Below the pieces are notes generated by a model that worked only from the letters and a program-made list of their open reading frames with translations, had not been told where the DNA came from and did no database searches. A program made the translations under genes and the position numbers. Source: a virus. Taken from it: a DNA stretch of 42,971 nt. The stretch is from the IMG/VR virus record IMGVR_UViG_3300030397_000229, positions 1-42,971 of that record. One strand, given 5' to 3'. This document shows positions 1-42,971 of the stretch, one piece after another (position 1 is the first letter of the stretch; each line of letters begins with the position of its first letter).

Positions 1-146
1 ACCATCCTACGGTAGGCCTGCTCAGGTCTCTCATGGTCAGGTAAGTTCATAGTTGCATCGTCTTCACTCCACAACCACAGGACTCTGTCTTGCCACTGGT
101 CAGTGGGCTTGTGATACACTCGGTCTCTCTCAACCAGCGCACTCAT
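1..146 (-). CDS. Hypothetical protein, 3'-truncated by the window edge (MSALVERDRVYHKP...)
   Basis: Read by hand: ATG at 146 preceded by a near-perfect SD (AGGAGGTGA); open to the window edge; not in the ORF track. Confidence 0.7.
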   Translation of the reverse strand, partial: MSALVERDRVYHKPTDQWQDRVLWLWSEDDATMNLPDHERPEQAYRRM

Positions 147-160
147 ATCCTCACCTCCTG

Positions 161-358
161 TTACTTGAGCTGCTTCGAGGTGCCATCAGGATAGTATATC
201 CACTGAGTACGGTCATCAAAGTACATAGTAACACCTATCACACTTACAGTTACAGTATGAGCTCTGTCATACTGAGCAGATGACTCAGGGCTACTAGTGA
301 TATACTTGGGCAGATGCTCGAGTCTCTCACGTGACTTGATAACGCGCTCTTCTATCAT
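161..358 (-). CDS. Hypothetical early-region protein (65 aa)
   Basis: AGGAGG SD upstream; ATGA overlap with the upstream gene; tightly packed minus-strand cluster. Confidence 0.75.
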   Translation of the reverse strand: MIEERVIKSRERLEHLPKYITSSPESSAQYDRAHTVTVSVIGVTMYFDDRTQWIYYPDGTSKQLK

Positions 359-672
359 GATATCCTCCTGGCTAGGTCTTGAAAAGCGTCGAAGTCCTTA
401 CTCACACAGTATGTCTTATCCTCCAATATAATGAGGTCACTAGCCCACATTGCATTGAGGTGATCGCATACACGTGCTGCCACCTCCTTGGGAGACCAGC
501 CATCCATGCCCAGTCTCTTCATCACCGTGTAAACACAGGTGTTAGGTAGGACCGGACAGTGATGGCCGGGCATCTCTACCTCTATCCTATACCCATTAGA
601 TAGACTGGTTATAACAAAAGGGCCTTCTTCATACTCTACGTTGTTCTGGTAGTAGCCTACGACCTGCGCCAT
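355..672 (-). CDS. Hypothetical early-region protein (105 aa)
   Basis: AAGGAG SD upstream; tiles with neighbours; no recognisable domain. Confidence 0.75.
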   Translation of the reverse strand: MAQVVGYYQNNVEYEEGPFVITSLSNGYRIEVEMPGHHCPVLPNTCVYTVMKRLGMDGWSPKEVAARVCDHLNAMWASDLIILEDKTYCVSKDFDAFQDLARRIS

Positions 673-830
673 GCTTTCAACTCCTTCTCGTACAGCTCCT
701 TGTCATAGGGCTCATACGAGTCAGTCAGACAGTCAACCATCCAGTTGACAATAGGATCATCAGTATGCTCGTTCTTGTAATACGCCTCCAAGAACTTGCG
801 AAACTGGCTCATGCTGATGGTGATATCCAT
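657..830 (-). CDS. Hypothetical protein (57 aa, MDITISMSQFRKFLEAYY...)
   Basis: Read by hand, below the ORF-track cutoff; GAGGAG SD; fills the gap between neighbours. Confidence 0.7.
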   Translation of the reverse strand: MDITISMSQFRKFLEAYYKNEHTDDPIVNWMVDCLTDSYEPYDKELYEKELKAWRRS

Positions 831-831
831 A

Positions 832-945
832 TCACTCCTCCCTTATCATAGTTGGGCAGTCACCAGATATGACAAATGCAGTAAGCTCCACACCACACTC
901 ACTATCCCAGAGTACCATATACACAGCTGATGTGTCGTGTGCCAT
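832..945 (-). CDS. Hypothetical small protein (37 aa, MAHDTSAVYMVLWD...)
   Basis: Read by hand; GGAG SD; starts 3 nt after the upstream stop and ends 1 nt before the next ATG. Confidence 0.55.
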   Translation of the reverse strand: MAHDTSAVYMVLWDSECGVELTAFVISGDCPTMIREE

Positions 946-948
946 GAC

Positions 949-1170
949 CTACTCCCTTGACAGGTTGATGCCAATCTTGAATGCGACGATACCTAGCAGG
1001 ACGCCAGTCACTGTACAGAACCGCGCAATGACAGTCCCTGCTACCTCCCCATCAATACCAGCCAAGCCAGCTATAATAGCCAACTGGATAGCGATGCCTA
1101 TATTTACTACTACAGCTACTAGCACTCCGATGATACAGTACTTGAACTCACGCTGTTCTTTCAAGTCCAT
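949..1170 (-). CDS. Small membrane protein with two hydrophobic helices (73 aa)
   Basis: Two long apolar stretches; GGGAG SD. Confidence 0.7.
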   Translation of the reverse strand: MDLKEQREFKYCIIGVLVAVVVNIGIAIQLAIIAGLAGIDGEVAGTVIARFCTVTGVLLGIVAFKIGINLSRE

Positions 1171-1248
1171 GTTACATTCTCCCTTTGGCAGGTGTTTCTG
1201 GTGTTACATACCCACTCTAACTAAGGGGTATGACGTCCTCTCACTATA

Positions 1249-1277
1249 TTGACACCAATTGACATAACTCTATAAAT
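1249..1277 (+). promoter_or_regulatory. Sigma70-like promoter candidate, opposite in direction to the flanking genes
   Basis: TTGACA (1249-1254), 16-nt spacer, TATAAA(T) (1271-1277). Confidence 0.4.
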
Positions 1278-1297
1278 GCGCGCATCTTATGTCTTTG

Positions 1298-1372
1298 CTA
1301 GCTACTAAACTAACTACCAATAATACCACACTACACTATACTACTAACTACCTACTACACCAGTACTATACT
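1298..1372. repeat. Low-complexity CTA/CTAC/ACTA-rich tract, almost G-free on the + strand
   Basis: Seen directly: ctactaaactaactaccaataataccacactacactatactactaactacctactacac. Confidence 0.8.
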
Positions 1373-1702
1373 AGGAGGGATTGGGAGTGTTTAGGATGAT
1401 TACTTACACAGCAACACCCTACACCCTCTATCATGCAATATATTAGCAAATATGCCATATTAGGCTAGAATAGCACTCCTAACGACGAGGAGAAGAGGAA
1501 AGCGAGAACAAAAGACGAGTTTTTAGCCAGTGTTCAAACACCGACTCTCAATATAATGCATATTGTGGCTCTTACATATCCACATCCAATCCGGTCTAGC
1601 CGGAGGGCCGAGCCTAGAAAAACGGCCTTCTTGATACCGTACACTCACTTTTTCCAGAATCGACCTTTTTCAAAGCATGCAACTTATTGACACAAGCTGC
1701 AT

Positions 1703-2092
1703 TTAAGCCCGTCTGCAGTGCTTGCAGAACAGGCTGTCTTCTTCACTCGGATGTTCACACTCGAAAGAGACACACCTCTTAGCACCACCAGGTGAGTGCC
1801 CACAGGAAACACAGACAGGACCGTCTTTAGTCTCCTTCATAGCAGGTGCTTGACAACACATGGGCTCCTGCTCTGCACTCGCCATGTCGATCTCACAGGC
1901 CGCACAGTACTGTAGGCCTTCCATCTTCAGAGCTCTGCCACAAGGACAGAGCCTAGCATCCTGATGTGGAGTAGACTCCACACGTAGAACAGGGATCCAC
2001 TCGTATTTGCCAAGGTCCTTGGCGATGTATCTCACCAGGTCCTCGAGAACGGCGTTCTCTTGTTCTGTCTGAGCTTGTATATGAATATACAT
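1703..2092 (-). CDS. Cys-rich, probably multi-zinc-binding protein (129 aa; start revised to ATG 2092)
   Basis: AAGGAG SD before ATG 2092; CPC, CAAC, CC, CVSC, CxxxxC and CKHC clusters in the C-terminal half. Confidence 0.7.
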   Translation of the reverse strand: MYIHIQAQTEQENAVLEDLVRYIAKDLGKYEWIPVLRVESTPHQDARLCPCGRALKMEGLQYCAACEIDMASAEQEPMCCQAPAMKETKDGPVCVSCGHSPGGAKRCVSFECEHPSEEDSLFCKHCRRA

Positions 2093-2198
2093 GTACTGTC
2101 TCCTTGTAGTAGGGGTTAGTATGTCGCTCACTTCGTTCGCTCCAGTACTTAGTAGTAAGCCTCCACACCACGTCAAGGTGTACTGGAATGTGGAGGAA

Positions 2199-2228
2199 GG
2201 GGAACACCCAACTTAATGAGTGCTCCCC
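2199..2228 (-). terminator. 12-bp RNA hairpin just after the 2240-2809 gene (terminator or stabiliser)
   Basis: GGGGAGCACUCA pairs with UGGGUGUUCCCC. The G-U pairs work only on the minus-strand transcript; no long U-tract follows. Confidence 0.5.
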
Positions 2229-2239
2229 CATACTAAGGA

Positions 2240-2809
2240 CTAGTCTTCCGACTGGCCCTCACCATCGTTGCCTTCAGGGTCCTGCTCCTGCAGTTCCTTG
2301 ATGGCCTTCCTCACCTTGGCCTTGGCGTCAGCATCCAAGACGATCCGGCGAACGTTCAGGAAGTGCAAGCTGTAGGGCTCACCCGTCTCCTTGTTCTCCT
2401 TCTCGACGAGGTTGGACTGACCCTGACCCATGATGACCAGGTGATCACCATTGGCAAGACGCGTGGTGATGCCGTCCTGGATCTGGCTCATGGCACCCAG
2501 CATGTCCTCGGCACTCACCGGGATATCCAGGGCAGTGGCCAGAACAGCCAGCTTACGGCAGAACGACTCCAGGGCCTCCCGAGTGGGGACACCTTCCACC
2601 GAGCCATGCTTGGAGGGCATGAACTTGGTGATGAAGCGGGAAGGGCAGCCCTGGACACCAGTACGCAACTGGAGGCAGGGCACACCGAAGCTATCCACGA
2701 TCTTGGCTCCCCTGATGATGACCAGGTGAAGACCCTCGGGGACGTCCGGGTTGATGCTTTCCGGTCCGAAGTCGAAGTTGAGGTTGATGGTGCTATCAGA
2801 GTTACTCAT
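2240..2809 (-). CDS. Putative single-stranded DNA-binding protein (DUF669-like OB fold)
   Basis: N-terminal VPEGLHLVIIRGAK resembles the 'lPeG.y.v.I..ae' start of DUF669/phage SSB-like proteins; beta-rich body; acidic tail (EQDPEGNDGEGQSED); C-ending codon bias. Family call is by eye. Confidence 0.5.
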   Translation of the reverse strand: MSNSDSTINLNFDFGPESINPDVPEGLHLVIIRGAKIVDSFGVPCLQLRTGVQGCPSRFITKFMPSKHGSVEGVPTREALESFCRKLAVLATALDIPVSAEDMLGAMSQIQDGITTRLANGDHLVIMGQGQSNLVEKENKETGEPYSLHFLNVRRIVLDADAKAKVRKAIKELQEQDPEGNDGEGQSED

Positions 2810-2825
2810 GGTATTGTTACCTTTG

Positions 2826-2946
2826 AGTGAGGTACCTAGTGTAGGTACAGATTAGGGTGACAGGACACCTGCCCACAGCGGGCTTACACTCACACCTCCA
2901 GCTCCTGTCGTGGTGAGCGTTACCCCCACTCAATAGAATGGGGGCG
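2826..2946 (-). ncRNA. Candidate structured 5' leader RNA containing a pseudoknot
   Basis: Five complementary helices, two of which cross (2913-2920/2886-2893 and 2903-2909/2859-2865); G-U pairs favour the minus strand. Confidence 0.45.
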
Positions 2947-2952
2947 TTATGA

Positions 2953-3174
2953 CTAGTCGACGTTGTGAGTGGCTACCTCTTGGAGGTCCACACGTTGGAA
3001 TCCACTGGCCTCGATGTCCTTCTCGAGCGTGGCCTTGTCCTTCTTCCTCTTCGGGAACCAGGACCTGATGTGCCTACCAACAGTCCTCAGGTTGAGGTCC
3101 AGGGTGGCTTCGGTCGCGTCTTCCACAGAGACCTGCTTACGGTACAGGTCAGACCAGAATTGCTTGTTGAACAT
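2953..3174 (-). CDS. Hypothetical protein (73 aa; start revised to ATG 3174, MFNKQFWSD...)
   Basis: AGAGGA SD. The 208-aa track ORF overlaps other genes, so its upstream part is rejected. Confidence 0.7.
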   Translation of the reverse strand: MFNKQFWSDLYRKQVSVEDATEATLDLNLRTVGRHIRSWFPKRKKDKATLEKDIEASGFQRVDLQEVATHNVD

Positions 3175-3190
3175 GGTTAGATCCTCTTGT

Positions 3191-3475
3191 CTAGTGAGTG
3201 ATAGGGAGTTGAGTGAGCACATGCTGAACACGCTTGTCCAGCTCCTCAGGTGCGTCCAGGTACACCGTGTCTTGCAGGTACCAGGGCTCCTGTGGTTCAT
3301 CGACCTCGTCCTCTCCATGGTAGGGAGGCAGGTCATCAGGCAGGGGGCCGTACAGTGCACGGTACCTCTGCAGTTCATCGTACACCTCCAGGTACAGCCT
3401 GTCACTCTGCTGTACATAGGGGTGCATACGGATAGCCCACCTAAGGGCACTAGTGATCCAGTGTAGCATACGCAT
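3191..3475 (-). CDS. Hypothetical protein (94 aa)
   Basis: AAGGAG SD; tiles with neighbours. Confidence 0.7.
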   Translation of the reverse strand: MRMLHWITSALRWAIRMHPYVQQSDRLYLEVYDELQRYRALYGPLPDDLPPYHGEDEVDEPQEPWYLQDTVYLDAPEELDKRVQHVLTQLPITH

Positions 3476-3508
3476 GGTATGGTCTCCTTGATACGTGGTG
3501 AGTATGGG

Positions 3509-3595
3509 TTAGGATAGTGTGAGTAGCACCCACATGATGAGTGCACTGGTGAGGAAGGCTGCTCCACACAGGAGCTCACGTAGTGTGATACGCAT
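3509..3595 (-). CDS. Micro membrane protein (28 aa, MRITLRELLCGAAFLTSALIMWVLLTLS)
   Basis: Read by hand; single hydrophobic helix; TAG-CACT-ATG junction with the upstream gene. Confidence 0.55.
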   Translation of the reverse strand: MRITLRELLCGAAFLTSALIMWVLLTLS

Positions 3596-3599
3596 AGTG

Positions 3600-3701
3600 C
3601 TAGGTGTTATCGACTAGCCACCATATGATACCCACAAGGGCACCAATGATAGACCAGTACAGTAGGTCATTGTTGATGATGTAGTTGAGGAGGCGCTTCA
3701 T
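3600..3701 (-). CDS. Micro membrane protein (33 aa, MKRLLNYIINNDLLYWSIIGALVGIIWWLVDNT)
   Basis: Read by hand; single hydrophobic helix; same TAG-CACT-ATG junction. Confidence 0.6.
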   Translation of the reverse strand: MKRLLNYIINNDLLYWSIIGALVGIIWWLVDNT

Positions 3702-3705
3702 AGTG

Positions 3706-3807
3706 CTATCCCAACAGGTCTTGCAGTGTGAGTGTGGCGTAGAAGCCAAGGCCCAAGCAGATCATGCTGTAGATCATGAAGAGCAAGAGCCACTTACGGA
3801 TTGACAT
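3706..3807 (-). CDS. Micro membrane protein (33 aa, MSIRKWLLLFMIYSMICLGLGFYATLTLQDLLG)
   Basis: Read by hand; GAGGTGA SD; basic N-terminus followed by one hydrophobic helix; first gene of the minus-strand cluster. Confidence 0.65.
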   Translation of the reverse strand: MSIRKWLLLFMIYSMICLGLGFYATLTLQDLLG

Positions 3808-3809
3808 GT

Positions 3810-4001
3810 TGTTCACCTCTTGTCAGAAAACAGGGGTGGGCGTGTTCCTTCAAAACCACTAAGGCTCTAAAGGAGGTTTCAAAGGATGGTTACCCAACCC
3901 CATGCTACCTTTTTTTTTATTTTAGGGGAACTTTTGGCCCTATAAAGCCGTCTAACATCAGTAAAACCGGCGCTTCTAAAATCCCCTACCGGAAACAATA
4001 T
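3810..4001. other. Divergent strand-switch region; candidate genome terminus or packaging site
   Basis: Coding strand flips here; GGGGTGGG (3833-3840), a T9 run (3910-3918) and other homopolymer runs that are rare elsewhere. Confidence 0.4.
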
Positions 4002-4277
4002 ATGCTGTCTCTCATCCAAACAGTTAATTGCTCTGTATGTGGTGAACAGTTTGAATATCAATCTGTTGCCTATGACACTCTTAAGTCGTTTCTAGGAGGA
4101 CCGGTATATTCTGCTAGGTGTCACGTCTGCTATATGATCCCTTATGCTGAAGACACTCTGTATGAATATGATGGGTCTAATTGGGTTGTAGTTGAAGCCG
4201 GCACTTCTTTTGTAGCTGCTAATATAACTGTCAATCACCCTCATCCAACCGGTAGTCCCCCAGACAAGATATTCTAA
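4002..4277 (+). CDS. Zinc-ribbon-like hypothetical protein (91 aa; start revised to ATG 4002)
   Basis: CSVC and CHVC pairs; TAATG coupling to the next gene. The upstream extension in the track runs through the homopolymer region. Confidence 0.6.
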   Translation: MLSLIQTVNCSVCGEQFEYQSVAYDTLKSFLGGPVYSARCHVCYMIPYAEDTLYEYDGSNWVVVEAGTSFVAANITVNHPHPTGSPPDKIF

Positions 4278-4411
4278 TGGAATTCGTACTAGCAGAGGTC
4301 TTAGCTGCTGTGATTATCACTATAGGGTTAGCCCTGAACGGCATCATCTTATATGCAGTCATAGATGTCCTAGTGCATATCTTCAAGGAACGTAAGAATC
4401 GTCCTAAGTAA
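4277..4411 (+). CDS. Small membrane protein (44 aa, MEFVLAEVLAAVIITIG...KERKNRPK)
   Basis: Read by hand; TAATG overlap; hydrophobic helix with a basic tail. Confidence 0.65.
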   Translation: MEFVLAEVLAAVIITIGLALNGIILYAVIDVLVHIFKERKNRPK

Positions 4412-4435
4412 ATCCCCGCGCACTCTTTTTATTCT

Positions 4436-4678
4436 TTGGTAGCCCTAACATCAGACCTAACTTGCTTCCATTGTGGTAGACGCTACAGCGTCGTCCTGAA
4501 TGGCTGTTGCCATTTAGGTCATCAATATGTCGTTAGTGCTTCTGAACTCAATCAATTGCTTAACAGGCGTAAGCCTTCTATCTGCTACCCTTGTACGCAG
4601 AATGACCCTATGACGGTAGGTACCCCTACCCTTGGAGCTAAATATCCAGAGCCTTATAGTGAGGCCAATATAGCATGA
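4436..4678 (+). CDS. Cys-containing hypothetical protein (80 aa)
   Basis: CFHC and CYPC pairs; ATGA overlap with the next gene; TTG start uncertain. Confidence 0.5.
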   Translation: MVALTSDLTCFHCGRRYSVVLNGCCHLGHQYVVSASELNQLLNRRKPSICYPCTQNDPMTVGTPTLGAKYPEPYSEANIA

Positions 4679-4875
4679 ATTATCGTAAGAATGGTCTATG
4701 GGTTAGACCCTTTGCTAAAGGTACTATCCTGTATACGAACAAGCGCCGCAAGTGGTTCGGACAGGACAAGATAACAATCGAACAGCAGAAGATTGGATCT
4801 GGTGTGTTTAAGGGTTGGCCATCGCCTGGCATTTACCTTAGTGGTGTAGACTACGGAGCGTTGGTCTCCAAGTAG
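4675..4875 (+). CDS. Basic hypothetical protein (66 aa)
   Basis: GAGG SD and ATGA overlap. Confidence 0.6.
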   Translation: MNYRKNGLWVRPFAKGTILYTNKRRKWFGQDKITIEQQKIGSGVFKGWPSPGIYLSGVDYGALVSK

Positions 4876-4879
4876 ATAA

Positions 4880-5029
4880 TTGCCTAGACTGGAGGAGATA
4901 TTACTAGGATGCATTATATTGACTTTCACCTTATGCCTAATGGGCGCATTCTGGGTCTCCGAGTTGATTTACGCATGGAAGCCCGGAAATACACATGTGG
5001 AGACGCATAAGAACCCCTGGTGGGACTAG
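4880..5029 (+). CDS. Possible small membrane protein (49 aa, TTG start)
   Basis: Read by hand; one hydrophobic helix. A shorter ATG ORF in another frame competes. Confidence 0.35.
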   Translation: MPRLEEILLGCIILTFTLCLMGAFWVSELIYAWKPGNTHVETHKNPWWD

Positions 5030-5085
5030 AAGGACAATTACTTGAAGGTAACCCCTAACTCGAACCCTTCGCGCGACGCACGCTG

Positions 5086-5685
5086 ATGTCATTAGACATA
5101 CAATTATATTTATCACAATACTCTGGACAGGACCTGGAGGACGTTTACACGGGTGCTGTAGGAGGTCCTATCACTGAGCTCGTAGCTGAGGACCTATTTA
5201 TTGAGTACTCTGATGATCTAGTAGCCCCAGCCCATGGAGAGGGGGTGCTGTACTCATACAGTAAGTATTTTGTGAACATCACCGGATTTGACGGTGCTAC
5301 GCACGTCAACCATGTTAAGGCATGTGTACTGTACTCAAATCATCCGGAGCAGATCTACATAGCTGCTACCCCGCACCACGAAGACGCCCTCACTGGTGGA
5401 CCCAATATATTTGGGGATCAGAGCGAGCATAGGTTCGCTGACCTTGGCTTTTCGGGTGGTGCCCCTACGGTCTTCCACGATAGACCTGAATTTAGCCCCG
5501 CAAACGGCCTGAGCAACGCTGTGACGCTATATAACATCTCAGGTGAGCTAGGAGGCGATGTGACCGTAGGTCCCGGTACAGGCGAAGCCCTGGCGTTCTG
5601 GGTACTACGTAGGATAGATGAACACACCCTGTCTGGGCAGAACAACTTCAGACTGGGTTTCTTTGCCGAGAATTCTGTCCGCTAA
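5086..5685 (+). CDS. Putative beta-rich virion structural protein (199 aa)
   Basis: Acidic and Gly-rich. The pattern LYLS..GAVGGPIT..LF..YSKYFVN..GPG..AFWVLRRI recalls a recurrent phage virion protein family (recognised by eye). Confidence 0.5.
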   Translation: MSLDIQLYLSQYSGQDLEDVYTGAVGGPITELVAEDLFIEYSDDLVAPAHGEGVLYSYSKYFVNITGFDGATHVNHVKACVLYSNHPEQIYIAATPHHEDALTGGPNIFGDQSEHRFADLGFSGGAPTVFHDRPEFSPANGLSNAVTLYNISGELGGDVTVGPGTGEALAFWVLRRIDEHTLSGQNNFRLGFFAENSVR

Positions 5686-5697
5686 TGAGGATATATC

Positions 5698-5901
5698 ATG
5701 ACTAAGTCATACTCGTGGATCTATTGGACTTGCGATAAACGCAATTGTGGTCGAGACAACCATAGGCAATTAGAGAAGGGAATGACGGTCGTGTCTGATT
5801 ACTGTGAGCACTGTGGGCAATATATTAGAGAGCCCATTACGATTAGTATAGATTATTTAACTGGAGCTAGTACTTCAAAAAATGACATCAAGAAATTCTA
5901 A
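5698..5901 (+). CDS. Zinc-ribbon protein (67 aa)
   Basis: GAGGA SD; CDKRNC and CEHC. Confidence 0.7.
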   Translation: MTKSYSWIYWTCDKRNCGRDNHRQLEKGMTVVSDYCEHCGQYIREPITISIDYLTGASTSKNDIKKF

Positions 5902-6262
5902 GAGCATGGAGACACTGAACATGGAGGACTATATTGTCAGTGATCCTGCTATTACCTCTGCCACCAATATATATGAGCTTTTCAAAGTTAATGTGTGCCC
6001 GGTAGAAACCAAGAAGGTCCCGGACCTGTTGACTGGAGGTGACAGAAAGCGTAAGTTTGGTGTAGCCTTGAGTATTGCACTCATACCTACCTACCAGCAG
6101 CTACCAGAGCCAATCTCTATTCCCCAGGATATGGGGGCTATGCTAATTGACGGTGACTCGCTAGATGACATCAAGGCACGTATCGTAGCTGAGGTCGAGA
6201 TGATATTCAAGGCCTATCAGGATATGGAAGATGCTAACAACAAGACAAGCGGAGATAGCTAG
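5882..6262 (+). CDS. Hypothetical protein (start may be a downstream ATG)
   Basis: Continuous ORF in operon context. Confidence 0.7.
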   Translation: MTSRNSKSMETLNMEDYIVSDPAITSATNIYELFKVNVCPVETKKVPDLLTGGDRKRKFGVALSIALIPTYQQLPEPISIPQDMGAMLIDGDSLDDIKARIVAEVEMIFKAYQDMEDANNKTSGDS

Positions 6263-6614
6263 ATTCATCCATGTAAGAGACGGTGGCAGAGACCTCTTCA
6301 TTGAGTTCGACCGCCTTGTTGACCGACTCATGGATCTCAACAAGTTGACCTTCTCGGTCTCTAAGTTCGAGCGTATGTTCGAGGAAGAGCTGAACAAGAA
6401 GATTATCAACAAGTATGAGATAAACCAAGCTACCATGGCAGCTATAGCAGACTACTGTGACAAGCTCGCAATATACCTAGCACAGGAAAAGTTCGAGATT
6501 GAGCAGGGTAGACCTGAGAAGATGAAGGAACTGCAAAAGAACCTCAGAGCTCAGGAACCAGCTAAAGACCAATATGGTATAGATGATGTGAGACGGCGCC
6601 AGGCAGAGCAGTGA
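6231..6614 (+). CDS. Helical hypothetical protein (127 aa)
   Basis: Continuous ORF; GTGA overlap with the next gene. Confidence 0.7.
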   Translation: MLTTRQAEIARFIHVRDGGRDLFIEFDRLVDRLMDLNKLTFSVSKFERMFEEELNKKIINKYEINQATMAAIADYCDKLAIYLAQEKFEIEQGRPEKMKELQKNLRAQEPAKDQYGIDDVRRRQAEQ

Positions 6615-6847
6615 ACCAGGCTTCTCTGAAAAAATTTCAGAACCTCATCGAAGGGACATTAAGCTCCCTTATGTATGAGCACTATCCAGCGTACATGGAA
6701 ACCTATATGAGGTACAGGAACCGGACAGGTCCTCAGTGCCCCTTCTGCAAGAAGGCTGCGGAATACATGTTCACGGCAGAGTTTGCTAGAAATGGACAAG
6801 CATTCATAGATAGGTTCAATACTAATAACTTCGAAGAGTACGTATAA
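6611..6847 (+). CDS. Hypothetical protein (78 aa, CPFC motif)
   Basis: Overlaps both neighbours by start/stop coupling. Confidence 0.65.
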   Translation: MNQASLKKFQNLIEGTLSSLMYEHYPAYMETYMRYRNRTGPQCPFCKKAAEYMFTAEFARNGQAFIDRFNTNNFEEYV

Positions 6848-7623
6848 TGGAATTCATAGATCTCCCCAGACCTGAAGAGCCCGAGCAACCAGAGGACCCA
6901 AAACCAACTACAGACCTAGTGGTTCAGGGTGAGGGTCTGGGTGGGATCTTAGTTAAGCACTCCCAGGAAGCAGGGGTGCCTGTAGACAAGAAACAGTATG
7001 ACATTATCTCTAGCTTCATGGAGAGAGCTCAGCATGGTCATCAGGCTGCTCTTCCAATGAAGTGCCGGGGTACTAGCTGCAAATTCCTAGGCATGTGTCC
7101 TCTATATGAGGCCAGCATGAAGTTACCTGAGGGAGAGCGCTGCCCTGTAGAGAAGAGTGTACTAGAGATGTGGGTTCAAAAGACTATACACTCTCTAGAT
7201 ATAGACCCAGACAACCCAGAGTATGCGGTAGACCTGGATATGGTCTACGAGCTCGCAGGTATGGAGCTATTAAGGATGAGAGCTGCACACCACCTGCATG
7301 AGAGCCCTGCTCTGGTTGATGAGAAGATAGTTGGCTACTCTCCACAGGGCCAGCCTATCTATGACGAGAAGCCGGCAATGCCTCTCTTGATCTTGGAGAG
7401 ATACGCCAAAGTGATCGCTAAACTAAGGGAGGCACTGTTGGCAACTCGTAAATCACAGGCCATGGCAGGACAGATGGCAGGTGACACTTCTGTACGTACA
7501 GCTACCATAATGGAGAGAGCGCGTAAGATAGCAGAGAAGCGCAGATCTGGTGGTAAGCTGGGTGACGTGGAGGACGCAGAGTTTACTGTTCATGGAGAAC
7601 AAGAGGAAGATACCGAATCTTAA
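6847..7623 (+). CDS. Probable terminase small subunit with a Cys4 cluster
   Basis: C-x4-C-x5-C...C cluster, then helix, beta-hairpin (IVGYSPQGQPIY) and helix ending LLATRKS, an arrangement typical of TerS oligomerisation cores; upstream of TerL. Confidence 0.55.
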   Translation: MEFIDLPRPEEPEQPEDPKPTTDLVVQGEGLGGILVKHSQEAGVPVDKKQYDIISSFMERAQHGHQAALPMKCRGTSCKFLGMCPLYEASMKLPEGERCPVEKSVLEMWVQKTIHSLDIDPDNPEYAVDLDMVYELAGMELLRMRAAHHLHESPALVDEKIVGYSPQGQPIYDEKPAMPLLILERYAKVIAKLREALLATRKSQAMAGQMAGDTSVRTATIMERARKIAEKRRSGGKLGDVEDAEFTVHGEQEEDTES

Positions 7624-8815
7624 GTTCAACTTTGGGGCAGGTAAGACAGATCATATCCAGAAGGATGCGATTGCCTTCTTTGACCTAGAGACGACAGGTG
7701 TAGGCTCGTTTGAGTCACAGGGGAGGTATGTACCTCCTAACTTAAGAAAGCAGGGTGTCTACCCTAAGAAGCAGCTTCAGCTGGATGTTGGCATATACTC
7801 TGTGAGCTCTCAGATAGGAGAAGAGTCTACCACGCAGTTTGGTAGGACTGATGTGCCTGTAGAGAAAGGCGCACAGGACATATATGCTAAGAACCTGAAG
7901 ATGGGTCTCAAGGAGACCAAGAAGACAGAGAAGGAAATGCTGCGCAGCTTTGTCAAAGACCTTCAGGACAAGGGTATCAAGCAGCTAGCTGGATACAACG
8001 TAGCTAACTATGATGTCCCCCTGCTCATGCAGAGGCTTGAAAAGCTAGGTCTGACGGACGATCTTAAATTCATCCAGGGCTTAGACGTGGTTGACCTCAT
8101 GCCAATGTCACAGACATTTATAGATGAGATCAGTAAGCCGTACCACGGTGCTCTGGGATGGGATGACCTAACTAAAAAGAGACCAGGCTTCAAGCTAGAA
8201 CATGTGGCAGCAGGATTTGGCATAGACATGGGTGAAGCTCACCTAGCGAAGAACGATGTATCCGCCACTGTACAACTTCTTCACAAGCTAGAGACGCAAG
8301 AAGGCAGAGCTCAATTTAATGTTGGTAACTGGTGGAGAGCAGTAGAGGATACTCAGAGTAAAGCTGAGGGGCTAGTATGGGAGTCTAGAATGCAAGCACT
8401 AGAGCAAGCACTGGATGACACTCCTTTGACTAGCATACCCATGATGCCTGAGCCTGACCTACACGAGGCTCTAGGTACAAAGATAACCTCTACAGAGCCT
8501 GTGACCCCTATAATGAAGGCACGTGCTGGACTAGACCAGGTCAAGGCAGCTATAGCAACCGACGCATTTCAAGACTTCAGGAATGACGTCACCAAAACCC
8601 TCAACTCAAAGCACGCTCGTCTCTTTGGGGGCATTGTAGGTGGCCTAGTAGCCCTCTCTTATGCCAAAGATAAGTTGACCTCACACCTCCATCAGAGAGA
8701 TGCTGCCCTGAGATCTGGCATCAGAGACCAGGCAAACAGAGATAGTATGTCCCCTAGGACACCTATGGGCGGAAACTATACGTGGAACGCCTCACGGTAT
8801 CTGGGAGGATATTAA
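7592..8815 (+). CDS. DEDDh (DnaQ-like) 3'-5' exonuclease with a C-terminal membrane helix
   Basis: ExoI FFDLETTG, ExoII AGYNVANYD, ExoIII HLAKND; C-terminal LFGGIVGGLVALSYA. Start taken as ATG 7592 (track start GTG 7550). Confidence 0.85.
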   Translation: MENKRKIPNLKFNFGAGKTDHIQKDAIAFFDLETTGVGSFESQGRYVPPNLRKQGVYPKKQLQLDVGIYSVSSQIGEESTTQFGRTDVPVEKGAQDIYAKNLKMGLKETKKTEKEMLRSFVKDLQDKGIKQLAGYNVANYDVPLLMQRLEKLGLTDDLKFIQGLDVVDLMPMSQTFIDEISKPYHGALGWDDLTKKRPGFKLEHVAAGFGIDMGEAHLAKNDVSATVQLLHKLETQEGRAQFNVGNWWRAVEDTQSKAEGLVWESRMQALEQALDDTPLTSIPMMPEPDLHEALGTKITSTEPVTPIMKARAGLDQVKAAIATDAFQDFRNDVTKTLNSKHARLFGGIVGGLVALSYAKDKLTSHLHQRDAALRSGIRDQANRDSMSPRTPMGGNYTWNASRYLGGY

Positions 8816-9448
8816 ATGATAGCAGGCTACGCAAGAGCATTTAAGAACCTAGGCTCAGCTTTGAGTGGTGGTTCCAGTCTATCTAAAAATGTCCTGGCTA
8901 GAGCTCCACGGTCCCTGAAGATAGCAGCTGTGGGTGGTACTACAGCATACGCAGTTCACTCCGTCACCCACTCCAAGAACCTGGAGCAGTACCTGAAATC
9001 ACGGTATGGTGAGGAGAGAGGTACAGAGAGTACCTCTAGTTTAAGAACACTCGGCACACTAGGGTCAATCGGCATAGCCGCGACCACAGGCATGAGTGTC
9101 ATTGGTGGTATGGTAGGGAGAGGTGCATCAATGTCGGCGGCAAAGGCCGGGGGGTCTCTGTTTGCGAAGGGTGCAAGTAAAGCCTTAAAAGGTGGAGCCA
9201 ATATGATGCGCTCTCCTATCATGCCTAGAAAACATCCATTCATGGCAGCAGGCGTGTATGGAGGTGCAGTAGGTGTAGGTGCTGGCCTAATGCAGACAAG
9301 ATTAGCTAACAGTCCTATATCCCCGGAGGGGAGAATAACTGGAATGGGCTCAGGCCCCAACAACGGTGGTATATATGCGCCACTACAGTTCTCCACGCAA
9401 GGCATGCCCCTAAGGATCCATAACAATAGACGGAGGATCTTTATCTAA
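8816..9448 (+). CDS. Gly/Ala-rich basic protein with several predicted membrane helices (210 aa)
   Basis: GxxxG-rich apolar segments separated by basic stretches. Confidence 0.7.
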   Translation: MIAGYARAFKNLGSALSGGSSLSKNVLARAPRSLKIAAVGGTTAYAVHSVTHSKNLEQYLKSRYGEERGTESTSSLRTLGTLGSIGIAATTGMSVIGGMVGRGASMSAAKAGGSLFAKGASKALKGGANMMRSPIMPRKHPFMAAGVYGGAVGVGAGLMQTRLANSPISPEGRITGMGSGPNNGGIYAPLQFSTQGMPLRIHNNRRRIFI

Positions 9449-10032
9449 TGCCTGGCATGGACTATCTAGCTTACAAGGATATGGATGAGGACAACCTTTT
9501 CTATGACCCTGTAAAGATGATCGGCTTCGATGTAGCTAGTGTCTTTGGCGCTAAATACATGAAGAAGCGTGGTCAACGCTACCTCAATAGAGCAAAGCCA
9601 GTAGGTGAGTTCTCCAGGCTTGGTCCTGGAGGGAGCACACCTTTTGGTGCTGGTGTCAATACTGAGCCCTCATATAGAGCTAGTGACAGTATGGCACAGA
9701 CCCCCGGAGGTAGGCGAGTCCTTAGAGCTAGAGGTAGAGCCAATATAGGCTATGCCAAAACGCTGAGAGGCCTAGGCAGAACCTTTGGTATCATAGGCAT
9801 GGCCCAGGTGGGCTTTCTCATGGCTCGTGGACTAGCCGACGTAGGTTCTTCTATGCGGGTAGATAGGGAATCCACTGAGATGATGAGATATGATGTCAAT
9901 ATGCAGGAGAACACCTACTTTGACTCTAGAGCCGCTTTCACGCAAAGGCAGCGTGCTCTTCAAGTGATACATAATTCGAGACTTGCTCTCAAGCCAGCTC
10001 TTGGTGGGGAGGCCTCATACTTACATGCATAA
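9448..10032 (+). CDS. Gly/Arg-rich protein with a hydrophobic helix (194 aa), putative virion-internal protein
   Basis: TFGIIGMAQVGFLMA segment; TAATG coupling. Function is inference. Confidence 0.65.
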   Translation: MPGMDYLAYKDMDEDNLFYDPVKMIGFDVASVFGAKYMKKRGQRYLNRAKPVGEFSRLGPGGSTPFGAGVNTEPSYRASDSMAQTPGGRRVLRARGRANIGYAKTLRGLGRTFGIIGMAQVGFLMARGLADVGSSMRVDRESTEMMRYDVNMQENTYFDSRAAFTQRQRALQVIHNSRLALKPALGGEASYLHA

Positions 10033-10045
10033 AGAGGAGAACAGA

Positions 10046-10699
10046 ATGGCCGAACCTAATCTTGAGCCCAGAGTAACGGCGCTAGAGACGAGCATCACGT
10101 CATTAACAGAAGATGTTAGAAGTCTCGGCAGAAGCCTAGAACGATATGCCGATAGTACCACTACGCAAATAACAGAACTCTCTAGTAAGTTCTCTGCGTC
10201 ACAGAAGACACCGTGGGGCGTATTAGCCTCTTGGGCAGGTGTAGTTCTTGTAATTGTTGGTATGGCTGGATCCAGCTTTATCAAGGATATACTTGATATA
10301 GAAGACAGAGTTGGTGTTATAGAAAAGAACTACCTAGAACACGTAATGACACAAGGCCATCCTGCTCTTATTGCAAGGGTTGACTCTATTGAAAGAGATA
10401 TATTGCGTGGTGATGCTTCGAGTAAAGAGCGTCATCTTGAACAAGCAGAAGCAATTAAAAACTTAGATATTGTTTTACAAAGGGAAATGCGCCTGTTAGA
10501 CGAAACAACTCAAGCTGAGTTGCTGGCCCTAGACCAAAGACTGCAGCTTGAGATGGCCCTCTTAGATAGTATCGTAGAAGAGAGGGTCAACGGTCATACA
10601 AACGTTCTCAAAGAGCGCTTAGAGGCCGCAAAAGAAGAGCTGGAAAAAGTTCGCGAGGAGCAAAGCCGCAGAACTTCCAGGATATATGAAACTCAATAA
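10046..10699 (+). CDS. Coiled-coil protein with one transmembrane helix (217 aa; start revised to ATG 10046)
   Basis: AGAGGAG SD; heptad-rich segments flank PWGVLASWAGVVLVIVGMAG; might be lysis-related but this is unproven. Confidence 0.7.
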   Translation: MAEPNLEPRVTALETSITSLTEDVRSLGRSLERYADSTTTQITELSSKFSASQKTPWGVLASWAGVVLVIVGMAGSSFIKDILDIEDRVGVIEKNYLEHVMTQGHPALIARVDSIERDILRGDASSKERHLEQAEAIKNLDIVLQREMRLLDETTQAELLALDQRLQLEMALLDSIVEERVNGHTNVLKERLEAAKEELEKVREEQSRRTSRIYETQ

Positions 10700-11727
10700 T
10701 GAAAGCAGATAAAAAGACCCTTAAGTTAGTAAGGGAACTGATTGAAGAAGGCTACGGCAGGAGACGAATCGCACAGGTCTTAGAGACCACAGAATGGCAG
10801 GCACGAGGCTTAATAAAGCAGATACTCGACGAAGCAGATATATCCCCGACTAAAAGAAAGCAGCCAGAAGAGCCAGAGATGTCCTCTGGTAGAAGCAAGC
10901 CATTCAAACAACCCAAGAAAAAGAAGAAGCGTACCCCGGTAACAATAACTTCAACTGCTATACAGTCTGACGTACCAGCAGAGCTTGTAGAAAGAGATAT
11001 AACACTGCGAGTAGCAGTGGTAAGTGACATCCATTATCCATTTGAGGATGAGAACGCTATTAAGATATGCAAGGCATATCTACAAGACTACGACCCTGAC
11101 CTTATTGTGTTGAATGGTGACGTAGTTGACTGTTACTCAGTCAGTAGCTATACCAAGGATATAAGAAAGAAGATCAGTATCCAGGATGAGCTAGACTATG
11201 GGGCAGAGAGACTGCAGGAGTGGGTAGACGAATTCCCAGGCGCTGAGTTTAAATACGTAGAGGGTAACCACGAAACTAGGCTATCTAGGCTAATAAAGAA
11301 TCATGCTCCAGCCTTAGCATCTCTTCGTACCCTGAATATCAAGGACAACTTGGGTCTAGATGAGATGGGTATAGAATGGATACCAGAGAATCACGATCTA
11401 AAGGTGGGCAACCTGCTCTTCCTGCATGGGCATAGAGTTAGACGTGGTGCTGGTAACACAGCTAGAGGTCACTTTGATGACTATGGCTGCTCACTGATAA
11501 TTGGCCATATCCATAGACTGGCAGTGTTATGGAAGAGAAATAAGTACGGCAACCATGCTCTAATAGAGAATGGCACGCTATGTGATCTAGATGTGGAGTT
11601 TGCACGGTTCCCAGACTGGCAACAAGGCTTCACAACCATAGACTTTGACGGCGATGACTTTACACCCACATCTCATTTGATAGATAACTACAAGCTCATC
11701 GCTGACGGCAGGGTGTATACATTGTAA
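10699..11727 (+). CDS. Calcineurin-like metallophosphoesterase with an N-terminal HTH
   Basis: All five motifs present: SDIH, GDVVD, GNHE, HGH, GHIH; N-terminal GYGRRRIAQVLETTEWQAR HTH; Lys-rich linker. Confidence 0.9.
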   Translation: MKADKKTLKLVRELIEEGYGRRRIAQVLETTEWQARGLIKQILDEADISPTKRKQPEEPEMSSGRSKPFKQPKKKKKRTPVTITSTAIQSDVPAELVERDITLRVAVVSDIHYPFEDENAIKICKAYLQDYDPDLIVLNGDVVDCYSVSSYTKDIRKKISIQDELDYGAERLQEWVDEFPGAEFKYVEGNHETRLSRLIKNHAPALASLRTLNIKDNLGLDEMGIEWIPENHDLKVGNLLFLHGHRVRRGAGNTARGHFDDYGCSLIIGHIHRLAVLWKRNKYGNHALIENGTLCDLDVEFARFPDWQQGFTTIDFDGDDFTPTSHLIDNYKLIADGRVYTL

Positions 11728-13706
11728 TGGCAGAAGAAACAGAAGTTGTAGAAGGTCCGACAGAAGCCGATCATATACTTGTAAAGAAGTATATACCGGA
11801 GAGGGACTATAAATCTAGAGACTATAAGCCCTATGGTGGTCCCTTTGAAGACCTCTGTGGACATTGCAATCTATACTACGACATAGTGCACAAGGAGGGG
11901 GCATCTGAATTTGCGTTCCCTCCTGAGTGTAAGGGGCATATACTAGATGAATTCAAGGGTCTAAACAAAGAAGACTTCGCTACCGAAGAAGAGTACGATG
12001 ATCTGCTTGTTACTATGGACCCTGTGTCCTGGATGTATAAGAACTTTGGATGGGAAGCACGTTGGTACCAGGAGGAGATGATGTCATGTACAGCCTTGAA
12101 AAAGATTGTGCGTGCAGGTCGTAGAACTGGGAAGACAACGTGTATCGCTGCCCTATGCTGCTGGCTAGCTCAGACTAATAGTAACTTCACTATTCTGGTC
12201 ATTGCTCCGTATGAATCTCAGGTAATGAAGGTATTCGAGGAGATAACTAAATTCCTCAAGAGCAGCCCTCAGATCGCATCCTCTATACGCAGAAGTACTA
12301 AATCTCCTCACCACCGTATTGAGTTCTATAATGACTCAAAGATTCTAGGTTTCTCTTCAGGTGCTCAGTCATCTGCAAGATCAGACAAGGTTCGTGGTCA
12401 GGATGCTAACTACATCGTTCTTGATGAGGCTGACTACCTTGATGCCTCTGATGTTGAAGCTATTCTTGCTATCCTAGCCTCACACCCCAATTGTGGACTA
12501 TGGGCTTCATCTACACCCACTGGTGAGCACAAGAAGTTCTATGAGTGGGCAGTTAAGAAGGACCTAGGGTTTAAGGAGTTTCATTATATATCCCATGAGT
12601 CACCATCCTGGACTGAACAGGCTGAGAAGTTCTTTAGGCTTAACTATGATGCCATCATGTTTGAGCACGAGTTCTTGGCTGAGTTTGGTATTCAGGAATC
12701 TGGTGTATTCAGAAATGACCTGGTAGATGCATCTCTAATAGACGCGATGCTGCCTATAGACGGTGAAATTAACACTAGAAGGATCATGGGGGTAGACTGG
12801 AACGGTGCTAGCATAGGTACGCATATAGTCATTGTGGAAGCCCGAGTGGATCCACACACAGGTGTTAAGTACTGGATATTAGAGAAGAAGATCATCAAGG
12901 GTGAGCAATTCACAGCACATGCTGCAGTTGAAGAGATTGCTAGGCTTGTCAGAGATTATCAGATAGACTTTGTGTATGTGGATGCCGGATATGGTGAAGT
13001 TCAGGTAGAGATGCTTAGAAAGCTAGGCAGTCTTGATCCAGCCAACAGACTACACCGTATTGTTAAGCCGTATGCTATGCAGACTAAGATCGAAATCAAG
13101 GACCCAATCACGGGCTTGATGATCAAGAAGGCTGCTAAGCCATTCATGGTAAACTGTGCCGTTAGAGAGCTAGAGGCTAGGCGTCTTGTTCTTCCTGCTT
13201 CTGAAGATACTCAGGTCCTAGTTGAGAGTACCGACACTCAAGAGACTGGTACATCTGCAGGGTTAGTACAGCAGATGCGTAACTTCAAGATCGAGCGTGT
13301 CTCCTCTCTTGGTCTGCCAACCTATAGTCAGGGTGATGATCATACTCTCACTGCATACATGCTAGCTATCACTGGCTTCCTGCTTGAGTTCTCCGATATG
13401 AGACGAAGCAATGTAGATGCCAGGATTAGAGAGGTATCACCTAACAGGCCAGACGAAGAGAATGAATTTGACCGTAGAGCTTCTGAGGGTATTAGACAGC
13501 TAGACGCAGGCTCGTCTATGTTCGGCAAGGGCAGAACAGCAGGTAGCACCTTTAAGGCTATAGCTGACAGAGCTAACTTTAGAAAGCGAATAGCCAAAGG
13601 AGATCGAAAGGCATTAAGACGGCATTTCAGTAGATCTAATATCAATAGAACCGCAGGATTAAAGAGAGATAATCTAAAAGGCGATGACAGATCACGAAAA
13701 TTCTAA
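11727..13706 (+). CDS. terL: Terminase large subunit
   Basis: Q-motif WYQ, Walker A AGRRTGKTT, Walker B IVLDEAD, coupling motif SSTP, RNase H-like nuclease motifs GVDW, VDAG and DDH. Confidence 0.95.
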   Translation: MAEETEVVEGPTEADHILVKKYIPERDYKSRDYKPYGGPFEDLCGHCNLYYDIVHKEGASEFAFPPECKGHILDEFKGLNKEDFATEEEYDDLLVTMDPVSWMYKNFGWEARWYQEEMMSCTALKKIVRAGRRTGKTTCIAALCCWLAQTNSNFTILVIAPYESQVMKVFEEITKFLKSSPQIASSIRRSTKSPHHRIEFYNDSKILGFSSGAQSSARSDKVRGQDANYIVLDEADYLDASDVEAILAILASHPNCGLWASSTPTGEHKKFYEWAVKKDLGFKEFHYISHESPSWTEQAEKFFRLNYDAIMFEHEFLAEFGIQESGVFRNDLVDASLIDAMLPIDGEINTRRIMGVDWNGASIGTHIVIVEARVDPHTGVKYWILEKKIIKGEQFTAHAAVEEIARLVRDYQIDFVYVDAGYGEVQVEMLRKLGSLDPANRLHRIVKPYAMQTKIEIKDPITGLMIKKAAKPFMVNCAVRELEARRLVLPASEDTQVLVESTDTQETGTSAGLVQQMRNFKIERVSSLGLPTYSQGDDHTLTAYMLAITGFLLEFSDMRRSNVDARIREVSPNRPDEENEFDRRASEGIRQLDAGSSMFGKGRTAGSTFKAIADRANFRKRIAKGDRKALRRHFSRSNINRTAGLKRDNLKGDDRSRKF

Positions 13707-14313
13707 TATATCAGATTTTGATCGTCTTTTACATGAAGATGACAAAAGCTATGCAGGGCCAGACCTACCTGAAGACCTTAGCAACAGCTTTCTAAGGGAA
13801 AACCCAGTAGGGCCGCTGTGTCCTATAGTTTATTATATAGGGTGTGGAGAAGGCTGGAAGAACGTCTTAGAACTAGGTACAGGTAATGGTGTGGCCAGTG
13901 CTGCGTTAAATGGAATTGTAGAGCACACAGACGGGCATGTTATAACTGTAGATACCTATGGAGGAAAGGACAAGTTTGTAGAAGGGTTTGAAAGAGTTAC
14001 CTTCTTGAAGAAGAATAGTACTGACGAAGATGAGATACTTGAGGCCTTAAAGGAGCGGGACATGCTACCGCTAGATTGTGTGTTTATAGATGCCGACCAT
14101 CGATCCGAGGCTATGCAAACGGATTACGAAATTTGGCGCAAGCATGTTAGGCCAGAAGGTTTCATGATGTTTCATGATGTATGTGTATGGAACAGAGAAT
14201 GCGAAGGGCCTAGGTTTTGGAATAGCAAACAAAGAGGGTTATTTAGAGGCTGGGATAAGCTAACTATATCTTTCAGTAACGGCCTAGGAGTGTTGCGTAA
14301 GAAGAGTAAATAA
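13684..14313 (+). CDS. Class I SAM-dependent methyltransferase (Methyltransf_24-like)
   Basis: VLELGTGNG, ITVD, DCVFIDADH, RPEGFMMFHD and C-terminal GLGVLRK. Confidence 0.88.
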   Translation: MTDHENSNISDFDRLLHEDDKSYAGPDLPEDLSNSFLRENPVGPLCPIVYYIGCGEGWKNVLELGTGNGVASAALNGIVEHTDGHVITVDTYGGKDKFVEGFERVTFLKKNSTDEDEILEALKERDMLPLDCVFIDADHRSEAMQTDYEIWRKHVRPEGFMMFHDVCVWNRECEGPRFWNSKQRGLFRGWDKLTISFSNGLGVLRKKSK

Positions 14314-16256
14314 TGTCACTAGACTACGACGGCATACCTAGATTCAAAAGGGAGCGTGATCTTTTCTTAGAGAGGATCTCGCCTAATGCTGTTAATGACT
14401 TCCTAGATCAGGACGTCAGGATTGAGGATGAAGAGGATGCTGTCTTTGATGACATAGCCAGGGTATTTCTAAAGGGCGACGCACTCATTAAGGGTCTGGG
14501 CGCTATGAATCCCCTTGCATTTATCCCTGTAGAAGCTGAGAGTCCAGTAGTAAACTCACTGCAGAGAGTCTTCCCTGACAAAGGTGACTTCACTGTCATT
14601 ACATTTGGCGAGTTCAAAGAAGCCTGTGAGTTTATCGTAGGTCGCATGGGCGCAATAAATGAGGAGTATCTCCGAAACTTTAATATAATAGATCCTAAGC
14701 TAGAGGGAACTTCAGTTACCACGACACACAAAGGTGTTGAAAGAAGCGGTGACGACTGGGTGACTGAGTTCCTTCTTGCTTCTACAGCCTTCGCAGGTCT
14801 TATGATCGGTGGCTTTGTGCAGGATGTCTTTGGTACTATCATACCTAGAGCTACAGGTCCAGCCAATGAGCCCAAGCAGTTCTTTGCACAGGGCATAGGA
14901 GTCGGGCTAGCCCTGTTAATAGAGATAGGTGTGAACTTTGCTGCACTCAAGCTGCTCTTCAGTGGCACAAATACCCTAGACGGAGACATAGAGTCACAGT
15001 TCGGAGAGCTAGCTGAGAACCCTGCTAAGCGCAAGGAAGTACTAGAAGGAGCAGGATATGACTATGCTGCCCTCAGGAGAAACCAGAGATACGACGATTA
15101 TAAGGCAATAAAGACGTATTGTCTGAATTATATTGCACGTACCTCTACTCAGCAGCTAAACTATGATCACTGGATAGGATGGCTGCAAGTTCTTGAGAAC
15201 CATCAGATAGTGAGAGGTGCATTTGCACTGGCTCCTAACTTCTCTAGGAAGTGGAGGAAGTTCCAGACTACAGCTCAGACTACAGTCACCGGCTCTCTAG
15301 TAGAGGATGACGAGCTAAGTGACGTGTTTGATGAGGAGGCAATAAAATCAGCACTCAACACAGGATTGAGAAGCTACCTCTCATCTATACTCACTCTTAG
15401 CAATGAGGCCTACAACAACCAGTTTGACGCATTTATTCTTAAGATAGATGAGCGCCTACTATGCTGCCTTATGTACTTCTTAGGGCCCATGGATGCAGAC
15501 ACGCTTAGGACTATATCAAACCTCCTTAAGCTGGCTACATTTAGGATTAACCTCAACCTAATAGACCTATTAACGTTCTTGTCAGAGTCTGTGCTAACGG
15601 CCATACTAAATATGATGGCCTCATATGTAAGCCAGATCATAGATAAGATCGTCAAGAAGATATTCGATCTGTTCTTTGGTATACCAGAGACAGACATACA
15701 AGCAGCGATACAGCTATGCGCCGGCATAGACATTTTATTCAAAATATTTGAGCTTTCTCTGGACACGGTGCTTGACTTCCTTGGCAACATAGTTCAGAAC
15801 CTCAATTCTCTAATACAGCAGTCTCATAGCAAACAAACCCTAGGTGCCTCTATATACGTAGAAAGGCGCTTAGTGCATACTATAGTGGCACTTATAGACG
15901 CTATCATAGCTAAATTAGACCGTGCTAAAGACATATGTAGACTGCCAGAAGATGGCTCTCCTGTAGAGGTCATCGATGATAGAGCAGCAGAAGCTGCATT
16001 AGATTTCGTAGTCAATGAGCTACCAGCTCTGTTCCCAGTCTTAGAAGTGTCGGAAGATGTTAGGAGGAAACATTTTAGAAACACGGGAGGTTTCGTGACC
16101 AAGAATCTAGGCATTGAGATACCGGGTACAGATGATTCTGGCAGATCTGAGGATATTGACATTGACCAGAAGGTCGTGGACTGTGCCCAGCAGTCCCCTG
16201 CCAGCAAGTCTGTGCAACTAGCACAGCAGATAGTAAATCAATTTAAGGTACGATAA
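14313..16256 (+). CDS. Large acidic alpha-helical protein with hydrophobic segments, function unknown (647 aa)
   Basis: Long ORF translationally coupled to the portal gene; two apolar helices at about aa 150-215 and a long amphipathic block at about aa 380-540. Confidence 0.8.
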   Translation: MSLDYDGIPRFKRERDLFLERISPNAVNDFLDQDVRIEDEEDAVFDDIARVFLKGDALIKGLGAMNPLAFIPVEAESPVVNSLQRVFPDKGDFTVITFGEFKEACEFIVGRMGAINEEYLRNFNIIDPKLEGTSVTTTHKGVERSGDDWVTEFLLASTAFAGLMIGGFVQDVFGTIIPRATGPANEPKQFFAQGIGVGLALLIEIGVNFAALKLLFSGTNTLDGDIESQFGELAENPAKRKEVLEGAGYDYAALRRNQRYDDYKAIKTYCLNYIARTSTQQLNYDHWIGWLQVLENHQIVRGAFALAPNFSRKWRKFQTTAQTTVTGSLVEDDELSDVFDEEAIKSALNTGLRSYLSSILTLSNEAYNNQFDAFILKIDERLLCCLMYFLGPMDADTLRTISNLLKLATFRINLNLIDLLTFLSESVLTAILNMMASYVSQIIDKIVKKIFDLFFGIPETDIQAAIQLCAGIDILFKIFELSLDTVLDFLGNIVQNLNSLIQQSHSKQTLGASIYVERRLVHTIVALIDAIIAKLDRAKDICRLPEDGSPVEVIDDRAAEAALDFVVNELPALFPVLEVSEDVRRKHFRNTGGFVTKNLGIEIPGTDDSGRSEDIDIDQKVVDCAQQSPASKSVQLAQQIVNQFKVR

Positions 16257-18481
16257 TGGGTTTATTTAACTTCCTCGGCCCTAGCGCTAGCCAAAAGCGT
16301 ATCGATGAGCTAGAGAAGCAGCTCTCTGATATTAGGCTACAGGTAACTAGGAGGAACGAGGAGAACCAGTCCATCCAGCAGGCTATTAAGATCCGCAGGC
16401 GCACCCTGTCTAAGCCTCTGGCCTACAGCAACCCCACGTCCAGTGGGATAGATCGTACCCGTAGAGAGAACAACGTCTATCACGGCCCATTCTATGACCT
16501 CTCAGAGGTCGCTAGAGCCATGGACGTAGAGCCCTATGTCAACCAGTCAGTACGTAAGCATAGGGAACAGATACTCAAGGAGGGGTATATATTTAAAGGC
16601 GAAGACGAGGAGATGGTTGATTACATCCATCGACGGATCTTTGAGATGGAGTTAGTCTCTGGAGTCACCTTTGAGGAGATAGTCAGGGACTTCACAACCA
16701 ATCTAGTAGCCTACGCTACAACCTTTTTGGTCACCAAGAGAGATCCTCAACGAAGTAGTGGCAAGTCTATCAAAGTACATGGTAAGACTCTCAAGCCTAT
16801 AGCCGCTATCTTCCCCATGGACCCCACTTCCGTAGAGGTGAGGGTCAATAAGCATGGACATCCTACCCGGTGGAAGCAGAGGATCCCCAATAGTATCTCA
16901 GGAAAGGACGAAATCACCTTCCCTAACTCAGACGTCATATATGCCACTATAGACAGAAAGCCTGGTTTTATATTTGGCACACCATATATCCTCCCAACAC
17001 TGGATGACGTTAGAGCCCTGAGACGCCTAGAGGAGCTAGCAGAGGTTGCCGTCAATAAATTCGCCTTCCCCTCCTTGCATTTTCAAGTCGGAGAGAAAGA
17101 TGACCCGCCCGAGGTCTTCGACGATGGTAGTTCTGAGATCGACATGGTACGAGTCGAGGTCGAAAACATGAACGCTGAGGGTGGCATTGTCACCTCTCAT
17201 AGGGTCAAGCATGAAGTAATGGGCAGTGGTACTGATGTTATAGACATCAACCCTTATCTTCAGTATTTTGAGGGTAGAGTCCTAGGTGGACTGAGGCTTA
17301 GTGAAATTGATTTAGGTAGAGGAGACGTTTCTAAAGCATCTGCTCAGACGGTCTCAGCCTCTCTGCAAGACTCAGCTAAGGACTTTCAGGCCATCATATC
17401 CAATTGTTTGACGTACAAGCTGGTACTACCTCTGCTCTTTGAAGGCGGGTTTGATGTCAACGAAGAAAACATAGTCCGGTTCCAGTTCCCACTCATCGAC
17501 AGAGAGGAAGAGAGAGCCAACCAGGCTCATGGTGGGGATATGTTTAACAACGGCACTATCACCTGCACTGAGTTCCGTAAAGAATTCCTCGGCAAGAGAG
17601 AGATCTCCGAAGAGCAGAAGAAGGACCTGAAGCCTGAGCTTGACTTCGAGAAGGAAAAGGAGCTTGCTAAGATGCAGGCACAGGCCAGGGCTCAGCAACA
17701 GAGCCAGGCAGCCAAGAATACAACGGCGAATAAATCCAGACCCTCGAACCAGAGCGGCAGAAAGAGCACCAAAACAAGAGTAACAGCCAATAGCAACTAC
17801 CAGCCAGCCAAGGAGATATATTTAGAGTCTATTAAGGAAGAGCTCACACGTCTTAAGTCTAACATGCTTGACTTCGTCAAGAAGCACGGCGTAGGCGTAG
17901 CCAGCTCAGATGACCCTCACGACTGTACTACCAAAGCCCAGGAGATGGATACCATCTTCGAGTCCTTTGTCACCTTCCTGCTCACTGAGAACAGGTCCTC
18001 TATGGAGGCTATAATCAAGGATGGACAAGAAGACTGTATGGACTCCCTGGAGCTAGAAGGCCCAGCTAATAAAATACCTAAGCGCGCCATGGATAGGTTC
18101 TTTAAGAACTATATCATCAAGAGCCTGAATATGGCCTGTGGCACAGCCAAGGGTCTTATCAATGCTGATAATATATTGGCAGGTATGGATGATAGCATTC
18201 ATCCAGCAGTAGCTATGTCTAACATCATACATGCTATGCTAGACGACCTTACTCTACTGGCCAGTCAACATATTGATATAGCCTATAGATTTGGCTATGC
18301 ACGTACAGCTCGTATACACGACCAAGACTCTATTATATTGTCACCTACAGAGGGGGCCTGCCCCGTCTGTATAGAGAATGGCGACCAATCAGTTACTCTA
18401 TCAAAGAAAGACATACCATACTCAGTACTGCTCAAAACCCACTCTGACTGCGCATTTGACACCCGCGTAGCCACTGTGTAG
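16256..18481 (+). CDS. Portal protein with a C-terminal MuF-like (head morphogenesis) domain
   Basis: Lies between TerL and the protease; portal-type segments (IFPMDPTSVEV, FIFGTPYILPTLDD, FQFPLID); C-terminal AYRFGY...ACPVC...THSDC resembles the MuF Cys/His motif. Confidence 0.85.
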   Translation: MGLFNFLGPSASQKRIDELEKQLSDIRLQVTRRNEENQSIQQAIKIRRRTLSKPLAYSNPTSSGIDRTRRENNVYHGPFYDLSEVARAMDVEPYVNQSVRKHREQILKEGYIFKGEDEEMVDYIHRRIFEMELVSGVTFEEIVRDFTTNLVAYATTFLVTKRDPQRSSGKSIKVHGKTLKPIAAIFPMDPTSVEVRVNKHGHPTRWKQRIPNSISGKDEITFPNSDVIYATIDRKPGFIFGTPYILPTLDDVRALRRLEELAEVAVNKFAFPSLHFQVGEKDDPPEVFDDGSSEIDMVRVEVENMNAEGGIVTSHRVKHEVMGSGTDVIDINPYLQYFEGRVLGGLRLSEIDLGRGDVSKASAQTVSASLQDSAKDFQAIISNCLTYKLVLPLLFEGGFDVNEENIVRFQFPLIDREEERANQAHGGDMFNNGTITCTEFRKEFLGKREISEEQKKDLKPELDFEKEKELAKMQAQARAQQQSQAAKNTTANKSRPSNQSGRKSTKTRVTANSNYQPAKEIYLESIKEELTRLKSNMLDFVKKHGVGVASSDDPHDCTTKAQEMDTIFESFVTFLLTENRSSMEAIIKDGQEDCMDSLELEGPANKIPKRAMDRFFKNYIIKSLNMACGTAKGLINADNILAGMDDSIHPAVAMSNIIHAMLDDLTLLASQHIDIAYRFGYARTARIHDQDSIILSPTEGACPVCIENGDQSVTLSKKDIPYSVLLKTHSDCAFDTRVATV

Positions 18482-18514
18482 TAAACTGTAGTCGGTAAAT
18501 ATAAGGGAACCCGC

Positions 18515-18709
18515 ATGAAAAAGTTCGACGATTTTGAGGACTTTGAAGATTATCCTGAGGCAGAAGACCTAGAAGAAGAAGCATCACAGAGACGGCGATA
18601 CTTGAGATCAGCTAGGCGAAAAGCTAAGAATTCTAAAAGGGACCGTGACCTGGAAAAACCAGACCAAGGCAGGGATAAAGGATGGCAAAACCGAAATTCG
18701 AGATTGTAG
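18515..18709 (+). CDS. Small highly charged protein (64 aa)
   Basis: Acidic N-half and basic C-half; fills the portal-protease gap. Confidence 0.55.
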   Translation: MKKFDDFEDFEDYPEAEDLEEEASQRRRYLRSARRKAKNSKRDRDLEKPDQGRDKGWQNRNSRL

Positions 18710-20286
18710 ATAGCTTTCAAGTTCAAAGCAAGGCAATCCCCGATGATGCCCTTGAACTCTTTGACGACTTAGCTAGTCTAGGCAAGAAGAGGGCTCTGAA
18801 GGCCACCATAGATGCCACCCACTCGGGTAGGCTGACAAATATGCGTGTCTACCCAGGCCCAAAAATGAAGAGGTCTCTCAAGAGTTTCTTAGAGCCTTAT
18901 AGAAAGCCAGTGCTCAAGCACCATGACGATGAACAGGATCCGATTGGCAGAGTTACTGGCGCTTCTTTTGTGCAGCTCAGCAAGGGCGATGACTTTAAGT
19001 TTGATTACAAGAACCCATCCAAAGGTATGGGTTCTGGTTTTATTAAGCTAGATGTAGTCATCAATGATCAAAACTCTATTGAGAAGTTCTTAGACAAGCG
19101 GTTCTCTAGCTTCTCTACCAGACAGACATCCGCTGAAGCCTTCTGTAGTATATGTGGTTCAGACATGCTACAGGATGGCGGCCTCTTTAGTCATGAGCAT
19201 CAGGTAGGTGAGATATACCAGATAGAGAGCGACTCGCTTAAAGACGGCAAGAGACGAAGAGCTGACTATCTATGCTATGTCATCACAGGTCTCTTAGATT
19301 ATAGAGAGGTCTCTACCGTTAATATACCTGGCGATGCATATTCTGCAGCCGGTGGGTTTGAATTAGTACAGGCTGACTCCGAAGAGTCAGTTATAATGAA
19401 ATGTGCTGGCGATAGTCTGTTGGCGACAATGGACTCTCTCCAGATAACCAATGGTCAAAACTCCGTCGATCTCATGGAACCAATCACTGCGAGGGATAGA
19501 CGGATGCTAACTGGCAAAACTATAGTTGCCATAAGTCCCTCATTTGACTCCAGTTCAATGGGAGAAGGTGATACCATGACAGAAAAAGACGAAGTAGTCG
19601 ACGAAACAGTCGACAAAACAGAAGACAACGGTGACACCGTGGCCAGCGATGCCACCGCTGATGGAAAGTCTGATCAGTCAAAGACTGACTCTGAAGGCAA
19701 GGAAGACGTCGTAGTCCCGCAGTCTGAAGACAAAGCTGACGCTGATACGGGCGATAGTAATGTTTCTACTCTCAGTCCCGGCGTGCTACAGACCTCACTA
19801 GAGGCTGTCACTAAGGAACTAGAGGGTGCAAAGAATGAGAAGAACGAACTGACCTCTGAAATTGAGAGACTCAAGGCTTCTCTAAAGGAAAAGGATGATG
19901 AGATAACTAGAGTACGTGAAGGTGCACAAGATAGCCTCAATGAGGTTAAGCTAGCATATGCACGTCAATTGTTAACTGACAGACTTGTACTAGGCAAGAG
20001 CGATGTGAAGGGCATAGATGACGGCGATGGGTTTAAGACCCAGGTTGACAAGTATGCTGAGCGCACGCTTGAATCTCTTAAGGACTCCTTGGAGGATCTT
20101 AAGCAGGAGCTTATTGACCACTGTAAAGGCCGTGGCATCTTTAATAGCGTAGAAGCTATTGGTGGCAAGCCCGTGGACAATCCCTCTGCTAATGTTCCTG
20201 TTAAGGACAAAGAAGAGGAGAAGAAGCCTATTCGCAAGATGAGAACTCAAAAAGAGCAGTTAGAAGACTTCTTCGAAACTGAATAA
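18682..20286 (+). CDS. Prohead maturation protease fused to an acidic linker and coiled-coil scaffold
   Basis: HK97/U35-like motifs PVLKHHD..PIGRV, FSSFS, REVSTVNIPGD; CSIC..H zinc site; C-terminal heptad repeats. Confidence 0.85.
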   Translation: MAKPKFEIVDSFQVQSKAIPDDALELFDDLASLGKKRALKATIDATHSGRLTNMRVYPGPKMKRSLKSFLEPYRKPVLKHHDDEQDPIGRVTGASFVQLSKGDDFKFDYKNPSKGMGSGFIKLDVVINDQNSIEKFLDKRFSSFSTRQTSAEAFCSICGSDMLQDGGLFSHEHQVGEIYQIESDSLKDGKRRRADYLCYVITGLLDYREVSTVNIPGDAYSAAGGFELVQADSEESVIMKCAGDSLLATMDSLQITNGQNSVDLMEPITARDRRMLTGKTIVAISPSFDSSSMGEGDTMTEKDEVVDETVDKTEDNGDTVASDATADGKSDQSKTDSEGKEDVVVPQSEDKADADTGDSNVSTLSPGVLQTSLEAVTKELEGAKNEKNELTSEIERLKASLKEKDDEITRVREGAQDSLNEVKLAYARQLLTDRLVLGKSDVKGIDDGDGFKTQVDKYAERTLESLKDSLEDLKQELIDHCKGRGIFNSVEAIGGKPVDNPSANVPVKDKEEEKKPIRKMRTQKEQLEDFFETE

Positions 20287-20320
20287 TCACGGACGTATTT
20301 TACTTAAGGAGTAATATACA

Positions 20321-21196
20321 ATGGCTTTTAGAATCCCGAGAGGGTATGAAAGAAACCGCCCGGATTATCAGGAGCTAAGTGAAGGTGTAAGACCTGAAGC
20401 ATCTGCCGTCCCCATGGAAGCGTGGACTGGCCTTCCGCCAGTGCGCATTGATGACCTACATCACGATCCTATCGTTCTTGATGCAGGTACATGTGTCGGC
20501 TTAGCTACTGGTGGATCAGCCAATGGGAAACTTTTCCCAGCACACGGCATCCACGGTACCGGTCAAATCACCTGGCAATACACTTCTGATGACAGCACTT
20601 GGGGCTTCCCAACTGCTGACCAGACCTCAACCGCAGCCACTGAGTCTGATGGTCGAGTTCTGCCACTGGGTGTGGTCTTCCAACCCATCTATTCGTTCCG
20701 ACTCCAAAGCGAGTGGACGAACTATAAGAGAAATGAAAACGTCGGCGTAGTCACTGACTACCTGATCCAGATCCCAGCTATTAACGATTATGAAAGATCG
20801 ATTAAGGCTGGCGATGTTGTCATGGTTAACCCAATTGGCAACGTTGGCTCAGTTGGTGAGTATGGTCGACTGGGCGAGATAGGTGACCTCAATCACACTC
20901 TCGGCCGTTATCGTAAGTGGGATGGCACTGCAGATAGCCTCCACTTCGTCGTTGGGCGCTGCTTTAGAAACCTGACCTTCGCTACTGGTACTGCCAGTAC
21001 TCTACTGTCTGCTGAGTCTTCAGTGACTCTGACCACAGACGGTTCTGCGGAGTTCAAGGATCTTGATAAAGTGCAAACCGTTCCTGGATTAGGGCTTGCT
21101 GGCTCTGGTACCTCTGGCGTTCCTGCCTGGTTAACAGGCGCACGCTCAGACGGTTCCGGTAACTACCACGCTCTTACTATCCTTGTCCGCCTGTAA
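20321..21196 (+). CDS. Probable head decoration/cement protein
   Basis: Between protease and MCP; strong AAGGAG SD; high-expression codon use; beta-rich with PLGVV and IKAGDVV motifs. Confidence 0.7.
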   Translation: MAFRIPRGYERNRPDYQELSEGVRPEASAVPMEAWTGLPPVRIDDLHHDPIVLDAGTCVGLATGGSANGKLFPAHGIHGTGQITWQYTSDDSTWGFPTADQTSTAATESDGRVLPLGVVFQPIYSFRLQSEWTNYKRNENVGVVTDYLIQIPAINDYERSIKAGDVVMVNPIGNVGSVGEYGRLGEIGDLNHTLGRYRKWDGTADSLHFVVGRCFRNLTFATGTASTLLSAESSVTLTTDGSAEFKDLDKVQTVPGLGLAGSGTSGVPAWLTGARSDGSGNYHALTILVRL

Positions 21197-21215
21197 TTCT
21201 AAAGGAGACTAAACT

Positions 21216-22634
21216 ATGGAACCTTTCGAATTTGATCAAGAGGATCTGCAGGTCTTTGATGAGGGGCAGAGAGAAGTCCTTCTCAAGATCCAGAACCAAA
21301 TTGGCGATCACATTGAGGACAGGGTAGCAGACGCCACTAAGGACGAGTCCGAAGATAGCTTGGTTGACGATCTAGATCCGAACGCCAAGGCCTTCGCTAC
21401 GGATAAGTCTAAGCTTGACAAGGCTACTAAGCTTTGGAAAGATAATGGCGCAATCCCTGGTCGTAAGGATCGTGTAACTTACGAAGAACTTTGTGCGATC
21501 GATCGCAAGCATACGGCTGAGATGAAGGACTTTACGTCCACTGATCACCCGCTGCTTATTCCTCGCGTTGTTGGTGAGATTGTTAAGGAAGCTATTGAGC
21601 CCAATATCGTCCTTACGCCTCTACTTCAGCGTATTAACTACTCACATGGTACTCAGCTGACCTTCCCGGCTGTTGGTGCGCTAACTGCTGCCGACATCCC
21701 AGAGGGTGGTGAATACCCAGAGCGGTCCCTGGACCTCGCTGGGCAGGTCGTGGCAATCATCGGTAAGTCCGGTGTCGCGGTCAAGTTTACTGAAGAAACT
21801 ATTCGCTACTCACTGTTCGATGTCATGAGCATGCACCTTCGCGCCGCAGGTAGAGCGCTGGTACGGTGGAAAGAGAGAAAGGTTGCCGACCTCATTGTTG
21901 ACAATGCAGGTGGGTCTAACACTCTCTTCGATAACACTGTTACTGCGCATCCATCTACCACAGGTAGAGATGCTGGTGGTACCTATAACGGGACCCTGAC
22001 TTTGGACGACCTCTTTAGCGCTTACGCTACAATGGTCAACCGGGGCTTCACACCCAACACCCTTATCATGAACCCATTCGCATGGCAGATCTTCGCTGAT
22101 GAAGCCATGCAGAGAGCATTCGGTTTCCAGAATGCATCTCAGATGTGGCAAGTGCTTCAGGGCGGTCTGGGTAATGCTCCGCAGTGGAGTAATGGTAACT
22201 TTGGCAATGGTCTGCTTCAGAACACTACTGTAAGCTCACCACAGCAGCTTGCCACTACGTTCACTACAGTCCCAGGTATATTCCCATATCCGTTCCGGAT
22301 AATTGTCAGCCCGTACATGCCGTACGACGCCAGTATCAACACAACTGATATGGTAATGTGCGACGTGGCCGAGCTTGGCGTCCTTGTTGTAGACGAGGAA
22401 GTCATGACGGAGTCCTGGGATGATCCCGCACGGGATATCATGAAGGTGAAACTTCGTGAGCGCTACGGTCTTGGATCCATGAACAGTGGTGAAGGAACCG
22501 GCCTGTTAAAGGGCATTAGCATCAACCGTGGCTTCGACTTCAGCAATAGAATGAGAACTAACGTTGATCTCACTGGCCTTGGTGACCACCTGAGTGGTGA
22601 CGAAGATCACAGTGGTGTAGTTGGTCAATCATAA
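21216..22634 (+). CDS. Major capsid protein (HK97 fold) with an acidic N-terminal propeptide
   Basis: LLIPRVV, IPEGGEYPE (E-loop), KSGVAVKFTEE, PNTLIMNP, KLRERYG; strong SD; followed by a GC hairpin. Confidence 0.92.
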   Translation: MEPFEFDQEDLQVFDEGQREVLLKIQNQIGDHIEDRVADATKDESEDSLVDDLDPNAKAFATDKSKLDKATKLWKDNGAIPGRKDRVTYEELCAIDRKHTAEMKDFTSTDHPLLIPRVVGEIVKEAIEPNIVLTPLLQRINYSHGTQLTFPAVGALTAADIPEGGEYPERSLDLAGQVVAIIGKSGVAVKFTEETIRYSLFDVMSMHLRAAGRALVRWKERKVADLIVDNAGGSNTLFDNTVTAHPSTTGRDAGGTYNGTLTLDDLFSAYATMVNRGFTPNTLIMNPFAWQIFADEAMQRAFGFQNASQMWQVLQGGLGNAPQWSNGNFGNGLLQNTTVSSPQQLATTFTTVPGIFPYPFRIIVSPYMPYDASINTTDMVMCDVAELGVLVVDEEVMTESWDDPARDIMKVKLRERYGLGSMNSGEGTGLLKGISINRGFDFSNRMRTNVDLTGLGDHLSGDEDHSGVVGQS

Positions 22635-22657
22635 TTGACTGAATAACTGAGTGAATC

Positions 22658-22680
22658 GGCCCCGGGCTAGTCCCGGGGCC
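22658..22680 (+). terminator. GC-rich hairpin after the major capsid gene
   Basis: GGCCCCGGG-CTAGT-CCCGGGGCC, perfect 9-bp stem; followed by AACTTT rather than a U-tract. Confidence 0.65.
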
Positions 22681-22698
22681 AACTTTACCCCTAGGAAA

Positions 22699-23394
22699 AT
22701 GGCTAAGAATAAAGAAGATATGGACGTTGAGATCCCGGCACAGAGCCTGGGACTATTGAACAACTATGCTGGGGCAGAGATATCCCTCAATCAGAAGAGA
22801 GGGAATTACTTTGGCATAGGCGATGATGGCGAGAGACCAAAGATATGGCTCTCAGCAAGTTCGTGGACCTGTATCGTCCCTGATAACTTGTCACCTACGG
22901 AAGTGGATCAGCTTGGTGACGCTATTCAAGAAGGACGTATCGTAGTAGGCAAGCAATGGATACCTGCTATTGAGAAGGTTCGAGGAACAAAAGAAAGATA
23001 TGCGGATATAGTGCTCAAGTCTCGTGCATTGAACGCCGAGGCCAAAGAGCCATTCCTCAAACTGCACCGTTATAAGAAAGATGGGAACTATACAGCTCTT
23101 GAGATTCTTACATACTGTAAGACTGAAGAGGACAAGCATCGCTCTAGACCAGAGTGGATGACATTCTTGCAGGAGTGTATAGATGCTTATGATGGTCCTG
23201 TACAGCTAGTAGAGGATTTTCCTGAGGATCCGGAGAACTACGAGGTTACCATTGACCCCGTTAGTATGACGGTTACCAATGACTCTAGAGGCAAGGATGC
23301 ACTCAACATTCCCTCTGCTCCACAACAGCAGTATGAGGATCCAGCCAAGAGAGAAGAGGCACTTAATAACTTCTTTGAAGGAGACTCAGTATAA
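22699..23394 (+). CDS. Hypothetical head-module protein (start revised to ATG 22699)
   Basis: The track's GTG start lies before the hairpin; ATG 22699 follows it. Confidence 0.75.
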   Translation: MAKNKEDMDVEIPAQSLGLLNNYAGAEISLNQKRGNYFGIGDDGERPKIWLSASSWTCIVPDNLSPTEVDQLGDAIQEGRIVVGKQWIPAIEKVRGTKERYADIVLKSRALNAEAKEPFLKLHRYKKDGNYTALEILTYCKTEEDKHRSRPEWMTFLQECIDAYDGPVQLVEDFPEDPENYEVTIDPVSMTVTNDSRGKDALNIPSAPQQQYEDPAKREEALNNFFEGDSV

Positions 23395-23414
23395 TTAAAA
23401 CGTAAGGAGATAAG

Positions 23415-24791
23415 ATGGCCGAGCCCTCGTTATCAAGTTCTGATCCCGCTGGCGGGGACTCGGATGTCTTTGTAAACGTCTCGCTAAAGGCAACGTTTGC
23501 AGCAACCCTGACCGTCTCCTCAGTCAAGGACACCACTGTCCTGCTTGTAGATGAAGCTACAAGCACTATTGTCGACGTAGTTGTAGACTACGACGAGCAA
23601 GATGGTAGTGTAGTCACCGTCACCCCACAGACTGCACTAGCCAATAATAACGTCTATACCCTTAAGTTCCCAGGTACAGACACAGCGGTAAGCTCAGCCT
23701 TTGTCATATCAGACAGGGCGTCAGGCGATGTGCTTACCACTACAATTACTATTACCTTCACGACAGGTTCGAGGGTATACGTCGATGACACCTCCATTGA
23801 CAAAGATGCCACCGACCTGTCGTTAGAAGGGGATCTAGTACTCCCCGTGCACGTCAAGGCGCTTGGGGAGTTTGCTATTTCAGGGATGAATCCTAAGAAC
23901 CACGAGGCTGACGTGGCTATCTCCCTGAATGGTGTCAATCAGGTGCAGTTTGACTTCACCAAGGCTCTAAGTGGAGACCTGTGTGATAGCACCTGGGTCA
24001 CTGTAGACACCTTTGGTATCTTGGATAGCAATCAATTCCTTTCAGTAGGGGATGATCTACAGGGTACATCAGGCACCCTGCCCACAGTTAGCTCTGTAAG
24101 CTGCACAGGAAACTCTCTATTCGTAGAATTCTCAGAAGAGGTACCCCAGAACCTTGGAATTCAGATAGGCATAGAGAGCAAGGTGACGGCTGCTGACGGC
24201 AGTGAGTTCGGTCCCAATGACTTTGAGTACTCAATCACGACCGATAGATATCCTTCTATCGGCGGCGTACACATAGTTAAGAGGGAATTGTATAGTATAG
24301 ACCAGGGTGAGGTCATACCTAAGGACTATATTGCTGCCCTACTCTTCCAGCATACTATAGAGCTCAATGAAATGGTGACTAACCTCAATGCCACCAACCC
24401 ATCCTACCTCCACCAGAAGTGGGTACTTATGCAGACTCTACTGGATATACTGGAGGATAAGGAGCTAGAGAAGGCTGTGGTTGCTGGTACTCGTAGACAG
24501 CTAGGTGACCTCAATGTCTCAGTAGACTCCTTGATAGGTAAGATGTCTCTGAAGCATGCCAGGGTCATGAAAGAGCTTGATAGAGTCACAAAAGGCATAC
24601 ATGGCCCCGCTATACTTGCAATGAGATATGCGGAAACTATGTTGACGCCTCGTAAAGGAACACGTCTGTGGTTTGGGGTTGCTGGACAGCTACGCAACTT
24701 CCTGGATCAGACGTATCAAGGCAACTACCCAGCTGCCAATATATACATAAACCGTCAGGCTAAGGTACCACCTGACTCAATTTGGATTTAA
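23415..24791 (+). CDS. Ig-like (Big_5-type) domains fused to a probable head-tail adaptor
   Basis: N-terminal DPAGGDSDV...ATF...VTVTPQTALANNNVYTL...ITFTTG is Big_5-like, with a second repeat after it; helical C-terminus with RRQLGDLNVS resembles adaptor beta-hairpins. Confidence 0.7.
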   Translation: MAEPSLSSSDPAGGDSDVFVNVSLKATFAATLTVSSVKDTTVLLVDEATSTIVDVVVDYDEQDGSVVTVTPQTALANNNVYTLKFPGTDTAVSSAFVISDRASGDVLTTTITITFTTGSRVYVDDTSIDKDATDLSLEGDLVLPVHVKALGEFAISGMNPKNHEADVAISLNGVNQVQFDFTKALSGDLCDSTWVTVDTFGILDSNQFLSVGDDLQGTSGTLPTVSSVSCTGNSLFVEFSEEVPQNLGIQIGIESKVTAADGSEFGPNDFEYSITTDRYPSIGGVHIVKRELYSIDQGEVIPKDYIAALLFQHTIELNEMVTNLNATNPSYLHQKWVLMQTLLDILEDKELEKAVVAGTRRQLGDLNVSVDSLIGKMSLKHARVMKELDRVTKGIHGPAILAMRYAETMLTPRKGTRLWFGVAGQLRNFLDQTYQGNYPAANIYINRQAKVPPDSIWI

Positions 24792-24794
24792 GTC

Positions 24795-24914
24795 ATGACA
24801 TCAACAAGAGCGTCCTCTGGAAGAAGCGGCAAGAGCCCTAAGAAGCGAAAGCCCTCCAAAGGCAAAACAAAGAAATCATCGGCAAGTGCCAAAGCAAAAG
24901 GTAGAGGATACTAA
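24795..24914 (+). CDS. Very basic 39-aa peptide (protamine or histone-tail-like)
   Basis: Read by hand: MTSTRASSGRSGKSPKKRKPSKGKTKKSSASAKAKGRGY; fills the gap exactly and is TAATG-coupled to the next gene. Confidence 0.7.
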   Translation: MTSTRASSGRSGKSPKKRKPSKGKTKKSSASAKAKGRGY

Positions 24915-25096
24915 TGGCAGAGAACAGAGAAGACCTTAACAGCATCGTAAGACAGGAGATGAGCAAGATGGAACAGAATCTTGCTGCTGGTCAGCCTGGT
25001 CAGCCTCGTGTAAGCGACAACCCTGATTTACGTAAGCGTCCCGATAACAAGCAGACTGAAATCGAGCTAATCAAGAAGCTCGGTGGAGGTAGATAA
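24914..25096 (+). CDS. Small hypothetical protein (60 aa)
   Basis: GAGGA SD; TAATG coupling on both sides. Confidence 0.7.
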   Translation: MAENREDLNSIVRQEMSKMEQNLAAGQPGQPRVSDNPDLRKRPDNKQTEIELIKKLGGGR

Positions 25097-25344
25097 TGGC
25101 AATGAAACCAAATGCCAATAGCGGCAAGCATCAGTCTGAGGTCAAGAAAGCCATTAGTGAGCATAAAGCAGGGACAGGTCCTGGTATGTTTCATGGGTCT
25201 AACCCATACACAGTAGAGGGCTTCAATCCTAACCTGCACGCTAATGTCCGCAAGGCACTCAATCACCCAACAATGAAACCAACGGAGTTTACGCTACCCA
25301 AACTGAACCTAGGTAACACCAAGGGTCAGCAGAACAATGGCTAA
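25096..25344 (+). CDS. Small hypothetical protein (82 aa)
   Basis: GGAGGT SD; TAATG coupling. Confidence 0.7.
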   Translation: MAMKPNANSGKHQSEVKKAISEHKAGTGPGMFHGSNPYTVEGFNPNLHANVRKALNHPTMKPTEFTLPKLNLGNTKGQQNNG

Positions 25345-25846
25345 ACGACTGGGTTTTATTAACCTAAGAAAGGAGATCAGAGCGCTACTCAGGGAAGTTG
25401 GCTTCTACTGGATGGCGCTCCGGTCTGCTGATCTAACCCAACGTTGTGTTGAGTGCAGTAAGAAGATACCTGCGAACTATGACCAGGCACCACGCTTCTG
25501 TCCTCAGTGCTTCAACACTGGCTATCTATTTAGGGATGAGCTAGTCAAGGGGTTTAGATATCTTTCACAGCCAGGTCTAGACTTCCTCTCTGAGGGTGGG
25601 CCACTCAATATAAAGACTCAGGTGTTTATACTAGAGCATGATGAGTTCCCTAAGAGTGTGGACTACCTATTAGAACTGGACCTACATGAGGAGACTGGCG
25701 TACCACGTCAACCATTCAAGATAACTAAGGCACACAAGATACAAGATGCGCAGCCCATGAGGGGTGATGACGGCAGGATAGAGTTCTGGCGTTGTTTCAC
25801 AGAGGAGCGCAGTCTTGGTCTAGGTAGAACTATAGCAGAACACTAA
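25337..25846 (+). CDS. Probable neck/head-closure protein with a zinc finger
   Basis: CVEC...CPQCFNTGY; C-terminal RGDDGRIEFW; lies between adaptor and sheath. Confidence 0.6.
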   Translation: MAKRLGFINLRKEIRALLREVGFYWMALRSADLTQRCVECSKKIPANYDQAPRFCPQCFNTGYLFRDELVKGFRYLSQPGLDFLSEGGPLNIKTQVFILEHDEFPKSVDYLLELDLHEETGVPRQPFKITKAHKIQDAQPMRGDDGRIEFWRCFTEERSLGLGRTIAEH

Positions 25847-26940
25847 TGGCAACTACTAGCGACGCAAGGGGCTTCCCCACACTAGAGGATCATACAGACT
25901 CGATCCTCAGGGACCATGTTGTCCCCAATTGTGGCGCTGCATACTACTGGAGGCCTAGAAGTGTAAGGGACCGTGCTGCTACCCTAGATGAAACCATGCA
26001 TATGGTGGACATAGCCCTGAGGAACTATGAGAACTCATACTGCGTGAACACAGAGGATTCATCTCTTATCTGGATGCCCTATCTATTCCAGAAGCCCAAG
26101 GTAGGAGATAGAATACACAATAAAAACACTGATGAGATATATACTATAGACAATGTATATATCAATCCTATCACTAAGAAGTGGGAAGGTATCATCAGAC
26201 TCAACGCCATCAACCCACCTGACAAGACCCTAGCTAGTGAGAAGATACAGTTCATCAGTAGGGACAACTATGTTAGATTCACAGCAGAGAACCCTAAGTC
26301 TCTAGAGACAGAGGATGCTACACGTGATGGTATAATGATAGATGCTCCACCCATGAGGCCTACTATAGTACATGCCCTCATACGTAAGGAGCCTGGGTCA
26401 ATAGACAGACAGCCATTTGGCCCAAGAAAACAGCACACCAGGCGCACGATTGAATACCTACACTCGAATCATTATCCGGGTAGCAGTATTGACATGCGTG
26501 GGCAGTGGTTAGACCATATAGTCCAATTCGACTGTTGGTCAAGTGATAACTTCTCAGCCGACAAACTGGCCGATTGGTTTGAGACGTTTATGAAGCTTTA
26601 TAGAGGAATTCTGCGACTGAACGGAGTCTCTGAGATATTGTTCTTTCAACGTCAAAGAGATGCAGCAGTTACGAAGTGGCGTAATGACGTCGAGAGTAGA
26701 GCGCTGCAGTATTTTGTCAGAACAGAAGACGTAGAAGCTGTGGTCGTTAAGGATATAGTAGATCTTGATATTCAGATAGCTCTGACTGGAGAGGGTACTT
26801 ATACTTACGACAATGAGAGATTTATTGCAGGTCAAGCAGTCTCTGGCCAATTGACTGTTGATCAGTATAAAGCTCTATTCCAAAATTCTAGTGGAACTTA
26901 CATGTTCGGTGATCTGGTCATTAATGATCAGAGCATATAA
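25846..26940 (+). CDS. Probable tail completion/terminator protein
   Basis: Immediately before the sheath; IVQFDCWSSDNFSADKLADWFE strand-helix pattern typical of tail terminators. Confidence 0.6.
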   Translation: MATTSDARGFPTLEDHTDSILRDHVVPNCGAAYYWRPRSVRDRAATLDETMHMVDIALRNYENSYCVNTEDSSLIWMPYLFQKPKVGDRIHNKNTDEIYTIDNVYINPITKKWEGIIRLNAINPPDKTLASEKIQFISRDNYVRFTAENPKSLETEDATRDGIMIDAPPMRPTIVHALIRKEPGSIDRQPFGPRKQHTRRTIEYLHSNHYPGSSIDMRGQWLDHIVQFDCWSSDNFSADKLADWFETFMKLYRGILRLNGVSEILFFQRQRDAAVTKWRNDVESRALQYFVRTEDVEAVVVKDIVDLDIQIALTGEGTYTYDNERFIAGQAVSGQLTVDQYKALFQNSSGTYMFGDLVINDQSI

Positions 26941-26957
26941 TCTTTAGGAGGTAAGCA

Positions 26958-28493
26958 ATGGCGTTTCCCCATCTTCCAGGCTTCAATGTAGTGTTGAATG
27001 ATCTGGGTCTAAGGGTCTCACCGCAGCCTGCTGGGCCTAAGGTTACTCTTCTTGGCATTACGTCCAGTGAAGACATAACCCCGAATGAACCCTTTATTGT
27101 AACCAACGTAGGGAAGGCAGCCGCTGCGCTGTACTTCTCAGGCGCTGAGGGTACCAAGTCGTACCCAGGTGAGCTGTCGTTGGCCATTGAGGAGGCATTC
27201 TTAGCCGGTGCAGGTGCTGTTGAGGTTGTCGTCACTGCTACAGGTATCGTGGACACTCGTCTGGACTCGTACCTTGATCCCGCTGATGTGAATGGTCAAA
27301 GAGACCGCTATGGCGATCTCATTGCCACATATGATGCGATCAAGGACACGCAGCTAGATGTTGTTGTTCCCGTTGGTGCCTGGGCTGACGCAACCGGTGT
27401 GACCGGTGGGTTCATGAATCAGCTTGCTAACTTCTGCTACCAAGCCACGACAGAATTCAATAACGCCTGTTTCGGTGTTATTGGTATGATGCCGGTCCTT
27501 CATTGGGCCAAGGCTTGGAGCGGTGAGCTAGCTCTGGGCAACACTGCCCTAGCCTCAGAGGTTGATGGTCTTACGGGCCAAGACTTCTGGCGATTCGCAA
27601 CCCCATCACTCGCCCTTGTCAACGAATGGCAAAAGTATGCTGTTCAGCAGAACACTCCCGTAGTTGCCACAAGTAACGCAGATTTCCCAACAGTCTTCGA
27701 TAATTATCTAGACGGCTCTGAAGATACCGGTGGTGTCTTCTATCCGCAGAACGATGAGAACGAAGCTACTGATGTGAATGCCAGTTACTTCAGCTCATGG
27801 AGAGCGCAATCTACTGACGGTGTGCTGCAAACTGATGGCAAAGGCAACCTAGTCGACGTAGGTGCCCGTCTCTGTGTAGTCGGCGGTCCAGTCCAAACTA
27901 CTAACTCGCAAATCCGTAGCCTTGCCGCGGGTGTTGGTGGTTCACTGGCTGCTAGTGTCTACAACACTGATGGTGCTGCATCATACGCAGGCTTCATAAC
28001 TTCCCTCCAGCCACACTCTGCTACCACAAACAAGGTTATCCGTGGTACCACAACTCAGAGAACTCTGTCCTCGACACAGGTCAATGAGCTTGTTGGTAGA
28101 CGTATTACCACCTTCGTCAACAGACCGAGGGGCTTCGTGGTTGCTAGTGGTGTAACTGGAGCGCATAACGTAAGCAAGTTCGTCCGTTCTGACTTCGTCA
28201 GACTCTCAACGGTAAGAGTTGTTGACGCTGCAATTGGTCTCATTAGAGAACTTGGTGAGAGATTTATTGGTGAGCCTAACACGGCTGCCCATAGAAACGC
28301 TCTCGGCGCTGAGATAGACAAAGCTCTAACTCAGATGAAGCAAGCCAATGCTCTTAATGACTTCCAGTTCTTCGTTAAGTCAACTAATGCCCAGCAGGTC
28401 CTTGGTGAAGTAGATATCGAACTTACTCTTGTCCCGGCCTTCGAGACGTTGAAGATCACGACTAACGTCTCTCTAGCCTCTGAGATTCTATAA
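26958..28493 (+). CDS. Contractile tail sheath protein
   Basis: N-terminal LPGFNVV; C-terminal sheath domain (RLSTVRVVD..FIGEPN...GEVDIELTLVPAFETLKI); strong SD. Confidence 0.93.
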   Translation: MAFPHLPGFNVVLNDLGLRVSPQPAGPKVTLLGITSSEDITPNEPFIVTNVGKAAAALYFSGAEGTKSYPGELSLAIEEAFLAGAGAVEVVVTATGIVDTRLDSYLDPADVNGQRDRYGDLIATYDAIKDTQLDVVVPVGAWADATGVTGGFMNQLANFCYQATTEFNNACFGVIGMMPVLHWAKAWSGELALGNTALASEVDGLTGQDFWRFATPSLALVNEWQKYAVQQNTPVVATSNADFPTVFDNYLDGSEDTGGVFYPQNDENEATDVNASYFSSWRAQSTDGVLQTDGKGNLVDVGARLCVVGGPVQTTNSQIRSLAAGVGGSLAASVYNTDGAASYAGFITSLQPHSATTNKVIRGTTTQRTLSSTQVNELVGRRITTFVNRPRGFVVASGVTGAHNVSKFVRSDFVRLSTVRVVDAAIGLIRELGERFIGEPNTAAHRNALGAEIDKALTQMKQANALNDFQFFVKSTNAQQVLGEVDIELTLVPAFETLKITTNVSLASEIL

Positions 28494-28504
28494 GGAGGTA
28501 AGCT

Positions 28505-29164
28505 ATGCCCGGCACAACTACTGACAGTTTTGTAAGGACATACAATTCATTCTCTGGTGTTGATATGCTCGTCACCTTTGGGGGTACCCTCATTGGCGAA
28601 CTTCAAGGTATATCCTACACTGTCCAAAGAGAAAAGGCCCCAGTCTATACCATGGGTAGTGCAGATCCTCGCTCCTTCTCAAGAGGTAAGCGTGGTATCG
28701 CCGGTTCACTAATCTTCATGGTCTTTGACCGGTCAGCCTTGCTTGAGGCCTTCCGGGACATACCGTTCCTGATTGGTAAGACCGAGCGTCACTTTGGTAT
28801 CCTCACTGATGTCACGATCCCCGAGATCGAGATCTCTGGTGTTGATGCCTCGACTATCGGCTCTAACTCACCAAGAACGGTGACCTTGGATAAGGTTCTA
28901 GCCAGACCTTTGTACCATGACCAGATCCTGCCGTTCGAAGTGGTTATCACTGCTGCGAACGAGTATGGTGCATTCGCAACCATGAGGGTCCACGGTGTTG
29001 AGATCCTGAACTGCGGTTCAGGTATGAGCATCGATGACATCACCACAGATGAAGCCTGTACATTCATTGCACGGGCTGTCACTCCCTGGAGCAACCAGGG
29101 TCTTGTGGTTACCTCGGTTACGTCTGCTGCTGGCCTTGATACTCAAGTCGGCAACTTTACTTAA
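28505..29164 (+). CDS. Tail tube protein
   Basis: Follows the sheath with an identical RBS; SFSGVD..GELQGISY..REKAPVYTMG..RGKRGIAGSLIF tube-fold pattern. Confidence 0.85.
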   Translation: MPGTTTDSFVRTYNSFSGVDMLVTFGGTLIGELQGISYTVQREKAPVYTMGSADPRSFSRGKRGIAGSLIFMVFDRSALLEAFRDIPFLIGKTERHFGILTDVTIPEIEISGVDASTIGSNSPRTVTLDKVLARPLYHDQILPFEVVITAANEYGAFATMRVHGVEILNCGSGMSIDDITTDEACTFIARAVTPWSNQGLVVTSVTSAAGLDTQVGNFT

Positions 29165-29174
29165 TCTTGGCTTA

Positions 29175-29201
29175 GGGGGAGGTGATGCAAGCGCCTCCCC
29201 C
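29175..29201 (+). terminator. GC-rich hairpin after the tail tube gene
   Basis: GGGGGAGGTG-7 nt-CGCCTCCCCC, 10-bp stem with one G-U pair; no U-tract. Confidence 0.65.
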
Positions 29202-29209
29202 GACCTATC

Positions 29210-29992
29210 ATGGTTAATATAGAGAAGACCTTTAATAGTCAGCAGTCGCTGATCCAGAGCTACTCAGGCACAGATATCAGTGTCCTGTTTAGTATGCCCC
29301 CGTTCTTCTCTATAGGTAATAAGCTGCCACGTAAACTCAGCGCAGAGATACACACGCTGACTATATCTTCGGCAGCCTCTCTCCTTCCTGTGAGAGCTGT
29401 AGGTGAAGCCAAAGCCAGGGCCTACACTAAGGGTGCCCGCACCTTTGCTGGTACCATGATATTCACTGTCCTAGATAAGGACCCCTTCCAGGAGATCTTT
29501 GCCCTGGATGCATTAAATGGGTCAACCCTACAGGACGGACTATGGCACATAGATCAGATGCCACCATTCGATGCTGTAATAACTGCATCTAACGAGGCTG
29601 GACTATCTGCTGTGCAATTAATTTCGAACATTGTGTTCAGCAACTGGGGTACAACATATTCAGTAGATGATATGTATACTGAGTCCACGTACACCTATAT
29701 GGCTGAGCATGTCTCCCCTCTGATTAGGAATCCCACGGCTGATTCCTTCGCACAGGCTCTCAGATCGCTTGTGTCGAGACCTAGGACTCCAGACGACATC
29801 ACCCTCGAAGTTCTGGCAGAACGCGCTGGAGGGCCGTACGCAGGCTCTCAGAGCTTCTCTAGTTCTGATGGTCAGGGATCATCTCAAGAATTCAGTGAGC
29901 AGCTAGGCCCAAACCAGATATGGCTGATGGGTGCTCTCAATGATCCTGTACTACTCAACAGCTTGACAGAGGACTTATTCGGTGGTATTTAG
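29210..29992 (+). CDS. Tube-fold paralog (tube initiator / baseplate hub-like)
   Basis: SYSGTD..TKGARTFAGTMIF..DQMPPFD..ASNEAG..SVDD aligns by eye with the tube protein. Confidence 0.75.
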   Translation: MVNIEKTFNSQQSLIQSYSGTDISVLFSMPPFFSIGNKLPRKLSAEIHTLTISSAASLLPVRAVGEAKARAYTKGARTFAGTMIFTVLDKDPFQEIFALDALNGSTLQDGLWHIDQMPPFDAVITASNEAGLSAVQLISNIVFSNWGTTYSVDDMYTESTYTYMAEHVSPLIRNPTADSFAQALRSLVSRPRTPDDITLEVLAERAGGPYAGSQSFSSSDGQGSSQEFSEQLGPNQIWLMGALNDPVLLNSLTEDLFGGI

Positions 29993-30722
29993 GAATAGAT
30001 TTTACCCGACTCCCTCTACTACCCAGTATTATATTGGGGGTATACTCATAGATGATGTCTACAGAGTTGACTTTCAGCGTAGGGTCAACAGACAGCCGAT
30101 CTATGGGTATGACGATAGACTATATGGCTTCGTGGCTGAGGGTAAAGAGCTGGTTAGTGGCAATATAATCATTAATTACAGATACCCCGGCTACCTAAAG
30201 AATGTAGTGCTCCGGTCTATAGCTGATACTCAGGCTTCTAAAGACTTTATATCTAAGAACTTAGGAGAGGAGAGAGGCCTAGTATCTCAGGAGTCTATAG
30301 ATCTGACCATCAAGGAGATGGAAGAGGTGCTGACTGTAGCTGAGAAGATGGAGATACTGGCCAATAGATTGATAGAGGCCGGTGCTCTTACCAATCAACA
30401 GCTAGTAGACAGACTGAAGAGGACCTTTGAAGACAGGTTTGCTCAGGGTCCAGACCCAGATGCCGTACGTGCATTCGGTAGCCTAGAGAGCCCTGTATCA
30501 GAGGGCGTGGCTATGTTTGATCTAACAGTCAAGTACGGGTTTCAGAAAGCGGAAACAACATACACTAGAGTATTCAAGGACGTGGTCCTGGTAGGTGAGT
30601 CGCAGACAGTATCTGCCGCAGCTGGTGCCGGAGGAGACTTTAGCTCCAGTGCTCAGAACCTACTAGAGATATACCCGTTCTTTGCCAAGACGATAATTGT
30701 CGACAACCCTAAGGATAGATAG
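29982..30722 (+). CDS. Second tube-fold paralog (baseplate hub-like)
   Basis: IGGILIDDV..RQPIYGY..GKELVSGNIIIN matches the same pattern; contains a helical insertion. Confidence 0.7.
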   Translation: MVFRNRFYPTPSTTQYYIGGILIDDVYRVDFQRRVNRQPIYGYDDRLYGFVAEGKELVSGNIIINYRYPGYLKNVVLRSIADTQASKDFISKNLGEERGLVSQESIDLTIKEMEEVLTVAEKMEILANRLIEAGALTNQQLVDRLKRTFEDRFAQGPDPDAVRAFGSLESPVSEGVAMFDLTVKYGFQKAETTYTRVFKDVVLVGESQTVSAAAGAGGDFSSSAQNLLEIYPFFAKTIIVDNPKDR

Positions 30723-30724
30723 AT

Positions 30725-31099
30725 ATGAGTACTAATATAGCAAGTCCCCCAGAAATTAGCAAAGCAGCCGGAGATGCAGCTGCCAAAGCTAAGGAGGCGG
30801 GATTTGCACCCATATACACTAAGATAGCAGGACAGGAGTATGTCTATAGAGCAGTGACTCGTAAGGAATGGCGTGAGATACTGGCTGCTCGTAATGCAAA
30901 ACTTATTGCTGCTGGTGAGGACCTGGCCGCACAGTCAGTCATTCAGGAGGATGAGATGGAGGGGCTAGTGGCTATGACCCTGCTCTACCCAACGTTCAAC
31001 CCTGATACTATACCAGCTGGTACTGTCCAATCACTATCTGACTCTGTGTTAATGGAGTCTGGTTTTGCTGGTCCTGACATGGAGGCAGTGAGACTGTAA
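30725..31099 (+). CDS. Probable tail assembly chaperone
   Basis: Between tube and tape-measure genes; YVYRAVTRKEW...LYP...IPAGTVQSLSDSVL..SGF. Confidence 0.7.
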   Translation: MSTNIASPPEISKAAGDAAAKAKEAGFAPIYTKIAGQEYVYRAVTRKEWREILAARNAKLIAAGEDLAAQSVIQEDEMEGLVAMTLLYPTFNPDTIPAGTVQSLSDSVLMESGFAGPDMEAVRL

Positions 31100-31398
31100 T
31101 GAACGCCAGAGAAGAAGTAGACAGCCTATACGTTACTATAGATAACGCCACTGAAAGGCTGTCAGAGATACGAGAGAAATGTACCCACCCTGAGATGACT
31201 ATAGGATACTTCCAATGGGCACCAGGCCATATACAGGTTAAGATGCTATGTGATATATGCGACCAGCCTGTGCGTGACCCAACGGACCTTGAGAGATCGG
31301 AGTTTGACGATGTCCTTAATCCGCATGCCGACCTTGGTATACAAAAGGTAGAGTTCGTTGATGAACAGGGAAACCCTAGCGAGATTCAGTCAACTTAA
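31099..31398 (+). CDS. Small Cys/His protein (99 aa) between the chaperone genes
   Basis: CTHP and CDIC motifs; TAATG coupling. Confidence 0.6.
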   Translation: MNAREEVDSLYVTIDNATERLSEIREKCTHPEMTIGYFQWAPGHIQVKMLCDICDQPVRDPTDLERSEFDDVLNPHADLGIQKVEFVDEQGNPSEIQST

Positions 31399-31987
31399 GG
31401 TAGAAGGGCACAAGCTTCTATACCTGATCAAGCATGGGGGCCTAGAGTTAATCTTTAGGCCCCTTACTTTTTCTGAATACAAAACTATAGAAGAGCTCGA
31501 GGCTCATGTAGACCCAGTCATAGTCAACGACACTGTGGTCAGGGTAGCCGTAGAGTATTGCAGCAGGGGAATAGAATGGCTTATCAATGACTCTCCTGCT
31601 ATACTAGTTGATAAGGTTGCAGAGATAATAGTCAGCCAGTCTGCGTTCACTGACAAGAAGGTGTTCCTAGAGCTGCTAACAGAGGCTAGAAAGAAGTCTG
31701 AGAACCTAGAGAGTCTCATACAAATAGTCATACACAAGGCGTTCCCCTCTCTCACACCTGATGATGTAGAGGCTATGACTATATCAGAGCAGATGACACT
31801 GTTTGCCAAGGCTGAGCAGATCACAGGTGAGCGTGTAAACATAGAAGCTGGTGTTCAAACGAAGGAAGGCAAGCAGCCTATGATGCCACCTGTACCACCT
31901 GGCTTTGAGACTACAGATATAATGGGTCAGGAGAATGCTGACATGCCTGACTGGGACAAGATTAACAAGGGTGCTATAGCCTATTAA
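31358..31987 (+). CDS. Second tail assembly chaperone-like protein
   Basis: LIFRPLTFSEY...SPAILVDKVAEIIV.QSAF parallels 30725-31099, followed by an extra helical domain (TPDDVEAMTISEQ). True start is probably the ATG at 31361. Confidence 0.7.
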   Translation: MMNRETLARFSQLKVEGHKLLYLIKHGGLELIFRPLTFSEYKTIEELEAHVDPVIVNDTVVRVAVEYCSRGIEWLINDSPAILVDKVAEIIVSQSAFTDKKVFLELLTEARKKSENLESLIQIVIHKAFPSLTPDDVEAMTISEQMTLFAKAEQITGERVNIEAGVQTKEGKQPMMPPVPPGFETTDIMGQENADMPDWDKINKGAIAY

Positions 31988-34900
31988 TGCCTGACTTACC
32001 GGATAGACTACATGAGTTTGATGCTCAGCTAGCTAGAGAGCGTAGAGAGGATGCCTCTGATGCTGCCTGGCTAGGTGGTCTTATGGTGATAGGTGCCGGG
32101 GCCTATGCTCTTGGCAGGAAAGGCAAAGTCAATGTCTTTGCTGAGCTCCTAGACAAAGCAGGTAGGAGCGCCAGATTCTTAGGTCACCTTTCTAACAAAG
32201 GTGTACGTAGGCCAGTCTTCCAGCCTGAGACCAGTGACCTATTATATCAAGCCCTACGTATACCACGTGATGCTGGTGGTGAAGCACTACAGCGTGGTCT
32301 AGCTGGTGGGAGACTAGAGAATGTAGATCTGGTCAGGGATCTTGGTAATGCAATAGCTATCCTCCAGGACCCAAGGAATCACTCCAACGTCCAGGAGATG
32401 ACCAGGCTCTTTAGAGAGCACTTCAGAAACCTCCCAACTACCAGAGGAAGAGCCACACCCTCTGGCTTCCACCACGAACTACACCCCCTGACCTTTGATC
32501 AGGTACTAGAGAGAAGCAGTGACTGGATAGATACTGTCGCTTCCTCTGCAATGCCCACTAGGACTGCTGGTGGTAAGACCAAGCCTCTTAGCATTGGTAT
32601 TGTTGAGAAGGCCCTGGAGATGGAGTGGATCACCAGAGAGACAATAGTAGACTCCAATCTCTTTGTCTCTATGGGCAGAAAGCCTGGTAGGCTCATTGAC
32701 ACAAGGATACTCAGGCCGAGACAGCTCATGTCTCAGATATCTGATATCTTTGATCCCTTTGGTATAGTCAATGCATCTAAGGCTCTCTTTGGTTCTGCTC
32801 AGAATGTAGCTGTTATAGGTCCTGCCAGAGGTGGGAAAGGCAGAAGATTGTTCCTGGGTGGAGATGTATATGACATCTTCGATCGTGGACTCAAGAAGAC
32901 CCACACTGGTCAGACCCTAGGTACTGTTGGTGATATACGACATCTTCCTGCTGCTCTGCGTGAAGCACAGTTTGATAGGAAACTGCGTGATCTATACCAC
33001 GAAGTACCTCACGACACTCTCTTAGGTAGACTAGCTGACAAGACAGGCGTGGGTCGTAGGTTCCACGACAAGCGCGGTATAGGCTTTGCATGGGCAGCTA
33101 ACGTACTCAAGAGGGTTAGAGGCGTAGGCTCAGGTGAGGCTGTCTTCTTTGCCAGGGACTTTAAGTACAAAGAGAACAGTGTTCTAGGTCTGCTCCTGGG
33201 TGCACAGCATCCAGAGGTTGTAGCTAAGGCTGCCACTAGAGAGATCGTAGAGGGTAAGTACGCTGGCAAGGCATTCATGGAGGCTAAAGACCTGCCCTGG
33301 TGGGATAGAGTCAAGGCCTACATGGGTATCAGTGATGATATCACTGTAGTTAAGTCAGAGGCTCGTAAGAAAGCACGTATATCTAAGGACGACCTATACG
33401 CTGACTATGGCAAGGGTGGTATCAAGTCTATTGAAACACCTATCAGAACCAGAGCTGAAGCAGAAGGTGCTACAGGTGTGTCCCTCATGGGACAGCTGGA
33501 CTTCACAGAACGGAGCCCCTTCTACACTACCAGTGGCTTCCTCGCAGACAAAGCATATGATTTTGCCAACTACCTAACCATACGTCTGAATTCACTGGCC
33601 AGTAGCTCCCTACTAGGTATAGGTTTTAGGCCATCAGGCAACGCAGCAGCGAACGTAGGTAGGCTCGCATCTATCCCAGCCATATACTATACTGCCTTTG
33701 AAGGCCTAAGATACACAGACTATGTGATGGAGGAGGCTACGGGCATCAGCCCCATAGAGTCTGCTGCCACTCTGTACACTAAAGCACGTGTAGCACAGCA
33801 ACAGGCGAGAGAGTTCACGGGTATTCAGCAGACAGCTGAGTACGCAGAGGAGAATATATTCCCAGGTCTATCTGTGGGCTTCCTAGGTACAGTAGCCTCA
33901 GCCACTTTAGGCCTAGCACTCCTGGGCAAGACAGGCTCTCGTAAGATAGCAGGGTTAGGCTTTGCCTCTATCTATGGTGCCATAGGTGGTCCTGAGGTGT
34001 CACAGCCAGCTGAGGAACTAGAAGAGATATACGCAGGGGATAGAAAGGTGCCTATCAAGAAGGCTAGATGGTGGCTCCTAGGCTATCAGCCCTTCTCTGG
34101 TGAAGAAATAGACCACTACTCACCTAGCTGGTACCAGAAACTCAAGAATAAACCATGGCAACGTAATGTTGCAGGAAGCGAGGCAGCTTACTGGAGGGAC
34201 GCATCCTTCCTTCCCACGCCTCATAACTTCTTTGGTGTTAGGATGCTGGTGGACCCCTACGCCTTGGAAAGGAGCCAATACCACAGGCGGCCCTATCCCA
34301 TGACATCTGCTATGTTTGAAGAGGTACCTATCATAGGTCCTATACTAGCAGATACTGTCGGGGAGATTATTAAGCCTAGACGTGAGCGGATGCCAGATGA
34401 GGCAGTGGCTACAGCCACCTCATTTATCAGCCAGAAAGGCGTTCCAGCTGATGCAGCCCAGCGTCTAGGTATTCCCGACATACCAGGTCAGCTCATAGAT
34501 ATGAACAGGCCTGATATATTAAGGGACAGACTACAGAAGTACGCCAACGTTGCGCTAGAGCCCACGGGTATCTGGAAGTTTGCACTGGAGACATTCGGTG
34601 TTAAGTTTGATGATGAGTACAAGATGGCTGATGCTGGCAACATGGCTAGCATATCTAGGCAGTTCTATGGTGCTAACCTAGGCGGTCTATTTGGTCAGAC
34701 TGAATTCATTAGACGATTCTTGATGTCTGACTATGGGTCACCTAGCCAGATGAATGCTCAGATCAACCCACTAGCCAATAGCCTGCCTAGCTGGCTGCCT
34801 GGCTCACGTAGTCAGTTCGAGAATGACCGTGACTTCTTTGTAGACTTCACTAGAGGTGATGCATATACCAAGATCAGTGGTGGTGAGTACAGACTGCCAG

Positions 34901-36327
34901 GCCCAGGCTATGAGGCTGTCAATGAGCTACAGTCTGGTACAGCTGGGGTGTACAGCGATGTAGACAAGATGCTTGTCCTTGCTGACATAGCCCCCTTCTC
35001 CTCAGCCTTCTATCACTTCCAAAAGAAGGTGGAGCAGAAGAGTCTTGACCCAAGATGGGCTCGCAAGGTAGAGCTAGCCTTAGAGCAGAGACAGACTAAG
35101 ATCAATAAGTTCCAGTTTGAGATGGAGACACCTCAAGAGGCAGCGACACGTGCCAATGCCAACCCCTTAGAGCGCAGTATCCGAGGGGCCTGGGACTTCA
35201 CACACGACAACGTCTTAAGGGAGCTACCCATTGTAGGTAGTAAGTTCTTCCCACACACTAACCCTGTTGACAAGTATATCAAGACCAGAGTAGAGGGTGA
35301 GACGTTTGCAGACTGGAACCGTCCATTAGAGACGATAGTCAGGCCCACATTCTATGATATAGCCGGTGAGGACCCAGCTACTGGTATACTCAAAGGAGCA
35401 TCTCTTGGCGCTCTTATGTCTATAGGTGTAGGTAAGTACATGAACCCCTTCAGAGTAGTGGCTAACGATCCAGCTCTAGCTATAGTTGGTGGAGCAGCAG
35501 CTGGTGGTGCAGCCTCCTCTGCTAGAATGATAGCTACTGGTCAGCTACAAGGTGGCTTTGTTCCTGCCCATGTAGAGAGAGAGCGAGAGGTGCAGACATA
35601 CTTTGACTTCCTGAAGTACGAGAAGTACCGCAGACTACAGGGTATGGCTTACGATGCCAGTCAGTTAGACCTGGCCCAGAAGTTCCAGAACCAGGCAAAG
35701 CGCACAGTGGCCTATGGCATGGCTGACTTCGAGGCTACAGGGGACATAGCTGCCTATCAGATGGCCCTCAGTAGATTCGATAGGCCATACTTTGAGGCCT
35801 TCCTGAAGATACCTGAGCAGGACAGAGAGCGCGTGCTTGATGTAGTCCCTGACCATATGGCTATGGTCTTACAGGGTGCCTGGGGCAGACAAGGTAAGTC
35901 AGGTGGTGGAAATAGTAAGGCAGGGTTCCAAGGTGCTGACGAGGCCGCTGAAGACTACTTTGATAGCCATCCACGTCCTGATGGCGATTGGCTAGGCTGG
36001 CATCCATCAGTACCTGATGCTGCTGTCCAGATAAAGCTTATACAGAACAATATATTTGGTGTCTCTGACAATATACATAGGTTCGGGTTCTATCCTGCCC
36101 AGGAGAGAGAAGCTGATATGCGCTTCCCAAGCCTGGAGTACCCCAAGGATATCAGGGGTGAGCCCGAAGATTGGCTGAAGAGGATGTTCCAGCTAGGTCT
36201 TACTGGTCCTATGAACTACAGTAGGATCTCTCTGGGTACAGGACCAGATCTAAACATCTTTAATGGCGTATTCCACGACCATAGACGGGACGACGTATTC
36301 ACCTTCTACAACGATATGTATAGATAA
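31987..36327 (+). CDS. Tape-measure-locus protein 1 (1446 aa) with membrane segments
   Basis: Directly after the chaperones; several Gly/Ala-rich hydrophobic helices; Trp/Tyr/Pro-rich central block (VPIKKARWW..PFSG...DPY..RPYP). Confidence 0.7.
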   Translation: MPDLPDRLHEFDAQLARERREDASDAAWLGGLMVIGAGAYALGRKGKVNVFAELLDKAGRSARFLGHLSNKGVRRPVFQPETSDLLYQALRIPRDAGGEALQRGLAGGRLENVDLVRDLGNAIAILQDPRNHSNVQEMTRLFREHFRNLPTTRGRATPSGFHHELHPLTFDQVLERSSDWIDTVASSAMPTRTAGGKTKPLSIGIVEKALEMEWITRETIVDSNLFVSMGRKPGRLIDTRILRPRQLMSQISDIFDPFGIVNASKALFGSAQNVAVIGPARGGKGRRLFLGGDVYDIFDRGLKKTHTGQTLGTVGDIRHLPAALREAQFDRKLRDLYHEVPHDTLLGRLADKTGVGRRFHDKRGIGFAWAANVLKRVRGVGSGEAVFFARDFKYKENSVLGLLLGAQHPEVVAKAATREIVEGKYAGKAFMEAKDLPWWDRVKAYMGISDDITVVKSEARKKARISKDDLYADYGKGGIKSIETPIRTRAEAEGATGVSLMGQLDFTERSPFYTTSGFLADKAYDFANYLTIRLNSLASSSLLGIGFRPSGNAAANVGRLASIPAIYYTAFEGLRYTDYVMEEATGISPIESAATLYTKARVAQQQAREFTGIQQTAEYAEENIFPGLSVGFLGTVASATLGLALLGKTGSRKIAGLGFASIYGAIGGPEVSQPAEELEEIYAGDRKVPIKKARWWLLGYQPFSGEEIDHYSPSWYQKLKNKPWQRNVAGSEAAYWRDASFLPTPHNFFGVRMLVDPYALERSQYHRRPYPMTSAMFEEVPIIGPILADTVGEIIKPRRERMPDEAVATATSFISQKGVPADAAQRLGIPDIPGQLIDMNRPDILRDRLQKYANVALEPTGIWKFALETFGVKFDDEYKMADAGNMASISRQFYGANLGGLFGQTEFIRRFLMSDYGSPSQMNAQINPLANSLPSWLPGSRSQFENDRDFFVDFTRGDAYTKISGGEYRLPGPGYEAVNELQSGTAGVYSDVDKMLVLADIAPFSSAFYHFQKKVEQKSLDPRWARKVELALEQRQTKINKFQFEMETPQEAATRANANPLERSIRGAWDFTHDNVLRELPIVGSKFFPHTNPVDKYIKTRVEGETFADWNRPLETIVRPTFYDIAGEDPATGILKGASLGALMSIGVGKYMNPFRVVANDPALAIVGGAAAGGAASSARMIATGQLQGGFVPAHVEREREVQTYFDFLKYEKYRRLQGMAYDASQLDLAQKFQNQAKRTVAYGMADFEATGDIAAYQMALSRFDRPYFEAFLKIPEQDRERVLDVVPDHMAMVLQGAWGRQGKSGGGNSKAGFQGADEAAEDYFDSHPRPDGDWLGWHPSVPDAAVQIKLIQNNIFGVSDNIHRFGFYPAQEREADMRFPSLEYPKDIRGEPEDWLKRMFQLGLTGPMNYSRISLGTGPDLNIFNGVFHDHRRDDVFTFYNDMYR

Positions 36328-39300
36328 TGGCGGACTCTGATCTCATCAAGGGCTTAAGAGAGGTGCATGCCTCCATACATGACAAGGTGTTTAAGAGCAC
36401 CATGTCAGGTCCTTCTGTAGATACAGTCAATACCTATTTCTCTCAGATAGGTATGTCCAACATAGTGGCTGGACAAGACACTATAGGTGATGAGGCCATT
36501 ATAGGTGAGACGCTAGCCAAGACCAAGATCACTGGTGTCCACAGTAAGCAGGTATCGTATAGCACAGCAGGAGTTAAGTCAGGCTCTGCTAGATTCTATT
36601 CGCAGGCTGGGCCTGTATCTGGTGTACTAAACCAGCTTAACGTCGCAGCGCAGGGCACTCAAAGTGTGTCATTCTTCTACGATACATACCTCCAGGGCAA
36701 CCTGTCATTGTCACAGGGTGTGGTACCAGGCGGAAGAAAGGCTCAAGTCCCTGTCAAGGCTATGCTTCAGAGGTTCTTCTCTGAGATACCCTTTGAGGAC
36801 AGCAGGCTTGAGACCGTCATGGGCTCTATCCAGCGTGCTCAAGAGGCAGGACAGGCACAGCCAGGCACAGGTATGGGCTACCTTGCTAAAGCTGTGCAGA
36901 TGGCAGGTGGTGGTAGACTAGACAACCCCAATGCTCTTGAGGCTATATTCAATGCTGCATACCTACGCTCTCTAGATAGAGGGCCTATGGGTCTGCAAAG
37001 CTTTAAGCAGTTTCTCTCTAACTTCGGTGTAGAGGGTCTAGCAGGCACAGAGCAGAGTATATGGCGTACCACTGACCCGTTTGGTATAGAGAAGCTAGCA
37101 GGTCAGAAGCCTAGCACCAAGTCTTATGCCAGCTATGTGGCTACTGAGGCAGGCAGCAATAGATTCCTGGGTAACGTAGAGAAGGTATACGGTCAGAGAT
37201 ATAGACGTGCCCTCGAAGATGTAGTCAGGTGGTCCTTCTCTAACGCAGGTGACTCTGTAGCATTTGCCATGAATGAGGCAGGTGCTATCTTCATGGGTCG
37301 CCACGGTGTCTTCTCATCCTTTGAGGCTCTGCCTGCACAGTTCCTAGATGACCCAATAGGTGTGTCGAGAGCAGGCATGCCATCTGGTGTGGTCAACATA
37401 GGTGGTCAGCTTAGACAGGGACGTCCTATGTGGGGCCCGAATGGTCCTACGTCATACGCAGAGATGGCTCTGGGTGAGTTCAGTGAAGGTCTAACGCAGA
37501 GAGGAGGCCTTACATCCAGTAATGCACCAGTAGCTATACACGCAGCAGCCAAGCGTATGCGTACTGCTGGGCCACTACAAGATGCACTTGACAATGTAGT
37601 ATCTAGAGGTCAGTTCGGATTCTACTCTGCTATGTTCGGTCAGGGCTCTATGATGACCCAGACCAATAACCTGGCTCTATTTAATGAAGAGCTAAGAAAC
37701 CTATACAACAAGGTTAGAAGAGGTCAGAGTACGGCAGGTGCAGATAGTGCTATGATGAGAGCACTCGGTACCGCTATTGACACCATGCAGAGCACCTTCC
37801 CAGGTGTAGAGATAGCCCCTGAGTTCCTCACCTCTGTCAAGCAGGACGTAGCCAAGGGCAATCTAGTGCCCACCACACTCCTCAGACACTTCTTCCTGCC
37901 TGATAGCACCCTAGGTGAGCGTGAAGTAGCCAAGGGTCTACACCAGGTCAGAGGTATGCTGGAGGTATTCCGCACCTCTGAGCTCACAGGTATAGGTGCA
38001 GTCAACGCTAGCCTAGGTATAGGCAACAGAGCTGCTACCCTAGGTATGATGTCAGGAGACTATGCAGCTGCCAAGGCTCTCGGTAGAGTATATGGGCCTG
38101 GCTCTGCTATTAGCAACCTGACTGGCATGAAGGGAATGGGTGGCTTTGCACCCACAACACTCCACTCACTATATGCTGTAGTCAATGCTCCTAACGCATC
38201 ATTCAGAACAGGGCTGTTCGGTGATGCTGGCGCATTCATGACCCCTGCTGGTAAGCAGGCATTTGGAACTACGTTTGCTCCTGGCCTACAGCATGAGACC
38301 TTTATGAACAGGTCTAAGGCTCTTGCGTACCTTAGAGGGCTGGCTGGCAAGAATATAAACACTCCTGAGTGGGCTGAGTTCATCGGCAAAGTAGAAGAAG
38401 GTATCACAGGTAGAGGTCCCTTCACTCCGTCTAAGCCACTACCTATCGATCCCACAGCTAGAGTGCCTGGGCTGCGTAGTGGTATAACACACCTGACCAG
38501 CATCACACCCAGCTCTTCACCTGGCTTCCAGGAAGCACACGTCAAGTTTAACTTTGGCTCCACACAGCAGAGAGGATTCCTTGAGGGTCTGTTCAACAGA
38601 GTATCTAGATTCACAGCACGCTCAGCCTCACAAGGACACCTAGAGAGAACATTCGGTGGCCTAGCGTCAGCAGCTCACTTTATTATGGAGGCTGACACCT
38701 TCAATGCTGCTATCTCTCAAGAGAATGTGTTCATGCATCGCATTGGCCTTCTCTCTACTAGACCACAAGGCTCTACTACAGAGTTCTTAGAACACTACCA
38801 GAAGTTTGGTGGTAAGGGGCTTATAGAGACACAAGAAGGTGTAATAGTACCTGACCCAGATTCATTCAACTTCGCTAACTTCAGGAAGGCATCTACTGGC
38901 TCCCTGATGAAGATGGGCTTCAGCCGTGGCCAGATAAGGGGTATGTACAACACCCTTGGCGGCGTACCTGGCATGGCTTCTCTTCTTGGTCAATCTGAGA
39001 TGCAGGGTGACCTCAGTAGACTGCAGACAGGTGCTAATAAGATTATGTCCTCCGTGGGTGCCCACACAAGACTGTTCTTTGGCGCCTTCAGTCATAGATT
39101 TGATGCCACCAGTGATATACTATCACAACAGAAGGCCTTCAAAGTTAGACTAGAGTCTCTGGCTAATATGGCTCAGGGTATACAAGAGCTGTACGGCATG
39201 CCTGCATCTAAGCATCCAGGCTTTGCTCTAATGGCTGATACCCTGACACGTAGAACAGGTATACAGCTGGCTATAGATAACTCTGGCTGGGTGGACATCA

Positions 39301-41672
39301 ATGCCTTTGTAAAGAGCATGCCTACTGAGATGATGGCTCCATTTGCTCCTATGGCAGAGGGAGAAAACCTTAGAAGCTGGGCAGCAGGCAAGGGTATAGA
39401 TATACTAACCCCACAAGAGGTTGCAGCCAAGTATGACGATGCCTCTCTTACCACACTAAGGTCTGGTAAGATGGAGTTTGAGAATGCCATGACCACCAAG
39501 CTACTTGCTGGTGATCGCAAGGGGTTCTACATCGACACCATGGACACCAGAATTATACCTGGTGTGACTCAGGACTTCTCTGAGGAGGCTCTTAAGTTCC
39601 AGACTAGGTATGTCTATGTACCAGGAGCTGAGTTCCTGCGTAGGCATCTGAAGGGTGCTGAGGGTCTACCAGCTCAGCCATTCAAAGGCAGTCTTGTAGA
39701 GGGTGTGCTAGGCCTGGTCGAGTCTATAAGATATGGTGACAGAGAGAAGCCACAGAACCTAGGCTCAGTGGATGACTATGTAGCTCAGATGTATAAGGGT
39801 TTCATAGGCTGGGGTGGTCGTGAAGGTGCACTGAGAGAGACTATGACATCTGCTAGAATGAAGATGTCAGCTCGTGGTCGTATAGTACAGCAGCCCATGT
39901 CAGTGGCTTTAGCTGCAGCTGATGGTGTAATCGCTGGCAAGGTACGTGGCAGTGTATATGAAGTAGGTATATCTGAGGGCACACTGAGTCAGATGTTCTT
40001 TGGTGAGCAGAGACCTACACCTAGAACGCGTGCACAGTTCACTCAGCTAGTCAACAGACTACGTGGTCAGGGCAAGCCTATATATGGTATGCTCTCACCC
40101 AACCCAACACACGGTGCTGGTCACTTCCCAATAGTCAAGTTCAAGCTCGATGACACGCTTAAGTTCGTGGGTGCTCATGAGAATGGCTTCTCTATGAGTA
40201 ACTTCCTTGCATGGACTCTTAACAGAGACATGGACAAGGATGTCATCGAAGCCTTTATGTTCGAAGGTCCTAACGCAGACCGATTGAAGAACCTCGGAGT
40301 GATGGGACGCATCGCTGAGGGTATGGATGAGTTGTTCCAAAAGCAACGTCAACAGCATGCTCTTATGCATCAGGCATGGCAGAAGGGTACACAGGATGCC
40401 TTCGTCAGGCTAAATGAGATTACTGACCGCGCTGTAGAAGAGGGCATAGGTGGCTCAGAACATCTTCGTAGGCTGTCAGCTTACTATGGGTTCGGCAACC
40501 TACCTCCTGTGGCCTTCATGCCCAACTACCCAGTGCAGTCATTTCACTCTGTCCTGGCCTCACCCATCAAGGGACCTGATGATCTCAAGAGAATAGCCAA
40601 CAGCCTGAACAGAAATGCCAGCTCCATCGATGTCATGTTCGATGCTAAGGACGTGGCGGAGCTACGCAAGCTCATGAAGGTAGGTGGTATGGAAGCTGGA
40701 CAGGTCTGGGGTCATGCGTCATTACTCCAGAGAAACATATTCCAGGCTCCTATCACCAAGGGCAACAAGCATCTCAACACACTGTTAGAAGACTTCATAG
40801 ATATACGCTCTGAGATACAGAAGGGTATGACACCTGAAGAGGCTATCAATGTAGGTGTCCAGAAGGCTCGCAGGTTCTTTGAGAGATTCATGCAGGTTGA
40901 GGAGGCTGGCAATGTAGAGCTGTCCAACCTTTCTAAGCTCAAGATAGATGCTGGTGGTATATATGATGGGCTAACTAATAATGAGATCCTAGAGAAGGTG
41001 TCTCAGATAGCTGGTCGTACTCAGGCTGTAGCTGCATATGCTATGGCAAGACATGATGCTCAGTTCGGCAACAAGATACACGATGCCATGGGCGGCCCCA
41101 GAGGTAGGCTGGACAGAATAGTCGAGTTTATGTTCCCTGGTAAGCGTATCAGTCTGTGGTCAGAGAAGATGGCAGCAGAGAATGCAGAGGGTATGTCCGC
41201 TGGTGCTGAGCAAGCGATCAAGGGTGGCTCCTCTCAGGTACTCGACGCCACTACCAACTTCCTCAAGAAGAACTGGAAGGGACTAGGTATAGCTGCTGGT
41301 GTCGTTGTAGGCGCAAGAGCTGCTATGAATCTGACTACACCTAGCGCCCTAGCACCACAAGCACCCCTACCTCCCTTCCCAAATATAGGGATGCAGCCTC
41401 TAGGGGCTATACCACAGCTAGGTCAGCAGTTCGGTCTCGTCATGCCAGCTCAGGGACACTTCGGCCTCACCAATGTAGGAGGAACCTTTAACTCGGTAAA
41501 TAGTAAAGAGATAGACTCTAAGATGGACTCCAGTATGAGCTCCTTTGGCAACGCAGTATCTAATGTCAATATAAGGGACTCACGTAGGTATACTAGCAAC
41601 TGGGAGATGCAGAACATAGCTTCCAGGCGTGGTAACAGCGACTTCATACACGAATATGGCACTTACTTTTAA
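36327..41672 (+). CDS. Tape-measure-locus protein 2 (1781 aa): putative single-chain two-barrel virion RNA polymerase with a C-terminal membrane helix
   Basis: Four beta'-DPBB segments in the correct order: GREGALRETMTSARMKMSARGRIV, YEVGISEGTLSQMF, MLSPNPTH and LNRDMDKD. Weaker beta-DPBB-like segments lie upstream. Confidence 0.75.
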   Translation: MADSDLIKGLREVHASIHDKVFKSTMSGPSVDTVNTYFSQIGMSNIVAGQDTIGDEAIIGETLAKTKITGVHSKQVSYSTAGVKSGSARFYSQAGPVSGVLNQLNVAAQGTQSVSFFYDTYLQGNLSLSQGVVPGGRKAQVPVKAMLQRFFSEIPFEDSRLETVMGSIQRAQEAGQAQPGTGMGYLAKAVQMAGGGRLDNPNALEAIFNAAYLRSLDRGPMGLQSFKQFLSNFGVEGLAGTEQSIWRTTDPFGIEKLAGQKPSTKSYASYVATEAGSNRFLGNVEKVYGQRYRRALEDVVRWSFSNAGDSVAFAMNEAGAIFMGRHGVFSSFEALPAQFLDDPIGVSRAGMPSGVVNIGGQLRQGRPMWGPNGPTSYAEMALGEFSEGLTQRGGLTSSNAPVAIHAAAKRMRTAGPLQDALDNVVSRGQFGFYSAMFGQGSMMTQTNNLALFNEELRNLYNKVRRGQSTAGADSAMMRALGTAIDTMQSTFPGVEIAPEFLTSVKQDVAKGNLVPTTLLRHFFLPDSTLGEREVAKGLHQVRGMLEVFRTSELTGIGAVNASLGIGNRAATLGMMSGDYAAAKALGRVYGPGSAISNLTGMKGMGGFAPTTLHSLYAVVNAPNASFRTGLFGDAGAFMTPAGKQAFGTTFAPGLQHETFMNRSKALAYLRGLAGKNINTPEWAEFIGKVEEGITGRGPFTPSKPLPIDPTARVPGLRSGITHLTSITPSSSPGFQEAHVKFNFGSTQQRGFLEGLFNRVSRFTARSASQGHLERTFGGLASAAHFIMEADTFNAAISQENVFMHRIGLLSTRPQGSTTEFLEHYQKFGGKGLIETQEGVIVPDPDSFNFANFRKASTGSLMKMGFSRGQIRGMYNTLGGVPGMASLLGQSEMQGDLSRLQTGANKIMSSVGAHTRLFFGAFSHRFDATSDILSQQKAFKVRLESLANMAQGIQELYGMPASKHPGFALMADTLTRRTGIQLAIDNSGWVDINAFVKSMPTEMMAPFAPMAEGENLRSWAAGKGIDILTPQEVAAKYDDASLTTLRSGKMEFENAMTTKLLAGDRKGFYIDTMDTRIIPGVTQDFSEEALKFQTRYVYVPGAEFLRRHLKGAEGLPAQPFKGSLVEGVLGLVESIRYGDREKPQNLGSVDDYVAQMYKGFIGWGGREGALRETMTSARMKMSARGRIVQQPMSVALAAADGVIAGKVRGSVYEVGISEGTLSQMFFGEQRPTPRTRAQFTQLVNRLRGQGKPIYGMLSPNPTHGAGHFPIVKFKLDDTLKFVGAHENGFSMSNFLAWTLNRDMDKDVIEAFMFEGPNADRLKNLGVMGRIAEGMDELFQKQRQQHALMHQAWQKGTQDAFVRLNEITDRAVEEGIGGSEHLRRLSAYYGFGNLPPVAFMPNYPVQSFHSVLASPIKGPDDLKRIANSLNRNASSIDVMFDAKDVAELRKLMKVGGMEAGQVWGHASLLQRNIFQAPITKGNKHLNTLLEDFIDIRSEIQKGMTPEEAINVGVQKARRFFERFMQVEEAGNVELSNLSKLKIDAGGIYDGLTNNEILEKVSQIAGRTQAVAAYAMARHDAQFGNKIHDAMGGPRGRLDRIVEFMFPGKRISLWSEKMAAENAEGMSAGAEQAIKGGSSQVLDATTNFLKKNWKGLGIAAGVVVGARAAMNLTTPSALAPQAPLPPFPNIGMQPLGAIPQLGQQFGLVMPAQGHFGLTNVGGTFNSVNSKEIDSKMDSSMSSFGNAVSNVNIRDSRRYTSNWEMQNIASRRGNSDFIHEYGTYF

Positions 41673-42971
41673 TGACGAGACAGTAAACCAGGCGTATGCC
41701 CTGTATGTCGCTGCCAGAAATGAGTACTGGCGCGTGCACGGTATATTCTCATCTCTTAATAGCAGTGATCCACAGTATGCCGCTGCAGTTCAGGCAAAGA
41801 ATGAGGCCTTCAGCGATATGTTGGACAAGCAGCTAGCATATAACCATGCTAGGTTTAATGCCACTGACAAGCAAGCGTCAGAGGTATTCGCCCCCAGCCT
41901 GTTAGGCGGTAGACCTGAGCATTGGGATGCAGTCCCGTTCTTCTCAGGGCCAGGCCAGCAGAGGAGTGCTAAGATCAGATCAGGCAGTGCACACAAGTCC
42001 AATACAGATCTACTGGGTCTAACAGATATAGACGATCTGAAGACCACATATAATAAGCATATATACACATCGCCTAACGCATCTCCTGACGGTACACGCC
42101 TCAAGCTAGGCCCGATGACCTACGGTGCTGAGGTTCAAAGCATTAGGATACTAGAGGAGAAAGCAATACGAGCCATACGTGGTGTTCGTAGTGCGTCAGA
42201 CTTCCTCAGTGATGACGGTATAGGAGAAGCCGACGTCCTTATCTCTATGATCTTCTCAGGGCAGGAGCACATAGAGCAGGCGCTCTATCCTCTGATAGCC
42301 CTATTCAGACTATCACCTATCACCTCAGTACAGAATGATGTCATACGTGGTGCACTATATACTGAGTTCACAGAGAATGCAGTAGAACCGCCTGACCGTA
42401 CACTGGTAGAGCAGTTCAGAAACAGAACTATAATAGAAGCTCACAACCTTAGAAAGAACCATATACTGACTGTTCTGGGTCTACCACCTGGCACAGCTAT
42501 TACTCAGGCGATATTTGACAAGGCCCAGGACCTAGGAGCCATCCCAGGGCCCACAGAGCTCACGTATCAGGAGTTCTTGGGTGAAGCCCAGGGTGAGTCC
42601 AGATATCTCACCACCCCCATAGACGAGCTTAGAGCGTCTGACACGGTGGATGGTGCTGATAGGCTCAACCCGCACTTTGATCTGAACAAGAGAATTGACA
42701 GGACAGGGCATGTGCCCATGGCCTTCTTGGGTATGGAAGTTAAGACACACCCAGAATTGCCTGACTCGCTGCTTGTAGATATATTTATGAAGCGTGTCAA
42801 CGTAGGTAACTATCTAAACCAGTTCCTACAGTACCGCACAATCAACAATACACCCACACCTGATGCACGCGAAGCCTTCTGGCTTAACAGGGCTGTCGAT
42901 ATATATATTGAGAGGTTCTTGCCTAGGACGTTTACAGACTTACAGAGCTTCGGCAAGACAGTCATCAAATA
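41656..42971 (+). CDS. Large tail/baseplate-region protein, 3'-truncated (MALTFNDETVNQAY...)
   Basis: Read by hand: ATG 41656 overlaps the upstream stop and the frame stays open to the window end; missing from the track because it has no stop codon. Confidence 0.85.
   Translation, partial: MALTFNDETVNQAYALYVAARNEYWRVHGIFSSLNSSDPQYAAAVQAKNEAFSDMLDKQLAYNHARFNATDKQASEVFAPSLLGGRPEHWDAVPFFSGPGQQRSAKIRSGSAHKSNTDLLGLTDIDDLKTTYNKHIYTSPNASPDGTRLKLGPMTYGAEVQSIRILEEKAIRAIRGVRSASDFLSDDGIGEADVLISMIFSGQEHIEQALYPLIALFRLSPITSVQNDVIRGALYTEFTENAVEPPDRTLVEQFRNRTIIEAHNLRKNHILTVLGLPPGTAITQAIFDKAQDLGAIPGPTELTYQEFLGEAQGESRYLTTPIDELRASDTVDGADRLNPHFDLNKRIDRTGHVPMAFLGMEVKTHPELPDSLLVDIFMKRVNVGNYLNQFLQYRTINNTPTPDAREAFWLNRAVDIYIERFLPRTFTDLQSFGKTVIK

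Follow-up and report, generated by a model that had tools for sequence, protein, structure and literature searches.

The contractile-tail locus of the large uncultured phage represented by IMG/VR record IMGVR_UViG_3300030397_000229, of which positions 1 to 42,971 make up the window (42,971 nucleotides), encodes a giant cysteine-free protein, P0001. Its central part (residues ~600-1400) has the predicted fold of a single-chain two-barrel RNA polymerase, and on balance P0001 is probably packaged in the tail and injected to transcribe the first phage genes. To our knowledge, there are only a few ways in which phages bring along a polymerase of their own, namely those of N4, of phiKZ and AR9, of the crAss-like phages with their gp66, and of P23-45 with its gp96. 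The N4 virion polymerase has a T7-like fold and is unrelated; the virion polymerases of phiKZ and AR9, as well as gp66 of phi14:2, are packaged in the head, and the only tail-delivered polymerase we know of is that of a long-tailed Thermus phage. A search of the literature found no paper describing a polymerase gene of the P0001 kind in a contractile-tailed phage.

Sequence features and family of P0001

The reading frame of P0001 is open throughout, and its ATG shares bases with the stop codon of the upstream gene (TAATG). Its main features are as follows; conservation counts refer to a 28-row alignment of the P0001 family, the denominators being the rows that cover each column.

36327..41672, plus strand: whole reading frame of P0001 (1,781 residues, no cysteine)
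38145..39119, plus strand: predicted beta-like barrel module (DPBB-B), residues ~607-931, from structural alignments; holds F-G-D 631-633, R761, H804 and R924
38217..38225, plus strand: F631-G632-D633 (Gly 23/23, Asp 21/23 with two Glu), proposed earlier as a candidate counterpart of 'FED' in beta
39351..40403, plus strand: predicted beta'-like module, residues ~1009-1360, with the catalytic barrel (DPBB-A) at ~1179-1349, from structural alignments
39879..39881, plus strand: R1185, an Arg kept without exception (24/24) in the barrel's first strand (582-589 of the model), at the place of ..SGRSVI.. in beta'
40098..40112, plus strand: P1258-x-P1260-T-H1262 (25/26, 26/26 and 26/26) at a strand end, where beta' has NRAPTLH
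40227..40241, plus strand: D1301-M-D1303-K-D1305, predicted metal-binding triad (each Asp 26/26) on a loop that links a short helix to a strand
40311..40442, plus strand: 44-residue helix, residues 1329-1372 (helix 730-773 of model 1), right after the catalytic barrel; bridge-helix candidate (Q1340 25/26)
40509..41078, plus strand: all-helical domain predicted with confidence, residues ~1395-1584; Q1473 and K1478 in it are invariant (27/27)
41271..41327, plus strand: Gly/Ala-rich hydrophobic helix NWKGLGIAAGVVVGARAAM, residues 1649-1667, then a Pro-rich stretch predicted with low confidence and mostly without secondary structure
41568..41669, plus strand: C-terminal motif ..NIRDSRxYxSNWE...SDFIHxY (D1751 and R1753 26/26, D1772 26/27)

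A sequence-only reading of this DNA had recognised in P0001 a series of strings resembling bacterial beta', preceded by weaker ones resembling beta, and every one of them is present where it had been placed: GREGALRE... at residue 1164 (nt 39816), YEVGISEGTLSQMF at 1211, MLSPNPTH at 1255 (nt 40089) and LNRDMDKDVI at 1298, with D1301/1303/1305 at nt 40227-40241, and upstream of these GLFGDAGAFMT at 629, VKFNFG at 739, FNRVSRFTA at 756 and AHFIM at 783. The E. coli strings with which they had been paired are genuine and follow an identical order (beta' 333, 364, 422 and 458; beta 809, 1063/1068 and 1094). The ungapped alignment to beta' from residue 1164, by contrast, contains only 7 identities in 24 positions, which by sequence is chance level, and the S-x-R segment supposed to be conserved has Ser in only 11/24 and a basic residue in 19/24 members, whereas the Arg two residues downstream, R1185, is invariant. 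What raises P0001 above chance level is its conservation together with the predicted fold, not a sequence match.

Among 1.84 billion protein representatives, the P0001 family comprises 28 matches at E<=1e-3 (19 of these at E<=1e-30), all of them unannotated proteins of ~1,700-1,800 residues, and overall identity within the family is 22-37%. The R-D-x-D-(K)-D motif, the P-x-P-x-H motif and the upstream Arg are kept in every member covering those columns, with the residue counts listed above. R1300, which precedes the triad, is conserved in 26/26, and in 23/26 the triad motif has Lys at its middle position, where cellular enzymes have Gly. Within the beta-like module the conserved basic residues are R761 (23/23), H804 (22/23) and R924 (24/24).

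The sequence methods used connect P0001 to no known polymerase. Searched as a whole protein, it matches no Pfam family at E<=0.01 and no PHROGs family; the RNA polymerase models of Pfam (RNA_pol_Rpb1_2 PF00623 and others) did not reach their gathering threshold, a result that says nothing on superfamily membership. Searches of the PDB with phmmer and with a profile of the family (hmmsearch) returned no known relative, the best profile match, seryl-tRNA synthetase at E 0.2, being noise; neither tblastn with full-length P0001 on 50,697 phage records nor a scan of the genomes of 185,579 species found a relative. A profile comparison (hhalign) of the family with E. coli beta' gave E 0.17 and a probability of 0.3%; its single best local alignment, which is not significant, places NRDxDKD on NADFDGD at beta' 458-464.

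The predicted two-barrel fold

An AlphaFold2 model of residues 600-1420 (model 1; mean pLDDT 79.1, pTM 0.77), built from only 27 sequences, covers slightly more than the ~600-1340 region singled out before it was made, and yields polymerase matches. Foldseek found 176 matches in the PDB at E<=1e-3, the best 50 of which are, by entry title, nearly all RNA polymerase complexes, with the polymerases of phages phiKZ and AR9 at the top (9.4e-6 and 1.1e-5). A second structural search that did not use Foldseek and covered all 48,161 representative chains ranked QDE-1 first (Z 13.0, rmsd 3.5, 239 aligned, model 10-799, both barrels). Z>=8 was attained by four of these chains, all polymerases: QDE-1, P74-26 gp62 (8.9), AR9 beta' (8.8) and vaccinia Rpo132 (8.7); single-chain polymerases with lower scores are P23-45 gp96 (Z 7.9) and crAss gp66 (Z 5.8). 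The convincing structural matches of this predicted model are RNA polymerases only. Independently made BFVD models of phage proteins also match model 1, over 577-966 columns.

Both barrels are predicted, the beta-like one preceding the beta'-like one, and the matches to QDE-1, P74-26 gp62 and P23-45 gp96 span the two. Positions 8-332 of the model align with vaccinia Rpo132 735-1025 (Z 8.7, rmsd 5.4, 224 aligned) as well as with Drosophila Rpb2 (Z 8.0), the second subunit of ASFV (Z 7.9) and Xanthomonas beta 812-1278 (Z 6.7), and the weak beta-barrel-like segments that had been suspected upstream thus lie in a region, residues ~607-931, that in the model resembles second-largest subunits. Positions ~410-760 align with beta'/Rpb1 chains (Z 8.0-8.8), among them E. 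coli beta' 23-507 (Z 8.3) and AR9 beta' (Z 8.8), and positions 580-750 (protein 1179-1349) also with generic double-psi beta-barrels (DPBBs), namely the designed 7dvc_A (Z 6.7), CDC48-N (Z 7.4) and VAT-N. Where the sequence-only reading had expected a barrel, at 1164-1310, the model accordingly shows one at ~1179-1349, and the three Asp residues on which that reading had also staked its case are conserved in 26/26 homologues covering the column. The order of secondary-structure elements fits that of beta': a strand with the Arg, a helix, a strand ending in PxPTH, a short helix, the DxDxD loop and a strand, the loop being placed between helix 693-698 and strand 707-712 of model 1. The alignments to QDE-1 reach model positions 799-809, into the helix that follows the catalytic barrel, and we infer that this helix (1329-1372) is a candidate bridge helix of the predicted enzyme.

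The C-terminal third of P0001 is predicted to be helical and includes the hydrophobic helix, present at residue 1649 as had been noticed before; this helix stays under the Kyte-Doolittle cut-off of 1.6. No known fold matched the helical domain at 1395-1584, and a separate model of residues 1325-1781 (pLDDT 64.8) likewise had no match, the best VIA score being Z 6.3, on a helical hairpin, and the best Foldseek score E 0.4. Endings similar to the C-terminal motif of P0001 occur on the upstream giant protein and on gp145 and gp146 of phage 0305phi8-36, and the C-terminus of P0001 bears a weak likeness to the virion protein gp146 (hhalign E 0.022, probability 2%).

The tail-gene neighbourhood

The genes that surround P0001 in the window are listed below.

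26958-28493, plus strand: tail sheath gene
28505-29164 and 29210-29992, plus strand: two tube-like paralogues
31987..36327, plus strand: P0002, the upstream giant gene (1,446 residues, no cysteine), homologue of 0305phi8-36 gp145, ME3 gp035 and Moorella phage CDS26
41629..42971, plus strand: start of a baseplate-hub-like gene (2,358 residues; phrog_20474) that extends to contig base 48705

The sheath gene and the tube-like paralogues indicate a contractile tail, in keeping with the sheath-bearing phage that the sequence-only reading had assumed. BLASTP relates P0002 to 0305phi8-36 gp145 (7e-19) and the hub-like protein to gp147 (3e-16 / 4e-9), and by synteny P0001 occupies the slot between them, that of 0305phi8-36 gp146, a 'hypothetical tape measure'. 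P0001 had been described as a separate gene behind a tape-measure-like gene; it is indeed a separate gene, but its upstream neighbour is the gp145 homologue and P0001 itself lies in the gp146 slot, so that the layout is nearer than had been held to that of P23-45, where the polymerase is in the protein of tape-measure position. Mass spectrometry detected both gp145 and gp146 in virions, according to the 0305phi8-36 record. The order sheath, tube, gp145-like, P0001, hub is conserved in both viral contigs (2/2) recovered by a locus scan with a 4-sequence alignment, and gene order is identical in 0305phi8-36, ME3 and the Moorella phage. Because gp146 and Moorella CDS27 have no DxDxD, occupancy of this slot does not imply a polymerase. 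Comparison (hhalign) of the family profile with 0305phi8-36 gp146 and ME3 gp036 established no relationship, and hmmsearch and BLASTP of the family against the slot proteins of the relatives found nothing. P0001 matches no tape-measure family of Pfam or PHROG; a language-model Atlas look-up of its residues 1-600 returned tape-measure clusters at lead-level scores only (0.80-0.82), and that of P0002 leads below threshold only.

Cysteine is absent not only from all 28 members of the P0001 family but also from P0002, gp145, gp146, ME3 gp035 and gp036, and Moorella CDS26 and CDS27, whereas the neighbouring hubs carry 4-12. Among the other reading frames of at least 600 residues in the genome of P0001, 14/15 have 1-10 cysteines; the remaining one, of 985 residues (82368-85325), has none.

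Relation to known polymerases

The system most like the one proposed here is gp96 of P23-45 (also P74-26, G20c and TSP4), in which, according to Chaban et al. (2024, PMC10770324), a two-barrel RNA polymerase of the virion is joined to the tail tape measure. Both proteins place a single-chain two-barrel polymerase, predicted in the case of P0001, in a giant protein of tape-measure position with hydrophobic segments, both have the proposed role of being injected through the tail and transcribing the first genes, and the fold match extends over both barrels (8h2m_A, Z 7.9, rmsd 4.7, 202 aligned, model 7-718). However, gp96 comes from a siphovirus, whose tail does not contract. It is 5,002 residues long, has its polymerase at the N-terminal end and carries a metallopeptidase domain and the motif DFDGD, whereas P0001 belongs to a phage with a contractile tail, has 1,781 residues with the polymerase in the centre, D-x-D-K-D, a separate gp145-like giant gene upstream and no peptidase that we could find. 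Structurally P0001 is nearer to QDE-1 than to gp96, with which it has no sequence likeness (hhalign of the 28-sequence profile against gp96 residues 1-1200, probability 0.08%). QDE-1 (PDB 7Y7P, 2J7N, 5FSW; Z 12.5-13.0 for seven entries) has both barrels in the order of P0001 and the helix after the catalytic barrel; on the other hand, QDE-1 and maize RDR2 (7W84) are eukaryotic RNA-silencing enzymes without a virion context and without detectable sequence similarity to P0001.

Other phage enzymes share some of these features. The crAss-like phi14:2 gp66 (PDB 6VR4) is reported to be a virion-packaged single-chain two-barrel polymerase within a giant protein with DxDxD (10.1101/2020.03.07.982082), but it comes from a short-tailed phage, unlike P0001, matches model positions 1-796 only weakly (Z 5.8, rmsd 6.0, 296 aligned) and has no PHROG or sequence match to it. 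The non-virion polymerase P74-26 gp62 is the second-best structural match (8f5m_A, Z 8.9, rmsd 3.8, 200 aligned); like its counterpart P23-45 gp64 and the YonO-like enzymes (of SPbeta, and ABS83659.1 of 0305phi8-36 as reported in PMC7824862) it holds both barrels in a single chain, but these are soluble proteins of ~600-800 residues encoded outside the tail genes, and the hhalign probability for gp64 is 0.12%. The contractile-tailed jumbo myoviruses phiKZ and AR9 resemble the proposal for P0001 in that they inject a polymerase and are host-independent, and their beta' pieces are among the best Foldseek matches; their virion polymerases are described as split into 4-5 subunits (PMC7598289).

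A cultured analogue in gene position is gp036 of the Acinetobacter phage vB_AbaM_ME3 (1,603 residues, 'hypothetical protein'), which takes the slot of P0001 between gp035 (the gp145 homologue) and gp037 (the hub homologue). It has no cysteine, a single DxDxD (DHDQD at 1217) after SREPAQG and a hydrophobic helix near its end, but no detectable sequence similarity to the P0001 family. One BFVD model from ME3 has a length that fits gp036 and aligns with model 1 over 577 columns (E 5.7e-6); the predicted fold of gp036 therefore most likely resembles that of P0001, the equation of gp036 with UniProt A0A172Q021 resting on length only.

Proposed role and alternative readings

What might such a polymerase do in a phage tail? 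Synteny, cysteine-free composition and the weak C-terminal likeness to a virion protein suggest that P0001 is packaged in the virion and ejected. It would pass the tail tube in an unfolded or extended state, which would explain the absence of cysteine, and its C-terminal hydrophobic helix and end motif may anchor it in the tail lumen or at a membrane channel. The triad D1301/D1303/D1305 would bind Mg2+, and the active site would be completed by basic residues conserved in the first barrel (R761, H804); the enzyme would transcribe the incoming DNA independently of the host polymerase, like its counterpart in the Thermus phage P23-45. No second polymerase was found in the contig, either with D-[FYWLIMV]-D-x-D motifs or with PF00623, a search that was positive in 14/14 control genomes; a search with PF00940 was uninformative, as it found none in the contig and none in any control genome either. 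Since the contig represents ~64% of the genome, absence of a second polymerase means little. Nor did intergenic 11-mers of this contig point to a promoter, none being present in more than 2 of its 29 intergenic regions.

Because QDE-1, the best fold match, is RNA- as well as DNA-dependent, the template of P0001 is not fixed by the fold match. Could P0001 then be an active two-barrel polymerase with another job, i.e. an RNA-dependent RNA polymerase, a primase-like enzyme that provides primers for replicating the incoming DNA, or a PolD-type DNA polymerase? Such a job would suit the top rank of QDE-1 and the match to plant RDR2 (Z 7.3, 282 aligned), and the sources consulted state that QDE-1 copies RNA and DNA templates (PMC9508822) and that PolD has both barrels too (PMC10770324). 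We nevertheless consider it unlikely: PolD chains are absent among the best 50 rows of either structural search, the phage relatives of the fold studied so far are, in the accounts cited, all DNA-dependent transcriptases (PMC10770324, 10.1101/2020.03.07.982082), and an RNA template on entry is not obvious for a dsDNA phage. Quite unlikely, too, is a working RNA polymerase that is encoded and co-expressed with the tail genes but stays unpackaged and serves middle or late transcription. A YonO-like polymerase has been reported in 0305phi8-36 (PMC7824862), which would lend this idea some precedent; judged by accession, ABS83659.1 lies outside the tail-module genes gp139-gp164 (ABS83697-83722). 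The start of P0001, by contrast, overlaps the stop of the gp145-like gene and its gene runs into that of the hub, its position is conserved in all contexts seen, its zero-Cys composition is common to two 0305phi8-36 proteins recorded as virion components, and the hydrophobic helix and shared C-terminal end motif would have no role in a soluble transcriptase.

That the barrels are an inactive relic within a structural tape-measure or tail-lumen protein would accord with the slot of the 'hypothetical tape measure' gp146, the lead-level Atlas scores of residues 1-600 and the helical C-terminal third. It is very unlikely, though, given that a relic would not keep R-D-x-D-x-D, PxPxH, R1185, R761, Q1473 and K1478 in every member at 22-37% identity, and that the tape-measure families of Pfam and PHROG gave no match. 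Finally, the polymerase fold could be an artefact of prediction from a shallow alignment, as only 27 sequences went into it and sequence searches detect no solved relative, but this we regard as highly improbable: the motifs were chosen from the sequence before the model existed and coincide exactly with the corresponding elements of the barrel in the model, pTM is 0.77, the search of 48,161 chains made without Foldseek gives polymerases for all four matches at Z>=8, and the phage-protein models of BFVD that match over 577-966 columns are independent.

If P0001 is indeed a tail-packaged polymerase, the enzyme would ride in the lumen of a contractile tail, which bears on the way in which a folded enzyme of this size is kept in a narrow tube and gets through it, and on how early transcription escapes host control and defence. 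It would also bear on how far two-barrel polymerases have diverged, P0001 being invisible to every sequence model, and ~30 metagenomic clusters now labelled 'hypothetical' or 'minor tail protein' could then be annotated. A broader idea, possible but rather doubtful at present, is that large contractile-tailed phages of the lineage of 0305phi8-36, ME3 and the Moorella phage share a conserved slot for cargo, flanked by the gp145-like gene and the hub, whose giant protein, free of cysteine, is shot into the cell along the tail tube, with different enzymes in different phages; the P0001 family and ME3 gp036 would load a self-sufficient two-barrel RNA polymerase, and the cargo of the Moorella phage would have a DEDD-exonuclease-like motif. 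Myovirus tails would then serve to inject enzymes, and transcription delivered through the tail would be common, not the peculiarity of one Thermus siphovirus. The proposal for P0001 is open to direct test in a cultured phage, ME3, whose slot holds an analogous gene.

A candidate tail-delivered RNA polymerase

The 1,781-residue product of the open reading frame at 36327-41672, here called the candidate, is most likely a virion-borne RNA polymerase that would be delivered through the phage tail to start phage transcription. This reading is based on a conserved catalytic signature, a predicted two-barrel fold whose strong matches are to polymerases only, and a position in the tape-measure slot, between two proteins with virion-component homologues. 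Such a role has been shown for gp96 of phage P23-45 (PMC10770324), whereas for the candidate we infer it.

Genomic setting

The window covers bases 1-42,971 of a linear viral contig of 123,280 bases (~64% complete according to CheckV), with the following order of packaging/head genes, contractile-tail genes and, after sheath and tube, three giant genes:

11727-13706, +, large terminase (packaging/head module)
16256-18481, +, portal (packaging/head module)
21216-22634, +, major capsid protein (packaging/head module)
26958-28493, +, tail sheath (contractile-tail module)
28505-29164 and 29210-29992, +, two tube-like paralogues (contractile-tail module)
31987-36327, +, P0002, the upstream giant gene, 1,446 aa (first giant gene)
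36327-41672, +, P0001, the candidate, 1,781 aa (second giant gene)
41629 to beyond the window end, +, baseplate-hub-like gene, 2,358 aa (third giant gene)

The ATG of the candidate overlaps the stop codon of P0002 (TAATG). Both tube-like paralogues match PHROG 9206, labelled 'major head protein', a label that looks wrong because the record of Bacillus phage 0305phi8-36 names their homologues tail tube and tube paralogue.

By terminase and sheath, the closest cultured relatives are Moorella phage MTATph1, the Bacillus jumbo phage 0305phi8-36 and its kin, and Acinetobacter phage vB_AbaM_ME3. In 0305phi8-36 the genes run sheath, tube, chaperonins, gp145, gp146 and gp147; according to its record gp145 is a virion protein by mass spectrometry, and gp146, a 'hypothetical tape measure protein', is a virion protein as well, while gp147 is the baseplate hub. 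Since P0002 is homologous to gp145 (BLASTP 7e-19 plus further segments; also ME3 gp035, 1e-34, and Moorella CDS26, 1e-26) and the 2,358-aa gene to gp147 (BLASTP 3e-16 and 4e-9), the candidate sits in the gp146 slot. The order gp145-like gene, family member, hub-like gene and baseplate wedge is kept in both of the two related viral contigs found.

Sequence, family and conservation

The motif strings on which the sequence-only reading had built its polymerase proposal all lie in the candidate at the residues and nucleotides it assigned to them, and the E. coli strings with which it compared them exist as quoted and follow one another in that order (beta' 333, 364, 422 and 458; beta 809, 1063/1068 and 1094). 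The ungapped 24-residue match to E. coli beta' contains seven identities. Searches with the candidate retrieved nothing from Pfam, PHROGs, the PDB by phmmer or the PDB by profile, and nothing by tblastn from 50,697 phage records; when the family profile was compared with E. coli beta' by hhalign, the sole reported alignment (E 0.17) placed NRDxDKD on NADFDGD. The polymerase claim is not carried by sequence alone.

A HMMER search with residues 601-1700 against 1.84 billion representative proteins defined a family of 28 proteins at E<=1e-3 (27 at <=1e-10, 19 at <=1e-30), mostly of 1,700-1,830 residues, sharing 22-37% identity with the candidate and, among the members looked up, named 'hypothetical protein' throughout. 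Family members occur on contigs as long as 196 kb. Most members are, like the candidate (75 Met in 1,781 residues, 4.2%), rich in methionine (37-77 Met).

Conservation was counted in the 28-row family alignment, with rows carrying a residue in the given column as the denominator. The proposed catalytic triad is upheld there, D1301, D1303 and D1305 each being present in 26/26 rows, as is R1300, with K1304 in 23/26; ahead of them stand P1260 and H1262 (26/26 each), P1258 (25/26) and the invariant R1185 (24/24). The S-x-R segment named alongside the triad held only in part, with Ser in 11 and a basic residue in 19 of 24 rows, the invariant Arg standing two residues further on. Conservation extends to the upstream module, with G632 and R761 in 23/23, D633 in 21/23 (the remaining two have Glu), H804 in 22/23 and R924 in 24/24, and to the downstream part, with Q1473 and K1478 in 27/27 and D1751 and R1753 in 26/26.

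Predicted fold

Residues 600-1420 were modelled with AlphaFold2 from 27 input sequences (mean pLDDT 79.1, pTM 0.77; model residue 1 is protein residue 600). Against the PDB, Foldseek gave 176 matches with E<=1e-3, and the best 50 of these are, by entry title, nearly all RNA polymerase complexes; among the matches listed, the phiKZ non-virion polymerase (9.4e-6) and AR9 (1.1e-5) precede Pol II, bacterial beta' and plastid PEP. When the Foldseek matches were realigned with VIA-align, seven QDE-1 entries came to the top (Z 12.5-13.0), 7y7p_A aligning over model residues 10-799 (239 aligned, rmsd 3.5). The two halves of the model align with different subunits: residues 8-332 (protein ~607-931) with second-largest subunits (vaccinia Rpo132 735-1025, Z 8.7; Drosophila Rpb2, Z 8.0), and residues 410-760 (protein ~1009-1360) with beta'/Rpb1 (AR9, Z 8.8; E. 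coli beta' 23-507, Z 8.3).

A second structural search, independent of Foldseek, covered all 48,161 representative chains. Z>=8 was reached by just four of them, each a polymerase: QDE-1 (13.0), P74-26 gp62 (8.9), AR9 beta' (8.8) and vaccinia Rpo132 (8.7). Lower down came P23-45 gp96 (7.9), maize RDR2 (7.3) and crAss phi14:2 gp66 (5.8). The same search bears out the double-psi beta-barrel foreseen for the catalytic region, at the level of the predicted structure, as a designed barrel of this type, CDC48-N and VAT-N align to model residues 580-750. The modelled elements run from the R1185 strand through the EGTLSQMF helix, a strand ending in PNPTH, the short helix NFLAWT and the DMDKD loop to a further strand, an order around the motifs that fits beta'. 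The predicted catalytic barrel is followed by a 44-residue helix (residues 1329-1372), which may be a bridge helix; the helical domain at residues 1395-1584 matched no known fold when a separate model of residues 1325-1781 was searched.

Occupants of the slot

By BLASTP the candidate shows no similarity to the slot proteins of the cultured phages. Its last ~130 residues weakly resemble the end of gp146 (hmmsearch with a six-sequence set, E 0.0017; hhalign, E 0.022, probability 2%), and in each a linker joins a hydrophobic helix to an 'NI.D.R' terminus. A short end motif (..N-I/L-x-D/H-D/S-R-R/S..) looks alike by eye at the ends of the candidate (window positions 41568-41669), P0002 (36250-36324), gp145, gp146 and Moorella CDS26; it could be a signal for tail loading or anchoring of the giant tail proteins.

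In ME3 the same slot is held by gp036 (1,603 aa), which has a single DxDxD (DHDQD at 1217) with SREPAQG ahead of it and a hydrophobic helix close to its end. A BFVD model from ME3 with a chunk length of 802 matches the candidate model (E 5.7e-6, 577 columns) and is probably that of gp036, as this length suits a 1,603-residue protein. A second ME3 protein, A0A172Q0S6 (798 aa), has a predicted structure that also resembles the two-barrel model (E 6.6e-7 over 675 columns). It may be a polymerase that is not packaged in the virion, in which case ME3 would have two polymerases, as P23-45 does. The highest-ranking BFVD match was to a protein that carries no name (3.7e-13 over 966 columns), followed by one annotated as 'minor tail protein' from an uncultured siphovirus (2.1e-12 over 925 columns). 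DxDxD is absent from the gp146 and Moorella CDS27 sequences, and CDS27 (L006, the MTATph1 genome, 30512-34441; 1,309 aa) contains by eye a DEDD-type exonuclease-like 'VLDLETTT' stretch; the cargo of the slot therefore seems to vary from phage to phage. Between CDS27 and the hub-like gene, MTATph1 has three small ORFs and a gene for a transposase.

Cysteine is lacking in all 28 family members. The two giant proteins that precede the hub (1,263-2,537 aa each) are cysteine-free in each of four distantly related myoviruses: P0002 and the candidate here, gp145 and gp146 in 0305phi8-36, gp035 with gp036 in ME3, and CDS26 with CDS27 in MTATph1. The adjoining hubs have 4-12 cysteines, and 14 of the 15 other ORFs of at least 600 aa in the parent contig have 1-10, with none in the remaining one (985 aa, 82368-85325). 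We take this composition to mark proteins that have to get through both the tail tube and the envelope of the cell.

Relation to known polymerases

As a kind, the virion single-chain two-barrel polymerase is already known; new would be a family that sequence models miss, its setting in a contractile tail, and a giant partner protein encoded by a gene of its own. In a full-text literature search P23-45 was the one tail-fused case to emerge, and no paper turned up that describes a two-barrel polymerase among the tail genes of a phage with a contractile tail; a related family could be among the 23 polymerase families of PMC10770324 Supplementary Data 3. Iyer et al. report a YonO-like enzyme in 0305phi8-36 (PMC7824862), whose accession places it outside gp139-gp164, the genes of the tail module (ABS83697-83722). 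Because QDE-1, which ranks first among the structural matches, copies RNA as well as DNA (PMC9508822), the template of the candidate may not be DNA only.

Other genes of the contig

The packaging region also encodes a protein with the exonuclease domain of family-B DNA polymerases, in which no polymerase domain is obvious (7550-8815), a calcineurin-like phosphoesterase directly ahead of the terminase (10699-11727) and, after the terminase and before the portal, a SAM methyltransferase (13684-14313). Further along the parent contig, an IMP dehydrogenase/GMP reductase family gene (98940-100007, -; Pfam E 3.7e-85) adjoins a 2OG-Fe(II) oxygenase gene (99976-100566, +), and 107330-107884 (-; 2330-2884 of stretch L005) encodes a small protein whose receiver domain is of the cyclic-phosphate-processing type (Pfam cREC_REC, E 2.5e-11). 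A run of sugar-modification genes at 110370-123097 (-), comprising a UDP-glucose dehydrogenase-like gene, four glycosyltransferases, a C-methyltransferase, epimerase/dehydratases and a DegT-type aminotransferase, possibly serves glycosylation of the virion or DNA, or a change of the host surface.
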